Virus record (IMG/VR): IMGVR_UViG_3300029913_000003 | Span: 64,001-128,000 of that record | Length of the DNA stretch: 64,000 nucleotides | Source of the DNA: a virus | Strand: one strand, 5' to 3' | Shown: positions 1-64,000 of the stretch, in pieces | How the letters are laid out: each line of letters starts with the position of its first letter | Position numbering within the stretch: the first letter of the stretch is position 1 | Program-made: the position numbers and the translations under genes | The notes under the pieces: generated by a model | What the model saw: the letters and a program-made list of their open reading frames with translations, nothing else | What the model was told of the DNA's origin: nothing | The model's database searches: none

Positions 1-167
1 TCCAAATTTTAAAGCTATATTATGCGTTGGATTAGGATATGATATTTCAGGGTTGACTGATGAAAATATTAAAAATATTCTTGAAAATGAATTTGGTGAT
101 AAATCAAAAATGATATTAACAGCAATGAGATTAGCATTCAAATTTGGTAAATGCTCTAATGAATAAT
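1..167 (+). CDS. Hypothetical protein, 3' end only (continues upstream of window)
   Basis: Open frame from position 1 to the TAA at 165-167 (..LAFKFGKCSNE). Followed by a terminator hairpin. Confidence 0.35.
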
Positions 168-185
168 AAAATAATATTTATTAAA

Positions 186-216
186 AAAGTTCAAGTAAAT
201 TACTTGAACTTTTTTG
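186..216. terminator. Bidirectional intrinsic terminator (A-run, hairpin, T-run)
   Basis: aaaaaaGTTCAAGTAaatTACTTGAACtttttt lies between convergent genes. Confidence 0.5.
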
Positions 217-219
217 TTT

Positions 220-819
220 TTATAGTTTTCTATTTTTTATTTTGTAAAATTGAAAATCATTTGGTAAATTTTTATTTGGAAAATAATAAGTTAATGTATC
301 ATTAGTAGGCGATATTATTTGTTTGTAAAATCCATTAGGAACATGAGCACCAGATTTTAGAATTAATAAATTTCCAGTAAAATCTAATACAACTTTAACT
401 GTCAATTTTTTATATTTAGTAAATAGAGTAGTTCTTTCATAGTTTTCTAAATGTTCCCATGTTACTCTATTTAATGTATAATATTGCAAAGAGCAATTTA
501 AATATGAAAATGTTTCATATAAATGATTTTTAGTATCAGAAAAAGTTGCGGCTGGAGCTAAATGTCCTTTATCCCATACATTATTCAAATAATCCGCATT
601 AGTTGAAGTAATTATACCTGGAACTTCATAAAAATCCATTCCTGCTCTTGAAACATTCTTTGTCACATTAGTTATATAATAAATAACCCAATTAGGTTGC
701 TTATATACCTCATTGTATGATACAGTATAAATGTCGTTTTTGACTATAACATTAGTTCTTTGAGAAAAAGAAAATAATGTTGCAAACATAAAAATTAATA
801 ATATTGATAATTTTTTCAT
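220..819 (-). CDS. Secreted DNA/RNA non-specific endonuclease (EndoG/Serratia NucA family)
   Basis: N-terminal signal-peptide-like MKKLSILLIFMFATLFSFSQ. Has the DRGH-type active-site motif WDKGHLAPAATF and a downstream N..Q (SYLNCSLQ). Confidence 0.75.
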   Translation of the reverse strand: MKKLSILLIFMFATLFSFSQRTNVIVKNDIYTVSYNEVYKQPNWVIYYITNVTKNVSRAGMDFYEVPGIITSTNADYLNNVWDKGHLAPAATFSDTKNHLYETFSYLNCSLQYYTLNRVTWEHLENYERTTLFTKYKKLTVKVVLDFTGNLLILKSGAHVPNGFYKQIISPTNDTLTYYFPNKNLPNDFQFYKIKNRKL

Positions 820-877
820 AAGATTTTTTATTTTATATATTAATATATATAAGTATCAAAAATAAAATTTATAAAAT

Positions 878-1177
878 ATGAAATATATAAAAACTTTTGA
901 ATTCGTTAGCAGAGAAGTAGATTTACCAATAGGATATTATGTTATTCCTGCTCTTAAAGGAATAAATTATGATATTCAATATAAAAATAAAATCAGTAAT
1001 AATATTTTTCAAATAATAAATAAAAGTAAGACACAATTTAAAATTGATTTTAAAGATTATTATCATGAAGATGGGTTTTGGATTGACAAAAAAGATGTTT
1101 ATAAATTCTCAGGAAGTAAAAAAGTACTACAAGATAAATTGGAATTAATGAAACAAACGAATAAATTTAACTTATGA
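878..1177 (+). CDS. Family A tagged protein (N-term MKYIKTFE, C-term TNKFNL)
   Basis: Both conserved terminal tags are present. Its stop overlaps the next ATG (TTATGA). Confidence 0.6.
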   Translation: MKYIKTFEFVSREVDLPIGYYVIPALKGINYDIQYKNKISNNIFQIINKSKTQFKIDFKDYYHEDGFWIDKKDVYKFSGSKKVLQDKLELMKQTNKFNL

Positions 1178-1566
1178 TAACAAATTTTAAACTATATGAA
1201 ATAATAAAAAAATCTCCAACTAAAAAAGCATTAGCAAGAGATTATAAAATAGGAGATTATGTTATATGTGAATGTAAAACATCATTTACATTTCCTGAAC
1301 TTCCTGAACTTAATGAATTTACATTGAATAATATCGGACAAATAATAGATATTTTGGATATAAGAAGACGTAGTGATATTTATGTTGTTCAATTTGATTA
1401 TATTCCAGAAATATTAAGACCTGGATTCCAAATCAAATATAATAAAGCTGATATAAATAAAAAATATGAAAATTCAATAACTTTTAATAGAGAAGATATA
1501 AAATATTTATCAGATGATAAATCAGATTTAGAAACATTAATATCAGCAAATAAATTTAATTTATAA
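1174..1566 (+). CDS. Family A variant (N-term MITNFKLYE, GDYV core, C-term ANKFNL)
   Basis: C-terminal tag and GDYVI/NNIGQII core motifs match the family. The N-terminal variant is shared with ORF 50864. Confidence 0.55.
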   Translation: MITNFKLYEIIKKSPTKKALARDYKIGDYVICECKTSFTFPELPELNEFTLNNIGQIIDILDIRRRSDIYVVQFDYIPEILRPGFQIKYNKADINKKYENSITFNREDIKYLSDDKSDLETLISANKFNL

Positions 1567-1567
1567 T

Positions 1568-2107
1568 TTATTTATATAAAATATTTTTCATATTTTTTGC
1601 ATTATCTGATTGACCATCAAACGCTTCTACTTCCCAAGGACGTTGATCATAATTCATATCTGATATATCAACCACTTCATTCAACCATAAATATGCACCA
1701 CTTTTGCTAATGATTAATGTTTTATCATAATATTGTTTTAAATGAATTAATTCATGAGATAATATAGTAATATTTTGACTTCTATCATAATTTCCAATAA
1801 GAATATAATATATATCATTAGAATCCACTATATATGCTTTTAATTCAATATCTTCTCCATTAATTTCTTCTGATGTCTGTTGAATATTTTTAATTATAAC
1901 AGTTACGGTATCAATTTTAAGTGATCTTAGTCCTGATTCTACTATAGTATCTAAATATGATTTATTAGTTAAATTATAAATATGATGATATTTATAAAAT
2001 TCAATTTTATCAAATGGTTTATCTTTAACTGTAGATAATTTATAAATTATAAATGTAACTATTAGTAAAGATAAAATTATTATTCCAATTTTTATTATTT
2101 TGCTCAT
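1568..2107 (-). CDS. Putative membrane-anchored HExxH zinc metallopeptidase
   Basis: N-terminal transmembrane helix. HELIH motif with a downstream glutamate (RPWEVEAF). Confidence 0.4.
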   Translation of the reverse strand: MSKIIKIGIIILSLLIVTFIIYKLSTVKDKPFDKIEFYKYHHIYNLTNKSYLDTIVESGLRSLKIDTVTVIIKNIQQTSEEINGEDIELKAYIVDSNDIYYILIGNYDRSQNITILSHELIHLKQYYDKTLIISKSGAYLWLNEVVDISDMNYDQRPWEVEAFDGQSDNAKNMKNILYK

Positions 2108-2631
2108 TTGTGAGTTATTTTTTTTAAAGATTCAATTATTAAATTTATATTAGCATTAATCCAACCGCATAATTGATTAGATATTATATTCTCAGTTTCT
2201 CTATCCTTTTTAGCTAAATTTAACCAATATGATAAAGGTTTTACTGCTAAATTATATTTATTACCACCTAACCATAAAGAATTGATTGTAGCAGAATATT
2301 TATTTGTTGATCTATTTATTCCATTTGGATTAACTTCTATGTTTTTTATTACATTAAATATAGTATTTGTAGGATCTGATTTTTTTAATTGAATTATCAT
2401 TGCTTCATCTTCAATAATCTCATCATTAATGAGTCTATTTAGAGAATTTATTGATATTATTGATTTAGTAACTACTTGTTCAGTTAATTTACCAATAGGT
2501 AATAATAAATTTTTAAGTTGTTCTATTAATTTATTTGCTTTTATTCCTGCGTTATACCTAGTATTTTCAGGAGTAAAACCATCAGTTAGTACATCTTCAT
2601 TGTATTTATCAAAACTTTTTATATTTTTCAT
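2104..2631 (-). CDS. Hypothetical protein
   Basis: 175-aa ORF. Overlaps the downstream gene by 4 nt (ATGA). Confidence 0.4.
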   Translation of the reverse strand: MKNIKSFDKYNEDVLTDGFTPENTRYNAGIKANKLIEQLKNLLLPIGKLTEQVVTKSIISINSLNRLINDEIIEDEAMIIQLKKSDPTNTIFNVIKNIEVNPNGINRSTNKYSATINSLWLGGNKYNLAVKPLSYWLNLAKKDRETENIISNQLCGWINANINLIIESLKKITHK

Positions 2632-2664
2632 AATACCATATATATTAAAAAATAAAAATCAAAT

Positions 2665-2838
2665 ATGCAGGACGATAAAAAATGGTTAGAAGATATTAAT
2701 GACGATATGATATGTGAAGTTTGTGGGCATAAAAATAAAAATTGTACATGTAAAACTCAAAGAACTAATAATATAATTATGACAATTGGCGTTATTCTTC
2801 TTGTGTTAGCTTTTCTTGCATTAGAATTTTTAGTATAA
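2665..2838 (+). CDS. Small Cys-containing C-terminally membrane-anchored protein (57 aa)
   Basis: ATG at 2665 to TAA at 2836-2838. CEVCGHKNKNCTC motif and a hydrophobic C-terminal helix. Below the ORF-track cutoff. Confidence 0.3.
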   Translation: MQDDKKWLEDINDDMICEVCGHKNKNCTCKTQRTNNIIMTIGVILLVLAFLALEFLV

Positions 2839-2854
2839 AAATAAAATAAATAAT

Positions 2855-3184
2855 ATGATTAAAGTTTATATTGCATCTCCTTATACAAAAGGAGATCCTG
2901 CAGTTAATGTCAAAACTCAAATTGATATGGCAGATGAATTAATAAATAAAGGATTTGCGCCATTCGTTCCATTATATTTCCATTTTCAACATATGCATCA
3001 TCCCAGACCATATGAAGATTGGTTGAAATTAGATTTAGAATGGATAAAAAGTTGTGATTGTATATTAAGATTACCAGGAGAATCAAGCGGAGCAGATAAA
3101 GAAGTTGATTTTGCAACTAATAATGATACATTAGTATTTTTCTCAATGAAAGATTTATGTTTTTATTACGATATAGAATATTAA
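2855..3184 (+). CDS. Nucleoside 2-deoxyribosyltransferase-like (DUF4406-like) protein
   Basis: Pattern VYIASPYT ... W...LEWIKSCDCILRLPGESSGADKEVDFA resembles the DUF4406/NDT-like fold. The call is by recall only. Confidence 0.4.
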   Translation: MIKVYIASPYTKGDPAVNVKTQIDMADELINKGFAPFVPLYFHFQHMHHPRPYEDWLKLDLEWIKSCDCILRLPGESSGADKEVDFATNNDTLVFFSMKDLCFYYDIEY

Positions 3185-3300
3185 TTTATTGATATATAAA
3201 TATTTAAAAAATATTTTAAAATTTAACACTAAAATATTTGGTGATATGAAAACTTTTAGTAATTTTGCATCACAAACAAAAACAAATGTAATTATTTACA

Positions 3301-3345
3301 ATCAAATCAACTAAGAAAAATAATAAATATCTTAGTTGATTTGAT
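3301..3345. repeat. Perfect 15-bp inverted repeat (hairpin)
   Basis: atcaaatcaactaag ...15 nt... cttagttgatttgat. Confidence 0.5.
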
Positions 3346-3497
3346 AATTTAATAAGAGGACTTGAAAAAAATTTCAAAACTTTAACATTAAATATTTGGT
3401 GAAATGAAAACATTTTTATAATTTTATTCTACAATAAAAAAACAAAAATTTTTAAGTAATAGTATTGAAAAAAAAAAACTTCAAAACTTTATCATTA

Positions 3498-3533
3498 AAT
3501 ATTTGGTAAAACAAAAAACTTTTTGTAATTTTA
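3498..3533 (+). promoter_or_regulatory. Promoter-like unit (-33 TTTG, ~20 nt spacer, -7 TAATTTTA)
   Basis: Matches the Bacteroidetes sigma-A consensus TTTG-N19-21-TAnnTTTG, with one mismatch in the -7 box. Confidence 0.4.
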
Positions 3534-3550
3534 TTCTACAACAAAAAATA

Positions 3551-3568
3551 TCAAGTAAGAGTACTTGA
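3551..3568. promoter_or_regulatory. Palindromic operator-like site TCAAGTAAGAGTACTTGA
   Basis: Perfect 7-bp half-sites, located about 25 nt upstream of a promoter-like unit. Recurs at 4873-4888, 5182-5199 and 5925-5942. Confidence 0.35.
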
Positions 3569-3594
3569 GAAAAAAAGTTCAAAACTTTAACATT

Positions 3595-3631
3595 AAATAT
3601 TTGGTAAAACAAAAAACTTTTTGTAATTTTG
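3595..3631 (+). promoter_or_regulatory. Promoter-like unit (-33 TTTG; -7 TAATTTTG)
   Basis: Full match to TAnnTTTG, preceded by TTTG at about 20 nt. Confidence 0.45.
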
Positions 3632-3703
3632 AACTACAACATCAAAAGAAAAGTAATTATAAAAATTATATTTTAATTGAAAAAAAGTAGAAAAAACTTT
3701 CAA

Positions 3704-3740
3704 AAATATTTGGTAAAACAAAAAACTTTTTGTAACTTTG
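3704..3740 (+). promoter_or_regulatory. Promoter-like unit (-7 TAACTTTG)
   Basis: Same repeated core as the other units. Confidence 0.45.
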
Positions 3741-3813
3741 AACTACAATTCAAAAAGAAATATAGTTTTAAAAAATTAAATTTCAATTGAAAAAAGTTCA
3801 AACTTTAACATTA

Positions 3814-3850
3814 AAATATTTGGTAAAACAAAAAACTTTTTGTAACTTTG
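3814..3850 (+). promoter_or_regulatory. Promoter-like unit (-7 TAACTTTG)
   Basis: Same repeated core. Followed by hairpin RNA-like unit 3890-3958. Confidence 0.45.
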
Positions 3851-3889
3851 AACTACAATAAAAAACAAATCAAACTTCAGATTGAAAAA

Positions 3890-3958
3890 AATCTAATGGT
3901 ACAAAAACCAACTCAAAGCTTGCGAGAGTATAGATAGTGCAAATGAACACACTTAGAT
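3890..3958 (+). repeat. GC-enriched ~70-nt hairpin unit (candidate small RNA), diverged copy
   Basis: atctaatggtacaaaaacc..aagcttgc..atagtgcaaatgaacacacttagat. Terminal ATCTAA/TTAGAT inverted ends. Confidence 0.35.
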
Positions 3959-4167
3959 TAATGTAATAATAATTTAGTAGTAAGGAAACAAACTTTAATC
4001 TTGAAAAAGTTTATAGTGAAACTTGAAAATAAATTTAATATTACAAAAGTAAATATAGTAAGTTCAAACTTACTGTTTCTAATCTGTGAAGATAAAAAGG
4101 ACTGAAAATGATTTGATTTTTATTTACTCTTGTAAACGTACTTGAGAAAAAATAGAAAATACTTTCA

Positions 4168-4205
4168 AAAATATTTGGTAAAACAAAAAACTTTTTGTAA
4201 ATTTA
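4168..4205 (+). promoter_or_regulatory. Promoter-like unit (-7 TAAATTTA)
   Basis: Same core. Followed by the GC-elevated block starting near 4255. Confidence 0.4.
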
Positions 4206-4254
4206 TTCTATAATAATTTAAATCAAAAAATCAGATTTAAACAAGAAATATCAG

Positions 4255-4760
4255 CGAGATTTGCGCTCTGAGTGTATATATTTATAAGAAAATATATATC
4301 AACCAGATGAATGAGAAGCTCATAGTGGTGAGTCAATGATAAGATTATAATCTTAAATAATCAATATTATCAAAGATAGACAGTCCATTGAAACAGATAT
4401 ATAAGACATGTAGAACTTATCTTGTTATAAATATACAAAGCAACCACACCGTGGAGATTGAATATTGGAATTAAATTTCGAATATGATAAAATCCTAATG
4501 TTAGATGAGACGTGACTAACTACTTTCATTCCACTACAAGGACTGATTATTGATTAAATTATAAAATGTTGGAGATAAGCACACAGGGTGCATCATTATT
4601 AGAATAATCTAATTTGAAGGGGCAAGTGTCAATGACACAAGGTTCAATTCCTTCTATCTTCACTATGAATATTGATTTCAACACTGAAAATCAGAACTTG
4701 TTCTGAAAGTAAGTTCCACTATTGATATTCATAACCAACAACAAGCGAGTTTTGGTTAAA
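4255..4760. ncRNA. Candidate structured non-coding RNA (GC-elevated, ORF-free ~0.5 kb)
   Basis: GC clearly above the surrounding sequence. No ORFs. T-loop-like hairpin AAGG-TTCAATT-CCTT at about 4620-4637. Flanked by a 7-nt complementarity AGATAGA (4380) / TCTATCT (4641). Confidence 0.25.
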
Positions 4761-4913
4761 TAATAAATATTAAAAAATGTATATTAATTAATTGAAATCT
4801 CTTGAAAAAGAGCTGTTAATTTAAATAATATGATTTAATAACATTATTTAATCAAAATTCCTTGGATAAAAACAAGTAGGAGTACTTGAAAAATAGTTCA
4901 AACTTTAACATTA

Positions 4914-4950
4914 AAATATTTGGTAAAACAAAAAACTTTTTGTAAATTTG
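4914..4950 (+). promoter_or_regulatory. Promoter-like unit (-7 TAAATTTG)
   Basis: Same core. Followed by hairpin unit 4994-5062. Confidence 0.45.
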
Positions 4951-4993
4951 AACTACAATAAAAAAGAAAATCATAATTCAGATTTAATAGATA

Positions 4994-5062
4994 ATCTAAT
5001 GGGATAAAAACCACCTTGAAGCTTGCAAAAGGAAAGATAGTGCAATTAAACACTCTTAGATT
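4994..5062 (+). repeat. GC-enriched ~70-nt hairpin unit (candidate small RNA)
   Basis: Contains ccaccttgaagcttgcaaaagga. Confidence 0.35.
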
Positions 5063-5181
5063 GATAATGATAATAATCGTAAGATTATTAAATTACAAGA
5101 ATAAATATGATAAATGAAAATTTATTTTTTCTAAGCTGAGAAGCTAAAAGAACTGATAAAAGATTTTTTTTAATACTCATT

Positions 5182-5199
5182 TCAAGTAAGAGTACTTGA
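5182..5199. promoter_or_regulatory. Palindromic operator-like site TCAAGTAAGAGTACTTGA
   Basis: Identical copy of the palindrome at 3551-3568. Confidence 0.35.
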
Positions 5200-5221
5200 A
5201 AAAAATGTAGAAAAAATTCAA

Positions 5222-5258
5222 AAATATTTGGTAAAACAAAAAACTTTTTGTAATTTTG
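5222..5258 (+). promoter_or_regulatory. Promoter-like unit (-7 TAATTTTG)
   Basis: Same core. An upstream palindrome lies at 5182-5199. Confidence 0.45.
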
Positions 5259-5367
5259 TACTTAATAAATAATAATCATCTAATTGAAACTAGTTTATTG
5301 CTTCCATGTGATACTTCAATTTATGATTAGTAAGATTATTATTAATTTAAAAAAGTATAAAAATTCA

Positions 5368-5405
5368 AAAATATTTGGTAAAACAAAAAACTTTTTGTAA
5401 ATTTG
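5368..5405 (+). promoter_or_regulatory. Promoter-like unit (-7 TAAATTTG)
   Basis: Same core. Followed by hairpin unit 5465-5522. Confidence 0.45.
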
Positions 5406-5464
5406 GACTACAATAATGAAACAAATCAAATTTCAGATTGAAGCAATAAAAATATAATGGTACA

Positions 5465-5522
5465 AAAACCACCTTGAAGCTTGCAAAAGGAGATAGTGCA
5501 AATGAACACAACTTATATATTA
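5465..5522 (+). repeat. GC-enriched hairpin unit (candidate small RNA)
   Basis: Same core sequence as 4994-5062. Confidence 0.35.
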
Positions 5523-5544
5523 AGTATCTTGCTGAAACAATTAA

Positions 5545-5612
5545 AATCTAATGGGATAGAAACCACCTTGAAGCTTGCAAAAGGAGATAGTGCAATTAAA
5601 CACACTTAGATA
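5545..5612 (+). repeat. GC-enriched hairpin unit (candidate small RNA)
   Basis: Near-identical to 5639-5706. The tandem period is about 95 nt. Confidence 0.4.
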
Positions 5613-5638
5613 TTAAATATTGTATAAGTAACTAAAAA

Positions 5639-5706
5639 ATCTAATGGGATAGAAACCACCTTGAAGCTTGCAAAAGGAGATAGTGCAATTAAACACACTT
5701 AGATAT
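5639..5706 (+). repeat. GC-enriched hairpin unit (candidate small RNA)
   Basis: Near-identical tandem copy of 5545-5612. Confidence 0.4.
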
Positions 5707-5756
5707 TAATGAAATTGAAAAAGTAATAAAAATAATCAAAGGCAATAGCCACCTTG

Positions 5757-5792
5757 AAGCTTGCAAAAGGAGAGATTAATATTACAAAAGTA
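5757..5792 (+). repeat. Truncated copy of the hairpin unit
   Basis: agccaccttgaagcttgcaaaaggagag. Confidence 0.3.
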
Positions 5793-5979
5793 AATATTGC
5801 AAAAGTAATAAAAATTCAAGGATTTATATTACAAGAGTAGATATAATGAACATAACCAAATGTTTATTGTTCCAATGATAAAGTTCTGTGAAGAACAAAG
5901 GACTGAAATAGATTTGTGACATTTTCAAGTAAAAGTACTTGAACTTTTAAAACAACATGAATTAATATAAAATTATGTA

Positions 5980-6950
5980 GGTTGAAATTCCAGGAAAGTG
6001 GATCAATAATGAGCAGAAAGTTAATGTCTTTCTATCGCTTTTGTTAAGTCTTATTTAAAATTCTTCTATATTAATTCTGTTGTTTTTTTAAAGCGTTCTT
6101 TGTAAAATTGAAAATATTTGGCTGTCTGTAGTCATAAATAAACTACGAAAGTAGTATAAAGTGAGTTATAGTTGTTTCTATAACTTGCGGTATTAAATGT
6201 GCAGTTGATTTTATTTTTTCGGAAATAAAATTAATTGTAAACAATAATACTTGAGCAGACAATCAGGATATCATTAAACCTTGATTATCGAGGGTAACAC
6301 TGTAGAGAAAGTGGTTTAATGCAAAGGCTATGTGGGTAGTCTGAGTGAGATGGGAACATCAATAAGAATAACCTGAAGGATTATTGCAAGAAATACGATT
6401 TCCAGTTGTGTAATTGCGTTATCCAATATAAAAGTTGACTTAAAACCGAAAGGTAAATTAGATTGTAATACAATGTACAGGTGGTGCTGTAATTAAGGTT
6501 ACCTTAACATTACCAAGTGTTACGAGAGTATCTTAGTTGACTTAAAATATGGAGGTAGGGATATCTCAGAGAGTAGTTTAGTATAGCTCAGTTCAAAAGA
6601 TTGAGAAGCTGGTTGTCGAACCACTACTTTCATCATCCACAAAACAAACTTTAACTGCAAATTTAATGCAAATTAAAATAAACAAATAAAGGAAAAGAGT
6701 TCGACTGTTGTTAGTGATAGGTGACTACTAGTTATGAGAAGCAATTCGTCGTAGCCGTGAAAGACCCCAAGTCCAACATGATTTTTAAGAAAGTTCTCTA
6801 AATCCGCAAGATTTAATCTGGAAGGCATTCTAGATGAGTAATGATTATTAAGAGAGTAATTAACAACAAAAGGAGTGGTGAATCTAATTGACCGTCATTG
6901 GAGGAGTACCAATTCAAAAGATTGGTGGAAAAGAAGCAGAAAAAATAATA
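5980..6950. ncRNA. Candidate large structured non-coding RNA (GC-elevated, ORF-free ~1 kb)
   Basis: About 35-40% GC by eye against about 25% around it. No ORF of 60 aa or more on any frame. Many short GC-rich helices. A tRNA-like D-loop/T-loop pair (TAGCTCAGTT ... GGTTGTCGAACC) near 6580-6635. Confidence 0.3.
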
Positions 6951-6999
6951 GTTTCTAAAGTTCTTCTCTATAATGCTGTATTCTCAAGCAATATAAAAT

Positions 7000-7040
7000 A
7001 AAAATCCTATCTAATTGAAAAATTAGATAGGATTTTTTAT
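7000..7040. terminator. Bidirectional intrinsic terminator
   Basis: aaaATCCTATCTAATTgaaaaAATTAGATAGGATtttttt. Confidence 0.55.
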
Positions 7041-7085
7041 TTATAAGCTATTTCACTTATAAATACACTTTATAAGTTATTTCAC

Positions 7086-7397
7086 TTATAAATTGAATTT
7101 GTTTGCATCTTGTTTTAATTTATAATCTTTCATAAATTCTTCAACTTCGTCGTCAATAACTATATATTCTCTGTTTTTTAAACATAATCTATCATCCACG
7201 TACTTTCCTTTTTGATCTAGATACACTCCAACATCACCATTACAGGAACCAAATGGATGAGTAAGAGTACCAGTTAAATACTCATCATCCTCTTTAAATT
7301 TGATTTTAGTGCCTACTGGATATTTAGATCTACCTGCTAATATAACATCATCATCTAACATTGTAAATTGATGCTCATTAAATTTTAGTATTTTCAT
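7086..7397 (-). CDS. Family A variant (N-term MKILKFNE, C-term ANKFNL)
   Basis: C-terminal tag present. Start taken at the ATG at 7397 (MKILKFNEHQ), not at the upstream ORF-track start. Confidence 0.5.
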   Translation of the reverse strand: MKILKFNEHQFTMLDDDVILAGRSKYPVGTKIKFKEDDEYLTGTLTHPFGSCNGDVGVYLDQKGKYVDDRLCLKNREYIVIDDEVEEFMKDYKLKQDANKFNL

Positions 7398-7401
7398 ATT
7401 A

Positions 7402-7851
7402 CTATATATTAAATTTTTTAGCATTAAATATATCAGGATGATTTATCTCTAACCATTTGTTATATTCATCTAAATTGTTATAAGGTAGGTTATTACCTTC
7501 ACATACTAATATTTCTAATGTCTCTGGTAATAATGGTAACTCAGATAAATTATTATTACTACAATTTAATGTCTTTAATGAATATGGTAATGTCGGCAAT
7601 TCTTTTAAATTATTAGAATAGCAAAATATTTTTTTTATTGAGTGCGGTAAAGTAGGTAACTCACGCAAAACATTATTAAAACAAGATAATATCTCTAATG
7701 TCTCTGGTAATGTTGGCAATTCTTTTAAATTATTATTATAGCAATATAATTCTGTTGTTGTATCTGGAATATTTGATATTATAAATAATCCTTTATCATT
7801 TAATGTCAATACATTATCCATTATATGTTCAAATGTTTTTATATATTTCAT
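7402..7851 (-). CDS. Family A protein with leucine-rich repeats (LxxLPxLP type)
   Basis: N-terminal MKYIKTFE, C-terminal AKKFNI. Five tandem copies of NNLKELPTLPETLEIL. Confidence 0.65.
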   Translation of the reverse strand: MKYIKTFEHIMDNVLTLNDKGLFIISNIPDTTTELYCYNNNLKELPTLPETLEILSCFNNVLRELPTLPHSIKKIFCYSNNLKELPTLPYSLKTLNCSNNNLSELPLLPETLEILVCEGNNLPYNNLDEYNKWLEINHPDIFNAKKFNI

Positions 7852-18124: not shown

Positions 18125-18265
18125 TCATGTTAATTATTTTTATCTATTTAGTATATTTTCAACATTTTGTTTATATATTTAATATGAATTTGTTAATATA
18201 TTTTACATCGTAATAATATTTATAATAATAATTTATAAAAAAGTCATATTTTTAAAAATTTATTG

Positions 18266-18273
18266 TATCTTTG
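18266..18273 (+). promoter_or_regulatory. -7 box TATCTTTG (direct repeat of 15930 context)
   Basis: aatttattgtatctttg lies 15 nt upstream of the ATG at 18288. Confidence 0.45.
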
Positions 18274-18287
18274 TAAAAAAGATTAAT

Positions 18288-18500
18288 ATGAAATATCTAT
18301 GTAAAAAGACATATTTATCATATTTTATATTTGGTGAATATTATGAAAGTGAATTAGGTAGAGATAATACTATAAACATGATCATTGATAGTAACTCATG
18401 GATACATTTTAAGTTAGATAAAAATTCAAAGTTATATGAGTATTTTTATGATGAAAATCAAATTAGAAAAATGAAATTAAAAAAATTAAAAATATTTTAA
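18288..18500 (+). CDS. Family B tagged protein
   Basis: MKYLCKKTY ... IRKMKLKKLKIF. Confidence 0.55.
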   Translation: MKYLCKKTYLSYFIFGEYYESELGRDNTINMIIDSNSWIHFKLDKNSKLYEYFYDENQIRKMKLKKLKIF

Positions 18501-18501
18501 T

Positions 18502-19191
18502 ATGAAAGTAAGAATGTCAAGCAAAAATGATTATGATTCTAAATATGATTGGAATTGTTTTTGTCAAGGTGGAGAATCTGGAATCGTTTTACCATCAGGT
18601 AGTTTTGATAAATTATTTTCTGGAAATCCAATAGAAGGATTATCAGAAGGAATATCAAGTAAAGAAACTTATACTACCGCATTTTTTGAAGCATTTCCTA
18701 AAACTCCAGATTGCTTTATTCGTGGAGAAGGTAAAACAATTGAAGAAGCTGAAGAAAGTGCTTGGAAAAAATTTCAAAAGATTATAACTTGTAATCATGA
18801 AATGGAACGTAGAGATAGAACAGATGGTTATGCATATTGTAAACATTGCTCATATTCAGCGACTGTATTTGAACCTTTAACTAAATGTTGTAAATGTGGT
18901 AAACCAACCGCATATAGTACTGATTATAAAGGTAATTATTATTGTAAAAAACATCACTTTACAAAGCCAAAAAATCCAAATCATTCAATGTGGGAGATTG
19001 AGCATAAAAGACTTTCAAGAAAGCATAAGAAATTATTAAAAATATGTGCTAAAAAAATGTTTGAATCAGAAGGTCATTATGGTAAAATTAAATTTAAATA
19101 CTTTGCAGGAAAAATTCTTACTTGTGATGGGTATAGATTAGATATTTTATTTAGAAGTCAAGAAATAAAGTTTATACAAAAATGGAAATAA
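18502..19191 (+). CDS. Cys/His-rich zinc-binding hypothetical protein
   Basis: Multiple CxxC and HxxC pairs: CKHCSYS, CCKCGKP, CKKHHF. Confidence 0.45.
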   Translation: MKVRMSSKNDYDSKYDWNCFCQGGESGIVLPSGSFDKLFSGNPIEGLSEGISSKETYTTAFFEAFPKTPDCFIRGEGKTIEEAEESAWKKFQKIITCNHEMERRDRTDGYAYCKHCSYSATVFEPLTKCCKCGKPTAYSTDYKGNYYCKKHHFTKPKNPNHSMWEIEHKRLSRKHKKLLKICAKKMFESEGHYGKIKFKYFAGKILTCDGYRLDILFRSQEIKFIQKWK

Positions 19192-19192
19192 T

Positions 19193-19226
19193 TAAAAAAA
19201 GCATCAATTAAATTGATTCTTTTTTA
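19193..19226. terminator. Bidirectional intrinsic terminator
   Basis: aaaaaaaGCATCAATTaaATTGATTCtttttt. Confidence 0.45.
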
Positions 19227-19730
19227 TAAGTTAAAGTTTGAAGATGCTAAATGAAGAGGTAAATTTTCAGTTATAACATCATATAAAATTTTGAATTCAT
19301 CAATTATATCACCCATTGTTTTAGATTTTTTAATAATATTTTCTATTATAGGTGAATATATTTCAGTTAATTCAGTGTATACGTTATCTGGCATTTTCCT
19401 AATCTCAATTTTTGATGGACCTCCTATAAATCCATTAATTGGTGATGTATGATATTTAATTCTATTAACTGAATATTTTGGATTCATTGATTGCATAGCT
19501 GATTCCCTCTCTTTTTCTGTTATTATAATTTTTCTTAATTCAGGATCATTTAAGCATTCAGATTTTTCTATTATTTGTTCAATAATACCATAAATTGGAG
19601 AGCATGACCGATAATTAGTACCATAAGTCATATTTCCGTTACTGTTATTTATAGTAATATTAAAATCTTTATTCTTATATAAAGTAATTTCTCTCTCTTT
19701 CTGTTTTTCAAACGTTTTTAAATATTTCAT
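19224..19730 (-). CDS. Family A protein
   Basis: MKYLKTFE ... SSNFNL. Confidence 0.55.
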   Translation of the reverse strand: MKYLKTFEKQKEREITLYKNKDFNITINNSNGNMTYGTNYRSCSPIYGIIEQIIEKSECLNDPELRKIIITEKERESAMQSMNPKYSVNRIKYHTSPINGFIGGPSKIEIRKMPDNVYTELTEIYSPIIENIIKKSKTMGDIIDEFKILYDVITENLPLHLASSNFNL

Positions 19731-19739
19731 ATAAATAGT

Positions 19740-19949
19740 TTATGATAATTTTTTATATTGATTATCTGTTATTATTAATATATAATCACCTTCAGTGGTT
19801 GATATATTATATACACTCTGATTATTATTTATAGCAGATAAGATATCAAGATATTCATCTATCATATCCAAATCTAAATTTTTTTCAGATAATTTAGATG
19901 TCACGATTTCTTTAGTTATTTGTGATAACTCTAATATTCTAACTTTCAT
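19740..19949 (-). CDS. Hypothetical protein
   Basis: 69-aa ORF inside the Family A array, lacking both tags. Confidence 0.35.
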   Translation of the reverse strand: MKVRILELSQITKEIVTSKLSEKNLDLDMIDEYLDILSAINNNQSVYNISTTEGDYILIITDNQYKKLS

Positions 19950-20012
19950 TAGTGTATATTAATATTAATTTTTAATTGTAATACTTTGTTAATGATTATT
20001 ATATATTAATTT

Positions 20013-20351
20013 TTATAAGTTGAATTTATCTGATGTCAGTTCAAAATCTTGAAGTTTAACCTTTCCCATAAATAATGCATGATCTCTATTATCTGGTTCT
20101 AATTTTAAAATCCATTCAAAATATTCATCATAATCATCTGTTAAGCTATTATATTGTTTAACTTTTTCTTTATAAATATATACAAGAACATTTTCATTAG
20201 TATACCAAAGGCACCAATCTTCAATTAAATCATCTGGTACTCCTATCTTTTTTAAAGACAATCTAAAATATGGTTGCAATAATGTTACTTGCCAATATTT
20301 ATCCTCATATTTCCAATCACCATATTTTTCAAATGTATTTATATATTTCAT
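20013..20351 (-). CDS. Family A protein
   Basis: MKYINTFE ... SDKFNL. Confidence 0.6.
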   Translation of the reverse strand: MKYINTFEKYGDWKYEDKYWQVTLLQPYFRLSLKKIGVPDDLIEDWCLWYTNENVLVYIYKEKVKQYNSLTDDYDEYFEWILKLEPDNRDHALFMGKVKLQDFELTSDKFNL

Positions 20352-20683
20352 AGATTAAAATTTTTTGCTTTTATTTTATATTCTAAATCTTCTTTATTTT
20401 CAGAATAATCAATAATACTACTATATAAAAATTCTCTAAATCCAATATTATGATTAAGATTATAATTCTCATATCCAAATAAACTTGCAATCTCCATAGG
20501 TATATCTTCGTATTCAACACTTACTGTATTGAAATGATATTTTATTTCAATTTTTATAATTTTACCAATAGTATTATCAATAAAATCAGTCATTTCTTTA
20601 TTCTGCATGGAAGATTTCATTAATACATAATCTCCTACTTTTGGTTCATCTTTAATATTTTCAAATTTCTTTATATATTTCAT
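20348..20683 (-). CDS. Family A, GDYV/NNIGK core subfamily
   Basis: MKYIKKFEN..VGDYVLM..NTIGKII..AKNFNL. Confidence 0.6.
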   Translation of the reverse strand: MKYIKKFENIKDEPKVGDYVLMKSSMQNKEMTDFIDNTIGKIIKIEIKYHFNTVSVEYEDIPMEIASLFGYENYNLNHNIGFREFLYSSIIDYSENKEDLEYKIKAKNFNL

Positions 20684-20991
20684 AAGTTAAATTTATTTGC
20701 TTGTAATTTCAATTTTAATTCTTCAATTGTTTTTCCATATTCCACTAATAATTCGATATCAAAAATTCTTGTACCATCATGAAAAAATAAATCTATATTA
20801 TCTGGTATATTTTCATATCTAACTCTACATTTATATTTTTTTAAATTTGGATCGAATTCTACAGCTGTTAATCTACCAAAATTTTTAGTTACAAAATTTA
20901 TAACGCTATTAGTACTATAACTATTCATTAAAACATAATCACCAACTTCTGGTAAATCAATATTATTTTCAAATTTCTTTATATATTTCAT
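20680..20991 (-). CDS. Family A, GDYV/NNIGK core subfamily
   Basis: MKYIKKFEN..VGDYVLM..EELKLKLQANKFNL. Confidence 0.6.
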   Translation of the reverse strand: MKYIKKFENNIDLPEVGDYVLMNSYSTNSVINFVTKNFGRLTAVEFDPNLKKYKCRVRYENIPDNIDLFFHDGTRIFDIELLVEYGKTIEELKLKLQANKFNL

Positions 20992-21239
20992 AAATTAAAT
21001 TTATTGGTATTTAATAATAATTCAAAATTTTCAATTTCTAATGAAGTTAAAAATCTTAAAATTTGTTCTTTAATAATTCCAATTTTACATATTTCATTTT
21101 GAACTAAATAAAATGACTCGTCTTTTTTAATTATTTTAGCATCAAATGTATAGTTATTTTGTCTATATTTTATATAATCACCAACTTTACAATCGTTAGG
21201 ATTAAATAATTTCTTTTCAAATCTTTTTATATATTTCAT
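20988..21239 (-). CDS. Family A protein
   Basis: MKYIKRFE..VGDYIKY..TNKFNL. Confidence 0.6.
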   Translation of the reverse strand: MKYIKRFEKKLFNPNDCKVGDYIKYRQNNYTFDAKIIKKDESFYLVQNEICKIGIIKEQILRFLTSLEIENFELLLNTNKFNL

Positions 21240-21733
21240 AAGTTAAATTTATCTATATTATTATATAATCCAGGAATACTATAAATATTTCTAAAATATT
21301 TCGGAGTCATAAATTTTTCCTTCTTACAATCATAAACAAAAACTACTTCAATTTTTCTATAATCTTTTAAAAATACATGAATATCTCCAAATTCTGCTGA
21401 TTCACCATCGTAATTGACTCCTAATACAAAATCTGGTCCTTCACTTACATAATCAAATTCATATTGATTGATAGCATTTACTCCATCTTTTATTGATTTT
21501 GGAGTACCATCAAACCAATCGCAAACATCTATAGCAGCAGAGATATAATCATTATCTGTTACATCATCAGCCATTCCAAATGCATATTCTAAAATTTGAT
21601 GATTTAATGGTATAGGATCATCAGAAGGTAACGGCTTACCATTACAAAAACTAAGTGCAATTTCTGGTGTAACTTCTAAATAAAATTCAGCATCATTTTG
21701 ATCTAAACTTTCAAACCTTTTTATATATTTCAT
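21236..21733 (-). CDS. Family A protein
   Basis: MKYIKRFE ... IDKFNL. Confidence 0.6.
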   Translation of the reverse strand: MKYIKRFESLDQNDAEFYLEVTPEIALSFCNGKPLPSDDPIPLNHQILEYAFGMADDVTDNDYISAAIDVCDWFDGTPKSIKDGVNAINQYEFDYVSEGPDFVLGVNYDGESAEFGDIHVFLKDYRKIEVVFVYDCKKEKFMTPKYFRNIYSIPGLYNNIDKFNL

Positions 21734-22219
21734 AAGTTAAATTTAATTGTTTGATTAACTTGTTCAGGATCTTTTAATATTCTATATAATTCTAACCATC
21801 TTGTTATTTCTTCATATTCATCATCATCATATCTCCATTCATTTGGTAAAGTTGGATCATGAACTATTTCGTCATCATCATAAAGAATTTCAAATTTTTC
21901 TCCTATTAATACATTGAGTTCTTCCTTCGTAACTCTTATTATTTTTTTGCTACTCAAAGCATATAACGCTATCATGCCTTCTAAATGATTTTAAAAACTT
22001 TTTTATATCATCTTCTTCATCTGAATCATATCTCCATTCATCTAGATGATTTGAATCATATCTAATTCTTTCATTATCATAAAGAACTGTAAAATCATTG
22101 TCTATTAATGCATCAAGTTCTTCTTGAGTTACTTTTATAATTTTAGAATCATTATCTAAATTTATTAAATTAATCATATTTTCTTTTTTCCTTGATTCAA
22201 ATGTTTTTATGTATTTCAT
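21730..22219 (-). pseudogene. Family A member split by frameshift after an internal duplication
   Basis: ORF 21950-22219 has the N-terminal tag but ends ..VICFE. ORF 21730-21975 has the C-terminal tag but lacks the N-terminal tag. The two halves are paralogous (IIKVTQEELDALI / IIRVTKEELNVLI; DEWRYDSDEE / NEWRYDDDEYEE). Confidence 0.45.
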
Positions 22220-22530
22220 AAGTTAAATTTATTTGCACTATCATTAAGTTCAATTCGGTTATATAATTCTTCTGTTGTTATTTCTTTACCAAATTCATCA
22301 ACTAATTTATATGAAAAATTTAATAATCCTTCTTCAAGAATAATATGCTCAATTGTATATTGTATTAACGATTTTTTATCATTTTTATAATCCTTTTCAT
22401 ATTGTATATAATAACTATCTTTAATCAAATCATCAAAAGGAATATGACGTTTATCAACTGGTATAGTAACAATAGCGAATATTCCTGTAATGCTATCAGT
22501 TGAATTTTCATTAAATTTTTTTATTTTCAT
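22216..22530 (-). CDS. Family A variant (N-term MKIKKFNE, C-term ANKFNL)
   Basis: First gene of a ten-gene minus-strand array. Confidence 0.55.
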   Translation of the reverse strand: MKIKKFNENSTDSITGIFAIVTIPVDKRHIPFDDLIKDSYYIQYEKDYKNDKKSLIQYTIEHIILEEGLLNFSYKLVDEFGKEITTEELYNRIELNDSANKFNL

Positions 22531-22589
22531 ATTAATAATTGATTTTATCTATATATAAAATTTATAAGTTATTTTTTATATATAAAGAT

Positions 22590-23105
22590 ATGAAACATTT
22601 GAAATTATATGAGGAATTAAAATTCAATGAGAAACAATACCATACTTATGAACTATTGAATCTTGTTCAGATGCATGATTTAGGTTCAAAAGGAGAAGCT
22701 GAAATGATTGATATGATAAATTCTGGACAAATAGATTTAAATTTACAAGATCAACTAAGTTATAGAACAGCTTTAATATATTCTATGATTAATAGATATG
22801 AAAAAGTATTTGATGAATTGATAAAATCAGATGTGAATTTAGATTTACAAGATGATAATGGAAATACAGCATTAATAATCTCAGCAATAGGTAGCACTGG
22901 AAGTAGTAGTGATTATTATAAATCTATAATGGAAAAATTAATTGATGCAGGAGCAGATTGGAATAAAACACAAAATTATGGACGTGAAAAAGATTTTCTT
23001 GAACATATACAAGATAACGAATTTAAAAGACATATATTAAAGAAATATCATAAACAATATGAAATATATTTAATGATAAAAACTTCTGAAAAATTTAATA
23101 TATGA
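22590..23105 (+). CDS. Family A protein with ankyrin repeats
   Basis: Start at MKHLKLYEE (ATG at 22590). Ankyrin signatures GNTALIISA and DAGADWN. C-terminal SEKFNI. Confidence 0.6.
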   Translation: MKHLKLYEELKFNEKQYHTYELLNLVQMHDLGSKGEAEMIDMINSGQIDLNLQDQLSYRTALIYSMINRYEKVFDELIKSDVNLDLQDDNGNTALIISAIGSTGSSSDYYKSIMEKLIDAGADWNKTQNYGREKDFLEHIQDNEFKRHILKKYHKQYEIYLMIKTSEKFNI

Positions 23106-23575
23106 AATATATAAAAACATTTGAACAAAATTTAGATTTAAATAATGAATTAATAGACTCTTGTATAAATAATAATATAAAAAAAGTTGAAAGTTTAATA
23201 AAACAAGGAGCTGATGTTAATTATATCAATAAAGATGGTTTCAACTCATTAATATATTCTGTTAATAATATTGATATTTTAAAAATATTAATTAAAAACG
23301 GAGCGGATGTAAATATCCAAGATACTACAAATCAAGGTTATACACCATTATTACTAGCATCCTCTAATAGATTTATGTTTCCTTATATCGAAAATTATGA
23401 TACTATAAAATTATTAATAGATTCAGGAGCTGATTGGAATGTTAAAGGTAGAATTGTTAAAATTACTTTTTTTGATTATTTACCTACTGAAATTAAAGAA
23501 AAAATTAAAAAAGATTATCCAGATAAATATGAAGATTATTTATTACAACAAGAAGCTGAAAAATTCAACATATAA
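23102..23575 (+). CDS. Family A protein with ankyrin repeats
   Basis: MKYIKTFE. Ankyrin signatures QGADVNY, NGADVNIQD, GYTPLLLAS, DSGADWN. C-terminal AEKFNI. Confidence 0.65.
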   Translation: MKYIKTFEQNLDLNNELIDSCINNNIKKVESLIKQGADVNYINKDGFNSLIYSVNNIDILKILIKNGADVNIQDTTNQGYTPLLLASSNRFMFPYIENYDTIKLLIDSGADWNVKGRIVKITFFDYLPTEIKEKIKKDYPDKYEDYLLQQEAEKFNI

Positions 23576-23577
23576 AA

Positions 23578-23612
23578 AAAGACTCAATTAAATTGAGTCT
23601 TTTTTAAATTTT
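23578..23612. terminator. Bidirectional intrinsic terminator
   Basis: aaaaaaAGACTCAATTaaATTGAGTCTtttttt. Confidence 0.55.
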
Positions 23613-23628
23613 AGAAATATATTAATTT

Positions 23629-23829
23629 TTAATTTATTACTTCTACATTAGAACAATTCAGTCCTTTTTTACCTTCAACTAGATCAAAACTGACTTCGTC
23701 ATTTTCATATATTTTGTCTATCAAATTTGTGATGTGAACAAAATATTCCTTACCTGTTTCTTTTTCGGCTACGAACCCATATCCTTTTTCCGAATTGAAA
23801 AATTTTACGGTGCCATTTAATTTACTCAT
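23629..23829 (-). CDS. cspA: Cold-shock protein (CspA family)
   Basis: GTVKFFNSEKGYGFV ... VHITNL includes the RNP1/RNP2-like motifs. Confidence 0.85.
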   Translation of the reverse strand: MSKLNGTVKFFNSEKGYGFVAEKETGKEYFVHITNLIDKIYENDEVSFDLVEGKKGLNCSNVEVIN

Positions 23830-23896
23830 TATTTATTATTATTTTTATTATTGTGGATAAATTCCACATTCTATATAGTAATAAAAAATAATAAGT

Positions 23897-24772
23897 TTAT
23901 AAATATTTGAAATAATTATTTTTATAAGATTTTTTGTTACCTGATAATACTTCCCATATTCTATTAGTTTTAGTATTAAAATACGACGCACAATTTTTTA
24001 CACTATTAAATTCTTTAATTATTTCTCCACTTTCTGATATTTGAGCAACTTTTTTAGATCTTAATAATTTATATTCTTCAGTCATAGGTCTTTTTTTTAC
24101 ACCAATCATAGCTTTACTCATTTTCAATTTAACTTCATCTGTTCTTTTTTGACCAGTATTCTTTTTTACCCTTTTTTCAATAGTTTCTTTACTTTGCTGT
24201 TTACCTTTTTTTGAAATGCTTATTTTTAATTTAGCTTCATCACTCATTTTTTTACCTTTATTTAATATACTTAATTTTAATTTAGTTTCATCACTTGTTA
24301 TTCTACCTTTTTGTGATTTACTCATTTTTAATTTAGTTTCATCTGAAATATTTATTCCTTTTAATTTTTCTGATATTATTTTTTTTGTTTCTTCACTTTG
24401 TTTTATACCAAAGTGACTTTTGTTTCCAATACTTTTTTGCCTTAATATATCTTTTGTTTTGTCACTATGTTTCATTCCTAAATTATGTCCAGCATTAGGT
24501 AAAATATTATATCCATTTTTACAGCAATCAAAAAAATCAATATAATATTGTTCTCTAATTAAAATTTCATTAATACTACATTCTTCTAAAATTGTATATG
24601 TAAAATTTTCAATACCATATTTATCATAAGCTCTTTGTAATTTAATAGAATGATGTTTATTCTTTTTTAATTGATTCTTATGTTGAGTAAATCTTCCTTT
24701 AACATTTATTGATGATCCAACATAACATTTATTATTTATTAAATTTGTTATTTTATATACACCAATAATCAT
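23897..24772 (-). CDS. GIY-YIG homing endonuclease (Seg/I-TevI-like) with C-terminal repeated DNA-binding modules
   Basis: GVYKITNLINNKCYVGSS..RFTQHKN is the GIY-YIG motif. Repeated SDETKLKMSKSQKG / SDEAKLKIS modules. Confidence 0.8.
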   Translation of the reverse strand: MIIGVYKITNLINNKCYVGSSINVKGRFTQHKNQLKKNKHHSIKLQRAYDKYGIENFTYTILEECSINEILIREQYYIDFFDCCKNGYNILPNAGHNLGMKHSDKTKDILRQKSIGNKSHFGIKQSEETKKIISEKLKGINISDETKLKMSKSQKGRITSDETKLKLSILNKGKKMSDEAKLKISISKKGKQQSKETIEKRVKKNTGQKRTDEVKLKMSKAMIGVKKRPMTEEYKLLRSKKVAQISESGEIIKEFNSVKNCASYFNTKTNRIWEVLSGNKKSYKNNYFKYL

Positions 24773-24951
24773 TTTTGATTTATTATTTTTTCAATAAAAT
24801 CTTTCATAGCATTTTCTATGAATAATGATTTATTAATTGATTTCTCTTTTGAAATCTTATCAAATTCTTTTGATATTTCTTTTTCTATTGTAAATGTTTT
24901 TTGAACTTTCATATATTGTTTTATCTGTATATATAAATATAATAAAGTCAA
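24769..24951 (-). CDS. Small hypothetical protein
   Basis: 60-aa ORF. Overlaps the GIY-YIG gene by 4 nt. Confidence 0.3.
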   Translation of the reverse strand: MTLLYLYIQIKQYMKVQKTFTIEKEISKEFDKISKEKSINKSLFIENAMKDFIEKIINQK

Positions 24952-24960
24952 AAACAGGCA

Positions 24961-24997
24961 AAAAAAAAGACTACAGATATTTCTGTAGTCTTTTTAA
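24961..24997. terminator. Intrinsic terminator hairpin
   Basis: aaaaaaaAGACTACAGAtatttCTGTAGTCTttttt. Confidence 0.5.
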
Positions 24998-25013
24998 ATA
25001 AATAATAAGTTTA

Positions 25014-25370
25014 TTATATTTTAGATATTTTATTTAATTCGTTTAATTTGAATTTTCTTTCTAATTGTTTAGGAATTTCATATTTGAATTCGTAACCTTG
25101 ACTTCTCAAATAATCTATTGCTATTAAAGGAGATATACTTTCAGTTATCATTCCGCCCCAATTGCCATTGTTTCTATGTAAGTTAATAATACCATTATAA
25201 TATATTGTGATATAAGAATCATTCACATTATTATATGCAGTTGATGTTGTATTAATTTGAACTGCTAATCCATAATTCCATTCACCTGCAAGATAATCAA
25301 TAAATGGCTCACCGTACATTTCGCATATTATTTCAACTTCTTCTTTGGTTATATTTTTTAAATCTTTCAT
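25014..25370 (-). CDS. Hypothetical protein
   Basis: 118-aa ORF. Confidence 0.4.
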   Translation of the reverse strand: MKDLKNITKEEVEIICEMYGEPFIDYLAGEWNYGLAVQINTTSTAYNNVNDSYITIYYNGIINLHRNNGNWGGMITESISPLIAIDYLRSQGYEFKYEIPKQLERKFKLNELNKISKI

Positions 25371-25558
25371 TTTTTAGGTTTTTTATTTTTTATTATTAAT
25401 TCAACTATATAAAAAAAACTTACAATTATTATAATATCAAATGTTAAGCAGAATCTCCACCATTCAAAAGAATATGCTTTTATATTTATAAAAATAGCAA
25501 TTTTACTTATAATCATGCCTATAATAATGCTAAAAATATACATTGTTTTATTTTTCAT
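25367..25558 (-). CDS. Small membrane protein (two predicted TM helices)
   Basis: Hydrophobic helices with a KKPKK tail. Confidence 0.35.
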   Translation of the reverse strand: MKNKTMYIFSIIIGMIISKIAIFINIKAYSFEWWRFCLTFDIIIIVSFFYIVELIIKNKKPKK

Positions 25559-25934
25559 AACTATTTTTTAATTTTAAATAAATTTGATAATATTCTTCTT
25601 CTGAAATTTTATCAATTTCATTATTTATCAATTTAGAATCTTTAGGTTCAGATATTACGTTATCACGTTCAATTTGTTTTTCCTCATATTTCTTCAATTT
25701 TACTTGAATTGCATCATGTTCATTTTTTTGTTTAAGACGTCTTTTTTCATGATAATCTATTGAATTAATCAAATGATTATATAATTTAGTTTCTTTATAT
25801 CTTAAAAATCTATTCATATTATTAGTATTTAAAGTTAATGTGCAAAGATACAAATAAAAATTGAATATAATATAAAAATTAATAATATTTAATATAATAG
25901 GACAGCAATAAAAATATATATAATAATGTCGCAC
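25548..25934 (-). CDS. Hypothetical protein
   Basis: 128-aa ORF. The true start may lie at the downstream MNRFLRYK. Confidence 0.35.
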   Translation of the reverse strand: MRHYYIYFYCCPIILNIINFYIIFNFYLYLCTLTLNTNNMNRFLRYKETKLYNHLINSIDYHEKRRLKQKNEHDAIQVKLKKYEEKQIERDNVISEPKDSKLINNEIDKISEEEYYQIYLKLKNSYEK

Positions 25935-26050
25935 TTAAAGTGACGAGGTTCATTTTTTGGGTTATGTTAGTTTAGAGTCATTATGACTTTGGAATTGTTG
26001 AAAAGCAATGAATGAATTAGCAAACTAAAAATAAAAAAAATAAAAAAATT

Positions 26051-26938
26051 ATGACAAACAACAAACTGTTGGACAGGAACCCTTCTGTTCAAATTTCTAG
26101 CAAAAGAAACGAATTGAAAATTTATCAAGGTAACATTATTTACTTAAATAATGGTGATAACTTTGAACTTAATTTTTTCAATCCAACAAATGAAAAAATT
26201 GGAGTTAGTATCGAATTTAACGGAATCAAAAAAGGAGATTCTTATTTAATTTTAAATCCTGGTCAAAATGTATTTTTAGATCGGTTTTTAGATGAACAAC
26301 GTAAAATGTTATTTGAAACTTATAACATTGATGGTAATAATAAAGAAGCGTTAGAAGCGATTGAAAAAAATGGATTAATTACCTTTAATTTCTATAAAGA
26401 ATATTGGAGAAGTAATAATACTAATGAAGTAAATGTAAATTATGAATTTCCACCTAAGCCTTATAATTATAATAATCTTAATAACACTGGAACATATTAT
26501 GGAAATTATTTTGGAAATTCTTCAATAACATCATTAACTGGAAATTCTATAAGTTTTTCTGGATTTTTTGATACTAATAATTCTAATTCTAAATATAATT
26601 CAGATACTAGTTGTGTTTATACTCAAAGTTGCAATTCATTAAATAATAATATATTTAATTCATCAAGTAATATTGGAGGATCAACATTTACATCTAGTTT
26701 AAATATTAATTCTATTGAAACTGGTAGAGTTGAAAAAGGAGAATTATCAGATCAAAAATTAAAAAATGTAAACGTCGAATTTTCAAATACATCATTCTAT
26801 TCAATATCTTATAAACTTATGCCTTATTCTTCTAAATCTCAGAGTATCAATGAGATACGTGAATATTGTAATGAGTGCGGATATCGTTTAAGAAAAAGTT
26901 CTTGGAAATTCTGTCCGAAATGCGGAACTAAAATTTAA
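26051..26938 (+). CDS. Hypothetical protein with C-terminal zinc ribbon
   Basis: C-terminal CNECGYRLRKSSWKFCPKCG. Confidence 0.5.
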   Translation: MTNNKLLDRNPSVQISSKRNELKIYQGNIIYLNNGDNFELNFFNPTNEKIGVSIEFNGIKKGDSYLILNPGQNVFLDRFLDEQRKMLFETYNIDGNNKEALEAIEKNGLITFNFYKEYWRSNNTNEVNVNYEFPPKPYNYNNLNNTGTYYGNYFGNSSITSLTGNSISFSGFFDTNNSNSKYNSDTSCVYTQSCNSLNNNIFNSSSNIGGSTFTSSLNINSIETGRVEKGELSDQKLKNVNVEFSNTSFYSISYKLMPYSSKSQSINEIREYCNECGYRLRKSSWKFCPKCGTKI

Positions 26939-26946
26939 TTTATAAT

Positions 26947-27555
26947 ATGAATAAGGTAGATATAGTTTGCATATTGGATATGTCTGGCTCAATGGGGTCG
27001 ATAATAGTAAAAGCGAGAGAAGGATTTAACAAATTCTTAACGGAACAAAAGGAAAATGGAAATAAAATAAATTTTTCATTGATGTTTTTTGATACAAGTT
27101 TTTATATGCCATATAAAAACGTTGACATTAAAGAAGTAAATGAACTTAATGAAAACACTTATTATGCTAATGGTGGTACTAGTTTATATGATGCGTTAGG
27201 ATTTGCTTCAGATAATTATATAAAGCAACTAGGATCAACTAAAAAAAGTAAAAGAAGTGATAAAACATTATTTGTTATATTAACAGACGGAGAAGAAAAT
27301 TCTTCTACTATATATAGTCGTGATATGATTAAATTAATGGTGACAGATATGAGAGAAAATTTAAATATTGAATTTATTTATTTAGGTGCAAATCAAGATT
27401 CATGTTTTGTCGCAGAATCAATGGGAATGAGTAGAAGCAATTCATTTAATTATGATGCTACGAATGACGGAATAATAGTAGCATATTCAAATATTTCTGC
27501 TGCAACGACTTATTATACCGAAAATAATGTAAAGGATAATCTTTTCCAAAAATAA
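26947..27555 (+). CDS. von Willebrand factor A (vWA) domain protein
   Basis: MIDAS motif DIVCILDMSGSMGS. GGTSLYDAL. ILTDGEEN. Confidence 0.7.
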   Translation: MNKVDIVCILDMSGSMGSIIVKAREGFNKFLTEQKENGNKINFSLMFFDTSFYMPYKNVDIKEVNELNENTYYANGGTSLYDALGFASDNYIKQLGSTKKSKRSDKTLFVILTDGEENSSTIYSRDMIKLMVTDMRENLNIEFIYLGANQDSCFVAESMGMSRSNSFNYDATNDGIIVAYSNISAATTYYTENNVKDNLFQK

Positions 27556-27592
27556 AGATAAAATAGTGAGATTTAATGAACCTTAAATAACA

Positions 27593-27623
27593 AAAAAGAG
27601 AATCAATTGATTCTCTTTTTTTA
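27593..27623. terminator. Bidirectional intrinsic terminator
   Basis: aaaaaaGAGAATCAATTGATTCTCttttttt. Confidence 0.55.
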
Positions 27624-28031
27624 TAAATTAAATTTTAATGCATTTAGATAAATTTCGTAATTTTCTTTTGATATATCATTTATAATATTATCTATTTCTG
27701 TGATTTTTATTCTACCTAATTCTGAATATTTATCCATTATATATTTTATAAATTTTGATATTTTTTCTATTTCTGAATCTATCCATCCTGGATTATCTAG
27801 TATAGTATTAATATCAAACAAAAAATAATCATTATTTGTGGATAATCTTAAATTTAAAAAATAATTTCTTTGTATATCATTTTTATTATAACTAAACGCA
27901 TAATCACAATTATATTCATATGAATAAATAATTTCATTTTGATTTTTATTTATAAAATTATGTATATAATAAGCGAGTTCTTGAATTTTCTCTTTACTAT
28001 TTGATTTTTCAAACTTTTTAATATATTTCAA
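27621..28031 (-). CDS. Family A protein
   Basis: MKYIKKFE ... ALKFNL. Confidence 0.6.
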   Translation of the reverse strand: MKYIKKFEKSNSKEKIQELAYYIHNFINKNQNEIIYSYEYNCDYAFSYNKNDIQRNYFLNLRLSTNNDYFLFDINTILDNPGWIDSEIEKISKFIKYIMDKYSELGRIKITEIDNIINDISKENYEIYLNALKFNL

Positions 28032-28032
28032 T

Positions 28033-28278
28033 TTATTTAAATTTTATTTTTCCTTTTGCATTGGTTTTTTTATCTATTTCTTCTTCATCGATCCATATTT
28101 TAACTATTTCTTGAGTTTTAATATTAAATGCTTCAATATAATAATCTGGTGATTTTAACTCATCATTTACATCTAAAATATGTACTAAATTTTCAACTTT
28201 CAAATTATTCTCAATCAACTTAACGAAATCTCCTTTCTTATATTTAGGATTTTTTTCTATGTATTTAGCATTTTTCAT
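28033..28278 (-). CDS. Small hypothetical protein (GDFVKL core-like, no tags)
   Basis: KKGDFVKLI resembles the Family A core, but neither terminal tag is present. Confidence 0.4.
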   Translation of the reverse strand: MKNAKYIEKNPKYKKGDFVKLIENNLKVENLVHILDVNDELKSPDYYIEAFNIKTQEIVKIWIDEEEIDKKTNAKGKIKFK

Positions 28279-28302
28279 AAGATATTATTTTTTTAAAATA
28301 TG

Positions 28303-28827
28303 TTATAAATTAAATTTATTTACTGTTTTATCAAATTCTATTTTCTTTTTATATTCATCTACATTAAAAGTTTTATATTTATCATTTGAATGATGATATA
28401 TATTACCATCATCTCCTATTTCAGCATCTACATTTCCTAAAACATCACATAATTTAGTAATGATTGTTAAGTTTTCACTATCATTTATTCTTTCAAAAAA
28501 TCCAGATCCATGTCCATTTCTTGTCAACCATAAATCATTACCAATTTGGTCATCTGTCATATCTTCAAAAACATCTCCTGCTGAATTAATAAACCATTCA
28601 ACTTCTTTTACAATCTCATCTTTAGAATTTTCATCGATATCATATATATTTTTTCCTTCCCATGGATCATAATCTGTTTCATGACCTTCTTCAGTCCAAA
28701 TTAATGCTGTTATATAGCTATCAACAGCAGTATCTATATCGTAATCATTTTCAAATTCATTAATATCATGATATTCTTCGAAATCTTCATCATCGTCAAA
28801 TTCTTCAAATATTTTTAAATGTTTCAT
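28303..28827 (-). CDS. Family A protein, acidic
   Basis: MKHLKIFEEFDDDEDFEE ... VNKFNL. Confidence 0.6.
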   Translation of the reverse strand: MKHLKIFEEFDDDEDFEEYHDINEFENDYDIDTAVDSYITALIWTEEGHETDYDPWEGKNIYDIDENSKDEIVKEVEWFINSAGDVFEDMTDDQIGNDLWLTRNGHGSGFFERINDSENLTIITKLCDVLGNVDAEIGDDGNIYHHSNDKYKTFNVDEYKKKIEFDKTVNKFNL

Positions 28828-28831
28828 AGTT

Positions 28832-29194
28832 TTACATATTAAATTTGTTTGCTGTTAATAATAGTTCAAGTTCTTCAATTTCACTTGAAGTTAAATCTCT
28901 ATCAATCTCACTTTCACCTATCCAAAATTCTTTTAATTCTCTTGTCTTTTTATGAATAGATATTACTTTATATCTTGGCTCATACATATCATCATCATTT
29001 TCATCAAAATCTGTATCGTTAACTTCAATAATTTTAACAAATGGACCTACAACATTCAATTCACTTTCAGAATCATCTAATTTTACATAATCTTCTAATT
29101 TTACATAATCTCCTACATGTTGAGATGTATAATGTCCTACTGGTGATAATTCGTCATCATCGTCAAATTCTTCAAATATTTTTAAGTGTTTCAT
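28832..29194 (-). CDS. Family A protein, acidic (paralog of 28303)
   Basis: MKHLKIFEEFDDDDE ... ANKFNM. Confidence 0.6.
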   Translation of the reverse strand: MKHLKIFEEFDDDDELSPVGHYTSQHVGDYVKLEDYVKLDDSESELNVVGPFVKIIEVNDTDFDENDDDMYEPRYKVISIHKKTRELKEFWIGESEIDRDLTSSEIEELELLLTANKFNM

Positions 29195-29199
29195 AATTT

Positions 29200-30582
29200 T
29201 TACATATTAAATTTATCTACATTTACAATATAACTATATTCATTTATAATTTCAGGATTCAATATATTTGATTTCATTATTAATTTATAATTTTCATTAT
29301 CATTTTCAATTAAGTATTTTTGAAATTCATAAGTTTTAAACCATTCTAATATTTTTCCATTATATAATTTAGCAATTTCTAATAAATTTATATGCTTTCT
29401 ATAATATTTAAACCAAATATCATAGTCATAATCATAAAATGCATATTTTTTTTCCATTTTTTTAAACATTTCTAAATTATCTGTTTTAATCCAAATCGGA
29501 AATATATCATCAGGACTGTCTACATATTTACTAACTACATCATCAATAGAGTTTTTTAAATTATCAAAATTAAGATGACTATAACTATCTTCATATTCAA
29601 TAGTTTCATATCTTAAGTCATCAGAATCATATATATTAGATAAAAATTCTTTAATAGTTTTAACATTTAATTTATATTTTATCATATACTTAATCATAGT
29701 TTTATACTCAAAAACCAATTCTATCTGATATTTTTTTGTGTCACTATCATGATTAGTATTATCATTAATATTAAAAGGCATTTTTTCTAATGCTTTCTTT
29801 GCTGCTATTTCTACTGCACGTTCATGAGCCATTGAAATTTCACTTTCAAATGTTTCTAAATCATCAGTTAAATCTAAATATTTAAATAAGTCTGCTATTT
29901 TACCTTGTTCTGTAGGATCTATATTATCGTCAAAATAAAATAACTTGGATAATTCTATAATTTTATCATTAGTTTCTTTTTTTGTATAATTACCCAAATA
30001 ATCTAATTCTTCTTTATCAACATAGAATTCATAATTATTATTATCTCGAGTTAATTGTAAAATAGAACTTATAGAACCATTTTCGATATCAAGTAAATTT
30101 TCAAGAACCTCAATATTAATAATTAAAGTGAATCCTTTCTCATCATATGAAAATTCTTTTTCATATGGATAATGATAATTTTTTTCTGAATTTATTATTG
30201 CTTCATCTTCATCGAATCCAATATATTTGTTGATATCTTCTGGTTTAAATTTCTTTGATGATAATACTTTTATTAAATTTGGTATATTATCTATATTATC
30301 TTCAACATCAGAACTTTCTGTTATTGGATTATTTTTTAAATATGCAACTTGTTTAGTTTGTTTAAATGTTAAGTCACTAAGTTTTTTAACTTTAATATTT
30401 ATTTCATTATTTAATTCTGCTTGTGTTTTTCTATCTTTTTCGTTTTGAACTCTCTTTCTAAGTTTTTTGAGACTATCTTGCATATATGCAATCTTATCTG
30501 CAATGTTATCATCAATTTTGAAAGGTTTTTCGTTATTTATTTTGATTGGAGTAAAATATTCATAATTTTTAATATATCTCAT
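29200..30582 (-). CDS. Family A large variant (460 aa; N-term MRYIKNYEYF, C-term VDKFNM)
   Basis: Carries the terminal tags with a long acidic, coiled-coil-like middle. Confidence 0.5.
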   Translation of the reverse strand: MRYIKNYEYFTPIKINNEKPFKIDDNIADKIAYMQDSLKKLRKRVQNEKDRKTQAELNNEINIKVKKLSDLTFKQTKQVAYLKNNPITESSDVEDNIDNIPNLIKVLSSKKFKPEDINKYIGFDEDEAIINSEKNYHYPYEKEFSYDEKGFTLIINIEVLENLLDIENGSISSILQLTRDNNNYEFYVDKEELDYLGNYTKKETNDKIIELSKLFYFDDNIDPTEQGKIADLFKYLDLTDDLETFESEISMAHERAVEIAAKKALEKMPFNINDNTNHDSDTKKYQIELVFEYKTMIKYMIKYKLNVKTIKEFLSNIYDSDDLRYETIEYEDSYSHLNFDNLKNSIDDVVSKYVDSPDDIFPIWIKTDNLEMFKKMEKKYAFYDYDYDIWFKYYRKHINLLEIAKLYNGKILEWFKTYEFQKYLIENDNENYKLIMKSNILNPEIINEYSYIVNVDKFNM

Positions 30583-30600
30583 AATAATATATATAATTTT

Positions 30601-31050
30601 TTATAGATTAAATTTTTTTGCACTTATTTTAATTAAAAGGTTATTAATATATTCTTTTAATTCTATCATATCGTCTGAGGTTTTAATTGTAAAATCTCTA
30701 AATATAACATCAGGATTATATTTTTGAAATTTATTTTTATACCAATTCAATTGTAATTTACTCAATATATCATCTCTATTATAATCATCCGATAACGGAA
30801 TTATATGTTCCATACTATTATAGTTATATGGTAATAAATTAATATCATCAACATGATTTAATATTATAAAAAAATATATATCATTAGTAAATAATTCAAA
30901 TTTTATTTTTTTTGAATTTAAAAAATTAATAATATATGGTATTTTTTCAAAAAATTTATCACTAATAATTACTCCTGGTAATTTACCATATTCTCCTCCA
31001 ACTTTAATATCGGACGGTTCTATTACTTTATAACTTTCTAAATATTTCAT
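30601..31050 (-). CDS. Family A variant (N-term MKYLESYKV, C-term AKKFNL)
   Basis: C-terminal tag is conserved. Confidence 0.5.
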   Translation of the reverse strand: MKYLESYKVIEPSDIKVGGEYGKLPGVIISDKFFEKIPYIINFLNSKKIKFELFTNDIYFFIILNHVDDINLLPYNYNSMEHIIPLSDDYNRDDILSKLQLNWYKNKFQKYNPDVIFRDFTIKTSDDMIELKEYINNLLIKISAKKFNL

Positions 31051-31153
31051 ATATAAACTTTATTTTATTATATTATTATATATAAAAAATATAAAATCAT
31101 TTGTGGGTATGCAAATTAATTTATATATTTGCTTAAATAAAAATAAAATAAAA

Positions 31154-31429
31154 ATGGCTAAGAAAAAAGATTCATATGTCTGTTCAGAGTGTTTAAATGA
31201 ATTTCCTTCAAAGGAAATTTTTGCTGCATTAGTGCCCAATAGAGAGTATTATACAAATTATTGTAAAAAATGTTTAATTGATTTAGAAATTGATAAATGT
31301 AAAGCATATACAAGTAGTACATTCAAAGGTCCTTATATTTTAGTTAAAGATATTGGCAGTGAAAAAAAAGTAACGAAAAAGAAAACAACAACGAAAAAAA
31401 CTACTAAAAAGATTATTAAAGAAAAATAA
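31154..31429 (+). CDS. Zinc-ribbon protein with Lys/Thr-rich basic tail
   Basis: Start at MAKKKD downstream of a TATATTTG -7-like box. CSEC...CKKC pairs. KKVTKKKTTTKKTTKK tail. Confidence 0.45.
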   Translation: MAKKKDSYVCSECLNEFPSKEIFAALVPNREYYTNYCKKCLIDLEIDKCKAYTSSTFKGPYILVKDIGSEKKVTKKKTTTKKTTKKIIKEK

Positions 31430-31437
31430 TTATTTTT

Positions 31438-31863
31438 ATGAAAGATAATAAAGAGAAAATAAAAAAATTACGAAAATATTATTGGGATAATTGTAGTCAT
31501 GCATCAAGAGAAGAGTGGTCAAATGAAGAAAATGATTTAAAAAATGATATATCTTCAATATTTGGCAAATTTGATGTCACGGAAGAAAATATTAGTGATG
31601 ATGAAATAGATAATTTAAAAAACTTAATAGATAATTGTGCTATAGAAGTTAAAAAAAGCAAAATAAATAGTTATTTAAAATATTTAGATGAAAAAATTAT
31701 ATGGAGATGTGAATCACCATATAACATTATTGAAAAAGAAAAAATTCAAACAAAATTTGATTATTTTTATAATTTAGATTATGATAAGATAGAAGAATCA
31801 GAATTGGATGATTTTTATGATTTAATTCAAAATTTTATGTGGAGTAAAAATGAAAAGAATTAA
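31438..31863 (+). CDS. Hypothetical acidic protein
   Basis: 141-aa ORF. Confidence 0.4.
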   Translation: MKDNKEKIKKLRKYYWDNCSHASREEWSNEENDLKNDISSIFGKFDVTEENISDDEIDNLKNLIDNCAIEVKKSKINSYLKYLDEKIIWRCESPYNIIEKEKIQTKFDYFYNLDYDKIEESELDDFYDLIQNFMWSKNEKN

Positions 31864-32425
31864 AAATATAATAAGAGAATCAATAAATGTAAAAGAATTA
31901 ATTTATTCTGATGATACTTTAATTAAAACAATAGAAGATATTACTAATTTGATGATTAAGTGCTTTAAAAATGACGGTAAAGTTCTTTTATGTGGAAATG
32001 GTGGAAGTGCTGCTGATGCTCAGCACATTGCTGCAGAATTATCAGGTAGATTTTATATAGATAGAGATCCATTATTTGCTGAAGCATTACATGTAAATAC
32101 ATCATATTTGACTGCTGTTGCAAACGATTATTCCTTTGATAATATATATTCAAGATTAATAAAAGGAATGGGTAGAAAAAATGATATTCTAATTGCAATC
32201 TCAACCTCAGGTAACTCTAATAATGTTTTTAATGCTTGTTATGAAGCTAATAAATTAGGAATGATAACTATTGCATTAACAGGTAAAGATGGTGGAAAAC
32301 TCAAAGGAATAAGTAATTACACAATTAATGTTCCATCTGATAATACACCAAGAATACAAGAATCTCATATTATGATTGGACATATCATATGTGAAATGGT
32401 AGAAGAAATAATGTTTAAAAAATAA
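31850..32425 (+). CDS. gmhA: Phosphoheptose isomerase (SIS domain, GmhA-like)
   Basis: LLCGNGGSAADAQHIAAELSGRF ... ISTSGNS ... LTGKDGGKL ... RIQESH colinear with GmhA. Confidence 0.8.
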   Translation: MKRIKNIIRESINVKELIYSDDTLIKTIEDITNLMIKCFKNDGKVLLCGNGGSAADAQHIAAELSGRFYIDRDPLFAEALHVNTSYLTAVANDYSFDNIYSRLIKGMGRKNDILIAISTSGNSNNVFNACYEANKLGMITIALTGKDGGKLKGISNYTINVPSDNTPRIQESHIMIGHIICEMVEEIMFKK

Positions 32426-32434
32426 TAAAATCAA

Positions 32435-32833
32435 ATGAAAATACGAAATGGATTTGTAAGTAACTCATCATCAAGCAGTTTTGTAGTAATTAAAGATTCT
32501 TTAACTAATAAACAAAAAGAAATGATTTATGATTATCAAAGTTATGTTGAGTTTTTTAAAACTATTGATGAAATATGTATAGATAAATTCGAATATTGTG
32601 ATACTGATCCATGGAGAATAGTTGATTATAATGATTTTATATTTGGTGAAACTTCAATGGATAATTTTAGTATGCAAGATTTTTTAGATTATATAAAAGT
32701 TGATCCAGATTCAATTAATTGGAACGAAGGATATAATGACGAGCCATATCAAAGTCAATTAGATTTTATAACTGAGTCAAAAAAAAAGTTTCGTAAAAAA
32801 AAACTTATTAAATTAAAATATAAAAAATATTAA
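32435..32833 (+). CDS. Hypothetical protein (paralog pair with 32839)
   Basis: Shared FVVIKDSLTNKQKEMIYDY / FVVSKKALSKRQKDMIINY and YNDFIFGETS / YNDLIFGETS. Basic K-L-K tail. Confidence 0.45.
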   Translation: MKIRNGFVSNSSSSSFVVIKDSLTNKQKEMIYDYQSYVEFFKTIDEICIDKFEYCDTDPWRIVDYNDFIFGETSMDNFSMQDFLDYIKVDPDSINWNEGYNDEPYQSQLDFITESKKKFRKKKLIKLKYKKY

Positions 32834-32838
32834 AATAG

Positions 32839-33315
32839 ATGAAAATTGAACCAAGTAGTTTTGTAGTTTCAAAAAAAGCGTTAAGTAAGAGACAAAAAGA
32901 TATGATTATTAATTATGTTGATTGGATAAATATATTTATAACAAATGAAGATGATATTGATAAATTTAAAAATTATGAACCAAAATCTTGGAATATAACA
33001 GAATATAATGATTTAATATTTGGTGAAACATCTAAATATATATTTGATATGATTGAATATTTAAAATATATAAGTGTTGATAGTAATTATATAATGTTTG
33101 ATGACGGATGTACTGAACCAAGTGAAAATCAACTTGAATTTATTAGTAATATTAAACAAGTAATTAAAAGTTCTGAAATTGAAAAAAATGAAAACATAAA
33201 AAAAGATTTTAAAACATCAGTAAATAGTTTAGATTTTAGTAAATCAAAACCTAGTATTAATGGCATAATTTTTAATCAATCTAAGTCAAAAAGGCACGAA
33301 AAAAAGAAAAAATGA
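32839..33315 (+). CDS. Hypothetical protein (paralog of 32435)
   Basis: Tandem duplicate of 32435 with a divergent C-terminus. Confidence 0.45.
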   Translation: MKIEPSSFVVSKKALSKRQKDMIINYVDWINIFITNEDDIDKFKNYEPKSWNITEYNDLIFGETSKYIFDMIEYLKYISVDSNYIMFDDGCTEPSENQLEFISNIKQVIKSSEIEKNENIKKDFKTSVNSLDFSKSKPSINGIIFNQSKSKRHEKKKK

Positions 33316-33575
33316 GTCAAAAATTTTTAAAATATAATTTTAATGAGGTTGATAATTCATCAAATCTACATAAGTATATTGATAAATATAATAGTTTAGT
33401 ACTTTATATTTTCAAATCTAGTTGGGAAAAATATTATATTTGTGTAGAAGAATGGGGTGATGAAGAAAAATCAGAATTAAAATGCTTAACAGTAAAAGAT
33501 ATTAATAAAATTTATGGAATAAATAATTTTTTAAGAAAGGAAAAAATAAATGAAATTAATGAAAGCTCATTGTAA
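33312..33575 (+). CDS. Hypothetical protein
   Basis: 87-aa ORF. Confidence 0.35.
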   Translation: MSQKFLKYNFNEVDNSSNLHKYIDKYNSLVLYIFKSSWEKYYICVEEWGDEEKSELKCLTVKDINKIYGINNFLRKEKINEINESSL

Positions 33576-33828
33576 AAATAATTTTTATCAATTTGAAAAA
33601 AATAAATATTATATTATTAATAACATTTATTCAGTATTTGATAAAGATGATTTTATATCAATTGAAGATAATGAACATTTGGTATTTAGATTTAGATTAA
33701 ATAAATCTATGACATATGTTGATGATTTTATAGGTGATAATGAATATTATTTTTATGACTATTTTTGTTTTTTAAATGAAGAAAGAAAGAAAAAATTAGA
33801 AAAACTATCTGAGTTAGAAAAAAGTTAG
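33550..33828 (+). CDS. Hypothetical protein with K-L-E-K-L tail
   Basis: C-terminal ERKKKLEKLSELEKS, a Family B-like tail. Confidence 0.35.
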   Translation: MKLMKAHCKNNFYQFEKNKYYIINNIYSVFDKDDFISIEDNEHLVFRFRLNKSMTYVDDFIGDNEYYFYDYFCFLNEERKKKLEKLSELEKS

Positions 33829-33862
33829 TAATTTTTACTAACTTTTTTTTATATATATTAGT

Positions 33863-34405
33863 ATGAAATATTTGAAAAAATTTGAAAATTATGATTTAAG
33901 AGGAGAATATCCTGATATGTTTGAACCAAGAACAGAAGAGGACGAGCCTCAAATTGTACCAGGGTTTGAAGATGGTACAATAGATCCAGATGATGATGAG
34001 GTATATCATATTAGTAGTGAAGTTAGTGAGAAGGAACAATATGAAAATTTTAAAAAAATAACAAAAGAAAGAAATTTCAAAGAAACTAATAATGAAATAA
34101 TTATAAACATTCACAAATTATATCATGATTTTTATATGTCTATTTATAATCCTAATAAGCATTATTCAAAATTTCTAAGAGAAGAAATTATAGGTAAATA
34201 TATATCAGATGGAGTAATTGATTTTATGACTGATATAAAATATCATGGTATAATAAAAGGATTAAACTTTCAATATATTAATGAAAGTGCTCTTGTTTCT
34301 GCTGAATTAGTCGGAATAGATGAGTTAAAATACGAAAATTCAATATGTATGAATATTATTACTATTGATAAACTAAAGACTAATGCAAATAAATTCAATT
34401 TATGA
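33863..34405 (+). CDS. Family A protein
   Basis: MKYLKKFE ... ANKFNL. Confidence 0.6.
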   Translation: MKYLKKFENYDLRGEYPDMFEPRTEEDEPQIVPGFEDGTIDPDDDEVYHISSEVSEKEQYENFKKITKERNFKETNNEIIINIHKLYHDFYMSIYNPNKHYSKFLREEIIGKYISDGVIDFMTDIKYHGIIKGLNFQYINESALVSAELVGIDELKYENSICMNIITIDKLKTNANKFNL

Positions 34406-34689
34406 AACATATTAATAAATTTAAAATGAATGAGAAAAAGTCAGATAATATACAGAAATATAATATAGGAAATTATGTTAAATTAAAAGCAATAATTTTT
34501 ATTGATAATATTCCAAGATATACAAAAATAATAAAAATAGATCCAACTGTTAATGGCTATTATTATTTATGTAATGATCCTAATAACAAAACAATTTGGG
34601 TATCGAATGATGAAATTGAAAGAAAATTAACAACTAATGAGATTGAAAAATATGAATTAGATTCAAATGTAAATAAATTTAATTTATGA
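34402..34689 (+). CDS. Family A variant
   Basis: MKHINKFK..IGNYVKL..VNKFNL. Confidence 0.55.
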   Translation: MKHINKFKMNEKKSDNIQKYNIGNYVKLKAIIFIDNIPRYTKIIKIDPTVNGYYYLCNDPNNKTIWVSNDEIERKLTTNEIEKYELDSNVNKFNL

Positions 34690-35021
34690 ATAACCACAAA
34701 TCAGATATAGTAATAGAGCATGAAATAGAATATCATTCATTAAAATTTAATTCTATAGATAAAGATGATGTTAAATTTATTACTAAATTTATACAAAAAT
34801 ATAAATATGTGAAAATAATACATGAATTAAATAATAATATTGAAATATCATATTATAAAAATAATGCATTTCATAATGATTTCGGACCATCTATATTATA
34901 TAAAAAAGATAATGAAATAATTATTAATAAAAAATATTATTTGAATGGAGTTGAATTAAGTTATGATACTTGGAAAAATGGATTTCGTAAATACAAATTA
35001 TTAAAATTAAAAGAACTATAA
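34686..35021 (+). CDS. Hypothetical protein with R-K-Y-K-L-L-K-L-K tail
   Basis: C-terminal YLNGVELSYDTWKNGFRKYKLLKLKEL. Confidence 0.45.
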   Translation: MNNHKSDIVIEHEIEYHSLKFNSIDKDDVKFITKFIQKYKYVKIIHELNNNIEISYYKNNAFHNDFGPSILYKKDNEIIINKKYYLNGVELSYDTWKNGFRKYKLLKLKEL

Positions 35022-35122
35022 TTAAATTATAGATTTTTATTTAGATGGAGTTGAATTAAATTATGAAAAATGTAAAAATAAATTTCGTAATTATAAGTTA
35101 TTAAAATTAAAAAATCTATAAT
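34950..35122 (+). repeat. Tandem duplication of the 3' end of ORF 34686 plus its downstream sequence
   Basis: The second copy encodes YLDGVELNYEKCKNKFRNYKLLKLKNL. Both copies are followed by taattaaattatagatttttat. Confidence 0.5.
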
Positions 35123-35136
35123 TAAATTATAGATTT

Positions 35137-35796
35137 TTATAAATTAAATTTGTTGGTAGATTTTTTTATCTTTAAATAATCTTCAACCTCTTTTTTGCTT
35201 TTAGAATATAATTTAATATCTTTAATTCTAAATTCATGTTTTCCTAGATTTTTAATAATAGGATTTGTATCATTATAAAACTGATTTATCTCTCCTATCA
35301 TTTTTTTAGGTATATCTCTATATTCAATTACATATGTATTTTTCTCGTTTTGTCTAATAACTCTTCCAATGTTATTATTTATATATTCATCAAAAATATT
35401 GTCGTCATCACTATATCTATTACTATTTATTTCGCATAATACATAATCTCCTATCATTGGTTCATCTGGAATCTTCCAGTCAGATTTCAATGTAAACATA
35501 TATGCATTTTTCATAGTTATTATTTCATCTGTTTTAATATCTTGAACATCTACATAAGCATTATATAATAAATTAGTTGTTACATTCCTATAACCTCTTC
35601 CACTCCAATATATTTGTATAACTTTATATTCTCTACCATATTTAATTTCTTTTTCATTACCATATTCTAATTCACCATACTGAGTTATTCTACCTGTATA
35701 GTCACGATATGCGTCAAATTTTGTAGAACAAATTACAATATCATTTACTGAATATACAATATCATCGTTACTCTCATATTTTTTTATATATTTCAT
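35137..35796 (-). CDS. Family A protein with two GDYV-type modules
   Basis: MKYIKKYE..VNDIVIC..IGDYVLCE..TNKFNL. Confidence 0.6.
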   Translation of the reverse strand: MKYIKKYESNDDIVYSVNDIVICSTKFDAYRDYTGRITQYGELEYGNEKEIKYGREYKVIQIYWSGRGYRNVTTNLLYNAYVDVQDIKTDEIITMKNAYMFTLKSDWKIPDEPMIGDYVLCEINSNRYSDDDNIFDEYINNNIGRVIRQNEKNTYVIEYRDIPKKMIGEINQFYNDTNPIIKNLGKHEFRIKDIKLYSKSKKEVEDYLKIKKSTNKFNL

Positions 35797-35799
35797 AAT

Positions 35800-35988
35800 T
35801 TAAAATTTTGTTTGAAATGATACCATATCTTTTGTTTTATTGGGCATTACATCAACTGGCTCAAGTGTACCTCCACCTTTTTTCTTTTTCTTTTTCTTTT
35901 TCTCTTCATTTTTATATGATTTGTGCTGTGGTTTATATGGAACATATTCAACACCAACATATTCTTCAAATGTTTTTAAATTTTTCAT
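35800..35988 (-). CDS. Short Family A-like ORF with poly-Lys run encoded by a (CTTTTT)4 repeat
   Basis: MKNLKTFEEY ... KKKKKKKKGGG. Lacks the C-terminal tag. Possibly a phase-variable or decayed member. Confidence 0.35.
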   Translation of the reverse strand: MKNLKTFEEYVGVEYVPYKPQHKSYKNEEKKKKKKKKGGGTLEPVDVMPNKTKDMVSFQTKF

Positions 35989-36007
35989 AAATTAAATTTT
36001 TTTTGTA

Positions 36008-36406
36008 TCATATATTATATTTTTTAGATTTAATATAAAGTAATATATTATCATCTTCAATATCTACATTGTAAAAATTTATAATAATTCCTGGAGAACC
36101 TTTTTCGTTTAATGCTCTTAAATAACCATAACTAAAACCATAATCACCTATTCTTAATCCAATTGAATCACCATCATTAATATAAAAATCATTATGTATA
36201 TTTATTTCAAGCATCTCAATATTATCAGATTTTTTATAATAATGTTTATTTGTATTAATATTAATAGTAAATCCAACTGCTTTTGAATTATCTTTTAATA
36301 TTATTAATTTTTTAATAGCTTCATGCATACCAAAAAATTCACAAAAATCAAATAATTCAATAGTTATTTTTGTTTCTAATGATTCAAATGTTTTTAAATA
36401 TTTCAT
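36008..36406 (-). CDS. Family A protein
   Basis: MKYLKTFE ... SKKYNI. Confidence 0.55.
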   Translation of the reverse strand: MKYLKTFESLETKITIELFDFCEFFGMHEAIKKLIILKDNSKAVGFTININTNKHYYKKSDNIEMLEINIHNDFYINDGDSIGLRIGDYGFSYGYLRALNEKGSPGIIINFYNVDIEDDNILLYIKSKKYNI

Positions 36407-36732
36407 ATGTTAAATTTATTTGCAATAATATTCAATTTATATTTTTTTATTTCTTTATCAGTTGCTAATTTTAACTCATTTGAATATGCTTTATATAAAT
36501 TTTTATTTCTACCATTAAATGCCCATTTTATATCATCTGGAATATTTTCATATTTCACATTATATATAATATATTTTGGTATTTCAAAATGCTCAGTTAT
36601 ACTAACAATTTTTCCTATATTGTTATTTAAAAAATCATATAATTGTGGAGTATATGATATGTATTTAACTATTACATATTGACCAACTTTAAATTTTTTA
36701 CTTATATTTTCAAATGTTTTAATATATTTCAT
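36403..36732 (-). CDS. Family A, GDYV/NNIGK core subfamily
   Basis: MKYIKTFEN..VGQYVIV..NNIGKIV..ANKFNI. Confidence 0.6.
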   Translation of the reverse strand: MKYIKTFENISKKFKVGQYVIVKYISYTPQLYDFLNNNIGKIVSITEHFEIPKYIIYNVKYENIPDDIKWAFNGRNKNLYKAYSNELKLATDKEIKKYKLNIIANKFNI

Positions 36733-37141
36733 AAGTTAAATTTACTTGTCATTTTATATATTTCATATTTAGAGTCAAAATCATCATTTGTTATTTGTTC
36801 AATAATATCATTTATATTACCAATTATATCAAATTTTATTCTATTTGAATATTCAGAATAAATTTCTAATCCTTTTATAGTTTTAAAATATTCTAATATA
36901 TATTTATAAAATGATTCATTATTCTCTATTCTAATAGATAAATGTTTACCAAGAATATTATCTACTGATATATCAAATAATAATCTTCTATCTGAAATAA
37001 AATATTCTGTTTCATATGTTCTATTTTCAAAATAATTTGAATAATTAATTCCATAAAAACTAAAAAATTTATTTAAATGACTTAATATTTTTTTATATCA
37101 GTGACTTCATTAATGTCTTCATATATTTTTAAATGTTTCAT
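36733..37141 (-). pseudogene. Family A member disrupted by frameshift at an A7 tract
   Basis: Reads MKHLKIYEDINEVTDIKKY then a stop. The +1 frame continues ..KILSHLNKF...IYKMTSKFNL with the C-terminal tag intact. Paralog of 37482-37919. Confidence 0.5.
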
Positions 37142-37485
37142 ATATTAAATTTTTTTGCCGCTATTATTGCTTCTAACTCTTCTTTATTTTTAGAATTATA
37201 ATTTATTTCATTTCTAGACATTACTCTACAATATTTATCTATATCGCCTTCTTTCATAAAAAATTTATCTTTAAATTTTTGAGGTAAATCATCATAATAA
37301 ATAGCATATTTGAATTTTCCATTATCAGGAATATATTTTACATATTTACCTATATTATTTTTTTCAAATTCAATAATATCTTTATAATTTTCTTTATCAA
37401 ACATATCAGGAATTTCCTTGCATATAACATAGTCTCCTAAATTGAGTCTTTTATTACTAGTTTCAAATGTTTTTATATATTTCAT
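37138..37485 (-). CDS. Family A, GDYV core subfamily
   Basis: MKYIKTFE..LGDYVICKE..NNIGKYV..AKKFNI. Confidence 0.6.
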   Translation of the reverse strand: MKYIKTFETSNKRLNLGDYVICKEIPDMFDKENYKDIIEFEKNNIGKYVKYIPDNGKFKYAIYYDDLPQKFKDKFFMKEGDIDKYCRVMSRNEINYNSKNKEELEAIIAAKKFNI

Positions 37486-37919
37486 ATGTTAAATTTATTT
37501 GTAATTGCGAACAATTTTATTTTTTCATTATCTATTTGATTAATAATATCATTAACATTTCCTTCAATATAAAATTCATATTCATCACTTACTTTTTTAT
37601 TAAATCTTATTCCTTTTATTGTTTTCATATATTCAGGTATAGATGAAATAATAATATCGTTACTATTATTAAATGAATCTAAAACAAAGTATTCATCATT
37701 TCCCGTCATTATAGAAAATAACACTTTTTCAGTATTCTTTAAATAAAATGAGAATTGAATATCTTCGTCTTCACTAAAATTAACGCACTCATAACCAAAA
37801 TTCATGATAATTTTCCTAATATATTTTGCAAATTTAGGTAAATTATCTTTCATACGTTTAATATCATCGTCTGTATAATATTCTCCTTCAAATATGGTAT
37901 ATTCTTTAATATGTTTCAT
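37482..37919 (-). CDS. Family A protein
   Basis: MKHIKEYTIFE ... TNKFNI. Confidence 0.55.
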   Translation of the reverse strand: MKHIKEYTIFEGEYYTDDDIKRMKDNLPKFAKYIRKIIMNFGYECVNFSEDEDIQFSFYLKNTEKVLFSIMTGNDEYFVLDSFNNSNDIIISSIPEYMKTIKGIRFNKKVSDEYEFYIEGNVNDIINQIDNEKIKLFAITNKFNI

Positions 37920-38251
37920 ATGTTAAATTTATTTGATTGTAATATAAGTTTTAATTCTTTTTTATTTTTAGACCAATATTTTATATCTTCTTTATTTAAT
38001 GCTAATATATTATCTCCATATTCAGCAAATTTAAAAAAACTTAATTCATCTGGTATATGATAATATTCTATCAAATAAGAATCATCAATATCATCATATT
38101 TACTCTCTAATATTTCAATTAGTTTACCAATATTATTTTTAGTAAAATCGTTAACTTCAGTAAAAAATTCAAGATTACTATATCCTATTACATAATCACC
38201 AACTTCTGGTTCATTTACATTCAATTTTTCGTATTCTTTTATATATTTCAT
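37916..38251 (-). CDS. Family A, GDYV/NNIGK core subfamily
   Basis: MKYIKEYE..VGDYVIG..NNIGKLI..SNKFNI. Confidence 0.6.
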   Translation of the reverse strand: MKYIKEYEKLNVNEPEVGDYVIGYSNLEFFTEVNDFTKNNIGKLIEILESKYDDIDDSYLIEYYHIPDELSFFKFAEYGDNILALNKEDIKYWSKNKKELKLILQSNKFNI

Positions 38252-38580
38252 ATGTTAAATTTATTTGTTTGTAATATCATTTCTAAATATTCTTTATTTT
38301 TTGAATATTTTATTAAATCTTCTTTTTTAAATCTAAACGAAGTATCATTATTCATAGATTTATATATATCTATTTCTTTTGGTATATTATTATATTTTAC
38401 TAAATATGTAACAATATTATACATATCTTTTTCTATTTTAATTAATTGCCCTATATTATTTGTTACAAAAATATTCGCAGGATGATCATCATCAGCGTTT
38501 TTCCATTTTGCTAATATATAATCACCAACTTCTGGCTCATTTGAATCTTCATACTCCTCATATAATTTCAAATGCTTCAT
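38248..38580 (-). CDS. Family A, GDYV/NNIGK core subfamily
   Basis: MKHLKLYEEY..VGDYILA..NNIGQLI..TNKFNI. Confidence 0.6.
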   Translation of the reverse strand: MKHLKLYEEYEDSNEPEVGDYILAKWKNADDDHPANIFVTNNIGQLIKIEKDMYNIVTYLVKYNNIPKEIDIYKSMNNDTSFRFKKEDLIKYSKNKEYLEMILQTNKFNI

Positions 38581-39161
38581 TATGATTCAATTCTTTTTAG
38601 TAATTTTGTTATTAAACATTTAGTAATTAAGTCATTATTTACTATTTGATTAACATCAGCAATAGAAACTCGTATACATTTAGATAATTTTTCATTTTTT
38701 GATCCATCAGTAGGTGGTTTCATTTGACGATAAGTATTTACTGGTAGCTCTAAAAAACAAAGATATACTTGATTAGTACTATATTTATCTGTAAAAAAAG
38801 GTCCTTCAATATCAAATGGATATAAATTATTTAAAACTATACCACCTTCTTCATATAATTCTCTTCTTATTGTTTGTTCTGGAGTTTCATTTTTTTCTAT
38901 ACTTCCTGTAATTACGGTTAAATAATTAGTTACATTTCTAAGATTTGGTATTTCTCTATTTTTATGTTGATATGCTGTAAGATATTCTAATCTCATAAGA
39001 AATGTTGCCTCATCTCTGAAATATGGTAATATAGCAACACAATCATGACCTTTTAGTATTTCATTTTCTTTATATTGAATCATATCTAAATATTTACCAT
39101 TAAATAATACTTCTTCATCTGGTATAACTGGTATGTCTTTTATTTGTGTAAATTTTTCCAT
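38580..39161 (-). CDS. NUDIX hydrolase
   Basis: Exact Nudix box Gx5Ex7REUxEExGU: GSIEKNETPEQTIRRELYEEGGI. Confidence 0.8.
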   Translation of the reverse strand: MEKFTQIKDIPVIPDEEVLFNGKYLDMIQYKENEILKGHDCVAILPYFRDEATFLMRLEYLTAYQHKNREIPNLRNVTNYLTVITGSIEKNETPEQTIRRELYEEGGIVLNNLYPFDIEGPFFTDKYSTNQVYLCFLELPVNTYRQMKPPTDGSKNEKLSKCIRVSIADVNQIVNNDLITKCLITKLLKRIES

Positions 39162-39238
39162 TAATATTCTTTTTTCTTTATATATTAAAAAACTAAAAGC
39201 TTTTTTTTATCTATAAAAATAAAAAATAATTTATAAAA

Positions 39239-39502
39239 ATGAAAGATAATAATGTAGTTCAAAAATTAGAAAAATATGCTGAATATTTTAGTGATGCAAT
39301 AGAATCTAAATTTATAAATTTTTCAGAATCTAAATATAATGAAGCATTAAAATATATTAATAATATAATTTCTAATAAAAATAATTATGATTCTACAGTA
39401 TTTTTATATGCCGAATATTTATTATCTATATTAACACATAATAAAATATTTAGAAAATATAAATTAAAAATATTAAACCAATACTATGAATCCAATAATT
39501 AA
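39239..39502 (+). CDS. Hypothetical protein (RKYKLKIL tail)
   Basis: 87-aa ORF with a Family B-like tail. Confidence 0.35.
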   Translation: MKDNNVVQKLEKYAEYFSDAIESKFINFSESKYNEALKYINNIISNKNNYDSTVFLYAEYLLSILTHNKIFRKYKLKILNQYYESNN

Positions 39503-40340
39503 TATATCAGAACTAGATAATGATTTATTCTCTATATCTCCTGTAAATAATTTAAAATGCGAGATTAATTATATAGATATGCAAAATTATGTAAATCCTA
39601 TGACTACTCCAGCTAGTTTAACTAGGATGTCATATCCAAATCTAAGTGTAAATCTTTGTAGTAAAACTATAAATCTTATAAAATTAACATTTGATATAAA
39701 TAAAAAATATAATGAAGAACAAATAACTAAATATTTAAAATCTGGTATAATTAATGAACTAAAAAATAAATTTATACCTATAATTTTAGAATTAGGTAAT
39801 AAAAATAGAGAAAATTTAAAATTAGATTCAAAAAATGATGATTACTTTGATATTATTATAGATAAAATAGAAAAAAAATATAATCAAGAATTACCTAATG
39901 ATAAACAAAAAAAAATAAAAAATAATATTTGTTCTAGAATTATAAGTGCTAGTAATTATATAACAACAAAAGGTAGATATGGTCATCCTAATTTTTATAT
40001 TTCAAATTATAAAACTCATAATTGTATAAACAAATATATTTATGATATAAATAATATTAAATATGAAATAGTTAATTCAATTAAAGAAAATTATATTATT
40101 CTAGGTAGAAAAAATTCAATAGATAATAATGGAGTTCATTGCTTTATATATTCAGATAATAATAAAAATATAATATTTAACAAAATTGAAACTCCATATA
40201 ATATAACATATGAAATGTATTATTCAATTGAAACTATTGGTGGTTCTGCAGAAAATCAATTTTTAGTAATAGATACAAAAGACATATCATATTATCGACG
40301 TGAAAAAATTAAAAAAATAAATGATAGCATAAATGATTAA
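39486..40340 (+). CDS. Hypothetical protein
   Basis: 284-aa ORF. Confidence 0.4.
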   Translation: MNPIINISELDNDLFSISPVNNLKCEINYIDMQNYVNPMTTPASLTRMSYPNLSVNLCSKTINLIKLTFDINKKYNEEQITKYLKSGIINELKNKFIPIILELGNKNRENLKLDSKNDDYFDIIIDKIEKKYNQELPNDKQKKIKNNICSRIISASNYITTKGRYGHPNFYISNYKTHNCINKYIYDINNIKYEIVNSIKENYIILGRKNSIDNNGVHCFIYSDNNKNIIFNKIETPYNITYEMYYSIETIGGSAENQFLVIDTKDISYYRREKIKKINDSIND

Positions 40341-40797
40341 AGATTTTAAACTTGAAATTGTAGAAAATAAATATTCAATCAAAATAGAAAATATAGAATA
40401 TTTTATTTATGAATCTTATATTAAAAATGGTACTGGCTATACCTTTAGAATATATACAAATTCTAAATGTAGAACTAAACGTGAAAATTATTTTATTACA
40501 GAAAATTATGATAATATTGTTGTGGTTGGTAAAAAATATAATTATTTATTAATTAAGAAAAAAGATAGTTTTGAATATGATATCACATTATATAATAAGG
40601 ATATATTAAAACTCGAACTTGATTATACTCACGTTAATGCACTATTTATGTATATTTATATCAATGATAAAAATATTGCTTCATACTATGGAGATATAAA
40701 TAATCCAGATAAAATATTTTTGAATGAAATTGAATTATGTAAAAAAATTATCAGAAAGAAAAAAATAATTAAATTAAATGACAATATGGTTTTATAA
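40333..40797 (+). CDS. Hypothetical protein (KKKIIKLN tail)
   Basis: 154-aa ORF with a Family B-like tail. Confidence 0.35.
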   Translation: MIKDFKLEIVENKYSIKIENIEYFIYESYIKNGTGYTFRIYTNSKCRTKRENYFITENYDNIVVVGKKYNYLLIKKKDSFEYDITLYNKDILKLELDYTHVNALFMYIYINDKNIASYYGDINNPDKIFLNEIELCKKIIRKKKIIKLNDNMVL

Positions 40798-41065
40798 AAA
40801 AATAGGAAGTAAAAAAATATATTGTAGTAAATCTATAACTATAAATTTTCATATAAAATATTTTTTCAAATTCAAATGTTATACAAATGGTGCTAAAAAA
40901 GGAAATATAAAAGATATATGTTTTGATTTAAATATTCATTTATTTGGAATATTATTATCGTATACTAATTGGGATTATAATTCTGAATATAAAATTGATA
41001 ATATTAAAACTATACGCTTGAAAAAATTAAAAAAATTAAAAAAGATAAATGATAGAAATAAATAA
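40778..41065 (+). CDS. Hypothetical protein with IRLKKLKKLKK tail, upstream of methyltransferase
   Basis: Overlaps the methyltransferase start. Confidence 0.35.
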   Translation: MTIWFYKKIGSKKIYCSKSITINFHIKYFFKFKCYTNGAKKGNIKDICFDLNIHLFGILLSYTNWDYNSEYKIDNIKTIRLKKLKKLKKINDRNK

Positions 41066-41816
41066 AATATATAATGAGGATAATTTGATCACTATGAACA
41101 GAATGTCTAATCAATTTTTAAATGGAATTATATGCAGTCCGCCTTATAATTTAGGCAAAAATCCTAATCATAGACGAAAAGATCAAGATGATTTCAATTT
41201 ATATGAAAATAATATTGATAATCTTACTATTAAAGAATATTTAAAAATAAGATTAAATGAATTTAAAGAATTTGATAGAATACTTAAATATGATGGAGTA
41301 ATTTGTTATAATATGTCATATTCAGGAGATAACCCTATTTTACCAACTCTTCTTTTAAATAAGATTAATGAAGAAACTAATCTAACACTTACAGATATTG
41401 TAATATGGAAAAAGAACTCAGCCAGTCCATTTCAAACAAGTCCAAACAAAGTAACAAGACTATGTGAATTGGTTTATATAATTGTACATAAAGATTATTT
41501 AAATACATTTAAAGCTAATAAAGAAGTAAGTTCGATAAATGAAAGAACTGGCCAGAAATTTTATAAAAATTATACTAATCTTATTGAAGCAAAAAATAAT
41601 GACGGATTTAAATCTGAACTTAAAGCATCATACTCAAGTGAATTTGTAGAAAAATTAATAAATATATATTTTCCTGAAAATTCTTTAATTTATGATCCTT
41701 TTATGGGCATCGGAACAACAGCAAAAGGATGTATTAATAAAAAATGTGATTTTATTGGTAGTGAAAGAGTTGAAAAATTTTATAATGATTCTAAAATAAA
41801 TGTAAAATATGATTAA
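41049..41816 (+). CDS. DNA N6-adenine/N4-cytosine methyltransferase (DNA methylase N-4/N-6 domain, beta class)
   Basis: Motif IV ICSPPYNL. The C-terminal region DPFMGIGTT is an FxGxG-type AdoMet motif, giving the beta-class order. Confidence 0.7.
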   Translation: MIEINKIYNEDNLITMNRMSNQFLNGIICSPPYNLGKNPNHRRKDQDDFNLYENNIDNLTIKEYLKIRLNEFKEFDRILKYDGVICYNMSYSGDNPILPTLLLNKINEETNLTLTDIVIWKKNSASPFQTSPNKVTRLCELVYIIVHKDYLNTFKANKEVSSINERTGQKFYKNYTNLIEAKNNDGFKSELKASYSSEFVEKLINIYFPENSLIYDPFMGIGTTAKGCINKKCDFIGSERVEKFYNDSKINVKYD

Positions 41817-42177
41817 AGAACTAGCATTACAATATAATTATATTGCAATTATATGTAAAAAATATAATAATTTTTTAGATTTTATTGACATGGCAACAAA
41901 AGAAATAGATTTTTCTAAAACCTTATCTGAACATGATAGATTTTTTGAAAATAGAGAATATATTTTAAAAAATTTCCAAAAAGGATTAAATAAAAAAGAA
42001 ACAATTGCGTTAATTGATGTTGAAAGATATGATAATTATACTGAATTTAGATTTTATTGTAGAAATTATAGTGATTATAATGATTATCCTGATTGGAATA
42101 TGTATAAATTTATAGATTATAATATCTTAAAACGGAAAGAAAAATTGGAAAAATTAAAACAAATTTGTAATAATTGA
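41809..42177 (+). CDS. Hypothetical protein (RKEKLEKLKQ tail)
   Basis: 122-aa ORF overlapping the methyltransferase stop. Confidence 0.4.
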   Translation: MIKELALQYNYIAIICKKYNNFLDFIDMATKEIDFSKTLSEHDRFFENREYILKNFQKGLNKKETIALIDVERYDNYTEFRFYCRNYSDYNDYPDWNMYKFIDYNILKRKEKLEKLKQICNN

Positions 42178-42202
42178 ATATAAATAAAAAAGAAAATATA
42201 AA

Positions 42203-42526
42203 ATGAATTTTAGATTAAAATATAAAAAAATGACTATTGTAGATATTGAAGTATATAAAAATGATAACTATATTGAAATAGATTCTGTAGTTTGTATTGA
42301 ACCGTATTCTAATTTGCTAATTGAAGTATATTTAGATGATTCAAATAGGGTTACAGAATTTATTGAAACTTTTGATAATTTACAAGAATTAAGAGGCTGG
42401 TTATGGGAAGTATATTTTATGGATAATAAAAATACGATTGATAAATATGATGATGTAGTTGATGATATTAATAAAAGATTAACAGATATAGCAGGCGAAT
42501 ATAATTTATTTTTTATGAAAGATTAA
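42203..42526 (+). CDS. Hypothetical protein
   Basis: 107-aa ORF. Confidence 0.4.
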   Translation: MNFRLKYKKMTIVDIEVYKNDNYIEIDSVVCIEPYSNLLIEVYLDDSNRVTEFIETFDNLQELRGWLWEVYFMDNKNTIDKYDDVVDDINKRLTDIAGEYNLFFMKD

Positions 42527-42552
42527 TATATTCAAAAAAATAAAATTCAATA

Positions 42553-42753
42553 ATGTATAATTTTTTTACTTTACCTGGAATTATCATATATTGCGATTTA
42601 TATATGGAAGATAATAAAATAATGATTTCTAATGATTCTTCTTATATTATAGTCAATCCTAAAACAGCATTATCAATAAAAAATACATTTCTGAAAAAAG
42701 AAAGAAAAAATAAATTATTAAATATTAGAAGTTTAGATAATAATATATCATGA
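42553..42753 (+). CDS. Small hypothetical protein
   Basis: 66-aa ORF. Confidence 0.3.
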   Translation: MYNFFTLPGIIIYCDLYMEDNKIMISNDSSYIIVNPKTALSIKNTFLKKERKNKLLNIRSLDNNIS

Positions 42754-42760
42754 AAAACTA

Positions 42761-43024
42761 ATGACAGCACATCATGAAAAACTAATAACAGCACATCATA
42801 AAAAACTAATGAATATGCATAGAATGTTTGGAGAAATAAAAGAAAATAATGTCTATTATTGCAAAGAATGCAATAAAATTTATAATAGTTGTTATGAATT
42901 AGAAGGTGATTATATGTGCTCAAATTGCTGGTCTGAAGTTAAAGTTATTGAAGAAAAAAATATAACAGCTTTCATACGAAATAAAAGATTAAAAAGATTA
43001 AAAGAAATATCTAATAATGAGTAA
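42761..43024 (+). CDS. Zinc-ribbon protein with RNKRLKRLKEIS tail, upstream of Dam-like methyltransferase
   Basis: CKECNK...CSNC. The N-terminus has a 24-bp tandem repeat (TAHHEKLI x2). Overlaps the Dam start. Confidence 0.4.
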   Translation: MTAHHEKLITAHHKKLMNMHRMFGEIKENNVYYCKECNKIYNSCYELEGDYMCSNCWSEVKVIEEKNITAFIRNKRLKRLKEISNNE

Positions 43025-43838
43025 TTATATAAACACAGCACTAAATTTCACTGGATCTAAATATAAAATTTTAGATCCAATATTAATAGAGATGGATTAT
43101 GAAAAAGATTATTTTATAGATTTGTTTGCAGGTAGCGGAGTTGTAGGATTTAATGTTGTTGATAAATATAAAAAAGTATTACTTAATGACATTATAAAAG
43201 ATTTAATCGATATACATAAAGAAACAATTTATAATTCTGAAATGTTCATAAATAAAGTTAAAAATTTATGTGTAGAAAAAGATGATCAAGACGGATTTAA
43301 TAAATTAAGAAAAGAATACAATGAAAATAATACACCAGAAGGTTTATATGCTTTGATGTTATGCTCAACTAATAATATGATGAGATTTAATAAAAAATTT
43401 GAATATAATCAGACTTTTGGTCGTAGAAATTTTTCAAATAGTACACAAAAAAAATTAGATTTATTTATTGATTATATTCAACCATATAAAGATAAAATAT
43501 TATTTTCATCAAAACATTTTTCTGATGTTAAAATATTAAAACCTTGTATGGTATATTTAGATCCACCATATTTAGAAACTGAAGCTGGATATAATAATTA
43601 TTTTTCTAATAGTGATGGTAATAAATTATATGATTATTGTAAAGAGTTAGATAAAAAAGGATGTTCTTTTATGATGTCTGGAGTTGTAGGCGAGCATAAA
43701 AATGGCAAAAGATCTAAACTTATAGATGATCTAATATCTGATGGCTATAGATATAAAATTTTAGATTTCGACTATGAAAAAGTTGCTAGAAATAAAAATA
43801 CAAAAAATTCAAAAGAAATAATAATAATGAATTATTAA
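43017..43838 (+). CDS. DNA adenine methyltransferase (Dam-like, D12 class)
   Basis: N-terminal FTGSKYKIL (motif I-like). Motif IV YLDPPYLETEAGYNNYF. Confidence 0.75.
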   Translation: MSNYINTALNFTGSKYKILDPILIEMDYEKDYFIDLFAGSGVVGFNVVDKYKKVLLNDIIKDLIDIHKETIYNSEMFINKVKNLCVEKDDQDGFNKLRKEYNENNTPEGLYALMLCSTNNMMRFNKKFEYNQTFGRRNFSNSTQKKLDLFIDYIQPYKDKILFSSKHFSDVKILKPCMVYLDPPYLETEAGYNNYFSNSDGNKLYDYCKELDKKGCSFMMSGVVGEHKNGKRSKLIDDLISDGYRYKILDFDYEKVARNKNTKNSKEIIIMNY

Positions 43839-43844
43839 AAAACT

Positions 43845-43882
43845 CAGTAAAAATTAAATTTTACTGAGTTTTTTAAGTTTTT
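43845..43882. terminator. Bidirectional intrinsic terminator
   Basis: aaaaaCTCAGTAAAAttaaaTTTTACTGAGtttttt. Confidence 0.55.
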
Positions 43883-44053
43883 CTTCTCTTAACATTATAA
43901 TTGATTTATCATAATATTTTTGATATTTATCACGATGTTCAAAATTATTAGTTATCCAAATATAACTATTTATAAATTACCTACCAAATAAATATAGATA
44001 TTATTATTTGAAATTAATATTTTTTATATATAAGAAAAATAATATTTTATATC

Positions 44054-45358
44054 GTGCCAACAATAAAAATAGCAGCAAATAGAGTAACAATAAATACATC
44101 TGGAGTATCATCATCAAATGTATCATCATCATTGAATGGTAATATGAATTTAATAAAATCCCAAGTGACTCAAAAAACTAATGATTATATTAATGTTAAA
44201 AATGCTGTTAATATATTAGAAATTTATTCTAATTGGAATGGTTATATAAAACTTTATACCGAAGTTCAAAGTAATTTTATAGTTGGTGACACTGCATATA
44301 TTACTTATACTTCAACAAATACAGAGCCAAATATATTTAATCTTGAAAATCCTTCTATACCTGATGAGGGAAGTAATAGATTTTATTTAGGATATAAAAT
44401 ATTATACGTTAATCAATTTAAAAATGAAATAGTAATAAATAGACATTATAATGATATACCGATTGGTTATTCATTAGCAAATCAACAAATCAGTAAAATA
44501 TCATGTAGAGGTGGATATTTATATAACTCTGTATCTGATGGAGTTGTATTTTATAACTGTAGTATTCTTAATGCTGGATTTGCTACAATTAGTGGTATTA
44601 TTAGTATAGGAAATATACCGATATCAGGAGCATTAATTACAGTATCAGGAACAAAAATAATACATACAACAGATTCAAATGGATATTATATCATAAATGC
44701 GGCATCAGGAGATAATTTAATAAAATGTTATTCTCCTGGATTTATAATAAATACTATTAATGTGCATATCAATTTAGATGAGAAAGTAACTCAAAATATT
44801 TCAATGATTGAAGGTAATAATAGTATAACTATATCATCTATTAATATACAACCTAATTTTGGTACAAATATTATTTCTACATGTTCAACTAATATTATTA
44901 ACTTTACATCAACAAATTTAGGATATTCACAAAATATTAATTATAAATGGTTTATAACAAGAACTGGAATTAATATACCAGTTGGATCTAATAATAGTAA
45001 TTTTTCATATAATAATTTTAATAACAATGATATGATTTATTGTACAATTATAGATAATGATTTTATTGATGTTTTAACTGGATATACCAGTAATGTTATT
45101 TATATTAATATATTACAACCAATATTTGAAATTACCGCAGATAAATATACTATAAATAGTAGTGATAGTGTTACATTTTACGCAAATATTCAATGTTATT
45201 CAAATCCAACATTTCAATGGTATATACATAATACACCTGTCGGTACAAATAGTAATATATTTATTTCTGTTCCAGGTGAAATAGCTAATAATGATATAAT
45301 AAGTTGTTATATGGGATCTATTTCTAGTACTAATAATATAAGAATGATTGTTATATAA
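44054..45358 (+). CDS. Putative structural/adhesin protein with CarboxypepD_reg-like beta-sandwich and Ig-like repeats
   Basis: SGIISIGNIPISGALITVSGTKIIHTTDSNGYYII is a CarbopepD_reg-like motif. Repeated Ig-like segments with Y.W/Y.C motifs. Confidence 0.5.
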   Translation: MPTIKIAANRVTINTSGVSSSNVSSSLNGNMNLIKSQVTQKTNDYINVKNAVNILEIYSNWNGYIKLYTEVQSNFIVGDTAYITYTSTNTEPNIFNLENPSIPDEGSNRFYLGYKILYVNQFKNEIVINRHYNDIPIGYSLANQQISKISCRGGYLYNSVSDGVVFYNCSILNAGFATISGIISIGNIPISGALITVSGTKIIHTTDSNGYYIINAASGDNLIKCYSPGFIINTINVHINLDEKVTQNISMIEGNNSITISSINIQPNFGTNIISTCSTNIINFTSTNLGYSQNINYKWFITRTGINIPVGSNNSNFSYNNFNNNDMIYCTIIDNDFIDVLTGYTSNVIYINILQPIFEITADKYTINSSDSVTFYANIQCYSNPTFQWYIHNTPVGTNSNIFISVPGEIANNDIISCYMGSISSTNNIRMIVI

Positions 45359-45393
45359 TTCAAAAAAAATCTTTACAATTTGTAAAGATTTTT
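45357..45393. terminator. Bidirectional intrinsic terminator
   Basis: aaaaaaaATCTTTACAAtTTGTAAAGATtttttt. Confidence 0.5.
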
Positions 45394-45681
45394 TATATTT
45401 TCTAACTTATATTTTCTCATATATTTTAATCCTTCTGATTTATTTTTAACTAAATTATATAATTTAGTTGATGATAATGATTCAGGTATTTTAATTATTC
45501 TTTCATATTTCGCAATACCAACTTTATTTATAAATCCAACATGTTTCATTAGTAATATATAATTTTCTCCAGTAGTATAAAAACCATTTTTATATAAATC
45601 TTTTCTTGTGAATTTTTCATGTGAATTTACAAAATCTTTAATATCTCTCCATATAGTACTACACAAATCATTAGTTACCAT
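45373..45681 (-). CDS. Hypothetical protein
   Basis: 102-aa ORF. Confidence 0.4.
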   Translation of the reverse strand: MVTNDLCSTIWRDIKDFVNSHEKFTRKDLYKNGFYTTGENYILLMKHVGFINKVGIAKYERIIKIPESLSSTKLYNLVKNKSEGLKYMRKYKLENIKNLYKL

Positions 45682-46481
45682 TGAAATATACTATATTGTA
45701 TACCAAATCCTATACTCCATCCAAATTGTGGATTACCTAAATTAGGTAAAGTATTCAATCCAAATCCTACATAAGGACCAAATCCCCATTTTTTTGCTTT
45801 AATTGGAGCTTGAATTTGTTTATCAATAAAATATCCTCCAGTTAAATCAGTTATTTTAATATTTGGAGATTTAGATATTGCAAATACTTGATATTTATTT
45901 TTCAAATCTTTAAATCCATAAGTTACACTAATACTAGTTAAATTAGTATCAAGAACAGTAACATCAGGTTTTAATGTCCATTTCTTGGTATCTTCATTTG
46001 GAATAGCATAAAATTTGCTCATACCAACAATTTTTTGCTGAAATCCACTATCAACATAATTAGTTGAAAACTTCAATCCATAATGATTTGTTGTACTATC
46101 TAAAACAGCTAAATTGTTAGATCCTTGTATACCACCAAGATTACCTTCAACATTAGTTTGTATTGCAGATAAAACATCTCCTTTAACATTTTTTAATTCA
46201 TTTGATAATGATTTATTATATTGTTCTAAATCAGATAATTTATTTAAAACTAAATTATCTTTAGTAAATTCATAAGCATTTAATTTAGTATTAAATACTT
46301 TTGTAATACTATCAGTCATTGCTTTAACATTTTGAGTATATAATTTTTGTTGAAATTCTGCGTTTGCTTTTTCATTTTTAAGATTTGAGCAAGTCTTAAA
46401 AAGAAATATTGATAACAAAATGATAACAACAAAAAATAACAAAGGGTAATATTTTTTTATAAAAGTTAAAAAATTTTCCAT
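45675..46481 (-). CDS. Membrane-associated hypothetical protein (N-terminal TM helix, aromatic C-terminus)
   Basis: N-terminal YYPLLFFVVIILLSIFLF. Ends ..YSIFQW with alternating beta-strand-like segments, which suggests an OMP-like or virion membrane protein. Confidence 0.35.
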   Translation of the reverse strand: MENFLTFIKKYYPLLFFVVIILLSIFLFKTCSNLKNEKANAEFQQKLYTQNVKAMTDSITKVFNTKLNAYEFTKDNLVLNKLSDLEQYNKSLSNELKNVKGDVLSAIQTNVEGNLGGIQGSNNLAVLDSTTNHYGLKFSTNYVDSGFQQKIVGMSKFYAIPNEDTKKWTLKPDVTVLDTNLTSISVTYGFKDLKNKYQVFAISKSPNIKITDLTGGYFIDKQIQAPIKAKKWGFGPYVGFGLNTLPNLGNPQFGWSIGFGIQYSIFQW

Positions 46482-46526
46482 ATTTATTTTTTATTTTTTT
46501 ATTATTAAAAAACAGATAAGTTTAAT

Positions 46527-46889
46527 TTAAATGAGTTTTTCAATAAAAGTTTTTTTATTTATATTTATTTGATTGATATCATAGCCATTTAATGTACCAT
46601 AATTAAATGTTCCTCCTCCAAAAAATCCTTCAAATGTTCCACCATAAAAATTACCGCCAGTCCAAGATTCAGGATAATTAGATACATCTAATGATATTGA
46701 AAAATCTCCGATATCACTAAATATTACAGTACATCCACTATTAGTACTTATTAAAGTCGTTGTACTACCTGATACTAAATACCATTGATAAGTTGAATAT
46801 GCAGTATATCCACTAACTATAAAAAATGTTACTGGTTGACCAATATCAATATTACCTGATGGTAATCTATCTATTATTATTTCTGACAT
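46527..46889 (-). CDS. Ig-like domain protein
   Basis: GYTAYSTYQWYLVSGSTTTLISTNSGCTVIF resembles the Ig-like repeats in ORF 44054. Confidence 0.4.
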   Translation of the reverse strand: MSEIIIDRLPSGNIDIGQPVTFFIVSGYTAYSTYQWYLVSGSTTTLISTNSGCTVIFSDIGDFSISLDVSNYPESWTGGNFYGGTFEGFFGGGTFNYGTLNGYDINQININKKTFIEKLI

Positions 46890-46927
46890 TTATTTTTATT
46901 TTTATTTTTATTTTTATTATATCAACA

Positions 46928-48793
46928 TTAAACTATTCCACAATATCCATCGACTACAATTGTTATATAATTACCTGTTGGATATGTATAAGAGCAAAGT
47001 GTTAATGTACCTAGTTTCTCTAAAAATTGACTTTGAGTTTGATGTGTATAATTTGTCCAATATACATAAGTATTATTTGGACTATTATTGGTGACAATAT
47101 ATTGTATCATTTGAATTACTGTGGTTGTAGTTGTTGTAGTTGGAGGAATATATGAAGAATTATCATAAAAGTATGAATTCGAATATACAGGAATCATACT
47201 ACCTATACCTGTTGCTAATAATATAAATGTTAATCCTGTACTAGGAACTCCAACCAAACTAAATTGTCTTGGAGAGATAGTATTTCCAGCTAATTGCTTA
47301 TCAGATGTTGAACCTGTAGAATATTCATAAATTATGATATTATTTGCTCCAGATGGACATCCATTAAAATAAATATTAAGATTATTTTCTAATGAATTAT
47401 AATAAATTCCAGTTATATTAAATCCTTCTGATGTAGTAGTTGTAGTTGTTGTAATTGGAATATAAGTTGTAGTAGTTGTAGTATAAGTTGTAGTAGTTGT
47501 GGTTGTTCCAGTTATAGGATATATTACAGATATAGATAATGAATTAGATATACCAGAATTTATTAAAGTTGATATAAATGTTCCATCATTCCAATAACCG
47601 TCATTCCAAACGCAATCAAGCATATTACCATCACTATATACACTATAATCAAAAATACAATTATTTGAATAACAATTAGTAAAATTACCATTTTTAATAT
47701 TTGCATATGTAAAATTACTATTTTTAAAAATTCCATTATGAATTTTTAATCCTAATGAATTATTCATACTTTCCATCGTTTCAATATTATTATCTTCCAT
47801 AATTAATATATTACCATCTTCACTTAGCATATTAAAACTTAAAGATTTTATATTAACATAAAATCCATTATATATATCTCCACCATAAAAATTTACATTA
47901 TTATATTTACCATTATAAAAACTACCTCCAATAATATTTAAATTTGATATATTTGCATTATATATATTTGCATTATATATAGTATAAGTATCTGAATCAT
48001 TTTCAATATATCCGCCATTAATATCTACATTTCCATCAATATTACAATTAAAAATTGTACCATTATTAATGACTACATTTGTAGTATCACCAGAAATATT
48101 TGAATTCGTCATAGCGCCACCATTAAAATATCCTCCATTAAATGAACCATCAGTAAATGTACCATCATTAAAAACTCCATCTTCAAATGTACAATCAATA
48201 AAATCAGCATAACGAACTAAACCATCACTCCATATAATACCGTTAAATGTTCCTCCATTAGCTGTTCCACCAGACCAAAAAGTATTTTGAAATGTTCCTC
48301 CATTAAATGTACCACCATACCATCCATATGGATTATCAAATACTCCACTATTCCAAATTCCACTAGTCCATGGTTGAGTCCATTTAATATCTGAATTTAT
48401 ATTATTCCAAAATCCATTATTAAAATAATTAGTATCATCTAAAATACAATCAATAAACTTACCATCATCTATAGTATAATTTAAAAATGTACAACCACTA
48501 AAATATCCATTTTTTATATAATTAGATTTATTAGTATTACCATTTATATTACAATTAATAAATCTACCAGTTTCAATATTACAATTTGTTAATGTACAAC
48601 TTTCAACTATATTATAATATGTAGTATCATCTGATATTATAGTAGATGTTTGAGATGTATTTGTATTAATATTACTTAAAAATTGTGAATTATATCCTTC
48701 ACTTGTAATAATAGTTTTTATTCCTGCATATTTATCTATAAATGTCATTCCATAGATATTAGTATTTTTAAAACCCCCTTGAGTTACGTTCAT
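46928..48793 (-). CDS. Fibre-like protein with beta-helix-type G/N-rich repeats and poly-Thr linkers
   Basis: Repeats GG.FNGG / NG.F.N. Linkers TGTTTTTTTYTTTTTTYIPITTTTTTT and PPTTTTTTTV. Confidence 0.5.
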   Translation of the reverse strand: MNVTQGGFKNTNIYGMTFIDKYAGIKTIITSEGYNSQFLSNINTNTSQTSTIISDDTTYYNIVESCTLTNCNIETGRFINCNINGNTNKSNYIKNGYFSGCTFLNYTIDDGKFIDCILDDTNYFNNGFWNNINSDIKWTQPWTSGIWNSGVFDNPYGWYGGTFNGGTFQNTFWSGGTANGGTFNGIIWSDGLVRYADFIDCTFEDGVFNDGTFTDGSFNGGYFNGGAMTNSNISGDTTNVVINNGTIFNCNIDGNVDINGGYIENDSDTYTIYNANIYNANISNLNIIGGSFYNGKYNNVNFYGGDIYNGFYVNIKSLSFNMLSEDGNILIMEDNNIETMESMNNSLGLKIHNGIFKNSNFTYANIKNGNFTNCYSNNCIFDYSVYSDGNMLDCVWNDGYWNDGTFISTLINSGISNSLSISVIYPITGTTTTTTTYTTTTTTYIPITTTTTTTSEGFNITGIYYNSLENNLNIYFNGCPSGANNIIIYEYSTGSTSDKQLAGNTISPRQFSLVGVPSTGLTFILLATGIGSMIPVYSNSYFYDNSSYIPPTTTTTTTVIQMIQYIVTNNSPNNTYVYWTNYTHQTQSQFLEKLGTLTLCSYTYPTGNYITIVVDGYCGIV

Positions 48794-48867
48794 TTAATTT
48801 ATTAATTTTTTCATTATTATATATAAAAAAATATAACTTATAAATAAAAATATTTATATATACTAAT

Positions 48868-49224
48868 ATGAGAATAAATGAAAGAAAAAAAGTTATAAAA
48901 GAAGCGTTAATAAACTCATTTGTTGAAGAACATAACTCTTATAAAAATACTGTCAATATTATTAATAAAGAATTATCTGATAATGGTATTAAATATCAAT
49001 ATTCATATGACGAGTTTTGTATCGAATTTTTAAATCAAACATTAAAAGAAATTGAAAATGTAGATATATTTAATTTTGATGAATATGATTCTTTTTATTC
49101 AAACTTTTGGGTATTTAATTTATACAATTTAAAAAATATGTTATCTAATAAACTAGATACACTTGGATATAAATATGAAGATATTTATAAAAAAGATGTT
49201 AATATGAATATTTTATCAGAATAA
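48868..49224 (+). CDS. Hypothetical protein
   Basis: 118-aa ORF. Confidence 0.4.
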   Translation: MRINERKKVIKEALINSFVEEHNSYKNTVNIINKELSDNGIKYQYSYDEFCIEFLNQTLKEIENVDIFNFDEYDSFYSNFWVFNLYNLKNMLSNKLDTLGYKYEDIYKKDVNMNILSE

Positions 49225-49345
49225 TTATATTTTTTGAAATTAAATAAAACTTTTTATATATTCTCATATATAAATTATAAATGTTGCAGGAATTAAAAAA
49301 ATTGAAACATTTAAAGCTAAAAGGCTATAAAAAAAAATTAAAGGC

Positions 49346-50320
49346 ATGAAAGAATTTGAAAATGTCGATTTATTCGACGCAATTGACGCACAAAGCGAAA
49401 CTCTAGATTTTCTAGAAAAAAAAGGTGGTAGTTTAGATGGTATTTATCGTCCTAAAATTACAGACAAAAAGAAAGGTTATGTTTCTACTATTAGATTTTT
49501 ACCAAATCTTACAAAAGATGGTAAAGTATCATTATCAGCAATTGAAAAACATCAGCATTATGTTGATTTTAAAAATCATCCAGAACTTCAAGGTTACTAT
49601 GATTGTATGAAAAATTTCACAGATAAATGTGATATTTGTACTATGTACTGGAAGTTGAAGAACTCAAAAAACGCATCAGATGTTGAAAAAGCAGATTTGA
49701 TTAGTAGAAGTACTAAATATTATTCTTATATTTTAGTAATTGAAGATGAACAAAATCGTGATTTAGAAGGCAAAATTTTAATTTATCCTTATGGTTACAA
49801 AATCAAAGAAAAAATTAAAGATCAAAAAGATGGTATATCATCAGATGCTTGTAATGTTTTTGATTTGGCAAATGGTAAAGACTTCAAATTGGTTATGAAG
49901 CAATTAGGAGAATTTCCTAATTATGATTCTAGTACTTTTTTAGAAGTATCTCCTATTAAAATTATGACTCCAAAAGGTTTGGTTAAAGTTCCAATTGAAG
50001 TTGATGAAAAAACAGGAAAAAATAAAATTACTAATCCTAAAGTTAAAGAAAAAGTAATGACGTTTTTAAAGGAACGTACAATTGATCTTGAAGATCATCA
50101 ACCAAAAGAATGGACTTCTGAAGATAGATTTAAAGTAACTCAAATACTTGATATTATTTCAGGTAATGAAACATCTTTTGCTAAAAAAGAAGCTGAAAAT
50201 TCATCTAATGATAATGTATCAACAAAAGAATCAAAATCTAGTAAAATTAATGATGAAGCATTTGGAGATGACGATGATGACGCTAACAATTTTTTTGATA
50301 TTGATTCATCAGAAGAATAA
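49346..50320 (+). CDS. Single-stranded DNA-binding protein, T4 gp32 family
   Basis: STIRFLP matches gp32 VIRFLPS. Zn-site-like H..C..C..C (HQHY..CMKN..CDIC). GKILIYPYGYKI. DFKLVMKQLGEFPNYDSSTF parallels gp32 [21 protein letters not shown]. Acidic C-tail DDDDDANNFFDIDSSEE. Confidence 0.85.
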   Translation: MKEFENVDLFDAIDAQSETLDFLEKKGGSLDGIYRPKITDKKKGYVSTIRFLPNLTKDGKVSLSAIEKHQHYVDFKNHPELQGYYDCMKNFTDKCDICTMYWKLKNSKNASDVEKADLISRSTKYYSYILVIEDEQNRDLEGKILIYPYGYKIKEKIKDQKDGISSDACNVFDLANGKDFKLVMKQLGEFPNYDSSTFLEVSPIKIMTPKGLVKVPIEVDEKTGKNKITNPKVKEKVMTFLKERTIDLEDHQPKEWTSEDRFKVTQILDIISGNETSFAKKEAENSSNDNVSTKESKSSKINDEAFGDDDDDANNFFDIDSSEE

Positions 50321-50339
50321 TTAAACTCACATATAAATT

Positions 50340-50386
50340 AAAAAAATAAGTTACTATAAATAGTAACTTATTTTTTTTTGCTTAAT
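50340..50386. terminator. Bidirectional intrinsic terminator
   Basis: aaaaaaaTAAGTTACTAtaaaTAGTAACTTAttttttttt. Confidence 0.55.
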
Positions 50387-50396
50387 TATTAAATAA

Positions 50397-50750
50397 TTAT
50401 GCTGTTGTAGTTGTTGTAGTTGTAGGAGCATGAGTTGTAGTTGTTGTAGTTGTAGGAGCATTAGTTGTAGTTGTAGTTGTAGTTGGATATGCATAAATAC
50501 TAATTGTTCCTGATACAACAGTAACGCCAGATAAATAAGTATAATCAACATAAACATCGTTATCAACAGGAATTGTAGTACCTGTAATAAAATTATCTGT
50601 AATTGTTCTAATTCCAGTAATTGTAAATCCTGGATAAGATAAAATTGCTGAATCGTCTACGTGAAATGAATATCCTTCACCGTAAGGAGCTGTATTACCA
50701 GTTGGTTGATAGCTATAAAATGCTCCGTCTATAATTTTTGTTTGTTTCAT
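50397..50750 (-). CDS. Small beta-rich protein with C-terminal poly-Thr tandem repeats
   Basis: Three 30-bp tandem repeats encode PTTTTTTT(N/H)A. Confidence 0.4.
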   Translation of the reverse strand: MKQTKIIDGAFYSYQPTGNTAPYGEGYSFHVDDSAILSYPGFTITGIRTITDNFITGTTIPVDNDVYVDYTYLSGVTVVSGTISIYAYPTTTTTTTNAPTTTTTTTHAPTTTTTTTA

Positions 50751-50863
50751 ATTTTTTAATTTATTTTTTAATTTCTATTATATATTAAATAAAAAAACTG
50801 ATTTTTTTATAAATATTTTTATTTTCTTTTTTTATATATATAATTATAAAAAAATGATATTTT

Positions 50864-51133
50864 ATGATAACTAATTTCAAATTATTTGAAAATAATGAAC
50901 AAATAAAAATAGGAGATGTGGTTAAATGTATAGATCATTCAGATACTGAAGAGTTATTAGAATATGGCAAATTTTACAAAATTGAAAATATTATAACATA
51001 TAGGAGTGGTGTTACACAATACAATTTTTATAATATTAATTATGATTGGAATGATAATAGATTTAGATTAGCAACGCCAGAAGAAAAAATACAATATGAA
51101 TTAGAACAATCAGCAAATAAATTTAACATATGA
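50864..51133 (+). CDS. Family A variant (N-term MITNFKLFE, C-term ANKFNI)
   Basis: Same variant N-terminus as ORF 1174, with IGDVVKC core. Confidence 0.55.
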   Translation: MITNFKLFENNEQIKIGDVVKCIDHSDTEELLEYGKFYKIENIITYRSGVTQYNFYNINYDWNDNRFRLATPEEKIQYELEQSANKFNI

Positions 51134-51990
51134 TACATATAAAAACATATAAAATTTTTGAAAAAACATCCCTTATTAATATAGGAGTGCCATATTCTGT
51201 TATGAAAAGTATGCAGAAAAATTATGAAATATCAAGTGATGCAGAATGGAAATTATTAAAAGTAAAAAAAGATATTATAAAATATTTAACAGAACCTACT
51301 AATAATCTAATAGTTTCAATTTGTAAAAATAATATATTTGTTTCATTCTCTTATGAATCAGAATATTATATAGAAACATTTAAGTTAATTGAAAAAGATG
51401 ATTTTGGAAATGAAGATTGGGGAAAAGTAGATAGAGTAAAAACAACAATATCTGATATTTTAAGTAAAATTAAAAGAGGATGTAAATCATATGTTATAGT
51501 ATCAGGAGGTTGGTTACCTGAATATTCATCTGAACGAAAATTAAAAAAATCTGAAGTTGAATTTGATGAGGTTACAAATCAATTCAAAAGAGATTTTGCT
51601 GAAAACTTTACAAGAATTGTTAAAAATATGTACGGTAAAAAAGCTAATATAGTATCAGATATTATTGTAAATCATTTAAAAAATGTGCAATTTAATATAA
51701 GTGATAAAGAAATTCGTGAAATTTTATTTCTAAATGTAGAAAGAGCAAAAAATGTAGATGAATTTAAACAAAAATCAAAAGATAAAGATCCATATAAACT
51801 TTATAATGAGATAATTATGAATAACAGCCTGACAATTTTTGATGAATATATTGTCACATTTGAAGATGAAATGTCAGATAAATATAAAGAATATTTAAAT
51901 ATTCCTATTATGATAGAAAATTATACCAGAGATAAGGTATTTACCGCTTTTTTATATTATCTTTACTGTAAAAAACTGATGAAACTATAA
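51130..51990 (+). CDS. Family A-like large protein lacking the C-terminal tag
   Basis: MIHIKTYKIFEK N-terminus. Ends KKLMKL. Confidence 0.45.
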   Translation: MIHIKTYKIFEKTSLINIGVPYSVMKSMQKNYEISSDAEWKLLKVKKDIIKYLTEPTNNLIVSICKNNIFVSFSYESEYYIETFKLIEKDDFGNEDWGKVDRVKTTISDILSKIKRGCKSYVIVSGGWLPEYSSERKLKKSEVEFDEVTNQFKRDFAENFTRIVKNMYGKKANIVSDIIVNHLKNVQFNISDKEIREILFLNVERAKNVDEFKQKSKDKDPYKLYNEIIMNNSLTIFDEYIVTFEDEMSDKYKEYLNIPIMIENYTRDKVFTAFLYYLYCKKLMKL

Positions 51991-51991
51991 A

Positions 51992-52336
51992 ATGAAATAT
52001 ATTAAAGAATTTGAAAATATTAGTAATGATGATATAAAAGTAGGAGATTATGTTTTAATAAATATTAATTATAATTCTACAGTTGTTGGTTCAAAAGAAT
52101 TTATGAAATTTATAAATAATAATATTGGTAAAGTTATAGAAATATTTAGTCCTAATAAGTTATATAATAATATAACAATAGAATATAATAATGTTCCAGA
52201 ACGTATACGTAAGATATGGTTTATAGAAGAAAATGGTAAAATAATAAAAAATGTTAGATATAATAGAATAGTTGAACATGGTAAAACAATTGAAGAATTA
52301 GAATTAAAATTACAAGCAAATAAATTTAATTTATGA
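51992..52336 (+). CDS. Family A, GDYV/NNIGK core subfamily
   Basis: MKYIKEFEN..VGDYVLI..NNIGKVI..EELELKLQANKFNL. Confidence 0.6.
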   Translation: MKYIKEFENISNDDIKVGDYVLININYNSTVVGSKEFMKFINNNIGKVIEIFSPNKLYNNITIEYNNVPERIRKIWFIEENGKIIKNVRYNRIVEHGKTIEELELKLQANKFNL

Positions 52337-52863
52337 AATACGTAAAAACCTTTGAAAATATAATAGAAGGAAAACGTCGAAACGATGTACTTGATATTAT
52401 TATTGAAGATAATTCATTAAAAATGAAGAAGCTATTAGATAAAAACAAGATAAATATAAATGATAGAATTTATAAACTTAATGGTATAATTTTTGGAGTA
52501 TCTTATGATATTAAACGTACATTAGATATAATTCCAGATATCGATAATGCAAATTGGACATTATTAATGATTGCATCTTATATTGGAAAAATTGATATAA
52601 TTGAAACATTAATAGAATTTGGAGATGAAGAATATATAAATGAAAATTATAAAGGATTAACAGCGTTAATGTTAGCTTCTATGAATAATAAAATATTAGC
52701 AGTTGAAACATTAATTAAATTAGGTTCTAATATATATTTAACTAATGATAAAGGTCAAGATTTCTTGGATATTTCAACAAAAGAATTTAGAAAAGAAATT
52801 ATTGATACTATTGATGATGAAAATGTTATACGATTTATTACAGCAAAAAAATTTAACATATAA
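52333..52863 (+). CDS. Family A protein with ankyrin-like repeats
   Basis: MKYVKTFE. WTLLMIASYIGKIDIIETLIEFG and GLTALMLASMNNKILAVETLIKLGSN. C-terminal AKKFNI. Confidence 0.55.
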   Translation: MKYVKTFENIIEGKRRNDVLDIIIEDNSLKMKKLLDKNKININDRIYKLNGIIFGVSYDIKRTLDIIPDIDNANWTLLMIASYIGKIDIIETLIEFGDEEYINENYKGLTALMLASMNNKILAVETLIKLGSNIYLTNDKGQDFLDISTKEFRKEIIDTIDDENVIRFITAKKFNI

Positions 52864-52877
52864 AAATAAATAAAAAT

Positions 52878-53330
52878 ATGAAACACGTTAAAGCATTTGA
52901 GTCATTAACAGAAAAAGAACAAGAAAAAGTTGATTTATTAGCAGATTTGATGAGTAGAAATCCAAAAAGTGAAGACAATGATTTTTATATTTTTCTTGCA
53001 AAAGATACATTTAAAGAAACTAAAGGAGGATTATATAAAAAAGAATTAGAAATCGAAAATATGATTAGAATTACTCCTGATTATCATGGATTATTTTCAA
53101 TTCATGGATTAGAAATGAGAGAAAAATTTCAAATTGATAGTAAAATATATCATATATGGTTACCAAAAGAAATGAGAACGGATATTGAAGGTAAATCTGA
53201 CGGTGATATGAAGCCTTGGCTATTAAAAATGATAAATAAAAATAAAAGTTACGGAGCTGATGAATATGGTAAAAAAGTTTATAAAGATGCAATTGATATG
53301 AGAAAAAATGCTTCAAAATTTAACATATAA
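52878..53330 (+). CDS. Family A protein
   Basis: MKHVKAFE ... ASKFNI. Confidence 0.55.
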   Translation: MKHVKAFESLTEKEQEKVDLLADLMSRNPKSEDNDFYIFLAKDTFKETKGGLYKKELEIENMIRITPDYHGLFSIHGLEMREKFQIDSKIYHIWLPKEMRTDIEGKSDGDMKPWLLKMINKNKSYGADEYGKKVYKDAIDMRKNASKFNI

Positions 53331-53332
53331 AT

Positions 53333-53710
53333 ATGGAAAAATATACTAAAATATTTGAAGAAGCAAGCAAAGAAAAATGGAATAATTATTGCACAATTAT
53401 AAGTTATATTGATGAAGATGACAATAATCCAGATGTTTATCTTTGTGATAATGAATATCAAGGATTTATTTATCTTAAAAATTTAATTTATGATGAATAT
53501 GCTGAAAAATATAATTCAGAATATTGTAGCAAGATATTAATAGAATTTAGTACTGCTGATAATCTTAATGATTTATATGAAATTTTTTGTAGTAAAAATC
53601 ATAGAATGAGAGTATATTTAATTTATTGTGAATTGAATGAAAAAGTTGAACTTAATGACTGGATAAAAGATTGGGAATTAAAAAATACAGCAAGCAAATT
53701 TAACGTATAA
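53333..53710 (+). CDS. Family A variant (N-term MEKYTKIFEE, C-term ASKFNV)
   Basis: Last gene of the plus-strand array. Confidence 0.5.
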   Translation: MEKYTKIFEEASKEKWNNYCTIISYIDEDDNNPDVYLCDNEYQGFIYLKNLIYDEYAEKYNSEYCSKILIEFSTADNLNDLYEIFCSKNHRMRVYLIYCELNEKVELNDWIKDWELKNTASKFNV

Positions 53711-53776
53711 TATGAAATATTTAAAATATTTATGAAACACTGAATAATAAAAAACTATTCATTTTTTGAATAGTAA

Positions 53777-54961
53777 TTATAAATTTTTAATCAATTCTTT
53801 AAAATGTTTATCAAATATGATTTTAACTTTATCGTAATTAGATTTAGAACATACAATTGAATCATGTACAGTAAATAATATTATATCTGGATAGGTATCA
53901 TAAATTTCTTTTATAACAGTATTAAATATAAAATCACTCTCCATTTTCTGAAGTTCATGTGATAATTCTTTATAATTATTTCTTTTATCTTTAAATTCTA
54001 AAATGTACTCATAAACAGATGGATACAAATTTTGAAATATTCTATTTAATTTCTTATTTGTTTTTAAATTATTACCGAACAGAACTTTATAAATAAGTTC
54101 TTTAGCTTCATATCTTTCTTTTAATTTTGAATTTTTAATAATATCTTCATATATTAATCCTTCTTTTACTAATTCAAAATATCTTTTAGTATCACCATTT
54201 ATATATGACAATTCTTTTTTTAATAGAACAGCAAAAAATAATGGCTGAGAATTATTAATATCAATTTCTGAAAGATTCTCATTATTAATACTTAAATATT
54301 GATTACGAATTTCTTTTTTAAGAATTGTAAAATTTGTATGGAATCTACCATAATCATCAAAATTAAAATAAATACTTTTGGAATTTATATTTTCAATTGA
54401 TATTAAATTTTTTTGATATTTAGGCTCACACATTTCACCACTTTTTCGTCTACAATCAAGTAGTTTTAAAGCTCCTTCATAATCAATATCTATCTTGTTT
54501 AATGATTCTATTAACCTTGCTCTAATATCTACTTGGATAGAGCTAAAACTCATCTCTGTAATAGATGTCTCATACCTATTATTGATTTTTTTCAATAACA
54601 TATTATCGTAATTTTTCCATCTTAATACATCATAAGTATAATCAATACACAATTTATATGTCTTAGTTTTTTTACCTACACAATAATTAGATATCATAGT
54701 CATGAAACCTTGCTCACATAAATAATTTATATAATAATTATAATATTCTCCATATCGTTTTTTTAATATTATTGATGATAATTTAAATTTAGAATCTGTA
54801 TTGTTACTGAAATAATATTTGATAATAAGTTCATGTACTATATTAATAAGGTACGAACATTTCAAATTTATACCTTTATATTCTAATTTTTTTTGCTGAG
54901 TTAAATAATTTAAGTCCTTTGAAACAAATTGCCAAATATAATCACTAGATTTTGAAACCAC
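53777..54961 (-). CDS. Hypothetical protein (394 aa)
   Basis: Large ORF. Motifs YGRFHTN and ILFTVHDSIVC suggest a possible nucleic-acid enzyme. No family could be assigned by eye. Confidence 0.45.
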   Translation of the reverse strand: MVSKSSDYIWQFVSKDLNYLTQQKKLEYKGINLKCSYLINIVHELIIKYYFSNNTDSKFKLSSIILKKRYGEYYNYYINYLCEQGFMTMISNYCVGKKTKTYKLCIDYTYDVLRWKNYDNMLLKKINNRYETSITEMSFSSIQVDIRARLIESLNKIDIDYEGALKLLDCRRKSGEMCEPKYQKNLISIENINSKSIYFNFDDYGRFHTNFTILKKEIRNQYLSINNENLSEIDINNSQPLFFAVLLKKELSYINGDTKRYFELVKEGLIYEDIIKNSKLKERYEAKELIYKVLFGNNLKTNKKLNRIFQNLYPSVYEYILEFKDKRNNYKELSHELQKMESDFIFNTVIKEIYDTYPDIILFTVHDSIVCSKSNYDKVKIIFDKHFKELIKNL

Positions 54962-55101
54962 TGAACGTTATTTTTTCTTTCATATATAAGATTTATGAGT
55001 GTTTGTTTTCTTATATTATTTTTATTTTTAAAATAAATATTTATAACAAAATATAAACTTTTAATTATAAATAATATACGAATTAAAAACAATTAATAAT
55101 A

Positions 55102-55287
55102 ATGGATACATTTATATTTATATTAAATATTTTATATTTAGTAATAATGATGACTTTAGTTTCATTAAACATAAAATATGGTAATAAATCACCAATATAT
55201 GAAATATTTGGAATAATAATAATATCAATACTTATATTAACAGTATTATCATATGCAATATTAATAACCCCAATTATAGCGATATAA
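55102..55287 (+). CDS. Small membrane protein (two predicted TM helices)
   Basis: 61-aa hydrophobic ORF. Confidence 0.3.
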   Translation: MDTFIFILNILYLVIMMTLVSLNIKYGNKSPIYEIFGIIIISILILTVLSYAILITPIIAI

Positions 55288-55358
55288 ATAAAAAATCATT
55301 TTATTTTGTATATTTGAAAAAATATATTATCTTTACACAAAATTTAAAATATATCACA

Positions 55359-55793
55359 ATGAAAAGATTTATAACTATCAATCAAAAAGACAAAGATTTC
55401 TTTAAAATGATTAATCAATCTGAACATGGATTTGATTTAATTATTACGGCAGATTCAAAAATGAAATCATTATTAGATATTATAAATTTTAATAATCAAG
55501 AAGATGAAATTTATATATCTTGGCAACAAAAATTCAAAAATGAGAATTTTACATTATATAAAAAATGTATATTTTCAAATCCAGAAGATAATTATTTTAA
55601 AGAACAAGGATTTTTTTCAATACAAAAAAAATGTGGTACTAAAATTCATGTTAGTTGTTCAGGAATATCTTATTTTACTTCGAATAAAATGTTTATAAAT
55701 AAAAATGTAAAATATTCTACATATTCATTTAAAGATTCTAAATCATTAATTAGAATGTTAAAAATTGGAGAATTAAACTCAATTGAATTATGA
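55359..55793 (+). CDS. Hypothetical protein
   Basis: Start at MKRFITINQ (ATG at 55359), 24 nt downstream of a TATCTTTA -7-like box at 55328-55335. Confidence 0.4.
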   Translation: MKRFITINQKDKDFFKMINQSEHGFDLIITADSKMKSLLDIINFNNQEDEIYISWQQKFKNENFTLYKKCIFSNPEDNYFKEQGFFSIQKKCGTKIHVSCSGISYFTSNKMFINKNVKYSTYSFKDSKSLIRMLKIGELNSIEL

Positions 55794-56128
55794 AAATAAC
55801 TATAAATCAAGTAAATCCTCCTATTAATATTATTAGAAAAATTAAACTTAATAAGATTAATAGAAATAAAATTCAAACAGATTATATAAAATATAATTGG
55901 AAAATTACTACTGAAAATATAAACGAAGATTTGAGAGATTTTCATTTATTTTGTTTATCTATTGCAATGGAGTTAATTGATGATAATTCAAAAACAAACG
56001 AAATAGGAAAAATTGAATACATTAAAATAAAAAAGTCAAAAAAAGACATTTCAAAAATTAAAGAATTATTTGAATATATTGCTAATGATAAAAAAAAATA
56101 TCCTGATAAATACAAAAAAAATAAATAA
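55790..56128 (+). CDS. Hypothetical basic protein
   Basis: 112-aa ORF overlapping the previous gene by 4 nt. Confidence 0.4.
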   Translation: MKITINQVNPPINIIRKIKLNKINRNKIQTDYIKYNWKITTENINEDLRDFHLFCLSIAMELIDDNSKTNEIGKIEYIKIKKSKKDISKIKELFEYIANDKKKYPDKYKKNK

Positions 56129-56247
56129 ATATTAAAAAATATTAAATGTTCAATAAAAATATCATTTAATTTTCATATATCATTAAAAAACTATATCTTT
56201 GTACTGTAATTAAAACTTAATATATTTACTTTAAAAAAATATTTAAT

Positions 56248-56283
56248 ATGGAAGATAGTTGCAATTCACCGCCGATACAATAA
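56248..56283 (+). CDS. Micro-ORF MEDSCNSPPIQ (11 aa), copy 1
   Basis: Preceded by the TATCTTTGTACT promoter-like box at 56201-56212. Near-identical copy at 56346. Confidence 0.3.
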   Translation: MEDSCNSPPIQ

Positions 56284-56345
56284 TAGATAAAAATATAATA
56301 GATAAAATATAAATAAATTAGATAAAATATAAATAATATAATAAT

Positions 56346-56378
56346 ATGAAAGATAGTTGCAATTCACCGCCGATATAA
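56346..56378 (+). CDS. Micro-ORF MKDSCNSPPI (10 aa), copy 2
   Basis: Direct repeat of atgRaagatagttgcaattcaccgccgata. Confidence 0.3.
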   Translation: MKDSCNSPPI

Positions 56379-56440
56379 CAAAATATAAGATATATAATCG
56401 AAAAATATAGATAAAAATATAAATGAAAGCCATAAAAGCA

Positions 56441-56482
56441 AAAAGTCATTCTTTTTAAAGAATGACTTTTTATTTTATAATA
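56441..56482. terminator. Bidirectional intrinsic terminator
   Basis: aaaagcaaaAAGTCATTCTTTttaAAGAATGACTTtttatttt. Confidence 0.5.
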
Positions 56483-56493
56483 CATTTTAATAT

Positions 56494-56967
56494 TTAAACT
56501 TCTTCAGCGGCTTCTTTAGCATTAGTTACTTTTTTAGCAAGATTTACACCTTCTTCACCTAATTCACCATTATTTAATTGTCCAATAACATCTTGATATT
56601 TACTAAATTCACTATTAACTTGTTCAGGAAAAGATTCGTCTTTTTGCTTAGTTTTAAATAATTCTGCTCCTTTTTTGCCCAATTCTATGACTTTTTCAGC
56701 GAATTCTTTACCACGCTCTCCTAATTTATTATTTTTTAATAATTCTAAAACTCCACTTGTTGTAACTTTAACGATACCTGTTCCAATTGCTCCTACTGCT
56801 AATGCATCAATTGCTATTCCAGCCCAATAATACACTTGTTCAAGAGCACCTAATGATGCTGCATTAGAAAATAATTCAGACCATATATTTTCATTTAAGT
56901 TATTTTCTTCGTTATTAGTTTTTACTTTTTCAGTTATAAATGAACCAAAATCTTTAAGTTTTTTCAT
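56494..56967 (-). CDS. Hypothetical protein, GC-richer, with Ala/Gly-rich amphipathic segments
   Basis: 157-aa ORF. Its codon composition differs from its neighbours. Confidence 0.45.
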   Translation of the reverse strand: MKKLKDFGSFITEKVKTNNEENNLNENIWSELFSNAASLGALEQVYYWAGIAIDALAVGAIGTGIVKVTTSGVLELLKNNKLGERGKEFAEKVIELGKKGAELFKTKQKDESFPEQVNSEFSKYQDVIGQLNNGELGEEGVNLAKKVTNAKEAAEEV

Positions 56968-57039
56968 ATAATTTATTTTTTTATTTTTTATTTATTATTT
57001 ATTCTATATATAATTTTTATTTATTCTTTTTTATTTACA

Positions 57040-57552
57040 TTATATATTAAATTTATCAGTATTAAATATATATGAAAATGCATTTTTTACTTTAGATGTA
57101 AAATAATAAGAATATTCGTTGTAATATTTTTTAATTATTTCTAAATTCGGAATATTTGATAATAATTCAATTATTTTATTGTCTAATTTATTAGTAAATT
57201 CAGGTTTATAATATTTATAAATATTATCTTCTATTTTAAATATAGATTTACGATTAATTAAACTAGAAGAATTAATGTTTTTTTCTTTAATAAATTTGTC
57301 TATATTTTTATAAAAACTATTAGTATCAGTATATGAATTATTTATTCCAATAAGATTATTGAAAATTGTTCTATGTTGAAACCTATCTGATTCAAGTTCT
57401 GTTAATGTTAAATCATCAATTTTATCTAAAATATTTAATCTTTTTATATAATCAGTGATAAACACTGAAAGTAAAGATTCTTCTTCTTTTGTTAAATATT
57501 GATTATTATAATCAGATGATTTTCTTTCTTCAAATGTTTTTACGTATTTCAT
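57040..57552 (-). CDS. Family A protein
   Basis: MKYVKTFE ... TDKFNI. Confidence 0.55.
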   Translation of the reverse strand: MKYVKTFEERKSSDYNNQYLTKEEESLLSVFITDYIKRLNILDKIDDLTLTELESDRFQHRTIFNNLIGINNSYTDTNSFYKNIDKFIKEKNINSSSLINRKSIFKIEDNIYKYYKPEFTNKLDNKIIELLSNIPNLEIIKKYYNEYSYYFTSKVKNAFSYIFNTDKFNI

Positions 57553-57878
57553 AAATTAAATTTATTTGCTTGTAATTTTAATTCTAATTGCTCTTTTGTT
57601 TTACCATGCTCAACTATTCTATTAATATCAAAAGTTCGAATATCTAATCCATTATTAATATTAAAATAAGATTTAATAGTTTCAGGCACATTTTCATATA
57701 ACACAACAACATCATTACGGTCAGTAATAATATCAATTATTTTACCAATAGTATTATTTATAAAATTCTCTGTATCTATTTGTTTTTGAGTATAAGGAAG
57801 TATATTAATTTTAATTAATACATAATCACCAACTTCTAAATTATCTTCTATATTTTCATAATATTTTAAATATTTCAT
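57549..57878 (-). CDS. Family A, GDYV/NNIGK core subfamily
   Basis: Start at MKYLKYYEN (ATG at 57878). VGDYVLI..NTIGKII..EQLELKLQANKFNL. Confidence 0.6.
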   Translation of the reverse strand: MKYLKYYENIEDNLEVGDYVLIKINILPYTQKQIDTENFINNTIGKIIDIITDRNDVVVLYENVPETIKSYFNINNGLDIRTFDINRIVEHGKTKEQLELKLQANKFNL

Positions 57879-57930
57879 ATTATTATATATAAAAATCATT
57901 ATATCATTTTTTTATTTCAAAATAATGTAT

Positions 57931-57938
57931 TATCTTTG
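57931..57938 (+). promoter_or_regulatory. -7 box TATCTTTG
   Basis: Lies 37 nt upstream of the ATG at 57975. Confidence 0.4.
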
Positions 57939-57974
57939 TTGAAAATATTATATAACCTATTCAATAAAAATATC

Positions 57975-58151
57975 ATGAAAAAAATATTAATTTTAATTGC
58001 ATATCCTATTATTTTTGCTATATTAGGATTATTAGTATTTTCTTATGTTGGATTGATATTTGGATTCCTATTTGGTTTAATTATTGATTTTTTTTGGTTC
58101 GAAATATCAAAATCAATTATACACGGAGAAACATTATATGATGAATATTAA
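57975..58151 (+). CDS. Small membrane protein
   Basis: MKKILILIAYPIIFAILGLLVFSYVGLIFGFLFGLIIDFFWF has two hydrophobic helices. Confidence 0.4.
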   Translation: MKKILILIAYPIIFAILGLLVFSYVGLIFGFLFGLIIDFFWFEISKSIIHGETLYDEY

Positions 58152-58467
58152 AACATTAGTAATACGACTTAAAGAATCATGTAAAAATGCGATAATTCAA
58201 TGTTCAACAAGAACATTTGAAATTAATAATTGGTCAACATTATATAATAAAGATAGAACAAATTTTAGGGAGTATAAGTTAACTGATAGAGGATGGATTA
58301 ATTTAAATCTTTCTGATTTTCAATTTTCAAATATTAAACCTATTAATATTAAACTTCAAAGAAATATGAAAATAAAATCATTAGAATTAATACCAGAATA
58401 TGATTATAAAATTTGGACTGATGATGAAGTTTATAAACATTCTAGATTTAAAGAATTACCATTTTAA
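58138..58467 (+). CDS. Hypothetical protein
   Basis: Start at MMNIKTLVIRL. Overlaps the previous ORF by 14 nt. Confidence 0.4.
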   Translation: MMNIKTLVIRLKESCKNAIIQCSTRTFEINNWSTLYNKDRTNFREYKLTDRGWINLNLSDFQFSNIKPINIKLQRNMKIKSLELIPEYDYKIWTDDEVYKHSRFKELPF

Positions 58468-58479
58468 AAATAATAAAAA

Positions 58480-58788
58480 ATGAAAACAGAAATTGAAAAA
58501 ATTAAAGAAGAAATTGAACTCAAGAAAAAAGAACTTGAACAATTAGAGCTAAAAGCTGAATTAAAAAATAAAGAAGTAGCAATCAAAAATTTATCTGAAT
58601 TTACAGATTTAGAAAAATGTAATTTTTTTGATAAATTATACAAATTAGCATCAGATCAATTTGAAACATCAAAAGAAAATGGTGATCGAAATGATGATGA
58701 TGAACATTATGCATGGGAAGTATGCATGGAAATATTAGCACGTGATAGTACTACATTTTGGAATTATTATAATTCATTATTTTATTAA
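58480..58788 (+). CDS. Hypothetical coiled-coil protein
   Basis: Coiled-coil-like N-terminus EIEKIKEEIELKKKELEQLELKAELKNKE. Confidence 0.4.
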   Translation: MKTEIEKIKEEIELKKKELEQLELKAELKNKEVAIKNLSEFTDLEKCNFFDKLYKLASDQFETSKENGDRNDDDEHYAWEVCMEILARDSTTFWNYYNSLFY

Positions 58789-58838
58789 AAAATAAAATAT
58801 CTAATATTTTATATATACAAAAAAATATTAGATACTTA

Positions 58839-59573
58839 ATGAAAAGCTATAATAACTTCATAACAGAAAGAAAAATATCATATAAAAAATTACTTTGCCC
58901 TGATATTTGGGAAAATAAAGTAATTATACCAAGAATCGAAGAAAAATTATTAAGAATTGCAAGAGATTTTTATAAAGAGTTAGATGTAGAAGCAGAAATA
59001 AAAGATATTATATTAACAGGATCAATTACCAATTTTAATTATACAAAATTATCAGATTTAGACGTACATATTATAATTGATTTTTCTGAAGTAGATGATA
59101 ATGTTGAATTAGTTAAAAAAGCATTTGATGGGCAAAGATTCATGTGGAACATAAGACATAACATTATTATAAAAGAACATGATGTTGAGTTATATGTACA
59201 AGATGTAAATGAAGAAAATATATCATCAGGTAGTTATTCATTAATGAATCATATATGGTTAAAAGAGCCATCTTATAGTCAGCCAAATGTAGACAATAAA
59301 GAAGTTAATTCTAAATATGAACTAAGAGCATCAGATATTAATGAATTTGAAAAATTATCAAAACAAAATTTAGATCCTTATGATTCTGAGCAATATTATA
59401 ACAAAGCAAAAGAATTAAAAACTAAGATAATGAAATCTAGAAAAGATGGATTATCAGAAAGTGGAGAATTTTCAATTGAAAATTTAGTATTCAAAAAATT
59501 AAGAAATGAAGGAAAATTTAAAAAATTAATTGATATAATAGGCATTTTATATGATAAAATATATTCTCAGTAA
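58839..59573 (+). CDS. Nucleotidyltransferase-fold protein (Pol-beta superfamily)
   Basis: hG[GS]-x9-Dh[DE] motif: LTGSITNFNYTKLSDLDVHIIID. Downstream acidic residue (VQDVNEE). Confidence 0.5.
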   Translation: MKSYNNFITERKISYKKLLCPDIWENKVIIPRIEEKLLRIARDFYKELDVEAEIKDIILTGSITNFNYTKLSDLDVHIIIDFSEVDDNVELVKKAFDGQRFMWNIRHNIIIKEHDVELYVQDVNEENISSGSYSLMNHIWLKEPSYSQPNVDNKEVNSKYELRASDINEFEKLSKQNLDPYDSEQYYNKAKELKTKIMKSRKDGLSESGEFSIENLVFKKLRNEGKFKKLIDIIGILYDKIYSQ

Positions 59574-59582
59574 TTAAATTGT

Positions 59583-59627
59583 TAAAAAAGAATAAAAGTT
59601 AATCATTTTTGATTAACTTTTTTAGTA
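59583..59627. terminator. Bidirectional intrinsic terminator
   Basis: aaaagaataAAAGTTAATCAtttttGATTAACTTTtttag. Confidence 0.5.
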
Positions 59628-59643
59628 TGCCAATATTTATTAT

Positions 59644-59651
59644 TATCTTTG
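59644..59651 (+). promoter_or_regulatory. -7 box TATCTTTG (TATCTTTGTACT, same as 56201)
   Basis: Lies only 4 nt upstream of the ATG at 59656, implying a leaderless transcript if it is functional. Confidence 0.3.
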
Positions 59652-59655
59652 TACT

Positions 59656-59925
59656 ATGAAAACAGAAGATAAAATACAACAAGTAATTGATTTATCAGAA
59701 CAGAAAACAAGTCTTTTAAAAGAATTGAAAGAATCTGTTATATATGAACAAAAATCATATGACTTAATTAAATTCAATATTGGATTTGAAAATACATATC
59801 TTCTGATCCGTATTTCTGATAAAATAGAAGTTTCATCAGGAGGAATTAATATAATTAAATCTTTCATAAAAATAAGAAATATTGATATTGATACTATATA
59901 TAACAATAAATGTTTAATCAACTAA
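59656..59925 (+). CDS. Hypothetical protein
   Basis: 89-aa ORF. The plus strand is preferred over the overlapping minus-strand ORF 59643-59921 because of the upstream promoter box and the operon context. Confidence 0.4.
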   Translation: MKTEDKIQQVIDLSEQKTSLLKELKESVIYEQKSYDLIKFNIGFENTYLLIRISDKIEVSSGGINIIKSFIKIRNIDIDTIYNNKCLIN

Positions 59926-59937
59926 ATTATTAAAATC

Positions 59938-60300
59938 ATGAAAGTAAGTTTTGAAAAAGTTAGTGCTATTGCACTTGATGAAGTATCAAAAAGCAAATAC
60001 ATTTATTTTAATCAAATGACAGGTGTTATAGCCACAGTATTAGACAGATCAGGCGTAGAAAAAATTAATCCTATTCCTGAAGATTATTTTATTGCAATTA
60101 AAAATGCTCTCGCAGATGAATTTCATGGTGGAATGGAGCCAGAATTTAAAACTGAAGAAGAATTTAATAATTGGAATAATTTAGATTCTAACCATTTTTT
60201 CTATATCACAATAGAAGAAGCAAAAATTGATCCAAGATTCAGATTTACTCATTCTCCTTATCAAGATAAAAAACTTCCTTTTTTAGTTTACTCTAAATAA
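59938..60300 (+). CDS. Hypothetical protein
   Basis: 120-aa ORF. Confidence 0.4.
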   Translation: MKVSFEKVSAIALDEVSKSKYIYFNQMTGVIATVLDRSGVEKINPIPEDYFIAIKNALADEFHGGMEPEFKTEEEFNNWNNLDSNHFFYITIEEAKIDPRFRFTHSPYQDKKLPFLVYSK

Positions 60301-60303
60301 TAT

Positions 60304-60906
60304 ATGGCAACTATAAAATTAACAAATAAACAGCTTACTTTAATTCAAAGGGCTTTAGATTTATATTCAAGAATTGGAATTTTACAACTAAATGAAATTG
60401 TATCACATCCAACTATTGATAAATGTATAACTGATCAATTTACAGTTAAAAAAACTCTTGAAGTTGGTGATGATACTATGAGAGGAAAAATAGTTGAAAT
60501 AGGTGAAGATTTTATAAAAACAGAAGGTAGTTGGGGTAATGGAAATGAAATAAGAACTTGGAATGACATTAAAAATATAAAAATGTCGCCAGATTGGTCA
60601 AAATTGCAATTTACTCGTGATGAAATTGATAAAAAATTAAAAGAAATTAAATATTTAATTACGGGAGATATCACTTTTTATAATGGAGATTTTGGAATTT
60701 ATAATCCACAAACTGATGAAACATGTAGAGAAGCTTATGATATTTTACAAGTTATAAGATACGAATTCTGGAAAAATCAAAAAGATAAAAGTAATTATAC
60801 AGTAGACTCATCTATTACTAAATCTACAATGGATTATTCTGTTGAAGTTAAATTAGATACATTACAAGAATTAAGAAAAAGAAAAATTAACAAATTAAAT
60901 CAATAA
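60304..60906 (+). CDS. Hypothetical protein
   Basis: 200-aa ORF. Confidence 0.4.
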   Translation: MATIKLTNKQLTLIQRALDLYSRIGILQLNEIVSHPTIDKCITDQFTVKKTLEVGDDTMRGKIVEIGEDFIKTEGSWGNGNEIRTWNDIKNIKMSPDWSKLQFTRDEIDKKLKEIKYLITGDITFYNGDFGIYNPQTDETCREAYDILQVIRYEFWKNQKDKSNYTVDSSITKSTMDYSVEVKLDTLQELRKRKINKLNQ

Positions 60907-61071
60907 TATGAATTACTACTTTTTTTTATACGGAGAAACCTTAATTTGGTGTGCATCAGAGAAAGATTTTAATATTATGCTTCATGATAATAAATATAAA
61001 TACATGGGAACAATATTAGAACGTGGAATTAGTACTGGACCAAATATTGAACCATTTAACGGAAAAAACTT

Positions 61072-61503
61072 ATGCTAAATTTAATTTTTATTTTATTTAT
61101 TGGAATATTTCTTTCATTTGAAATTCATAAACTGTTCAGAGCTAATCTATTTTATAGAATTACCACAATTTCAGTTTATTATGGTAAAAATATACAAAAA
61201 AAATTGAATTCTAATATGTTATCGTTATTTTCTAAAATAGCACTTGCTGATATTATTTATTCAATTATAACACTGATAGGAATATTTACAATAAATTTTG
61301 AATTGTTCTTTATTTTAATATTAATGTCATTTATAAAAACATTTTCTTTTAAATATTTAAAAAATATAAATATAAGAAAATTAATTTTAATAATTGACTC
61401 AGTTTTATCAATATTAATATTAACTATAATACTAATAAATTTATTATTCTATAAAATACCTGATATAGTATTACTTACAAATTTATATAAACAAATATTT
61501 TAA
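61072..61503 (+). CDS. Integral membrane protein (about four predicted TM helices)
   Basis: Strongly hydrophobic segments throughout. Confidence 0.45.
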   Translation: MLNLIFILFIGIFLSFEIHKLFRANLFYRITTISVYYGKNIQKKLNSNMLSLFSKIALADIIYSIITLIGIFTINFELFFILILMSFIKTFSFKYLKNINIRKLILIIDSVLSILILTIILINLLFYKIPDIVLLTNLYKQIF

Positions 61504-61509
61504 TAAATT

Positions 61510-61716
61510 ATGAATATAGAATCTGAAGCAATTTATCGTGAAATAAAGAAAGTAATACCAACTCTAAATATAATAATTACTTATAACACTGGAATTGTAA
61601 TGATTGAAAATAATATTAAATATTCTACTCAAGTACCAATGACAGAAGATATGATACAATGCTATTTAGCAGGATTATATGAAGGTACAGTAGGTGGACT
61701 TAAATATTTAAAATAA
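61510..61716 (+). CDS. Small hypothetical protein
   Basis: 68-aa ORF. Its stop overlaps the next ATG. Confidence 0.35.
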   Translation: MNIESEAIYREIKKVIPTLNIIITYNTGIVMIENNIKYSTQVPMTEDMIQCYLAGLYEGTVGGLKYLK

Positions 61717-62426
61717 TGAATGATCAAATAAAATTAATAAATTCTCCAATTAAAGTAATTTGTATTGATACAAAAGATGCAATAAATTTAATAAAAGGTG
61801 GAATATATTATGCTATTAATTTATATCAATATGATAATGAAACAAATAAGCGTGTTGTTATAAAAGGATTGAGTACTTATTCTGCAGAAAAATTCAAATT
61901 AGAAAATGATGAATTATTAATTAATCATGAATTGTTTCGTATTACTGATAAATATTTAGATAGTTATAATATTAATTATGTTGGACAATATATTAGAAGT
62001 AGATATAGCTCAAAATTAATTAAAGAAAATGAAATATACTACGTAGAAAAACAATATTCTAATGATTATATAAAAGTTAAAGGAATAAAAAATAAATTAT
62101 CAACATATAATTTTTGTGAAGTTAGTATAAGAGAGCAAAGAGAATTAAAATTAAATCAAATAAACGGAAATATTATAAAAATATCTCGTACTCCAAATGA
62201 TTTTGAAAGTTATTCAGAAATAGAAAAACTTAATATTTTTTTAAAATCGTTAACAATGTCATTATCAGATATTAATAAAATAGAAAATTCTGACACTTTA
62301 AAAATAGATATTAAGCAAATGATATTAAATAGATTAAAAAAATATAGTAATATTGAAGAATTTTCTGAAAAATTTTTTAACCTTAATATAAAAAGCATAA
62401 TTGATAAATATAGCAAAACCACATAA
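61716..62426 (+). CDS. Hypothetical protein
   Basis: 236-aa ORF. Confidence 0.4.
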   Translation: MNDQIKLINSPIKVICIDTKDAINLIKGGIYYAINLYQYDNETNKRVVIKGLSTYSAEKFKLENDELLINHELFRITDKYLDSYNINYVGQYIRSRYSSKLIKENEIYYVEKQYSNDYIKVKGIKNKLSTYNFCEVSIREQRELKLNQINGNIIKISRTPNDFESYSEIEKLNIFLKSLTMSLSDINKIENSDTLKIDIKQMILNRLKKYSNIEEFSEKFFNLNIKSIIDKYSKTT

Positions 62427-62452
62427 TTTCTATATCATAATAATGTTTGTTG

Positions 62453-62509
62453 AATAAGTACTAAGTTAGTATATCTGTGAAGATAAAAAACTTAGTACTT
62501 ATTTTTTAT
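62453..62509. terminator. Intrinsic terminator hairpin
   Basis: AAGTACTAAGTTagtatatctgtgaagataaaaAACTTAGTACTTattttttat. The loop contains the ctgtgaagataaaaa motif that also occurs in the 3.9-kb repeat region. Confidence 0.5.
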
Positions 62510-62532
62510 ATATAACATAAAAAAAATAAAGC

Positions 62533-62811
62533 ATGAAATTTATTAAAACTTATGAATTTTTCGAATATAACATTCCTGAAAAAATTAAAAAATTAGCAAT
62601 TGAATTAGAGTTTAAATTTAGAACTACAAGTAAAGAAGATATGAAAAATAAAACTATCTTCCAAATTATAAAAGAACTTGGATTTGATTCAGGTGAATTA
62701 TCTGGAGCTGAATTAGGACAAATTCTAATGTACCAAATGAAATTTAATAAACAAACAGATGAAGAATATCTTAAATTCTATAATGATTATAAAAAAAATC
62801 CTGAAATTTAA
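62533..62811 (+). CDS. Family A-like protein (N-term MKFIKTYEFFEY; no C-terminal tag)
   Basis: N-terminal tag variant. Followed by a terminator hairpin at 62800-62830. Confidence 0.45.
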   Translation: MKFIKTYEFFEYNIPEKIKKLAIELEFKFRTTSKEDMKNKTIFQIIKELGFDSGELSGAELGQILMYQMKFNKQTDEEYLKFYNDYKKNPEI

Positions 62812-62904
62812 ATTTCAGGATTTTTTTGTTCTTTCTCTAAGATTTGAACTTAGTCATTCATTGTCAGAAAATGATATGCTATCATTACATCAAGAAAGAA
62901 TATT

Positions 62905-62991
62905 GTCGCCTTGGTGGGGTTCGAACCCACAAGCTCACAATGAGCATCAGTTTCAAAGACTGAAATGTTTAGCCAATTCCATCACAAGGCA
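62905..62991 (-). tRNA. tRNA, type II (long variable arm), anticodon UUG by manual folding
   Basis: Read on the minus strand:
- acceptor stem TGCCTTG / CAAGGCG (U1-G72 wobble), U8, A73
- 3-bp D stem ATG / CAT
- anticodon stem TCAGT / ACTGA with loop CTTTGAA
- variable arm GCTCA-TTG-TGAGC
- T arm GTGGG-TTCGAAC-CCCAC. Confidence 0.6.
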
Positions 62992-63185
62992 GTATATTAA
63001 CAAAAAACCCAACATAAAATGTTGGGCACAAAAAAACCCAAACCATTTCAGGATTGGGTAAAAAACAGACATGACTCTAACCCAATCAAACGTAAGTTTG
63101 TTGTTGTTGCTGAATCATGTTTGAAATATTATTATTCATAAGAATTTTAATTTTTGTTTGTAATGTATATAGTAATATAATTTTA

Positions 63186-63389
63186 TTAAGTTTTTTCTAT
63201 TTTTAAATTTTCTAAATCTTTTTTTGTTGCAATTTCGAATAATTGAATATATTCATGTAATTCCAAATCACATAATCTTTTTTTATCAAATAATCTTAGC
63301 ATAGTTTCCCATCTATCGGCTTCATTCCAATCTAATAAATAATAATATCCTCTATCTGGAACCTGAGTATCATCTATTAATTCTTTCAT
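63186..63389 (-). CDS. Hypothetical protein
   Basis: 67-aa ORF. A terminator-like hairpin lies upstream at 63405-63440. Confidence 0.35.
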   Translation of the reverse strand: MKELIDDTQVPDRGYYYLLDWNEADRWETMLRLFDKKRLCDLELHEYIQLFEIATKKDLENLKIEKT

Positions 63390-63404
63390 ATTTTTAATTT
63401 TTTA

Positions 63405-63440
63405 ATTTATTAAACTTCCTTACTGAATATATCAGTAAGG
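63405..63440. terminator. Hairpin CTTCCTTACTGAatatatCAGTAAGGAAG
   Basis: 12-bp perfect stem. A second, related hairpin lies at 63645-63672. Confidence 0.4.
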
Positions 63441-63801
63441 AAGTCTTTCTAAAAACTAAGTAATACAACTAACAAAATTTAACAAAAAGAAACATCTTTT
63501 GCTTCACAGCAAATTGTAGATGTAAAAAGAAATCCAAAGATAAGTAAAATATTTTATTCCTACAATAGGAAAATGATTTTATTTATAAAAATATTATATA
63601 TTGATGTCTTTTAATATTTTAATTTTATTAAACTCTCTTACTGATAAACAGCAAGAGAGTTTTTTATAAAACAATATAACTAATAAAATTAAAAATTAAA
63701 TATCTCTTGCTTCACAACAAATAGATATTAAAATCAAATACAAAGATAATATAAATATTTTTATTGTGCAAGTTTTTTATATATAAATAAAAAATATTTT
63801 T

Positions 63802-64000
63802 ATGAAACATTTAAAAACATTTAAAATATACGAAACAGGAGAATGGAGTAGAGATGTAAATTGGAACTATGTTAAAGATAATCCTGATGATGATAGTGAA
63901 GAAGCAAGTTTAATTAGGTATTTAGAAGAAAGATTAGATTATATAATTTCAAATTTAGATAATGATACTATATTAAAAATAAAAGATATTAGAGGACACG
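63802..64000 (+). CDS. Family A protein, 5' part (continues beyond window)
   Basis: MKHLKTFKIYETGEW... No stop before the window end. Confidence 0.5.
   Translation, partial: MKHLKTFKIYETGEWSRDVNWNYVKDNPDDDSEEASLIRYLEERLDYIISNLDNDTILKIKDIRGH

Follow-up and report, generated by a model that had tools for sequence, protein, structure and literature searches.

Ten near-identical Bacteroidota-type promoter units in a phage genome probably punctuate a non-coding RNA island ending in GOLLD

What might a phage do with ten near-identical copies of a promoter-like sequence in a region without protein genes, some of them followed by nothing but another copy? The question is raised by the window analyzed here, a 64-kb stretch of a phage genome of at least 330 kb. 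A gap at 3185-7085 (3.9 kb), between genes for a DUF4406 protein and an unknown ORF, contains no ORF longer than 51 aa; an initial sequence-only reading had reported an ORF-free region here, and the gap proves to be about 1.7 kb longer than it noted. Within the gap, the 29-mer TATTTGGTAAAACAAAAAACTTTTTGTAA has eight exact copies (at 3500, 3598, 3707, 3817, 4172, 4917, 5225, and 5372), all on the + strand and with a chance expectation of zero; a search of the whole window found none outside the array. Two degenerate copies, starting at 3232 and 3390, bring the total to the ten near-identical units of that reading, all on the + strand, each 37-47 nt long, with core starts 98-745 nt apart and a total span of 3232-5405 (Table 1). 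It had also remarked on units with only another unit downstream, and this is upheld at core starts 3497, 3595, 3704, and 3814, which succeed each other in steps of 98, 109, and 110 nt ("empty" units). For P2-P5, no product is evident beyond a weakly structured leader of 57-69 nt.

To judge from their sequences, the units are quite probably Bacteroidota sigma-A promoters read by the host RNA polymerase, arranged as cassettes that punctuate a rightward-transcribed non-coding RNA island (3232-7037); most likely, the ten promoters would drive structured non-coding RNAs, the last of them GOLLD. What is seen directly is the sequence anatomy, the promoter fit, synteny, conservation of RNA structure, and cassette-bounded insertions and deletions. 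The island is an unusual arrangement of known parts, not a new kind of element.

Table 1. Promoter units, predicted RNAs, and other features of the island (window coordinates; starts and RNA boundaries are predictions).
Feature	Position	Strand	Predicted start	Description
P1	3232-3267	+	~3272	Degenerate promoter, TTTG-19 nt-TAATTTTG
Hairpin after P1	3301-3345			Perfect 16-bp stem
P2	3390-3426	+	~3431	Degenerate, 8 mismatches to 37-nt core; -7 box TAATTTTA
P3	3497-3533	+	~3538	Core, -7 box TAATTTTA; "empty", hairpin 3551-3568 alone before P4
P4	3595-3631	+	~3636	Core, -7 box TAATTTTG; "empty", small hairpin in 68-nt spacer
P5	3704-3740	+	~3745	Core, -7 box TAACTTTG
P6	3814-3850	+	~3855	Core, -7 box TAACTTTG; upstream of RNA A
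RNA A	3855-4146	+		D3 module 3886-3963, degenerate module 3967-4039, tail, imperfect hairpin 4127-4146; z -2.75
P7	4169-4205	+	~4210	Core, -7 box TAAATTTA; upstream of RNA B
RNA B	4210-4889	+		~680 nt; tRNA-like sub-domain ~4570-4665, end hairpin 4872-4889
P8	4914-4950	+	~4955	Core, -7 box TAAATTTG; upstream of RNA C
RNA C	4955-5199	+		D3 module 4989-5066, tail, terminal hairpin 5182-5199; z -4.10
P9	5222-5258	+	~5263	Core, -7 box TAATTTTG; short unit D follows, to ~5345
P10	5369-5405	+	~5410	Core, -7 box TAAATTTG; last before D3 array and GOLLD
RNA E	5410-5942	+		D3 modules 5447-5523, 5541-5616, 5634-5709; degenerate module 5730-5800; tail; hairpin 5925-5942
GOLLD RNA	6115-6990	+		Rfam 3' domain 6569-6990; 5' domain from ~6115 conserved with LR745206
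Bidirectional intrinsic terminator	7000-7037			17-bp stem, T-runs

The cores match TTTG/TANNTTTG, which the sequence-only reading called a perfect fit to the sigma-A consensus. As to spacing and boxes, this holds: TTTG at -33 is followed by a 20-nt spacer (19 nt in P1) and by TAA[T/C/A]TTTG at -7, and in the eight exact copies the single variable position before the last base of the -7 box is box base 4, an "n" in the consensus. It does not hold at the end of the box, where the copies at 3390, 3497, and 4169 have TTTA, not TTTG; the -7 element TAnnTTTG (TAHHTTTG) is exact in seven of the ten units, and P2, P3, and P7, with A for the nearly invariant G at -5, may be weak promoters. The absence of G at -10 and -9 (the box covers -12 to -5) from all ten units agrees with the revision of the Bacteroidota -7 element to TAHHTTTG (PMC6847099, PMC9723704). 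The pattern TTTG-N18-21-TAnnTTTG is found 11 times in the window, seven of these in the array, compared with 2.8 ± 1.7 times in shuffled sequence. A scan for E. coli-type promoters showed no enrichment (40 sites vs. 31 ± 7 in shuffles), as would be the case for a host whose promoters do not follow the sigma-70 consensus.

Over 29 unique units from four genomes, the conserved block is about 47 nt long, running from AAATATTTGG to ACTACAAT, with column identities of 0.8-0.99, which fall to 0.3-0.6 on either side. Aligned across three genomes, cores are 90-93% conserved and RNA bodies 83-85%, a moderate difference only. The units share with Bacteroidota sigma-A promoters both elements, their canonical spacing, and the lack of G at -10/-9, as well as having in common an AT-rich upstream tract, but they differ in that ten copies are near-identical over the whole footprint, in the A at -5 of three copies, and in that they would drive RNA genes rather than mRNAs. 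Also, A predominates directly after the -7 box, where a pyrimidine is reported for Bacteroides (PMC12632263). The 20-nt spacer is perfectly conserved and has A6-C-T5 / ACAAAAA-AC-TTTTTGT symmetry, neither of which the promoter model requires; concerted evolution or an additional bound factor may be responsible.

The relatives of the phage and its missing Shine-Dalgarno motifs are indirect pointers to a host that may belong to Bacteroidota. Such motifs are absent upstream of 53 of 54 ORFs, and the phage encodes a T4-like gp32 whose nearest homologues are in huge phages of 634-735 kb, predicted to infect Bacteroidetes (PMC7162821). Searches for a CRISPR-spacer or prophage link to a host found none. 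Most protein genes have an upstream motif different from the host-type promoter of the array. The two real tRNA-Gln genes of the window (62.8-63.0 kb, - strand) do not have the array promoter upstream, and so cannot be used as an internal control.

All ten units are oriented toward a GOLLD RNA (RF02032; 278.9 bits, E 1e-79, gathering score 150), matched over the full model (1-416) at 6569-6990 on the + strand; the corresponding matches in relatives score 243-287 bits. The sequence-only reading missed this RNA, which anchors the locus. No sigma-A-type promoter was found between P10 and GOLLD, and the terminator behind GOLLD is the sole canonical one that a scan of 2700-7300 detected, so that transcription from the ten promoters would probably be additive toward GOLLD.

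GOLLD was the only match in an Rfam scan of 2800-7400 (E ≤ 5), the D3 modules, RNA B, and the short units being unmatched. The D3 module (about 76 nt, five full copies in the island) has four predicted stems, two of them with covariation support: 97% of cells are paired, nine are changed on both sides (1.5 in shuffles), and one position has four pair types. Its 11-nt loop, GAAGCUUGCAA, varies hardly at all between copies and includes the self-complementary AAGCUU and UUGCAA. Matches to a D3 covariance model, run over 757 kb of phage loci, some related and some not, were confined to the window and two related contigs (L003 and L005). RNA B has a folding z-score of -5.75, with compensatory changes in 10 pairs among three orthologues. 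ARAGORN at default thresholds predicted no tRNAs in the island; candidates at thresholds relaxed to 80% or 60% were mismatch-ridden and on both strands, and were taken as noise. An RNA anti-CRISPR acting through CRISPR-repeat mimicry (ACUAC...GUAGU and ATTGAAA motifs) was considered and dropped, having no support.

P6, P7, P8, and P10 are each followed, after about 40 nt, by a conserved structured RNA, with an orthologous layout in related phages: in the huge-phage contigs L001/L003 and L005, orthologous cores precede the corresponding RNA 5' ends. The ends of another contig, L006, are uninformative as transcript ends, since this contig is a genomic fragment that matches the window at 4795-6273 with 100% identity. 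When the island was compared with 50,697 phage records by sensitive DNA search, one match resulted, the GOLLD 5' domain of LR745206. Three promoters of the class in that phage (TTTGGTGrAATGAAAAAGTCACCGTATATTTG) precede tRNA-like genes and a tRNA-Met-GOLLD operon at distances of 11-46 nt, and one of the three heads an "empty" 91-nt unit. In L012, a pair of same-class promoters 90 nt apart lies upstream of a tRNA array. The class pattern has 117 matches in about 110 further phage loci, and 24 of these matches have a same-strand tRNA start within 400 nt downstream, where position alone would give at most 4.9%. In more distant Bacteroidota-type phages, then, tRNA arrays and tRNA-GOLLD operons have promoters of this class at their head, often in tandem. 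One option in the sequence-only reading was a promoter bank for ncRNA candidates, and it is this option that both the related and the more distant phages support.

Another was a decoy, in which the main role of the array, early in infection, is to titrate host RNA polymerase, sigma-A, or a regulator that binds DNA, with transcripts as by-products. Ten near-consensus sites within 2.2 kb, P2-P5 without an obvious product, and a perfectly conserved, partly palindromic spacer that would suit a bound factor could all be read in this way. However, four or five of the promoters precisely precede conserved, covarying RNAs, and the same class heads ordinary tRNA arrays in other phages; ten sites on one genome copy would also be a small sink before the genome is replicated. 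A search of 185,579 reference species genomes found no match to the 24-nt promoter core, and only four scattered single matches to the 18-nt palindrome discussed below, as by chance (an archaeon and MAGs of Bacilli, Methylotenera, and Sphaerochaeta). With neither sequence recurrent in these genomes, no host regulon shares the site to be titrated, and nothing was found in favor of the decoy option as it had been proposed. It is an improbable explanation.

The palindrome that the sequence-only reading placed before several of the copies, TCAAGTA-NNNN-TACTTGA, is indeed present, but its loop is 4 nt rather than 3, and it is exact at few sites: 3551-3568 and 5182-5199, with a near-exact version at 4872-4889, an imperfect one at 4127-4146, and degenerate ones before the 3390 and 3497 copies. 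P5 and P6 have a mini-palindrome in the hairpin position. It is thus upstream of only three or four of the ten units, separated from the core by about 19-26 A-rich nt. A further perfect copy, at 5925-5942 (0.06 expected by chance), has no promoter downstream. In a relative, L009, unrelated stems take its place, with GCAA and GAAA (GNRA) loops and a G.U pair; since this would be a C.A mismatch on the opposite strand, the hairpin appears to work at the RNA level. A role as an operator finds no support: few units have the palindrome, its spacing to the core varies (22-26 nt), a relative has unrelated hairpins, and one copy is promoterless. Its behavior is instead that of an RNA hairpin that closes the unit before it at the 3' end. 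These hairpins are AT-rich (-5 to -7 kcal/mol) and lack a U-tract, and the terminator scan did not call them. The hairpin before P7 has two mismatches that are the same in all three genomes, which is as compatible with a sequence signal as with a structural one.

Direct repeats in an ORF-free, very AT-rich region might also suggest a replication origin, either an iteron cluster, as the sequence-only reading proposed, or a transcription-primed one of the T4 oriF/oriG kind (a promoter with a downstream AT-rich unwinding element). T4 origins use promoters to make R-loop primers, and the T4-like gp32 would be in keeping with such a system. Iterons are a poor fit, since the units are 37-47 nt long, 98-745 nt apart, in one direction, and shaped like promoter footprints, rather than being 17-22-bp sites in helical register. 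Nor does either version sit well with conserved structured RNAs encoded between the repeats, or with the same promoters heading tRNA arrays elsewhere. No rep or initiator gene adjoins the region, and the coarse GC-skew profile has no turning point specific to 3-5.5 kb. An origin here seems very improbable.

A genome-entry motor is a further alternative. The tandem A1-A3 promoters of T7 let host RNA polymerase pull the genome into the cell, and a stack of host-type promoters at the first-entering end could do the same for this one: it is at least 330 kb long, the ten promoters are co-directional, and they are of host type in a phage with another upstream motif on most of its protein genes. The likeness to T7 lies in several strong host-polymerase promoters in tandem in a phage genome, but A1-A3 precede protein-coding early genes at a defined genome end. 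The island has differing, internal positions in the assembled contigs, and the motor would leave the promoters that precede conserved RNAs unexplained; it is a highly improbable reading.

Comparison of close relatives also shows how the array changes. There are 10 units in this genome, 7 in L003, 6 in L005, and at least 11 in L009. L003 and L005 both lack the cassettes at 3681-3789 (P5) and 5226-5368, each of which is bounded by cores; compared with these two relatives, unit D after P9 exists in this genome alone. Variable copy number, with whole units coming and going, could suggest a selfish repeat, that is, a miniature transposable or otherwise mobile element that had multiplied in the phage or been acquired from the host, and the sequence-only reading had named a miniature transposon as a possibility. 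However, the units are at one locus and in one orientation, with no copies elsewhere in the 64-kb window; terminal inverted repeats and target-site duplications are absent; the core is found in none of the 185,579 species genomes; and homologous recombination between direct repeats accounts for the insertions and deletions. This possibility is largely refuted, and extremely improbable.

Whole-cassette indels bounded by promoter repeats instead recall two known systems. One is the PeSL (promoter-early + stem-loop) cassettes described in T4-like phages (Arbiol 2010, PMC2839356; Comeau 2014, PMC4122927). As in these, a stem-loop, an AT-rich tract, and a strong host-sigma promoter come in the same order (before P4, P7, P8, and P9), in many near-identical copies clustered in a plastic region, with cassette-bounded indels between close relatives, and in a phage with a T4-like gp32. 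However, PeSL flank ORFan protein genes in hyperplastic regions, while the present units flank non-coding RNAs; PeSL stems are GC-rich (GGGG...CCCC), proven terminators, while the stems here are weak, AT-rich, and without a U-tract; and the promoters are of the E. coli sigma-70 type in PeSL and of the Bacteroidota type here.

The other is the tandem promoters of stable RNAs, of which P1/P2 of the E. coli rrn operons are an example; phage examples include those in L012, L030/L065, and LR745206. These consist of at least two strong co-directional promoters, spaced by some 90-120 nt and followed by untranslated stable RNAs; the "product" of the first is only a short leader. The present stack differs in being five or six deep, and in that the promoter recurs inside the island, ahead of each of its RNA genes.

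The reading of the units as promoters of the RNA island leads to a working model, which infers transcription, start sites, promoter strength, read-through, and the role of the hairpins. Each cassette, about 100 nt long, would comprise an RNA hairpin closing the previous unit, an A-rich UP-like tract, the -33/-7 promoter, and a conserved ACTACAA start region, with transcription predicted to start 41 nt beyond the first core base. P1-P5 would form a tandem stack in steps of about 100 nt before the first RNA gene, like the promoters of a stable-RNA operon; P6, P7, and P8 would drive RNAs A, B, and C, respectively, and P10 the D3 array and GOLLD, while P9 would head a lineage-specific insert. The weak hairpins might act as attenuators, processing sites, or 3'-end stabilizers, rather than as full stops. 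The near-identical cores would serve as homology patches, through which recombination could gain and lose whole cassettes.

A more speculative step concerns the products. Weinberg, in work of 2009, is said to have found GOLLD loci in phages and prophages, often adjoining or containing tRNAs. Such loci, next to or with tRNAs, have also been described since (Kretsch 2025, PMC12286853). As there, GOLLD is here at the 3' end of a stable-RNA cluster and in the same orientation as the preceding RNAs; in LR745206 tRNA-Met is directly upstream, as is also the case for GOLLD env-38, while here the places of tRNAs are held by the D3 modules and the ~680-nt RNA. It is conceivable, though rather unlikely, that the island is a factory for GOLLD partner RNAs, with D3 modules as tRNA mimics, cargo, or multimerizing partners of a nanocage. 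The D3 modules, in the tRNA positions of other GOLLD loci, would then be co-transcribed with GOLLD from P10, and the graded stack of identical promoters could determine the stoichiometry between GOLLD and RNAs A, B, C, and E; the "empty" units might also give rise to hairpin RNAs of about 60 nt, abundant and with separate functions.

Current understanding is not overturned by this locus, whose value is that it is well delimited and experimentally tractable. It provides candidate strong promoters for Bacteroidota as a defined set, and illustrates in a natural case how huge phages may organize stable-RNA expression, with one promoter used ten times, both stacked and before each RNA gene. The PeSL idea, of repeated terminator/promoter cassettes as recombination handles, would extend beyond T4-like coliphages and their ORFan genes to non-coding RNA genes in a very distant phage group. 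GOLLD, for its part, is found here in a compact, probably co-transcribed locus with two types of RNA not in Rfam and without its usual tRNA neighbors, so that its cooperation with tRNA-sized partner RNAs becomes testable.

The 29-mer TATTTGGTAAAACAAAAAACTTTTTGTAA occurs in eight mismatch-free copies (starting at 3500, 3598, 3707, 3817, 4172, 4917, 5225, and 5372), all eight on the + strand; it is not found outside the array in the 64-kb window with up to three mismatches tolerated, nor in any of 100 shuffled sequences. A fuzzy search with the 37-nt repeat core adds a degenerate copy at 3390, and a pattern search another at 3232, bearing out the proposal of a sequence-only reading that there are at least ten near-identical promoter-like units (here P1-P10). 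The possibility that they belong to a transposon or MITE, raised in that reading as an element present all through the host genome, is refuted as far as possible: every copy lies in one locus and in one orientation, inverted termini are lacking, and no core copy was found in any reference genome searched.

All ten units have the same anatomy, a -33 TTTG followed by a 20-nt spacer (19 nt in P1) and TAA(T/C/A)TTT(G/A). The strict Bacteroidota pattern TTTG-N18-21-TAnnTTTG has 11 matches in the window, seven of them in the array, against 2.8 ± 1.7 in shuffles, in agreement with the sigma-A match first proposed. In Flavobacterium the -7 box spans -12 to -5, with G nearly missing at -10 and -9 (PMC9723704; PMC6847099); P1-P10 have A at -10 throughout, and T, C, or A at -9. 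The predicted start lies 41 nt downstream of the first base of the core, within a conserved ACTACAA. Among 29 unique units compared, a block of ~47 nt from AAATATTTGG to ACTACAAT is conserved, with column identities of 0.8-0.99 inside it and 0.3-0.6 in both flanks; as judged from this alignment, it corresponds in size and position to an RNA-polymerase footprint. Conservation of the 20-nt spacer is perfect and extends to its ACAAAAA-AC-TTTTTGT symmetry, which the promoter reading leaves unexplained.

The region had been described as ORF-free, correctly, but the gap is larger than was then stated: there is no ORF of more than 51 aa between 3185 and 7085. The layout of this RNA island is given in the table, where D3 is an RNA module of ~76 nt and RNAs A, B, and C and unit D are the stretches that follow P6, P7, P8, and P9. 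Its terminator is the sole canonical one detected in 2700-7300. The depth of the P1-P5 stack is unusual and is left unexplained. As an alternative role for the array, a T7-like genome-entry motor is conceivable.

Features of the RNA island, and examples of a second motif found before protein genes
Feature	Position (nt)	Strand	Basis
P1 with 16-bp hairpin RNA	3232-3345	+	
P2-P5, "empty" units, spacing 98-110 nt	3390-3740	+	
P6 and RNA A	3814-4146	+	
P7 and RNA B	4169-4889	+	
P8 and RNA C	4914-5199	+	
P9 and short unit D	5222 to ~5345	+	
P10, D3 array, then ~170 nt	5369 to ~6115	+	
D3, full copies (5)	3886-3963, 4989-5066, 5447-5523, 5541-5616, 5634-5709	+	
D3, degenerate copies (2)	3967-4039, 5730-5800	+	
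GOLLD	~6115-6990	+	Rfam match and alignment with distant relative
Terminator, 17-bp, bidirectional	7000-7037	both	terminator scan
CAAATAAATTTAA motif, examples	7855, 8424, 20687, 22223, 36410, 37489, 37923, 38255, 51114, 52317, 57556		

GOLLD (RF02032) stands immediately downstream of the array, a context absent from the sequence-only reading. Its full-length Rfam match (6569-6990, +) scores 278.9 bits (gathering score, 150), and alignment with a distant relative puts the beginning of its 5′ domain near 6115. A pattern scan finds no sigma-A-type motif between P10 and GOLLD; lacking its own promoter, GOLLD is probably transcribed from P10 together with the D3 array.

The predicted four-helix fold of D3 has 97% standard pairs over 17 copies from three genomes; nine cells are changed on both sides, vs. 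1.5 in shuffles, and a single pair appears in four forms (C-G, A-U, G-C, and U-A). Covariation supports the outer stem and central hairpin only, the two 3-bp helices showing none among the 17 copies. ARAGORN does not call D3 as a tRNA, and in the loci searched it is confined to this phage clade. The 11-nt loop of D3, GAAGCUUGCAA, hardly varies among copies and is a candidate kissing loop, because it holds the self-complementary AAGCUU and UUGCAA. RNA B (680 nt, 4210-4889, +) has a folding z-score of -5.75 vs. shuffles and compensatory changes at 10 pairs among three orthologues, including a hairpin whose stem sequence is wholly different in each of the three genomes with pairing kept. A tRNA-like sub-domain near 4570-4665 has an 8-bp acceptor-like stem, several hairpins, and an arm resembling a T-loop (GGTTCAAnTCC). 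Neither D3 nor RNA B matches any Rfam family at E ≤ 5.

On these predicted structures, the stretches between the promoters are not filler. A decoy or titration sink, which the array might otherwise be taken for, is an unlikely reading, not needed to account for the promoters in front of conserved RNAs and backed by no host site in common; an iteron replication origin is argued against by the spacing and repeat length, which do not suit one, and by the lack of an initiator gene. Within lineage-specific unit D, UUUAUUGCUUC (5294-5304) is perfectly complementary to GAAGCAAUAAA (5440-5450) in the leader of the D3-array RNA, after P10, and the surrounding 28-nt stretch is 79% complementary; this match may represent long-range pairing or antisense regulation.

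In exact-pattern scans the core turned up in huge-phage contigs (38-330 kb), which collapse to two further genomes (L001/L003/L008/L010 and L005/L007/L002+L004); L006, at 100% identity, is a fragment of the window genome itself. Both relatives are ~80-85% identical to the window over the island, carry seven and six units with GOLLD after the array, and have cores before the same RNA 5′ ends as P6, P7, P8, and P10. In the three-genome alignment, both lack window stretches 3681-3789 (109 nt, one P4-to-P5 period) and 5226-5368 (143 nt, P9 to P10), each of which starts and ends inside promoter cores. L009 (Ga0302321_100474615, 1-1376), a divergent 1.4-kb contig, consists nearly entirely of at least 11 tandem units ~98 nt apart, giving copy numbers of 10, 7, 6, and at least 11 in four lineages; the "empty" unit can evidently grow into long arrays. 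The L009 units each code for two hairpins, a 5′ one of the form ACUAC...GUAGU and a 3′ one whose loop is of the GNRA type.

This cassette-bounded turnover is the behavior described for the PeSLs (promoter-early plus stem-loop cassettes) of T4-like phages, composites of stem-loop, AT-rich tract, and strong early promoter of host type that mediate modular shuffling (PMC2839356; PMC4122927). PeSLs, however, flank ORFan protein genes, and their stems are GC-rich, proven terminators. Since these are real differences, the units are classed as PeSL-like only: by analogy they would work like PeSLs, without being members of that family.

The palindrome upstream of several cores had been assigned a 3-nt loop; it actually reads TCAAGTA-NNNN-TACTTGA, with a loop of 4 nt. 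The copies at 3551-3568 and 5182-5199 are exact, the one at 4872-4889 is near-exact, and that at 4127-4146 is imperfect. Only P4, P8, and P9 have a clean palindrome in front of them; P7 has an imperfect one, P2 and P3 have degenerate ones, and P5 and P6 have TTAATTGAA / TTCAATTGAA in its position. A perfect copy at 5925-5942 closes the D3 array with no promoter behind it. From palindrome end to core the window has 22 to 26 nt, a distance that A-run indels shift between genomes. In L009 the position is taken by unrelated stems (UCAACA-GCAA-UGUUGA, UUAAC-AUCAAC-GUUAA, and UCAAGUA-GAAA-UAUUUGA), the last with a G.U pair, which on the opposite strand would become a C.A mismatch; what is conserved is thus structure and + strand polarity, and not sequence. 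Together with the patchy presence, spacing drift, and promoterless copy, these replacements fit an RNA hairpin better than an operator. As a counter-example, the hairpin before P7 keeps two T.T mismatches in 3/3 genomes. In 185,579 species genomes the palindrome 18-mer is matched only four times, by scattered single hits, and so is not a known host operator or repeat. The hairpin stems are weak (-5 to -7 kcal/mol), with A-rich, not U-rich, sequence downstream, which could form a UP-like element of the next promoter; the hairpin itself might be an attenuator, processing site, or 3′ stabiliser, the least secure step of the proposed mechanism.

Among sequenced phages, LR745206 (634 kb) alone shows DNA similarity to the island. 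Its GOLLD (287 bits) has a tRNA-Met upstream and, also upstream, three promoters of the same class (e.g., TTTGGTGGAATGAAAAAGTCACCGTATATTTG, 20-nt spacer); tRNA-like genes follow two of them, at distances of 46 and 11 nt, and the middle one heads an "empty" 91-nt unit. Two copies of a 103-nt tRNA-like element that has a long extra arm, 98% identical to each other (5551-5653 and 6746-6848 of L011, the LR745206 locus), flank the tRNA-Met-GOLLD unit, one on each side, and a tRNA-like gene at 5293-5380 has an abnormal anticodon loop (ARAGORN).

The degenerate class pattern TTTGGT-N6-AAAA-NN-TTTT-NN-TA-NN-TTTG picks out further loci in viral contigs, more than 110 in all. A same-strand tRNA starts within 400 nt downstream in 24 of 117 matches (some from redundant contigs), vs. 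at most 4.9% for a random position in the same loci. Tandem promoter pairs 90-99 nt apart precede tRNA arrays in L012 and L028/L030/L065, and in several class promoters the downstream half is nearly the same as in the window core (e.g., L094: TTTGGTAGATTAAAAAACTTTTTGTAATTTTG-cactataa). The tRNA-array and LR745206 occurrences point to the unit as a widespread stable-RNA promoter of Bacteroidota-type phages, in which tandem copies with short "empty" leaders recur.

Evidence for a Bacteroidota host is indirect. Shine-Dalgarno motifs are missing before 53 of 54 window ORFs of at least 120 aa, a trait characteristic of Bacteroidota (PMC6847099), and the nearest gp32 homologues (42-47% identity) are in huge phages of 634-735 kb, for which Bacteroidetes hosts are predicted (PMC7162821). 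The window (~21% G+C) also encodes ankyrin-repeat and LRR proteins (7402-9180), an Eco57I-like methylase (16679-18124), a GIY-YIG homing endonuclease (23897-24772), and two adjacent tRNA-Gln genes (62828-62991, -; anticodons CTG and TTG), which have terminator-like hairpins upstream instead of the island promoter type.

Most protein genes in the window lack the sigma-A consensus, and many have (ATTACAAn)CAAATAAATTTAA(C/T)nT directly 5′ of the ATG (33 copies vs. 5.9 expected), probably a promoter or leader specific to the phage and unlike the island's host-type promoters. From this division we infer that, within this region, the RNA island may be what unmodified host polymerase reads.

The repeated array of the sequence-only reading is real, and its anatomy can now largely be explained as host-type stable-RNA promoters in PeSL-like cassettes, which would organise a GOLLD-containing non-coding RNA island in a Bacteroidota-type huge phage. 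The array is a variant of kinds already known; the more novel content is the RNAs driven by these predicted promoters.

Follow-up and report, generated by a model that had tools for sequence, protein, structure and literature searches.

GOLLD is among the largest noncoding RNAs of bacteria and phages; it forms a 14-mer nanocage of no known function, and the only consistent clue from its genomic context is adjacency to tRNA genes, tRNAs being proposed as the contents of the cage (PMC12286853). In the tRNA islands beside GOLLD and ROOL of phages and prophages, small cloverleaf RNAs, individually promoted or co-transcribed, lie on the same strand upstream of GOLLD (PMC12286853), as do the repeat units considered here, which differ in that they are not tRNAs and are present in repeated, near-identical copies. 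Phage-encoded tandem direct-repeat RNA arrays with a single promoter and variable copy number are also exemplified by ToxI and phage pseudo-ToxI, whose repeat is about 36 nt, compared to 93 nt here; unlike them, our array has no toxin gene downstream, and single units occur in two other transcription units. By analogy, the units may be likened to the CsrB/RsmY/RsmZ sponges, highly expressed noncoding RNAs where a short conserved loop motif is shown many times on hairpins, although the motif here is AAGCUUGC in an 11-nt loop and not GGA, and its hairpin is embedded in a four-helix junction; no CsrA-type partner is known in Bacteroidota. The tRNA-like TMER RNAs of gammaherpesvirus 68, as well as mascRNA, are non-aminoacylated, clustered cloverleaf small RNAs, but these are eukaryotic, dependent on pol III or RNase P, and detectably related to tRNA, whereas the units here have no detectable tRNA relation.

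The window, that is, the whole stretch of 64,000 nt analyzed here (positions 64,001–128,000 of IMG/VR record IMGVR_UViG_3300029913_000003), has a GC content of 22% and is phage DNA; its genes include those for a gp32-like ssDNA-binding protein, an Eco57I-type methylase, and a GIY-YIG endonuclease. The gp32 homolog is nearest to those of the LR745206 and LR756501-4 phages (634–735 kb, 42–47% identity), for which Bacteroidetes are the predicted hosts (PMC7162821); this agrees with the promoter type in the window, and the host is probably a member of the Bacteroidota. We also considered membership of the bS21 phages (up to 331 kb; PMC9723584), but their GC content of 31–34%, compared to 22% here, probably indicates a different clade. 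Elsewhere in the window, two adjoining tRNA-Gln genes with anticodons CTG and TTG were observed, the second being 87 nt long with an extra arm of 14 nt, which is unusual for tRNA-Gln, and a 238-bp tandem duplication lies just before the Eco57I-type methylase gene (Table 1).

Repeat units and their relatives

The initial annotation had reported tandem repeats with a period of about 95 nt, in four tandem and two dispersed copies, as a candidate small-RNA family. Tandem Repeats Finder indeed detects an array at 5448–5773 (period 93, 3.5 copies, 85% matches), and the repeat search yields a single family of six copies with spacings of 1103, 458, 94, 93, and 93. In the window, the 24-mer CCACCTTGAAGCTTGCAAAAGGAG occurs five times at no more than one mismatch (0 expected), and the 18-mer GATAGTGCAANTNAACAC from the 3′ part of the unit occurs five times (0.03 expected). 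With unit boundaries set by the covariance model (CM) R1, the family comprises five full units of 66–68 nt, one truncated variant, and one decayed copy (Table 1). Thus, the fourth tandem copy is in fact the truncated variant, of which only the middle hairpin is left, the positions given earlier were approximate, and the decayed copy comes in addition. The long core sequence ascribed to all copies is exact only in the identical copies 5546 and 5639. In copy 5452, an additional A precedes CTTATAT and the ending has T where the core has G; copy 4994 departs from the core by one substitution and a 2-nt insertion, and copy 3891 by its stem. Likewise, the inverted ends ATCTAA/TTAGAT hold for four units, copy 5452 having ATATAA/TTATAT, which is a compensated change, and the units are GC-enriched in a relative sense only, with 33–38% compared to 22% in the window.

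Table 1. Positions of the features discussed in the text; scores of units are those of CM R1
Feature	Position in window	Strand	Details
Six tandem promoter-like units	3237-3850	+	starts ~3237, 3393, 3500, 3598, 3707, 3817
Unit copy 1 (68 nt)	3891-3958	+	87.9 bits; middle stem ACUC/GAGU replaces CCUU/AAGG; pairs 22-40 and 25-37 compensatory
Decayed unit copy	3972-4030	+	28.7 bits, E=1e-4; closing stem AUUUA/UAAAU; loop AAUCUUGA; L001 ortholog 33.9 bits
Tail of transcription unit 1	4031-4147	+	hairpin GUAAGU/ACUUAC, conserved CUGUGAAGAUAAAAAGGACUGAAAAUGAUUUG, end hairpin 4128-4147
Candidate large structured RNA	4206-4890	+	own promoter core (4172)
tRNA-like domain of this RNA	4571-4665	+	L060 1712-1800; L001 4751-4839 (-)
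Promoter of transcription unit 2	4917-4950	+	identical core; -7 box TAAATTTG; predicted start ~4955
Unit copy 2 (68 nt)	4994-5061	+	89.5 bits
Tail of transcription unit 2	5062-5200	+	hairpin AUAAAU/AUUUAU, then U-run; end hairpin 5181-5200
Extra short transcription unit	5225-5371	+	this lineage only
Promoter of transcription unit 3 (tandem array)	5372-5405	+	predicted start ~5410
Unit copy 3, opens tandem array	5452-5518	+	90.1 bits; closing stem AUAUAA/UUAUAU; pair 3-68 compensated
Unit copy 4 (66 nt, reference copy)	5546-5611	+	95 bits
Unit copy 5	5639-5704	+	100% identical to copy 4
Truncated variant unit	5735-5795	+	28.3 bits; hairpin GGCAAUAGCC, then middle hairpin CCACCTTGAAGCTTGCAAAAGGAG with conserved loop (5749-5772)
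Tail of transcription unit 3	5796-5941	+	hairpin AUGAACAU/AUGUUUAU, conserved CUGUGAAGAACAAAGGACUGAAAUAGAUUUG, end hairpin 5922-5941
GOLLD 5′ domain	~5950-6568	+	includes motif GTACAGGTGGTGCTGT at 6475-6490
GOLLD RNA, conserved 3′ domain	6569-6990	+	Rfam RF02032, 278.9 bits, E=1.6e-78; gathering score 150
Leucine-rich repeats	7402-7851	-	
Ankyrin repeats	7848-8420 and 8737-9180	-	
Tandem duplication, 238 bp	16003-16471		2.0 copies, 92% identical
Eco57I-type methylase gene	16679-18124	-	
Two tRNA-Gln genes	62828-62991	-	anticodons CTG and TTG

Loop-based pattern scans of IMG/VR, JGI metagenomes, and one genome per bacterial species (185,579 species) identified true units in three lineages only, the other hits in viral, metagenome, and reference-genome data being chance or coding; no true unit was found in the 185,579 bacterial species genomes. 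Lineage 1 is formed by the window and a matching 1.5-kb metagenome contig, lineage 2 by L001, L050, L092, and L098 (contigs up to 330 kb), and lineage 3 by L060, L037, L058, and L086 (contigs up to 178 kb). The island is syntenic in all three, with GOLLD in the same orientation, and the number of units is 3+1 here, about six in L001, and about 3+1 in L060; no dispersed copies were found across the 330 kb of the relative. The truncated variant, which has neither the third arm nor the closing stem, is conserved in all three lineages, and its orthologs carry the stem ACUU/AAGU, that is, a compensated one.

Fold, covariation, and conserved loop

According to the single-sequence fold, the unit is a cloverleaf-like four-helix junction with a 6-bp closing stem (AUCUAA/UUAGAU) and three short hairpins, and RNAalifold independently gives the same four helices with a consensus energy of -5.3 kcal/mol. 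The long imperfect hairpin predicted initially is therefore ruled out by both the minimum-energy and the consensus fold; the internal stem proposed for it, CCTTG/CAAGG, is actually the 4-bp stem CCTT/AAGG, as CAAGG does not occur and the sequence reads CAAAAGG. On neither strand does a single unit fold with a better energy than shuffled sequence (z from -0.3 to +0.05), and hence thermodynamics by itself lends no support to the fold. Among the 17 distinct copies from the three lineages, 95% of cells are paired and seven pairs change on both sides, which is matched by none of 500 shuffles; pair counts from alignment A4 are biased towards structure, since it was fitted to the model, and a hand-made alignment of the copies gives the same pairing result. 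When the partner is slid by any offset, pairing in these 17 copies falls to 30–49%.

The robust pairs are 3–68 in the closing stem (CG/AU/GC), 22–40 in the middle stem (CG/AU/UA), and, also in the middle stem, 25–37 (UA/CG/UG). Helices 2 and 4, of 3–4 bp each, covary in the decayed copies only, which leaves these two arms weakly supported, and the independent substitution events are few, as only three closely related lineages are available and many copies are paralogs. Judging from the aligned sequences, maintenance of the closing and middle stems by compensatory changes, both among paralogs and among the three huge-phage lineages, appears robust. The U–G and G–U pairs of the units would become A–C mismatches on the opposite strand, and their presence on the + strand argues for an RNA transcribed from this strand and against a DNA site. 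Compensatory substitutions that preserve pairing, the generic criterion of a structured noncoding RNA, are observed in the closing and middle stems as well as in the hairpin of the downstream tail. The compensatory changes, the G–U pairs, and a dedicated promoter upstream of each set of units thus uphold the proposal that the + strand encodes a family of structured small RNAs.

The apical loop of the middle hairpin, 11 nt of the form (G/A)AAGCUUGC(A/G)A, is kept in all copies except the two most decayed ones, and is retained by the truncated variant as well; its 8-nt core AAGCUUGC is present in all intact copies, and the loop reads as GAAGCUUGCAA. The sequence AAGCTTGC occurs six times in the 64 kb, once in each of the six units with a preserved loop and nowhere else, and is lost from the decayed copy. 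Outside the units, AAGCTT, a HindIII-type site, is found only twice (39197 and 60731), compared to about 17 expected in the whole window, so the loop is kept against a genome-wide trend. The scarcity of this site in the window suggests restriction-site avoidance. The third loop has 8 nt, CAA(A/U/C)U(G/A)AA, and the first loop contains no GG. Complements of the conserved loop within the window are at chance level only, pairing of the three loops with GOLLD or with the 4.2–4.9 kb RNA is no better than with shuffled targets in any lineage, and none of the ten flanking ORFs is a candidate protein partner.

We compared the units with known classes. ARAGORN, at both default and lowered thresholds, finds no tRNA at 3000–7200, and the Rfam tRNA model has no match at E up to 5; ARAGORN hits appear at the 70% threshold only, on the opposite strand and among 24 noise calls. 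The closing stem has 6 bp, compared to the 7 bp of a tRNA acceptor stem, and no linker bases, the middle loop has 11 nt, compared to 7 nt for an anticodon loop, and there is neither a T- or D-loop consensus nor an anticodon loop. A tRNA or mitochondrial-type tRNA was therefore rejected, as neither detector calls the units. Relaxed-threshold searches with the families of Rfam 15 over 3000–7200 of the window and 700–3760 of L060 yield only GOLLD and chance-level matches. A CRISPR array, in which repeats of 23–55 nt alternate with unique spacers that are similar in length and vary from strain to strain, had been dismissed in the initial annotation, and we concur: the unit has 66 nt, and the 27-nt spacers are not variable but about 70–85% identical between the three lineages of related phages, which excludes such an array; no Cas domains are found in the ten flanking ORFs. 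In a type III toxin–antitoxin system of the ToxIN kind, short tandem RNA repeats precede a terminator and the gene of a toxin endoribonuclease; here, GOLLD follows the array, and the + strand has no ORF of 40 aa or more from 5609 to 8066. A coding repeat was rejected as well, since the sole ORF over the units has 42 aa from a TTG start and is cut by a stop in each unit, and the substitutions preserve pairing, not codons.

Transcription units and the GOLLD neighbor

The 29-nt promoter-like core TATTTGGTAAAACAAAAAACTTTTTGTAA, of the format TTTG-N20-TAnnTTT(G/A), is present in eight identical copies, all within 3500–5400 on the + strand, with two diverged copies upstream. Seven of the 11 full matches to TTTG-N20-TAnnTTTG in the window fall inside the island, and its -7 box, TAnnTTTG, corresponds to the flavobacterial sigma-A consensus (PMC9723704). 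In related phages, the core is identical and is absent elsewhere, including the 330-kb contig. Dispersed copies had been said to lie behind promoter-like units, and every set of units does begin 74–80 nt downstream of an identical core. The core also holds a perfect inverted repeat, ACAAAAA-AC-TTTTTGT. The six promoter-like units at the start of the island are arranged head to tail, 98–158 nt apart; the first five are each followed by only about 60 nt, in some cases just a hairpin, CAAGUAAGAGUACUUG; the last unit of this array (3817–3850) is assigned to transcription unit 1 by prediction.

Three paralogous transcription units are predicted on the + strand, at ~3855–4147, 4955–5200, and 5410–5941 (about 293, 246, and 532 nt). 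All three are built alike: the promoter-like core is followed by a common leader, by between one and four units, and then by a structured tail and an end hairpin. Amplification of the units is seen in the third. According to the tail comparison (alignment A5), the tails share a covarying hairpin with three compensated pairs, the conserved single-stranded CUGUGAAGA..GGACUGAAA..GAUUUG, and the end hairpin CAAGUAnnAGUACUUG. As each set has the shared leader and structured tail, the functional RNA may exceed the 66-nt unit. The end hairpins are without the U-tract of classical terminators, and the terminator scan finds none there; its sole terminator-like site is a 17-bp bidirectional hairpin at 7000–7037, 3′ of GOLLD, and, apart from it, the sigma-70 and terminator scan hits were discarded as noise in AT-rich DNA. 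Long-range pairing of leader CAGAUU with tail AAUCUG, read by eye, was rejected as well, because transcription unit 2 lacks it in both lineages.

The ORF-poor RNA island thus delimited spans 3.9 kb and ends in GOLLD, with no notable ORF over 3200–7080; directly downstream of it lie small ORFs with eukaryote-like repeat domains (7402–9180 on the - strand). Within the island, an ORF-free stretch of about 650 nt with its own promoter core is a candidate for a large structured RNA; it is noticeably more GC-rich, matches no Rfam family, and shows 81% conservation in both related lineages. It contains a tRNA-like domain, in which the acceptor stem has 7 bp (GGAGAUA/UAUCUUC), the D-arm is GCAC/GUGC, the extra arm is long, and the T-arm bears the loop UUCAAUU; in the relatives, a 7-bp stem with a tetraloop takes the place of the anticodon loop, and ARAGORN calls the domain only at the 70% threshold. 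In the extra short transcription unit specific to this lineage, 28 nt (5294–5321) are 79% complementary to the leader of the tandem array (5423–5450), with 11 perfect pairs, UUUAUUGCUUC with GAAGCAAUAAA; such complementarity might reflect either regulatory pairing or a hairpin formed on read-through.

The GOLLD RNA, which went unremarked in the initial annotation, lies 0.9 kb downstream of the repeats and is judged complete; the units are outside the RF02032 model, which also matches GOLLD of the relatives. Using the 5′-domain motif, we retrieved 113 further phage GOLLD loci from IMG/VR (L115–L227). None of the 113 contains the unit, and hence it is not a general companion of GOLLD. A same-strand tRNA within 2.5 kb upstream was found in 58 of 99 other GOLLD loci, mostly tRNA-Met starting 486–858 nt before the motif. 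The tandem units here lie 695–1038 nt before the motif (motif end 6490); by these distances, the array occupies the slot usually held by tRNA-Met. In LR745206.1 (634 kb), tRNAs including tRNA-Met precede GOLLD and have their own TTTG..TAnnTTTG elements. No promoter core was found between the tandem array and GOLLD, so the two may be co-transcribed. The promoter motif before tRNAs in GOLLD loci is not informative (16 of 536, compared to 8 of 580 random positions).

Possible roles of the small RNA

The small-RNA module is real, non-random, and previously undescribed, and the locus is a natural variant of the tRNA-beside-GOLLD arrangement, in which the slot is held by an amplified non-tRNA RNA of cloverleaf shape. 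In our opinion, the repeats probably, if by no means surely, represent a structured small RNA that is restricted to this clade, highly expressed, and amplified in one transcription unit, and whose action depends on the conserved loop; this RNA is possibly linked to GOLLD. The promoter cores would be strong host sigma-A promoters of the Bacteroidota type, yielding abundant RNAs, and the number of units (3+1 here, up to about six in a relative) may have been raised for dosage. The helices would serve as a scaffold presenting the conserved loop, by which the RNA may bind a partner, i.e., a titrated protein, another RNA, or a second copy of itself, the latter being conceivable because AAGCUU is self-complementary.

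The position of the array suggests that the units might be tRNA surrogates, that is, tRNA-shaped RNAs in place of tRNA-Met upstream of GOLLD, cut by RNase P and RNase Z and serving as its partner or cargo, the cutting also setting the 5′ end of GOLLD. The cloverleaf-like fold, the tandem array in the slot where LR745206.1 has tRNA-Met, the lack of a promoter core between array and GOLLD, and the proposal of tRNAs as cage contents (PMC12286853) all fit this reading; we still consider it unlikely, as the units fail all tRNA criteria tested, two of the three unit sets are not next to GOLLD and have their own end hairpins, the unit is absent from the 113 other GOLLD loci, and base complementarity to GOLLD was not found beyond chance. 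It is, moreover, weakened by the closing stem and the third arm, which stack to 9 bp only. Such a stack is short for RNase P recognition. That a new class of tRNA-shaped non-tRNA RNA took over the role of tRNA-Met beside GOLLD, as a partner or cargo of the nanocage or as a processing signal, seems decidedly doubtful.

The tandem, dosage-variable array in a phage, with the same loop on at least six hairpins and a very strong dedicated promoter set (predicted), would also suit an RNA decoy against host defence or an RNA-binding protein, similar to pseudo-ToxI, RNA anti-CRISPRs, and the CsrB/RsmZ sponges, in which many copies of the loop trap the target. Such a decoy is improbable, however, given a period of 93 nt, compared to 34–45 nt for type III antitoxins, the absence of a toxin ORF downstream, the failure to find either similarity to CRISPR repeats or the unit itself in the 185,579 bacterial species genomes, and the lack of a known target. 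Action at the DNA level, where the repeats would be origin iterons, a partition site, operators, or what is left of a small mobile element having inverted ends, could account for the palindrome AAGCTT within a partial inverted repeat and for the inverted unit ends beside a dense array of other repeats, and a single protein binding both inverted ends would likewise be expected to make them covary. It is nevertheless very improbable, since U–G and G–U pairs are tolerated on the + strand only, the middle stem is free in sequence but keeps its pairing (three pair types at 22–40), unlike a sequence-specific DNA site, and position and orientation behind the promoters are fixed in all lineages, with no dispersed copies in 330 kb. 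Several classes of small ribozymes are associated with phages, and a four-way junction with conserved loops in tandem copies might process the array into monomers, as a self-cleaving ribozyme or in some other way; the probability of this is minimal, as the ribozyme families of Rfam give no match even at E up to 5–10, and as hairpin and twister-sister ribozymes typically have their conserved bases in internal loops or junctions, whereas those of the unit are in hairpin loops.

If the structured small RNA that we favor is functionally linked to GOLLD, then it is the shape and processing of the neighbor that matter, not decoding, and the units would provide a defined, amplifiable handle on the function of GOLLD, the small RNA itself being a candidate for GOLLD binding. 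Without this link, the units still form a new, well-delimited family of phage small RNAs in a rare 3.9-kb all-RNA island. In either case, the locus illustrates how a phage whose host is probably a member of the Bacteroidota might provide its small-RNA genes with a dedicated set of promoters.

Further observations concern the other GOLLD loci, L115–L227. Many of them have direct repeats of 40–80 nt within the 0.4–1.1 kb that immediately precede the 5′ domain, which are probably repeated promoter modules of local tRNA genes, and tRNA-Met is by far the commonest immediate upstream neighbor of GOLLD in this set.

Follow-up and report, generated by a model that had tools for sequence, protein, structure and literature searches.

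What is encoded by a block of about 1 kb in a viral genome that is richer in G and C than its surroundings and lacks open reading frames (ORFs)? The block occupies positions 5980-6950 of a 64,000-nt stretch of DNA, positions 64,001 to 128,000 of the IMG/VR virus record IMGVR_UViG_3300029913_000003. This whole stretch is referred to as the window. The initial annotation, made from the letters alone, had proposed a large structured RNA of the GOLLD, ROOL or HEARO kind, or a ribozyme- or intron-derived element, and had named an Infernal scan and a comparative alignment as checks.

Composition and extent of the ORF-free region

The GC content is 32.3% for 5980-6950 and 33.3% for 6118-6990, against 21.9% for the whole window. 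The GC elevation described for the block was correct, but the background is 21.9% and not about 25% as had been estimated; the strings quoted for the block were all found in the sequence. The segment 6118-6990 is the top-GC stretch of 873 nt in the window, about 4 sd over the sliding-window mean (mean 21.9%, sd 2.8%). The block contains no ORF of at least 60 aa (ATG, GTG or TTG start), as had been stated, and its longest ORF has 51 aa. The ORF-free zone reaches far beyond the block and covers 3185-7085 (3.9 kb), about six times the size of the next gap (611 nt) in a window where ORFs cover 86% of the sequence. It is syntenic in two sister genotypes, L002/L010/L030 and L024/L027. The RNA described below forms the final quarter of this island and is its last element. 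The features of the region are collected in Table 1.

Table 1. Features of the non-coding island and the tRNA locus, in window coordinates.
Feature	Positions	Strand	Basis and remarks
Promoter units, start of the -33 TTTG	3237, 3395, 3502, 3600, 3709, 3819, 4174, 4919, 5227, 5374	+	
Small RNA, good copies	3888-3962, 4991-5065, 5449-5523, 5543-5616, 5636-5709		model R1, 86-98 bits
Small RNA, degenerate copies	3969-4033, 5731-5800		
Aberrant tRNA-like element	4571-4663	+	ARAGORN call at 70% threshold only
Candidate Bacteroidota-type promoter, weak	6079-6110	+	-33 GTTG, 20-nt spacer, -7 TAAAATTG
GOLLD 5' domain, ~450 nt	6118-6568	+	alignment with other GOLLDs and covariation; unmodelled by Rfam
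AT-rich, lineage-specific extension of a variable 5'-domain hairpin	6189-6256	+	alignment, fold
First long hairpin of the GOLLD 3' domain	6569-6632	+	Rfam model positions 1-62 (cmscan), fold
A-rich linker, 25.7% GC	6633-6705	+	unpaired at Rfam model positions 63-136
GOLLD 3' multi-helix core	6706-6990	+	Rfam model positions 137-416; holds CGCAA loop 6805-6809
Bidirectional intrinsic terminator	7000-7037	.	17-bp stem, T-runs on both strands; GOLLD (+) vs convergent ORF 7086-7424 (-)
Two adjoining tRNA-Gln genes (CUG, UUG)	62828-62899, 62905-62991	-	only tRNA locus of the window

Identification of a GOLLD RNA

The Rfam scan of the window at gathering threshold (cmscan) matched 6569-6990 on the plus strand to GOLLD (RF02032) at 278.9 bits (E about 1.6e-78), where the Rfam gathering score is 150. 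The match covers model positions 1-416 of 416, and it is the sole non-tRNA match in the window. The 3' core was aligned with a posterior probability of about 0.99 and very few non-canonical pairs. Permissive searches (3000-7200 at E <= 1; 4200-4800 at E <= 10) returned only GOLLD and two noise matches, and no other Rfam family was found in 3000-7200 at E <= 1. The proposal of a large ornate phage RNA was thereby borne out by the full-length match, whereas a ribozyme- or intron-derived element found no support. The Rfam model describes only the conserved 3' domain of GOLLD, in which a long hairpin comes first and an unstructured linker follows. The segment 6571-6640, which had been taken for a tRNA-like element, is this first long hairpin and aligns to the model column for column; neither ARAGORN (default; introns allowed) nor the Rfam tRNA model called a tRNA there.

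Taken together with the 5' domain described below, the segment ~6118-6990 (+) is identified as a complete GOLLD RNA, with a probability of roughly 0.93. Its length is ~873 nt to the end of the model, or ~925 nt if it is transcribed as far as the terminator at 7000-7037. Members of the family are non-coding and about 700-850 nt or longer; the window copy, at ~873 nt, has no ORF of at least 60 aa. The RNA has a two-domain architecture, consisting of a covarying 5' domain, the hairpin, the A-rich linker, and the 3' multi-helix domain. Within this known family the copy is an ordinary one, and can be found by any Rfam-based annotation.

The 5' domain and the boundaries of the RNA

In published GOLLD RNAs the 5' domain has ~420 nt, is less conserved, and is structurally separate (PMC12286853). 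The segment 6118-6568 is homologous to the GOLLD 5' domains on 20 other phage loci. LR745206, a 634,780-bp uncultured phage, was the sole DNA-level match in the phage collection. It aligns with window 6267-6391, which lies 5' of the Rfam match, and the same locus has a full GOLLD 3' domain (287 bits). A motif, ATCGAGGGTAACNNNGTAGAGAAA (window 6287-6310; ATCGAGGGTAAC...GTAGAGAAA), is common to the window, LR745206, and 19 IMG/VR contigs. The contigs with relatives reach 330 kb in length. In 12 of the 12 relatives tested (LR745206 and 11 others), the 3' domain of GOLLD was found directly downstream as a full-length Rfam match, at 237-332 bits.

The alignment of the 5' domain (A1) consists of 17 sequences, 16 of them distinct, and contains the long invariant blocks TAAATAAAC, ATAAAGTG, ATCGAGGGTAAC, GTAGAGAAA, and ACAGGTGGTGCTG. 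RNAalifold predicted 98 pairs, with compensatory double changes in 66 of the 98. In an independent count, 95.9% of the cells were paired, compared with 38-42% when the partners were slid by 1-3 columns, and the covariation score was 0.57 against 0.08-0.11 in the slid controls. None of 500 shuffles matched any observed measure. The comparative alignment that had been named as a check therefore revealed abundant covariation in the 5' part, outside the Rfam model.

In the 21-sequence alignment, conservation rises at ~6118 (..TTTGGCTGTCTGTAGTCATAAATAAAC..) and falls past ~6990, and the 5' end of the GOLLD RNA is placed only by this onset. The limits of 5980-6950 given initially start ~140 nt too early and end ~40 nt too early: 5980-6117 lies outside the conserved RNA and 6951-6990 inside it. 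The homologue of window 6105-6995 measures 800-890 nt in complete relatives and 1003 nt in L002. The extension at 6189-6256 is missing from most relatives, is present in the window, and is much longer in L002/L010; it folds as an 18-bp extension (z = -5.1). Identity to the sister genotypes L002 and L024 is 86-92% over GOLLD, against about 78-82% over the adjoining non-coding island. The window GOLLD has been selectively maintained, with both domains and the linker.

The transcription unit of GOLLD

The terminator hairpin that had been noted after the block was confirmed, with 17 bp and a T-run (fold z = -6.9). Directly past it, 7040-7097 consists of two 29-nt tandem repeats (TTTATAAGCTATTTCACTTATAAATACAC), each with a palindrome TTTATAAG..CTTATAAA, which overlap the stop of the convergent ORF 7086-7424. 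The ORFs right after GOLLD, at 7402-8420 (-), encode leucine-rich-repeat and ankyrin-repeat proteins, an unusual cargo for a phage.

The promoter-like box noted at about 6100 gave no sigma-70 call, and the sigma-70-like sites of the region occur at chance frequency (13 vs 12.6 expected). At best, the box is a weak Bacteroidota-type promoter. Its -7 half (CTTTGTAAAATTGAA) is similar to that of the repeated consensus promoters of the island (CTTTTTGTAATTTTGAA), and the candidate ends just short of the onset of conservation. It matches the consensus with two mismatches, a class of sites whose excess in the window is marginal (377 vs 340 expected; 377 was reached in 4 of 100 shuffles). Such a weak promoter would start transcription at about 6115-6120. 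It is just as possible that transcription reads through from the consensus promoter at 5374-5405 and that the transcript is then processed. GOLLD may belong to a longer precursor, because no convincing terminator separates it from the small-RNA array upstream; between the two there are weak hairpins (5924-5943 and 6011-6041, z about -1.2). In five relative loci, a tRNA-Met lies just 5' of GOLLD and would yield a processed 5' end, while the island of the window has no tRNA. The env-38 GOLLD also lies just 3' of a tRNA-Met (PMC12286853).

The box before GOLLD (TTTGTAAAATTGAAAATATTTGG; 6099-6122) has one further near-identical copy in the window, at 241-264 (0.01 expected by chance), in the 3'-terminal part of the endonuclease ORF 220-819 (-). 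A promoter class defined by TTTGTAAAATTGAAAAT.ATTTGG was considered and is not obvious, with this single other copy, which falls within the end of an ORF on the minus strand.

Promoter units, small RNAs and tRNAs of the island

The rest of the island contains about ten near-identical promoter units (AATATTTGGTAAAACAAAAAACTTTTTGTAAnTTTG), all on the plus strand. The Bacteroidota sigma-A promoter consensus is TTTG-N19-21-TAnnTTTG; seven of the units match it exactly and three have one mismatch. Exact matches number 10 in the window, compared with 3.1 expected, and 7 of the 10 are inside the ORF-free island. Several units are followed merely by ~60-100 nt of A-rich sequence until the next unit. 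An inverted repeat, (T)CAAGTA-nnnn-TACTTG(A), was observed at 192-206, 3552-3567, 4873-4888, 5183-5198, and 5926-5941. Three of its four island copies are located 30-35 nt upstream of a promoter -33 TTTG. The copies at 192-206 and 5926-5941 precede a T-run and are terminator-like; the repeat may be a terminator or an operator.

A cloverleaf-like small RNA of ~74 nt is present in five good and two degenerate copies. Four of the seven are in tandem at 93-94 nt spacing, immediately upstream of GOLLD. The 11-nt loop GAAGCUUGCAA is invariant, and the outer stem covaries among the copies (AUCUAA, AUAUAA, and AUGUAA, with matching partners). The cells are paired at 92.5%, against 28-55% in slid controls, in an alignment that was fitted to the model. 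The folding energy of single sequences is unremarkable (z = -0.6), and the wobble pairs divide evenly between the strands (8 vs 8). No Rfam match was obtained, and ARAGORN with default settings called no tRNA. Scans of viral and metagenome sequences found the small RNA in three genotypes of one phage lineage and nowhere beyond them. The family is undescribed. A pairing of the invariant loop with GOLLD was also considered, and was rejected: the 7-mer concerned lies within a paired helix, and on inspection by eye the complementarity was judged consistent with chance.

The tRNA-like element in the island has a 7-bp acceptor stem (GGAGATA/TATCTTC), a D-arm (GCAC/GTGC) with GG, and a T-arm (AAGG-TTCAATT-CCTT) with a canonical T-loop; its anticodon region is aberrant. 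In L002 and L024, the loops of the homologues are 8 nt long (AUUCGAAU and AUUCAAAU). The element is part of a conserved stretch of 30% GC (4240-4760) that has no Rfam match.

No tRNA was found in the island by ARAGORN or Rfam, and ARAGORN (default, introns allowed) called neither a tRNA nor a tmRNA within the block or close to it. At the 70% threshold, ARAGORN gave only noise, the tRNA-like element, and, on the minus strand, calls at copies of the small RNA. The nearest tRNAs are about 56 kb away (62,828-62,991). Of the two tRNA-Gln genes there, the second has 87 nt, with a hairpin insert of ~14 nt in the variable region, and the locus adjoins the second-largest ORF-free gap of the window. Most GOLLD relatives have tRNA arrays next to the RNA, but the window copy has not; tRNA adjacency is a frequent association of GOLLD and not a defining feature. 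On LR745206 (L001), GOLLD lies between copies of an odd tRNA-like element of ~95 nt (GGTCGGTTCGTCTAATGG...GTTCGATTCCTCTACCGAC) that ARAGORN does not call; the coordinates noted at this locus are 2553-2650 and 3740-3845, and also 2293-2384. A 'tRNA-???' or weak tmRNA-like match was obtained upstream of GOLLD at this locus.

GOLLD might be the end of a dedicated island of non-coding RNA (3185-7085), driven by the host polymerase, in which the ~74-nt RNAs and the aberrant tRNA-like RNA have replaced the tRNA array. We regard this view of the whole island as speculative and, on balance, unlikely.

The phage genome and its host

The window encodes a T4 gp32-type single-stranded DNA-binding protein (SSB), a GIY-YIG homing endonuclease (at 23897-24772), a nucleotide-sugar epimerase, and methyltransferases of the Dam and Eco57I types. 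The best matches of the gp32-type SSB (tblastn) were LR745206 and LR756501-4, uncultured phages of 634-735 kb, with 42-47% amino acid identity. LR745206 is one of these 634-735 kb phages and also carries GOLLD. The largest huge phages described by Al-Shayeb et al. 2020 all belong to the Mahaphage clade, with predicted replication in Bacteroidetes (PMC7162821), a host prediction that extends to the 634-735 kb phages. GOLLD is not mentioned in the main text of that huge-phage paper (PMC7162821). The genome, at 22% GC, looks like that of a Mahaphage-type huge phage, and its host is probably a member of the Bacteroidota.

The closest genotypes are L024/L027, L002/L010/L030, and L025, the last being that of the window; they are syntenic over the island. 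L025 (Ga0302186_10062798) is a 1,479-nt JGI metagenome contig and is 100% identical to window 4795-6273. The public sample of this contig thus contains the phage genotype of the window.

Comparison with known RNAs

GOLLD RNA (RF02032) reportedly goes back to Weinberg et al. 2009. The window copy resembles the known members in its full match to the 3' model, its covarying 5' domain, its A-rich linker, its length of ~870 nt, and its location in a phage. The closest relatives of the window copy are situated in tRNA islands, often just 3' of a tRNA-Met, as in env-38. It differs in its carrier, a 22%-GC huge phage that apparently infects Bacteroidota; in the lack of any tRNA for about 56 kb; in the extra AT-rich helix extension of the 5' domain; and in its neighbours, where the place of tRNAs is taken by repeated consensus promoters and by a small-RNA array not described before.

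HEARO/OMEGA RNA and OLE RNA are likewise large 'ornate' non-coding RNAs of bacteria. The partner of HEARO is the IsrB nickase, and the partners of OLE are membrane proteins. No Rfam match to HEARO or OLE was obtained in 3000-7200 at E <= 1, and no such domain was found in the flanking and large ORFs scanned against Pfam. ROOL, too, is a large non-coding RNA of phages and prophages that is located by tRNA arrays, and like GOLLD it assembles into nanocages made of RNA alone (PMC12286853). However, its sequence and secondary structure are unrelated to those of GOLLD, and its 5' and 3' halves are intertwined. No Rfam match to ROOL was found in 3000-7200 at E <= 1.

Alternative explanations

The GOLLD copy could be a decaying relic in non-coding phage junk that has lost its function or expression. 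The tRNA neighbours of most relatives are missing here, a dedicated promoter is not clear, and the location is a repeat-rich, ORF-free island, all of which would suit a relic. Against this, a strong terminator stands directly 3' of the RNA. A relic is very improbable, because the match spans the whole model and very few of the pairs are broken, because the pairs of the 5' domain are retained at the rate of the relatives, and because GOLLD is 86-92% identical among the three sister genotypes while the island is about 78-82% identical.

It is less probable still that the block encodes another large RNA (ROOL, HEARO/OMEGA RNA, a group I/II intron, RNase P, or tmRNA), or a chimera with a real tRNA at 6571-6640. 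The strings TAGCTCAGTT and GGTTGTCGAACC do look like D- and T-arms, and GOLLD linkers sometimes contain tRNAs; yet ARAGORN called neither tRNA nor tmRNA, also with introns allowed, the segment follows the consensus of the GOLLD hairpin in each column, and the permissive Rfam search of 3000-7200 gave no further family. A coding function, by an alternative genetic code or as small peptides, is given an equally slight chance. Several ORFs of 30-51 aa are present, mostly on the minus strand, and the related Lak huge phages recode stop codons. But recoding of TAG or TGA alone produced frames of at most 93 codons across 3185-7085, and recoding of both at most 127, none of them a long ORF; and the conservation takes the form of paired compensating substitutions, without codon periodicity. 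A complete GOLLD RNA remains the preferred reading of 6118-6990.

Proposed assembly and function

Two GOLLD cages have been solved, the env-38 14-mer (D7 symmetry; PDB 9MEE) and the S. agalactiae 12-mer (PDB 9L0R) (PMC12286853, PMC12990946). GOLLD needs no protein to fold into closed homo-oligomeric cages, with the 5' domains as caps, the 3' domains as rings, and the linker inside, and its expression goes up in phage lysis (PMC12286853, PMC12990946). The stoichiometry of the two solved GOLLDs varies with the content of the 5' domain, and GOLLD linkers sometimes hold embedded tRNAs (PMC12990946). The disordered linker of the solved structure, whose counterpart in the window is 6633-6705, points to the interior of the cage (PMC12286853).

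Judging from its genomic context, the window GOLLD would be made by the sigma-A RNA polymerase of the host when a huge Mahaphage-like phage infects a member of the Bacteroidota. Transcription would start at the weak promoter of 6079-6110 or would reach GOLLD by read-through, from the consensus promoter at 5374-5405. By analogy with the env-38 and S. agalactiae relatives, the transcript of 6118-6990 would fold without protein. Kissing loops and A-minor contacts would then join its copies into a self-assembled, closed homo-oligomeric nanocage, in which the 5' domains would form the caps and the 3' domains the rings, and the linker would face inward, as in the solved relatives. The CGCAA loop at 6805-6809, with its palindromic GC, is tentatively assigned to the symmetric kissing loop L21a by its position in the Rfam model. 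The cage and its oligomeric state are extrapolated from the two solved homologues, and the extra helix at 6189-6256 is present here. Encapsulating or scaffolding of tRNAs, ribosomes, or other cargo has been proposed as the function of the GOLLD cage.

Implications

GOLLD is now placed in Mahaphage-type huge phages with predicted Bacteroidota hosts, such as LR745206. The 17-sequence, covariation-backed alignment of the 5' domain supplements the Rfam model, and the window copy provides a very AT-rich, insertion-bearing variant. The small-RNA island around GOLLD might be the part worth further work. A tRNA-free island of consensus promoters and a small structured RNA amounts to a natural experiment on the partners of the GOLLD cage. 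Should the small RNAs prove to mimic tRNAs and to work together with the GOLLD cage, or to be packaged inside it, they would be its first genetically linked candidate partners.

Follow-up and report, generated by a model that had tools for sequence, protein, structure and literature searches.

The repeated stop/start junction

At many gene borders of this phage the stop codon of one gene and the start codon of the next lie in nearly the same sequence, and the question is whether that sequence is a DNA element serving the exchange of genes or the trace of something conserved in the encoded proteins. The phage is huge (its contig measures at least 346 kb, at 21% GC), has promoter and translation signals of the Bacteroidota type, and encodes a T4-type gp32; the window, that is the whole stretch of DNA analysed here, covers 64,000 nt of it. 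The first-pass annotation had pointed to a conserved junction of about 40 nt between consecutive genes in 20340-21245, and this repeat is real: 20 gene pairs of the window share the form CAAATAAATTTAAC(T/A)TATGAAATATATAAAAACATTTGAA, four of them in that interval on the minus strand. The 31-mer TTAACTTATGAAATATATAAAGAAATTTGAA has 8 matches (at most 3 mismatches) against 0.00 expected from shuffles, and ATGAAATATATAAA has 27 against 2.2 expected. In the 20 junctions that take the form AAATTTAA[CT]nT-ATG, column conservation is 80-100% from about position -17 to +24. Seventeen pairs of junctions have an exact run of at least 25 nt in common, the longest being 47 nt, and the junction ranks among the most repeated long sequences of the window. 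The overlap of stop and ATG was likewise found as described: five consecutive minus-strand open reading frames (ORFs) from 20013 to 21733, and those that follow up to 22530, overlap by 4 nt as TTATGA, and an ATGA overlap occurs at 18 of 24 junctions within the gene family described below, as opposed to 9 of 72 other same-strand neighbours.

The junctions belong to an operon-like array that was delimited from the ORF list, the gene termini, and synteny with two related genomes (L010 and L012; useful relatives came from the viral_contigs collection), and whose gene order is the same in independent assemblies. Its genes, in order of transcription, and its junctions are:

19224..22530, minus strand: operon-like array containing the junctions
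22216-22530, minus strand: cassette I, first in transcription order
21730-22219, minus strand: cassette H, split by a frameshift
21236-21733, minus strand: cassette G, BLAST singleton
20988-21239, minus strand: cassette E, BLAST singleton
20680-20991, minus strand: cassette D, SH3-like subfamily
20348-20683, minus strand: cassette B, SH3-like subfamily
20013-20351, minus strand: cassette A, BLAST singleton
Downstream of A, minus strand: a 69-aa non-family gene, then 19224-19730
22196..22254, minus strand: junction I to H, ...DSANKFNL-stop / MKYIKTFES
21710..21768, minus strand: junction H to G, ...NQTIKFNL-stop / MKYIKRFES
21216..21274, minus strand: junction G to E, ...NNIDKFNL-stop / MKYIKRFEK; ATGA at 21236-21239
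20968..21026, minus strand: junction E to D, ...LNTNKFNL-stop / MKYIKKFEN; ATGA at 20988-20991
20660..20718, minus strand: junction D to B, ...LQANKFNL-stop / MKYIKKFEN; ATGA at 20680-20683; exact match to the 31-mer
20328..20386, minus strand: junction B to A, ...IKAKNFNL-stop / MKYINTFEK; ATGA at 20348-20351

Folding of six junction RNAs revealed no structure (minimum free energy -0.4 to -7.3 kcal/mol, z = -1.2 to +1.6), and an attC-like or PeSL-like stem-loop was rejected on these grounds; the only symmetry is a short TAAATTTA palindrome. Nor is the junction a promoter, since a sigma-70 scan stayed at background (71 sites found, 66 expected) and the Bacteroidota pattern TTTG-N17-21-TAnnTTTG occurs in none of the junctions. 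A candidate -1 frameshift heptamer, AAATTTA, was discarded on inspection because it lies in the wrong phase. Shine-Dalgarno sequences were found nowhere.

Conserved protein ends on unrelated bodies

Read as protein, the upstream half of the junction encodes a C-terminal ...ELxLxANK[FY]N[LI] (consensus of C-terminal helix and tail: E-[ED]-L-E-x-x-[LI]-x-A-[NK]-K-[FY]-N-[LI]-stop) and the downstream half an N-terminal MK[YH][IL]Kx[FY]E. About 40 of the 127 ORFs of the window carry these ends: the N-terminal motif is present in 32, the C-terminal motif in 37, and both in 29. What had been taken for one element consists of two independent motifs. Outside the family-family junctions the window holds 8 N-terminal and 13 C-terminal motifs; the last genes of arrays retain NKFNL-TAA with no start downstream and are followed by terminators, and the promoter-proximal first genes retain MKYIKxFE with no family gene upstream. 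Moreover, in the 531-kb relative L008 the amino acids of both motifs are kept and the spacing from stop to ATG varies (-4, +1 to +4, or +15).

Once the ends are trimmed, the bodies comprise 11 SH3-like, 4 ankyrin, and 24 BLAST singletons. The remark that the interiors are dissimilar thus stands for 20013-20351, 20988-21239, and 21236-21733, which are singletons, and fails for 20348-20683 and 20680-20991, which are paralogs from the 11-member SH3-like subfamily. The SH3-like or KOW-Tudor-PsaE body is a five-stranded small barrel (20348-20683, 20680-20991, 51992-52336, and others). Three ankyrin genes are recognized by Pfam above the gathering score: 7848-8420 (Ank 67 bits, Ank_2 67.3 bits), 23102-23575 (Ank 54 bits, Ank_2 52.6 bits), and 52333-52863 (an Ank_2 match); a fourth, 22590-23105, joins them because its body clusters with theirs in BLAST and its 171-aa product has a weak precomputed Ank_2 match (L033). 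AlphaFold models an ankyrin body with a pLDDT of 90 and leaves the N-terminal tag unpacked in both models obtained. Searches of Pfam and PHROGs returned no model for the non-ankyrin members, and no toxin or immunity signature. The median pI of the family is 5.8, against 6.3 for the other proteins, with values above 8.5 in 23% of its members.

A profile search of public metagenomes placed the SH3-like subfamily in at least 2,771 representative clusters at 50% identity. Position conservation was taken from 155 full-length sequences (95-130 aa), namely the 150 best matches and those of the first search: the N-terminus reads, in percent, M-K90-Y74/H20-I58/L36-K89-x-F58/Y36-E91, and in the C-terminal motif K reaches 96% and N 99%. 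Substitutions in the motifs are conservative (I/L/V, Y/H, F/Y). Among GenBank phages neither a nucleotide search with 16000-24000 nor tblastn with one family member gave a match, so that, at BLAST sensitivity, the family is missing from phages that have been cultured or published. A metagenome scan with protein G matched 81 patterns, of which 0 were confirmed, and our literature search found no relevant report of a huge-phage family with conserved termini.

Other arrays of the window

Further genes with the same ends, and the promoter-like motifs between two arrays, lie in the following places:

7086..9180, minus strand: five-gene family array with three ATGA junctions, including the ankyrin gene 7848-8420
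22549..22584: divergent promoter-like TTTT[TA]TATATA motifs, before the first genes 22530 (minus strand) and 22590 (plus strand)
22590..23575, plus strand: divergently transcribed pair of family genes, both with ankyrin bodies (clustering, Pfam, termini)
28303..31050, minus strand: family array with the same protein ends, here set 4-18 nt apart by spacers (KFNM-stop ... ATG), including a 460-aa member (29200-30582)
35137..38580, minus strand: nine-cassette family array
50864..53710, plus strand: family array with a recombination hot spot after gene 51992-52336
57040..57878, minus strand: two-gene family array, partner of the patch 52262..52356 described below; its first gene probably starts at 57878 (MKYLKYYEN)

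One of the nine cassettes in 35137..38580, at 36733-37141, has decayed: it begins MKHLKIYED..., meets a stop at codon 20, and has its C-terminal SKFNL-stop readable in another frame. The promoter-like TTTT[TA]TATATA has 9 exact matches in all (1.5 expected), and the relevant sites lie 4-27 nt upstream of array-first genes and of two structural-like genes (46928-48793 and 44054-45358). At the arrays it stands only before the first gene and never within junctions.

A second set of genes, Family B, had been said to follow the same logic with a 17-nt overlap, and two such overlaps were confirmed, at 16177-16193 and 16415-16431, reading ..GAAATATCTATGTAA:

16177..16431, plus strand: Family B gene between two 17-nt dual-coding overlaps

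The two frames encode ..EISM-stop upstream and MKYLCKK downstream, the junctions are near-identical over 30 nt upstream, and the overlap is found again in L012 (9782-9798). Family B has 5 copies in the window, 2 in L010, and 4 in L012.

Constraint at the protein level

A dedicated DNA element had been predicted to show nucleotide conservation beyond the amino-acid constraint. This is where the prediction fails, for synonymous sites at the junction diverge as they do in the interiors, in orthologs and in paralogs alike. Orthologous junctions keep 174 of 210 synonymous sites where the interiors' rate predicts 178.3, and in a further comparison 218 of 273 where it predicts 219.3. In paralogous junctions codon identity is 0.820 against 0.791 under a codon-bias null for the N-terminal motif, and 0.724 against 0.762 for the C-terminal one. 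In L008 and L010 the C-terminal motif does have a modest excess of codon identity (z = 2.9-4.0), perhaps a sign of some concerted evolution; all six Leu codons occur at the final position in L008. Because the phage genome uses one codon each about 90% of the time for Lys, Asn, Phe, Glu, and Tyr, conserved peptides necessarily resemble conserved DNA. The junction is what two conserved protein ends leave behind in the DNA, and is not a dedicated DNA element.

One synonymous site clearly departs from neutrality: 76 of 127 family genes (60%) use AAC for the penultimate Asn, compared with 12% in the background and 5% for Asn in F/Y-N-L/I context elsewhere. Position -3 of the downstream ATG is therefore under some selection for the nucleotide itself or for translation. 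Codon-pair context and general C-terminal position were both tested as causes, and neither explains the preference, which is weakly linked to the presence of a downstream start (67/105 with AAC, against 9/22).

Recombination at the shared ends

The part of the proposal that concerned recombination fared well. Of the two outcomes that the first-pass annotation had named as refuting it, conservation accounted for by the amino acids was observed, but breakpoints that miss the junctions in related genomes were not. Single-cassette polymorphism is present in the array 19224-22530, with three presence/absence differences among three genomes (the window, L010, and L012): cassette C of L010 and L012 is absent from the window at junction D to B, cassette F of the same two genomes is absent at junction G to E, and cassette E is present in the window and L010 and absent from L012. 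Each of these losses leaves a perfect ATGA junction. The neighbouring cassettes B, C, D, and F are paralogs. Among 17 near-identical contigs no heterogeneity in cassette number was found at this array, all of them having the same order.

Breakpoints in related genomes also fall at junctions, most precisely in the array 50864..53710:

52333..52863, plus strand: ankyrin cassette, 176 aa; absent from L009, with another, 108-aa cassette in L007
52262..52356, plus strand: patch of about 95 nt, comprising the last 27 or so codons of 51992-52336, the junction, and MKYVKTFE

Genome L009, which has 95-99.6% nucleotide identity, lacks exactly the ankyrin cassette (52349-52844), with the crossover inside AAATTTAA of both flanking junctions; in the present sequences exact identity there extends over only 8 nt, which is short for classical homologous recombination. 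At the same site L007 has a different cassette and a TnpB gene. The preceding gene, 51992-52336, is a four-segment mosaic whose last 85 nt or so, together with the junction, match the paralogous junction 57529-57587 at 84-100% identity. The whole patch is about 95% identical to 57529-57623 (minus strand), with similarity ending directly after TTTGAA; where the residues are the same, the codons agree at 20/22 positions within the patch and at 24/37 upstream of it (p=0.03), and L009 and L007 have a different 3' end where the window has the patch. The gene is a clear mosaic, its junction patch being copied from, or common to, a paralog.

Some breakpoints lie inside genes, at other conserved patches. 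Whole genes also come and go without any junction motif, as do three extra genes of L010 and a methyltransferase (16679-18124) that the window alone carries, so that turnover does not depend on junction homology.

Proposed explanation and alternatives

We consider it probable that conserved protein ends, recombination at these ends as a by-product, and roles of the junction in coupling and of the ends as tags together account for the locus. Two conserved protein ends, encoded back to back, make up the element of about 40 nt and define a very large, lineage-specific, unannotated family that puts the same ends on structurally unrelated bodies. Its genes follow one another head to tail within operons, in most cases with overlapping stop and start (ATGA). 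The comparisons show that the conservation is at the protein level and that identical stretches of 25-47 nt, along with other conserved patches of the family, do serve as recombination substrate: between related genomes there are precise deletions or insertions of single cassettes, replacements, and gene-conversion patches that end in or at the motifs. An exchange between two junctions automatically rebuilds an intact stop/start junction. Translational coupling, also part of the first-pass annotation, is plausible from the ATGA overlap, the lack of Shine-Dalgarno sequences and of internal promoter motifs, and the absence of structure; downstream genes would then be translated by termination-reinitiation. 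Both the flexible octapeptide at the N-terminus and the tail at the C-terminus may be recognition tags for a common partner, for which a capsid-targeting-like role is our leading guess. Recombination at the ends would yield a fast-evolving arsenal of cassettes as a by-product, and would not be the reason for which the ends are conserved.

That the junction is instead a DNA-level cassette border selected for shuffling, in the manner of integron attC or PeSL, with the peptides secondary, appears improbable and is already largely refuted. Cassette indels and replacements exactly at junctions, the high rank of the junction among repeated sequences, and the modest codon-identity excess of L008 and L010 would suit such a border. 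It is at odds, however, with synonymous divergence equal to that of the interiors, the conservative amino-acid substitutions, the separate occurrence and variable spacing of the two halves, the lack of a hairpin, mosaic breakpoints that fall within genes as well, and the absence of any integrase or site-specific recombinase linked to the arrays. Several of these points weigh also on the idea that translation drives the conservation, the junction being a termination-reinitiation region for Bacteroidota ribosomes that work without Shine-Dalgarno sequences, and the peptides by-products of an optimal mRNA. The genome-wide lack of Shine-Dalgarno sequences, the enrichment of ATGA at family junctions, the unstructured junction RNA (z = -1.2 to +1.6), and the AAC preference, which places C at -3 of the ATG, with AAA as second codon, all agree with it. 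Yet the C-terminal motif is retained in array-terminal genes ahead of terminators and the N-terminal motif in promoter-proximal first genes, spacing in L008 is variable, there is no excess synonymous constraint, AAC is tied only weakly to a downstream start (67/105 vs 9/22), and genes of this genome that lie outside the family are translated in the absence of the junction sequence; we hold this idea to be improbable too. Unselected, not yet diverged remnants of recent tandem duplications would produce paralogous neighbours such as B, C, D, and F and the near-identity of Family B junctions over 30 nt upstream, but are already refuted: interiors are 30-40% identical or unrelated while the ends are conserved across the 2,771 clusters (50% identity) and between genomes whose synonymous sites are saturated.

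A more specific proposal is that the N-terminal octapeptide is a capsid-targeting or propeptide signal like the T4 capsid-targeting sequence (CTS), so that the arrays would diversify packaged and injected proteins, for example for anti-defence. A conserved, disordered tag of 8-10 aa on unrelated bodies, ending in Glu, in a phage with a T4-type gp32, is consistent with it, as is the promoter-like motif common to the arrays and the structural-like genes 46928-48793 and 44054-45358. Against it stand the presence of the tag on about 30% of the window's ORFs, far above any known set of internal proteins, the non-basic family proteins (median pI 5.8 vs 6.3), the lack in T4 CTS of a matching C-terminal motif, and a weak sequence resemblance to MKTYQEFIAE (M1, K2, and F7 only); the window contains neither a prohead protease gene nor scaffold genes. 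On balance we rate this specific form as rather unlikely. Returning to the combined explanation, one may speculate, by analogy, that both tags form a portable address marking about one third of the regional genes as cargo of a single shared machinery, whether for packaging into and injection from the giant capsid, in an enlarged form of the T4 CTS and internal-protein system, or for docking to a phage-built compartment or chaperone. This extension is tentative and, in our estimate, has perhaps a minor chance of being right; if it is, the tags would double as recombination borders, and an ORF that acquired them would become both deliverable and shuffleable.

Relation to known systems

The closest analogues are the PeSLs of T4-type phages and the T4 CTS. 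PeSLs, which are intergenic and about 100 bp long, carry a G/C stem-loop terminator and a Shine-Dalgarno sequence along with a sigma-70 promoter (Arbiol et al. 2010, PMC2839356; Comeau et al. 2014, PMC4122927). Like the junction, they are short repeats bordering small non-essential ORFs in hyperplastic regions; a single ORF is flanked by two copies in one genome with one chimeric copy in the other, and recombination between copies restores a functional border. The same pattern, a differentially present ORF with a chimeric copy left behind, was found in L009 (52349-52844) and for cassettes C, E, and F. Unlike PeSLs, the family junctions have no intergenic space (18/24 overlap by 4 nt), promoter, or hairpin, and the repeat is coding sequence conserved for the encoded peptides. 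T-even internal proteins (PMC3012670) and the T4 CTS (PMC8442874) provide the precedent for a conserved N-terminal tag on unrelated bodies: the tag is of about 10 residues, starts with MK, contains aromatics, ends in Glu, and is carried by fast-evolving, unrelated small proteins, as in our family, whose genes likewise lie in variable loci of a gp32-encoding phage. The family differs in its conserved C-terminus, its non-basic proteins (T4 IPI-III are highly basic, although this is not strictly defining), and its vastly larger membership.

Like the cassettes of the arrays, integron cassettes each hold one ORF with no promoter of its own, lie in a single orientation downstream of a shared promoter, and show presence/absence polymorphism. 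Integron attC, however, is an imperfect-palindrome hairpin served by an integrase, whereas the borders here are coding and exchange is apparently homology-driven; no integrase was found among the ORFs adjoining the arrays. The modular theory of Susskind and Botstein is said to have proposed conserved boundary ("linker") sequences of lambdoid phages as crossover points. Those linkers, too, are short homologies at gene borders that would act as points of module exchange, but they are sporadic and mostly non-coding or of low similarity between different phages, unlike the single motif pair seen here with roughly 40 repeats per 64 kb in one genome. Polymorphic toxin systems join a long conserved N-terminal trafficking region to swapped C-terminal toxin domains, with immunity genes (PMC3482391); there, too, diversity arises when alternative cassettes recombine with a conserved segment, while here whole small genes with both ends conserved are swapped.

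Significance

For the scanning of sequences the locus holds a caution: at 21% GC, conserved peptides mimic conserved DNA elements. For phage biology it offers a testable case of turnover of hyperplastic regions in very large phages by way of conserved coding termini in place of intergenic regulatory cassettes, and it exposes a very large unannotated protein family (about 30% of the window's ORFs) that is defined by a pair of tags at the termini of unrelated folds. Should these tags be targeting signals, the effectors of one clade of huge phages could be recognized by them, and foreign proteins could be loaded with their help, as is done with the T4 CTS. Should the portable address prove true, the tags would make up a self-organising, diversifying effector arsenal of huge Bacteroidota phages.

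The repeated junction and its gene family

The first-pass annotation had described stretches of about 40 nt, conserved at the stop/start junctions of consecutive small genes with dissimilar interiors, as the borders of exchangeable cassettes. The repeat itself is borne out. In the array concerned (20340-21245 and onwards), neighbouring ORFs from 20013 to 22530 overlap by 4 nt each, as TTATGA:

20013-20351 (-), cassette A, BLAST singleton
20348-20683 (-), cassette B, ~110-aa SH3-like subfamily
20680-20991 (-), cassette D, paralog of B in the same subfamily
20988-21239 (-), cassette E, BLAST singleton
21236-21733 (-), cassette G, BLAST singleton
21730-22219 (-), cassette H
22216-22530 (-), cassette I

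The 31-mer TTAACTTATGAAATATATAAAGAAATTTGAA has 8 matches with at most 3 mismatches (0.00 expected) and ATGAAATATATAAA has 27 (2.2 expected). Twenty junctions have the consensus CAAATAAATTTAAC(T/A)TATGAAATATATAAAAACATTTGAA in common, the columns from about -17 to +24 being 80-100% conserved, and in 17 junction pairs 25 nt or more in a row are identical, up to 47 nt in the longest case. ATGA overlaps occur at 18 of 24 family junctions, whereas other neighbours on the same strand show them in 9 of 72 cases. The 17-nt overlaps ascribed to Family B, a separate set of small genes, are also real (16177-16193 and 16415-16431) and recur in one relative; this family counts 5 copies in the window and 2 and 4, respectively, in the related contigs L010 and L012.

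Read in frame, the upstream half of the junction is a C-terminus, ELxLxANKFN[LI]-stop, and the downstream half an N-terminus, MKYIKxFE. Among the 127 ORFs of the window, 32 carry the N-terminal motif, 37 the C-terminal motif, and 29 both. With both ends trimmed, 11 bodies fall in the ~110-aa subfamily, 4 consist of ankyrin repeats, and 24 are BLAST singletons (62 to 460 aa). Dissimilar interiors are thus found in cassettes A, E and G, but not in the paralogs B and D. In AlphaFold models of two unrelated bodies (the ankyrin body reaching pLDDT 90), residues 1-10, the most conserved ones, score below 50 in both, which marks them as a linear tag that is not packed. Searching 1.84 billion representatives with a profile brought up 2,771 sequences related to the SH3-like subfamily (1,584 at E ≤ 1e-10). 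Both ends are kept in a set of 155 full-length sequences (95-130 aa) composed of the best 150 of these and the matches of the first search: M-K90-Y74/H20-I58/L36-K89-x-F58/Y36-E91 at the N-terminus and A58-N55/K32-K96-Y79/F20-N99-L77/I21 at the C-terminus. No Pfam or PHROG model was found for the subfamily, tblastn with a family member gave no match in 50,697 GenBank phages, and the motifs are absent from the neighbourhoods of more distant relatives (anchor protein at most 53% identical).

Looser N-termini of a similar kind (MQYFKKFENI, MRNIKKFNEF, MKNIKSFEAF) occur in a published 636-kb huge phage (LR756504.1 345457-386296), a region with no NKFNL C-termini, and the gp32 of the window itself begins with MKEFEN, so the N-terminal pattern may predate the family and extend beyond it. 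Another recurrent C-terminal motif, R-K-x-K-L-x-K-L-x-E-[IL], closes many other small ORFs, Family B (MKYLCKK...) included, and these appear to be a second gene set defined by its termini:

15508-16624, ORFs with the second C-terminal motif
18288-18500, same
32435-35021, same
39239-43024, same
60304-60906, same

DNA element or peptide constraint

Codon bias in this DNA is extreme (AAA 0.92, AAT 0.92, TTT 0.89, GAA 0.90, TAT 0.95). Pairwise codon identity among the paralogous junctions of the window does not depart from the level expected when amino acids are kept fixed and codons resampled from interior usage: 0.820 observed and 0.791 expected for the N-terminal half (z = 0.9), and 0.724 observed and 0.762 expected for the C-terminal half. 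Orthologs from the window, L010 and L012 (55-80% amino-acid identity), compared at conserved residues with interior rates, gave 174 identical codons out of 210 in the N-motif (178.3 expected) and 218 out of 273 in the C-motif (219.3 expected). In L008, a related contig of 531 kb, genes end in ANKYNL and begin with MK[HY][IL]Kx[YF]E, all six codons are used for the final Leu, and the spacing from stop to ATG is -4, +1 to +4, or +15. Moreover, array-terminal genes ahead of terminators retain NKFNL-TAA, and array-first genes lacking an upstream family gene retain MKYIKxFE. What looked like a 40-nt element is therefore a pair of peptide motifs independent of each other, and amino-acid constraint together with codon bias accounts for its conservation as DNA; the notion of an element conserved at the nucleotide level is not supported.

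One exception is the penultimate Asn, for which 76 of 127 family genes (60%) use the rare codon AAC, against 12% in the background and 5% both in F/Y-N-L/I contexts elsewhere and at non-family penultimate codons:

20684-20686 and 21240-21242, examples of this penultimate Asn codon, which lies at all family C-termini and also in L008, L010 and L012

The site flips often between orthologs and is only weakly linked to a downstream start. The preference may reflect a reinitiation context, the C occupying position -3 relative to the ATG that follows. In L008 and L010 the C-motif has moderately more identical codons than expected (z = 2.9-4.0), which would fit a degree of concerted evolution.

Recombination at the junctions

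The proposal that junctions serve as recombination borders fared better. In order of transcription the array reads I-H-G-E-D-B-A in the window, I-H-G-F-E-D-C-B-A in L010 and I-H-G-F-D-C-B-A in L012: cassettes F and C are missing from the window and E from L012, the orthologs are 59-80% identical, and each junction is restored as ATGA. Across 17 near-identical contigs no heterogeneity was seen at this array. Gene H is made of a ~50-aa unit duplicated internally in tandem, and a frameshift splits it into two overlapping ORFs where L010 and L012 have a single 162-aa ORF; the split is real, because it is present in all independent assemblies. At 36733-37141 (-) a family cassette (MKHLKIYED...) stops at codon 20, with SKFNL-stop readable in another frame. 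Both are decaying cassettes.

Loss of a single cassette with its breakpoint at the junction is seen in a relative, L009, whose identity to the window is 94.7% on the left side and 99.6% on the right and which lacks exactly 52349-52844, a 176-aa ankyrin cassette. Its two alignments overlap by 32 nt, and the crossover falls within AAATTTAA of both flanking C-motifs, with only 8 nt of exact identity. At the same site another cassette, of 108 aa, and a TnpB gene are found in L007 (89% identical), whose similarity to the window stops directly behind the following gene's N-motif.

L007 2264-3715 (-), TnpB (Cas12f1-like_TNB) gene, equivalent to window ~52360-52930, the hot spot of ankyrin gain and loss

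The adjacent gene 51992-52336 is a mosaic:

columns 0-65, identical in the window, L009 and L007
columns 66-135, L009 similar to L007, window unlike both
columns 135-270, window and L007 96-98% identical, L009 64-78%
columns 270-360, L009 and L007 89-96% identical; window 84-100% matched to the paralogous junction 57529-57587 on the opposite strand

The patch shared with 57529-57587 ends exactly after TTTGAA, and at identical residues 20 of its 22 codons are identical against 24 of 37 upstream (p = 0.03). Mosaic breakpoints also lie within genes, at other conserved patches, and whole-gene indels also occur at places free of the family motif. Among differences from L010 and L012, a 481-aa gene at 16679-18124 (-), by its sequence a putative methyltransferase, and the adjoining Family B copy 18288-18500 are found in the window only; a 291-aa ORF at 23897-24772 (-), read from its N-terminal sequence as a putative GIY-YIG endonuclease, is shared with L012 and replaced in L010 by an unrelated 233-aa ORF.

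Expression signals and phage setting

Neither a promoter pattern nor RNA structure was found in the junctions. The motif TTTT[TA]TATATA has 9 exact matches (1.5 expected), lying 4-27 nt upstream of array-first genes and of two large structural-like genes:

22549-22584, TTTT[TA]TATATA
31077-31088, same
33846-33857, same
44021-44032, same
48818-48829, same
50829-50840, same
57884-57895, same
62503-62514, same

L010 and L012 also have it where the orthologous array begins, and it is a candidate phage-specific promoter, possibly a late one; at some sites, spacings of 4-6 nt would yield nearly leaderless mRNAs. Taken together, the arrays look like operons whose internal genes would probably rely on coupled translation.

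The ORF-free region 3200-6670 (+) holds eight exact copies of ATTTGGTAAAACAAAAAACTTTTTG:

3501 (+), followed by TAAnTTTA
3599 (+)
3708 (+)
3818 (+)
4173 (+), followed by TAAnTTTA
4918 (+)
5226 (+)
5373 (+)

The other six are followed by the full Bacteroidota -7 element TAAnTTTG, with TTTG ~19-20 nt upstream, and the copies look like repeated strong promoters for a predicted series of small non-coding RNAs. A full-length GOLLD RNA is found where an ORF-free region ends, at 6569-6990 (+) (Rfam RF02032, 278.9 bits, E = 1.6e-78). At 62828-62991 (-) lie two adjoining tRNA-Gln genes with anticodons CTG and TTG; at 87 nt, the second of them is longer than usual.

The GC content of the window is 21-22%, and contigs as long as 346 kb from peat/bog metagenomes match it at 100% identity. 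The nearest GenBank relatives of its gp32 (Pfam) are from uncultured phage genomes of 634-735 kb, and IMG/VR relatives reach 675 kb. No Shine-Dalgarno sequence occurs anywhere in the window, and TTTG-N17-21-TAnnTTTG, the promoter pattern of Bacteroidota, occurs more often than expected (12 matches against 5.4). These features point to a huge phage whose host is most likely a member of the Bacteroidota.

Comparison with known systems

In T4, the capsid targeting sequence MKTYQEFIAE is carried by diverse T-even internal proteins (PMC3012670, PMC8442874), and in our family, too, unrelated bodies share a flexible tag at the N-terminus. Its members are, however, far too numerous for a simple equivalence, are not basic and have a conserved C-terminus too; a capsid-targeting role for the tag is possible, with a low probability. 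The junction was also considered as an attC site, which was rejected. Mechanistically the closest known case is the modular shuffling of T4-type phages by PeSL elements (PMC2839356). Of four PeSL features tested the junction shares one, flanking differentially present ORFs; unlike a PeSL it is not intergenic and has neither promoter nor stem-loop. What the junction reflects is a pair of conserved protein ends, common to a large family that lacks annotation, and its part as a recombination border is supported.

Follow-up and report, generated by a model that had tools for sequence, protein, structure and literature searches.

A minus-strand gene of a phage encodes a tRNA in which the glutamine anticodon UUG is carried on a body with the long variable arm of class II tRNAs. 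The tRNA is probably functional in decoding CAA, with glutamine as the amino acid most likely delivered; a scaffold derived from tRNA-Leu(UAG) would have been recruited as a class II-shaped tRNA-Gln(UUG). The long-arm tRNA(UUG) belongs to a widespread phage family that has apparently not been described before. The oddity concerns the structure of the tRNA and leaves the genetic code as it is. According to textbooks the long variable arm is reserved in bacteria for the tRNAs for Leu, Ser, Tyr and Sec, whereas at least 32 distinct phage sequences combine a class II body of 7/5 geometry with an anticodon for Gln and an acceptor end of the Gln type.

The long-arm tRNA gene and its surroundings

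The window, i.e. the whole stretch of DNA that was analysed, comprises 64,000 nucleotides (positions 64,001 to 128,000 of IMG/VR record IMGVR_UViG_3300029913_000003) and has a GC content of about 22%. Its genes include those for a gp32-type single-strand DNA-binding protein, a GIY-YIG homing endonuclease and an Eco57I-type methylase, and there are many small open reading frames (ORFs) without known families, which indicates that the window is part of a large phage. The region of interest was 100% identical in several public assemblies, one of them a contig of 244,678 bp. Searches of isolated phages with this region by megablast and blastn gave no match, and there is thus no close relative among them. 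A 236-amino-acid protein encoded next to the tRNA had no relatives in viral contigs. Recoding of stop codons in the window was considered and rejected, as code 11 fitted and alternative codes brought no clear gain.

The tRNA occupies positions 62906-62991 on the minus strand and is 86 nt long up to the discriminator. ARAGORN reported it at 62905-62991 (-) with 87 nt and the anticodon ttg at position 36; base 62905 is a C past the discriminator. Rfam model RF00005, whose gathering score is 29, gave it 48.6 bits (E = 2.4e-7, calculated for both strands of the entire window), and the extra bases fell in the variable region of the alignment. The acceptor stem is formed by the 5' strand UGCCUUG (62985-62991) and the 3' strand CAAGGCG, which together with discriminator A73 at 62906 spans 62906-62913. 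It consists of a U1.G72 wobble pair and six Watson-Crick pairs, beginning with G2-C71 and C3-G70, and is followed by U8 and G9. The D arm, AUGG-AAUUGGCUAA-ACAU (62965-62982), has three Watson-Crick pairs, G13.A22 and a 10-nt loop with G18 G19, and the anticodon arm, UCAGU-CUUUGAA-ACUGA (62947-62963), presents UUG at 62954-62956. The parse placed a 13-nt hairpin of 5 bp in the 16-nt variable region (U-GCUCA-UUG-UGAGC-UU, 62931-62946), and the T arm, GUGGG-UUCGAAC-CCCAC (62914-62930), was recovered by Rfam and parse; all these elements lie on the minus strand. The 7-bp acceptor stem and the 5-bp T stem give the molecule its 7/5 geometry. CCA is not encoded, the discriminator being followed by CAAUA. 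The same holds for all other tRNA genes of the loci compared here.

The first-pass annotation, which had been made from the letters of the DNA, proposed a minus-strand tRNA with these arms and a UUG anticodon. The parse agreed with it on every element, and both programs gave the same orientation. Run on this segment, ARAGORN returned the anticodon UUG, as did Rfam, and neither a different anticodon nor a standard tRNA-Leu, tRNA-Ser or pseudogene call emerged. The U1.G72 wobble and a downstream tRNA-Gln(CUG), which both bear on the interpretation, were not mentioned in the annotation. Four independently assembled sequences of the phage (L001, L002, L005, L006) contain the identical gene. In the minimum free energy (MFE) structure of the single sequence the D and anticodon arms were not formed, and the fold z-score was only -2.1; the cloverleaf appears in the comparative fold only.

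The tRNA-Gln(CUG) is of ordinary length and lies 6 nt downstream of the long-arm tRNA, at 62829-62899 (-). It was found by ARAGORN, which placed it at 62828-62899, and by Rfam (52.9 bits, threshold 29), and has 28% GC, U1-A72 and A73. A terminator-like hairpin with a T run (63007-63027, minus strand) lies just upstream of the tRNA pair and would terminate the upstream unit, so that the two tRNA genes are probably transcribed separately as a short unit of their own. Directly downstream of the pair there is a bidirectional terminator-like hairpin of 16 pairs with A and T runs at its flanks (62792-62827). Three terminator-like sites were found, compared with 0.1 expected from shuffles.

Further elements of the phage were recorded. 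In the minus-strand sense, window positions 63391-63810 contain two tandem intergenic units of about 208 nt that are approximately 81-84% alike and lie upstream of a 67-amino-acid ORF and the tRNA pair. Each unit has a hairpin, then a conserved GCUUCACAGCAAAU-like block, and a promoter-like site. The sister lineages have internal repeats as well, which measure 426-472 nt, lie at offsets of 420-450 nt and are about 69-72% alike. The tandem units may be small RNA genes or regulatory repeats. A full-length GOLLD RNA (Rfam RF02032, 278.9 bits, E = 1.6e-78) lies some 56 kb away from the tRNA pair at window positions 6569-6990 (+), and ARAGORN found no tRNA adjoining it. About 6 kb past the end of the window, a gene of the same phage has a precomputed Pfam match to Acb3 (PF25187; L001:13063-13824, plus strand).

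A family of long-arm tRNA(UUG) genes

Exact-pattern scans of viral contigs with the D/anticodon arm of the window tRNA, or with its T arm and acceptor, found nothing. A looser pattern with fixed D loop, T loop and a spacing that demands a long arm yielded 24 viral, 70 metagenome and 24 genome loci. At these loci ARAGORN identified 47 distinct long-arm tRNAs with the D loop of the family, of which 31 had the anticodon UUG, eight had CAU and the rest were singletons or pairs with other anticodons. A 635-kb uncultured phage contributed one more UUG member, which lies between two canonical tRNA-Gln(UUG) genes. Nearly all of these 32 distinct sequences come from contigs of viruses or metagenomes. 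In a collection of 185,579 species genomes, two short MAG contigs were the only ones with a tRNA of this kind, and it is thus not a normal cellular tRNA.

The anticodon UUG was invariant in all 31 members, as were U33 and the two Us that precede the T stem. The D-arm motif GGAAUUGGYUAAAC was invariant across the family. RNAalifold, to which 28 distinct sequences and no structure were supplied, returned the cloverleaf and in addition a helix in the variable arm. Compensatory double changes were present in 18 of 23 pairs, and the three core pairs of the variable-arm helix were all among these. The GC content of the loci was 20-41%, compared with 44-58% for the tRNA. In the sister lineages (L011/L015/L018 and L012/L016) the flanks are 68-84% identical to the window, and the long-arm gene has a handful of changes. 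Selection maintains the gene in many phages, and in the two sister lineages it is nearly unchanged while the flanks diverge. At the sister loci it stands beside an ordinary tRNA-Gln(UUG) and/or tRNA-Gln(CUG), with no other tRNA.

A canonical tRNA-Gln(UUG/CUG) was present at the same locus in 21 of the 31 members, often less than 100 nt away, and at the locus of the window clade only tRNAs with Gln anticodons were found. Many phages possess the long-arm gene besides a canonical tRNA-Gln(UUG), which would be odd if both shared one job. Both the frequent redundancy with canonical tRNA-Gln(UUG) and the restriction of the window-clade loci to Gln anticodons hint at a main role other than ordinary codon supply. 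By its class II shape the long-arm tRNA could be a decoy for, or be resistant to, a host nuclease or toxin aimed at tRNA-Gln(UUG), or it could be recognised as 'self' by a phage enzyme whose task is the removal of host tRNAs. A protein containing a cyclic-phosphate processing receiver (cREC_REC) domain, encoded near the tRNA arrays of seven phages with long-arm tRNAs, also fits such a role. It is a 144-amino-acid ORF (PF20274, E = 1.7e-22), and the domain was located at L131 (minus-strand ORF), L031, L034, L040, L085, L086 and L125; this type of domain is linked to RNA repair. Phage tRNAs that evade tRNA-targeting defences are described in two reports (PMC10264068, PMC11555353). However, no nuclease or defence gene was linked to the long-arm tRNA in these loci, and the Gln-type acceptor and the invariant anticodon suggest a charged, decoding tRNA. 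A role of this kind is rather unlikely, and it would be compatible with recruitment as a tRNA-Gln and would not replace it.

No protein family common to all loci was found as a partner of the tRNA. A nucleotidyltransferase-like neighbour was rejected as a partner, as its match was below the Pfam threshold and it is only partly present in the window. In sister lineages a protein of about 258 amino acids (L015:5314-6060, L069:13687-14460) gave a weak match to the poly(A) polymerase/CCA-adding head domain (PF01743, E = 0.006, below threshold), and window positions 58084-58467 (+) match only the C-terminal 98 or so amino acids of this protein. A phage tmRNA gene was located at L034:3987-4358(-), within an array of 16 tRNA genes that also contains a long-arm tRNA-Gln(UUG). 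In phage tRNA arrays ARAGORN also reported four-base anticodons (ttcc and gtag; L036:44-117(-) and L133:2404-2477(+)). These calls could be decoders of the frameshift type or mis-calls.

Origin, identity elements and the reading of CAA

Among isolated phages the window tRNA had mainly annotated tRNA-Leu as blastn matches, the best of them being the tRNA-Leu(UAG) of Aeromonas phage APT65. The anticodon loops of the two, CUUUGAA and CUUAGAA, differ at position 35 alone. With the family consensus as query, the long matches in isolated phages were mostly annotated as tRNA-Leu and extended over nt 8-75, the acceptor stem being excluded. ARAGORN identified all five matches scanned as tRNA-Leu(UAG), and the four obtained with the consensus were type II. 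Several phage tRNA-Leu(UAG) genes have the same anticodon stem and variable-arm hairpin UGCCGAAAGG as members of the family. Identity to phage tRNA-Leu(UAG) was 54-74% in the core and 0-57% in the acceptor stem. Judged by these alignments, the core, consisting of D arm, anticodon stem, variable arm and T arm, is homologous to that of phage type II tRNA-Leu(UAG). A 'Leu-like D arm' was rejected as a diagnostic feature, as D loops with AAUUGG are found in canonical phage tRNA-Gln genes too. Moreover, several tRNA-Leu(UAG) loci had entered the set through a query-based pattern, which introduces an ascertainment bias. The relationship to tRNA-Leu was therefore taken from the unbiased blastn searches only. 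When genes of one locus were compared over their first 27 nt at the 5' end, the long-arm gene was usually nearest to the tRNA-Gln neighbour.

The converse oddity, a tRNA-Leu without a long arm, was also encountered. This tRNA-Leu(UAG) of 77 nt is widespread in phages, has a short variable loop of class I type and is almost identical to the window tRNA in its 5' half. It was found at L007:1500-1576(+), L009:2954-3030(+), L010:10902-10978(+), L013:10535-10611(+), L014:6501-6577(+) and L017:2542-2618(+).

At the acceptor end of the family, the 1:72 pair was U-A in 23 of 31 members, U.G in three (window clade only), A-U in three and U.U in two, and never G-C. The 2:71 pair was G-C in most members, and the discriminator was G in 13, A in 10 and U in eight. 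In the tRNA-Leu genes of the same loci A73 was present in all and G1 in most, and the related tRNA-Leu(UAG) genes have G1-C72. U1 is common to the long-arm tRNA and all canonical tRNA-Gln of these phages. The drift of the discriminator argues against selection of the LeuRS type, and the retention of U1 and a weak first pair fits selection by the glutamine route. The bacterial Gln set comprises U1-A72, G2-C71, G3-C70, G73, G10, the anticodon loop bases U34, U35, G36 and A37, and U38, and U1-A72 is read by GluRS2 and amidotransferases (PMC9976931). The window copy matches the E. coli set in its anticodon loop CUUUGAA and in G2-C71, but not in C3-G70, A10, A73 and A38; its first pair is weak and begins with U, but it is U1.G72 where the set has U1-A72. 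Canonical tRNA-Gln genes of these phages likewise deviate from the E. coli set (A73, and C2-G71 in some). Agreement of the discriminator between long-arm and canonical tRNA-Gln was seen at seven of seven loci at first and at 12 of 21 when more were included (permutation p = 0.11), and was dropped as evidence.

Glutamine is encoded by 329 CAA and 33 CAG codons in the 102 ORFs of the window, so that CAA accounts for 91% (329/362). The only UUG tRNA that ARAGORN found in the window is the long-arm gene. As CAA is the main Gln codon and this gene the sole UUG tRNA there, insertion of leucine would corrupt the phage proteome. The meaning of CAA was determined by aligning the window ORFs with the orthologues of two sister lineages and tallying the partners of the window codons. 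The 94 partners of CAA included CAA (46), CAG (4), Lys (9), Glu (8), Asn (7), Asp (4), His (3), Arg (3), Thr (3) and Ser (2), and Leu and Tyr did not occur. As a control, the 220 partners of TTA included 154 Leu, 27 Ile, five Val, five Phe and four Met. With these partners, and with no Leu among the 94, CAA specifies a polar, Gln-like residue. A recoding tRNA, which the first-pass annotation had listed among its explanations, is thereby excluded for the window clade.

As LeuRS ignores the anticodon, a tRNA of this shape might instead be charged with leucine and act as a missense tRNA that reads CAA partly as Leu, be it as deliberate ambiguity or as a tolerated side effect. Bacterial LeuRS needs A73 and tertiary elements of the core (A15-U48, G18G19, A20a), but neither the anticodon nor the arm (PMC9976931). 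The core of the family is homologous to tRNA-Leu(UAG), and the window copy has most of the determinants for E. coli LeuRS, namely A73, A15/U48, G18G19 and the G13.A22 core; owing to an extra D-loop base, position 20a is U and 20b is A. A precedent is provided by the nematode nev-tRNAs, which are Leu-charged class II tRNAs with non-Leu anticodons (PMC3333845). The family data are against this explanation. G73 or U73 is found in 21 of the 31 members and the 1:72 pair is never G-C; in E. coli a change of A73 to C in a minimal tRNA-Leu abolished leucylation, and G73 of tRNA-Ser is an antideterminant against LeuRS (PMC9976931). The window copy itself differs from tRNA-Leu in its anticodon, which is UUG and not NAG/YAA, and in its first pair, which is neither G1-C72 nor G1.U72. 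Its A73 is uninformative on Leu identity, because the ordinary tRNA-Gln of the window phage and of the two sister lineages also have A73. The Leu-type body assigned by the first-pass annotation was therefore retained as to the type II shape and, by homology, the Leu-like core, but not as to A73 as a mark of leucine. With no Leu among the 94 partners of CAA, and with damage to the phage's own proteome as the consequence, charging with leucine is unlikely. Some leucylation of the window copy could occur, considering its A73, the U.G at 1:72 and most of the LeuRS determinants.

Charging by SerRS or TyrRS via the long variable arm, with Ser or Tyr inserted at CAA, is very improbable. The long arm, G2-C71 and the G73 or U73 of many members would suit it by the same argument as was made for allo-tRNAs (PMC5389517), and U35 is shared with tRNA-Tyr. 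The bacterial Ser set consists of G73, C72, C11-G24 and a large variable region, and the Tyr set of A73 and G34 (PMC9976931). However, the family has A72 or G72 and U11-A24 in place of the C72 and C11-G24 needed for Ser, and the window copy (A73, G72, U11-A24) suits Ser only in its large variable region and in G2-C71; the A73 and G34 needed for Tyr are opposed by U34 and a variable discriminator. Moreover, only two Ser and no Tyr were found among the 94 partners of CAA. A pseudogene, a recent chance anticodon mutation of tRNA-Leu or a mis-fold can practically be dismissed: the anticodon loop is one base away from that of tRNA-Leu(UAG), and the single-sequence z-score and MFE structure are poor, but UUG occurs in 31 of 31 distinct sequences, compensatory changes are present in every helix, the gene is better conserved than its flanks and two independent programs gave the same fold, so that the pseudo-tRNA and mis-fold considered in the first-pass annotation are contradicted by conservation and covariation of the family.

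The tRNA is thus best explained as a class II-shaped tRNA-Gln(UUG) made from a leucine tRNA. A phage type II tRNA-Leu(UAG) would be the ancestor of the core, and the anticodon would have been switched by the single change A35U. The acceptor end would have been remoulded to the tRNA-Gln pattern, with U1 in a weak 1:72 pair, G2-C71 and a discriminator freed from A. We infer charging by the glutamine route of the host, either by GlnRS or by GluRS plus amidotransferase, because these enzymes read the anticodon and/or U1-A72. In the structure of the GlnRS-tRNA complex the variable-region side of the tRNA is left free by GlnRS. The tRNA would supply CAA decoding to a phage with 22% GC, and CAG might perhaps also be decoded.

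Parallel long-arm tRNAs and comparison with known systems

Other long-arm tRNAs with anticodons of class I amino acids were present in the same phages; the Pro and His genes had not been selected by the family search pattern. A tRNA-Pro(UGG) of 95-97 nt with a variable arm of about 25 nt and a D arm in the style of Ser/Tyr co-occurs with the long-arm tRNA-Gln, and C1-G72 and A73 were present in all 11 correctly parsed copies. It was located at L131:4286-4382(-), L073:2471-2565(+), L079:2990-3086(+), L084:1055-1151(-), L086:1870-1965(-), L105:162-258(+), L107:722-816(-), L122:120-214(+) and L040:4423-4517(-). Its best annotated blastn matches, which were weak, were tRNA-Ser. The anticodon UGG is one base away from the Ser anticodon UGA, as UUG is from the Leu anticodon UAG. 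A long-arm tRNA-His(GUG) of 86-91 nt was found at L019:3184-3274(+), L068:2286-2376(+), L071:928-1016(-) and L102:3713-3798(+), with an encoded G-1, G1-C72 and C73 in all four; the copy at L019 has exactly the D arm of the window tRNA. As C1-G72 and A73 are marks of Pro, and G-1, G1-C72 and C73 are marks of His (PMC9976931), the class II shape in these phages accompanies the identity marks of the amino acid to which the anticodon belongs.

Eight distinct long-arm tRNAs with the D-loop motif of the family have the anticodon CAU (Met or Ile2) and A or U as discriminator (L027:2259-2343(-), L029:3431-3514(-), L030:9521-9606(-), L083, L090, L099, L109 and L123). There are also tRNA-like genes of 95-96 nt (L026:741-836(+), L072, L081 and L110/L124) with the family D loop, A1-U72, A73 and a poorly formed anticodon arm, for which ARAGORN gave AAA, AAU or ACA.

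More tentatively, phages may repeatedly have turned class II tRNAs into class I decoders and kept the long arm as a shape-based mark of self and non-self, an idea that we regard as doubtful. Gln(UUG) would stem from Leu(UAG), Pro(UGG) probably from a Ser-like body, and His(GUG) and CAU from bodies resembling Leu. The long arm would set these tRNAs apart from the host isoacceptors and might thereby protect them, either from a nuclease or toxin of the host directed at those isoacceptors or from an enzyme with which the phage itself clears away the tRNAs of the host. If it is true that the shape evades tRNA-targeting immunity, this would be a new tactic in the phage-host conflict over tRNA.

Recruitment of tRNA genes by a shift of the anticodon was reportedly described by Saks et al. 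in 1998, and tRNA remoulding is also known from mitochondria. As proposed for the phage family, a tRNA acquires another identity in such alloacceptor remoulding by a point mutation in the anticodon and subsequent changes of identity elements. We know of no description of such remoulding across the boundary from class II to class I in phages. In the literature, of which coverage was incomplete so that an earlier description is possible, no account of a 7/5 long-arm tRNA-Gln, tRNA-Pro or tRNA-His in phages was found, and nev-tRNAs and allo-tRNAs were the nearest precedents. The family would be a natural record of a change of tRNA identity, in which one anticodon base was altered and the acceptor end afterwards. 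It is also a warning for annotation, as the shape of a tRNA does not reveal its amino acid, and the scaffolds are possibly orthogonal to some enzymes and of use in genetic-code engineering.

The long-arm tRNA resembles canonical bacterial and phage tRNA-Gln(UUG/CUG) in the anticodon, U33, a purine at position 37, a weak first pair of the U1-A72 type and G2-C71. It also has in common with them a similar 5' strand of the acceptor (UGNCC...), the AAUUGG-type D loop of many phage copies and the position in the genome, the genes being adjacent. It differs from them by a hairpin instead of a loop of 4-5 nt, by G13.A22 and by an extra base in the D loop; the window copy in addition has U.G at 1:72, and its 16-nt variable region with a 5-bp hairpin is not class I architecture. 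Phage type II tRNA-Leu(UAG), for example that of Serratia phage Kamaji, Streptomyces phage LukeCage, Aeromonas phage TSW001 and Lactobacillus phage Satyr, has a homologous core and the 7/5 geometry, whereas the long-arm family has A35U, an unrelated acceptor (a weak pair with U1 compared with G1-C72), a discriminator that is not fixed and a D loop that is one base longer. Allo-tRNAs and the (8/4) tRNA-Ser/tRNA-His also combine long arms with diverse anticodons, and some of them occur in phages (Mukai et al., PMC5389517). Their geometry is 8/4 or 9/3, with a Sec-like D arm and Ser/Ala identity in the allo-tRNAs, whereas the phage family is 7/5 with a Leu-like core. The nematode nev-tRNAs (PMC3333845, PMC4300185) are likewise class II tRNAs with anticodons outside Leu, Ser and Tyr. 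However, they are eukaryotic, have Leu identity and are leucylated in vitro, whereas the acceptor of the phage family departs from the Leu pattern and matches the amino acid of the anticodon.
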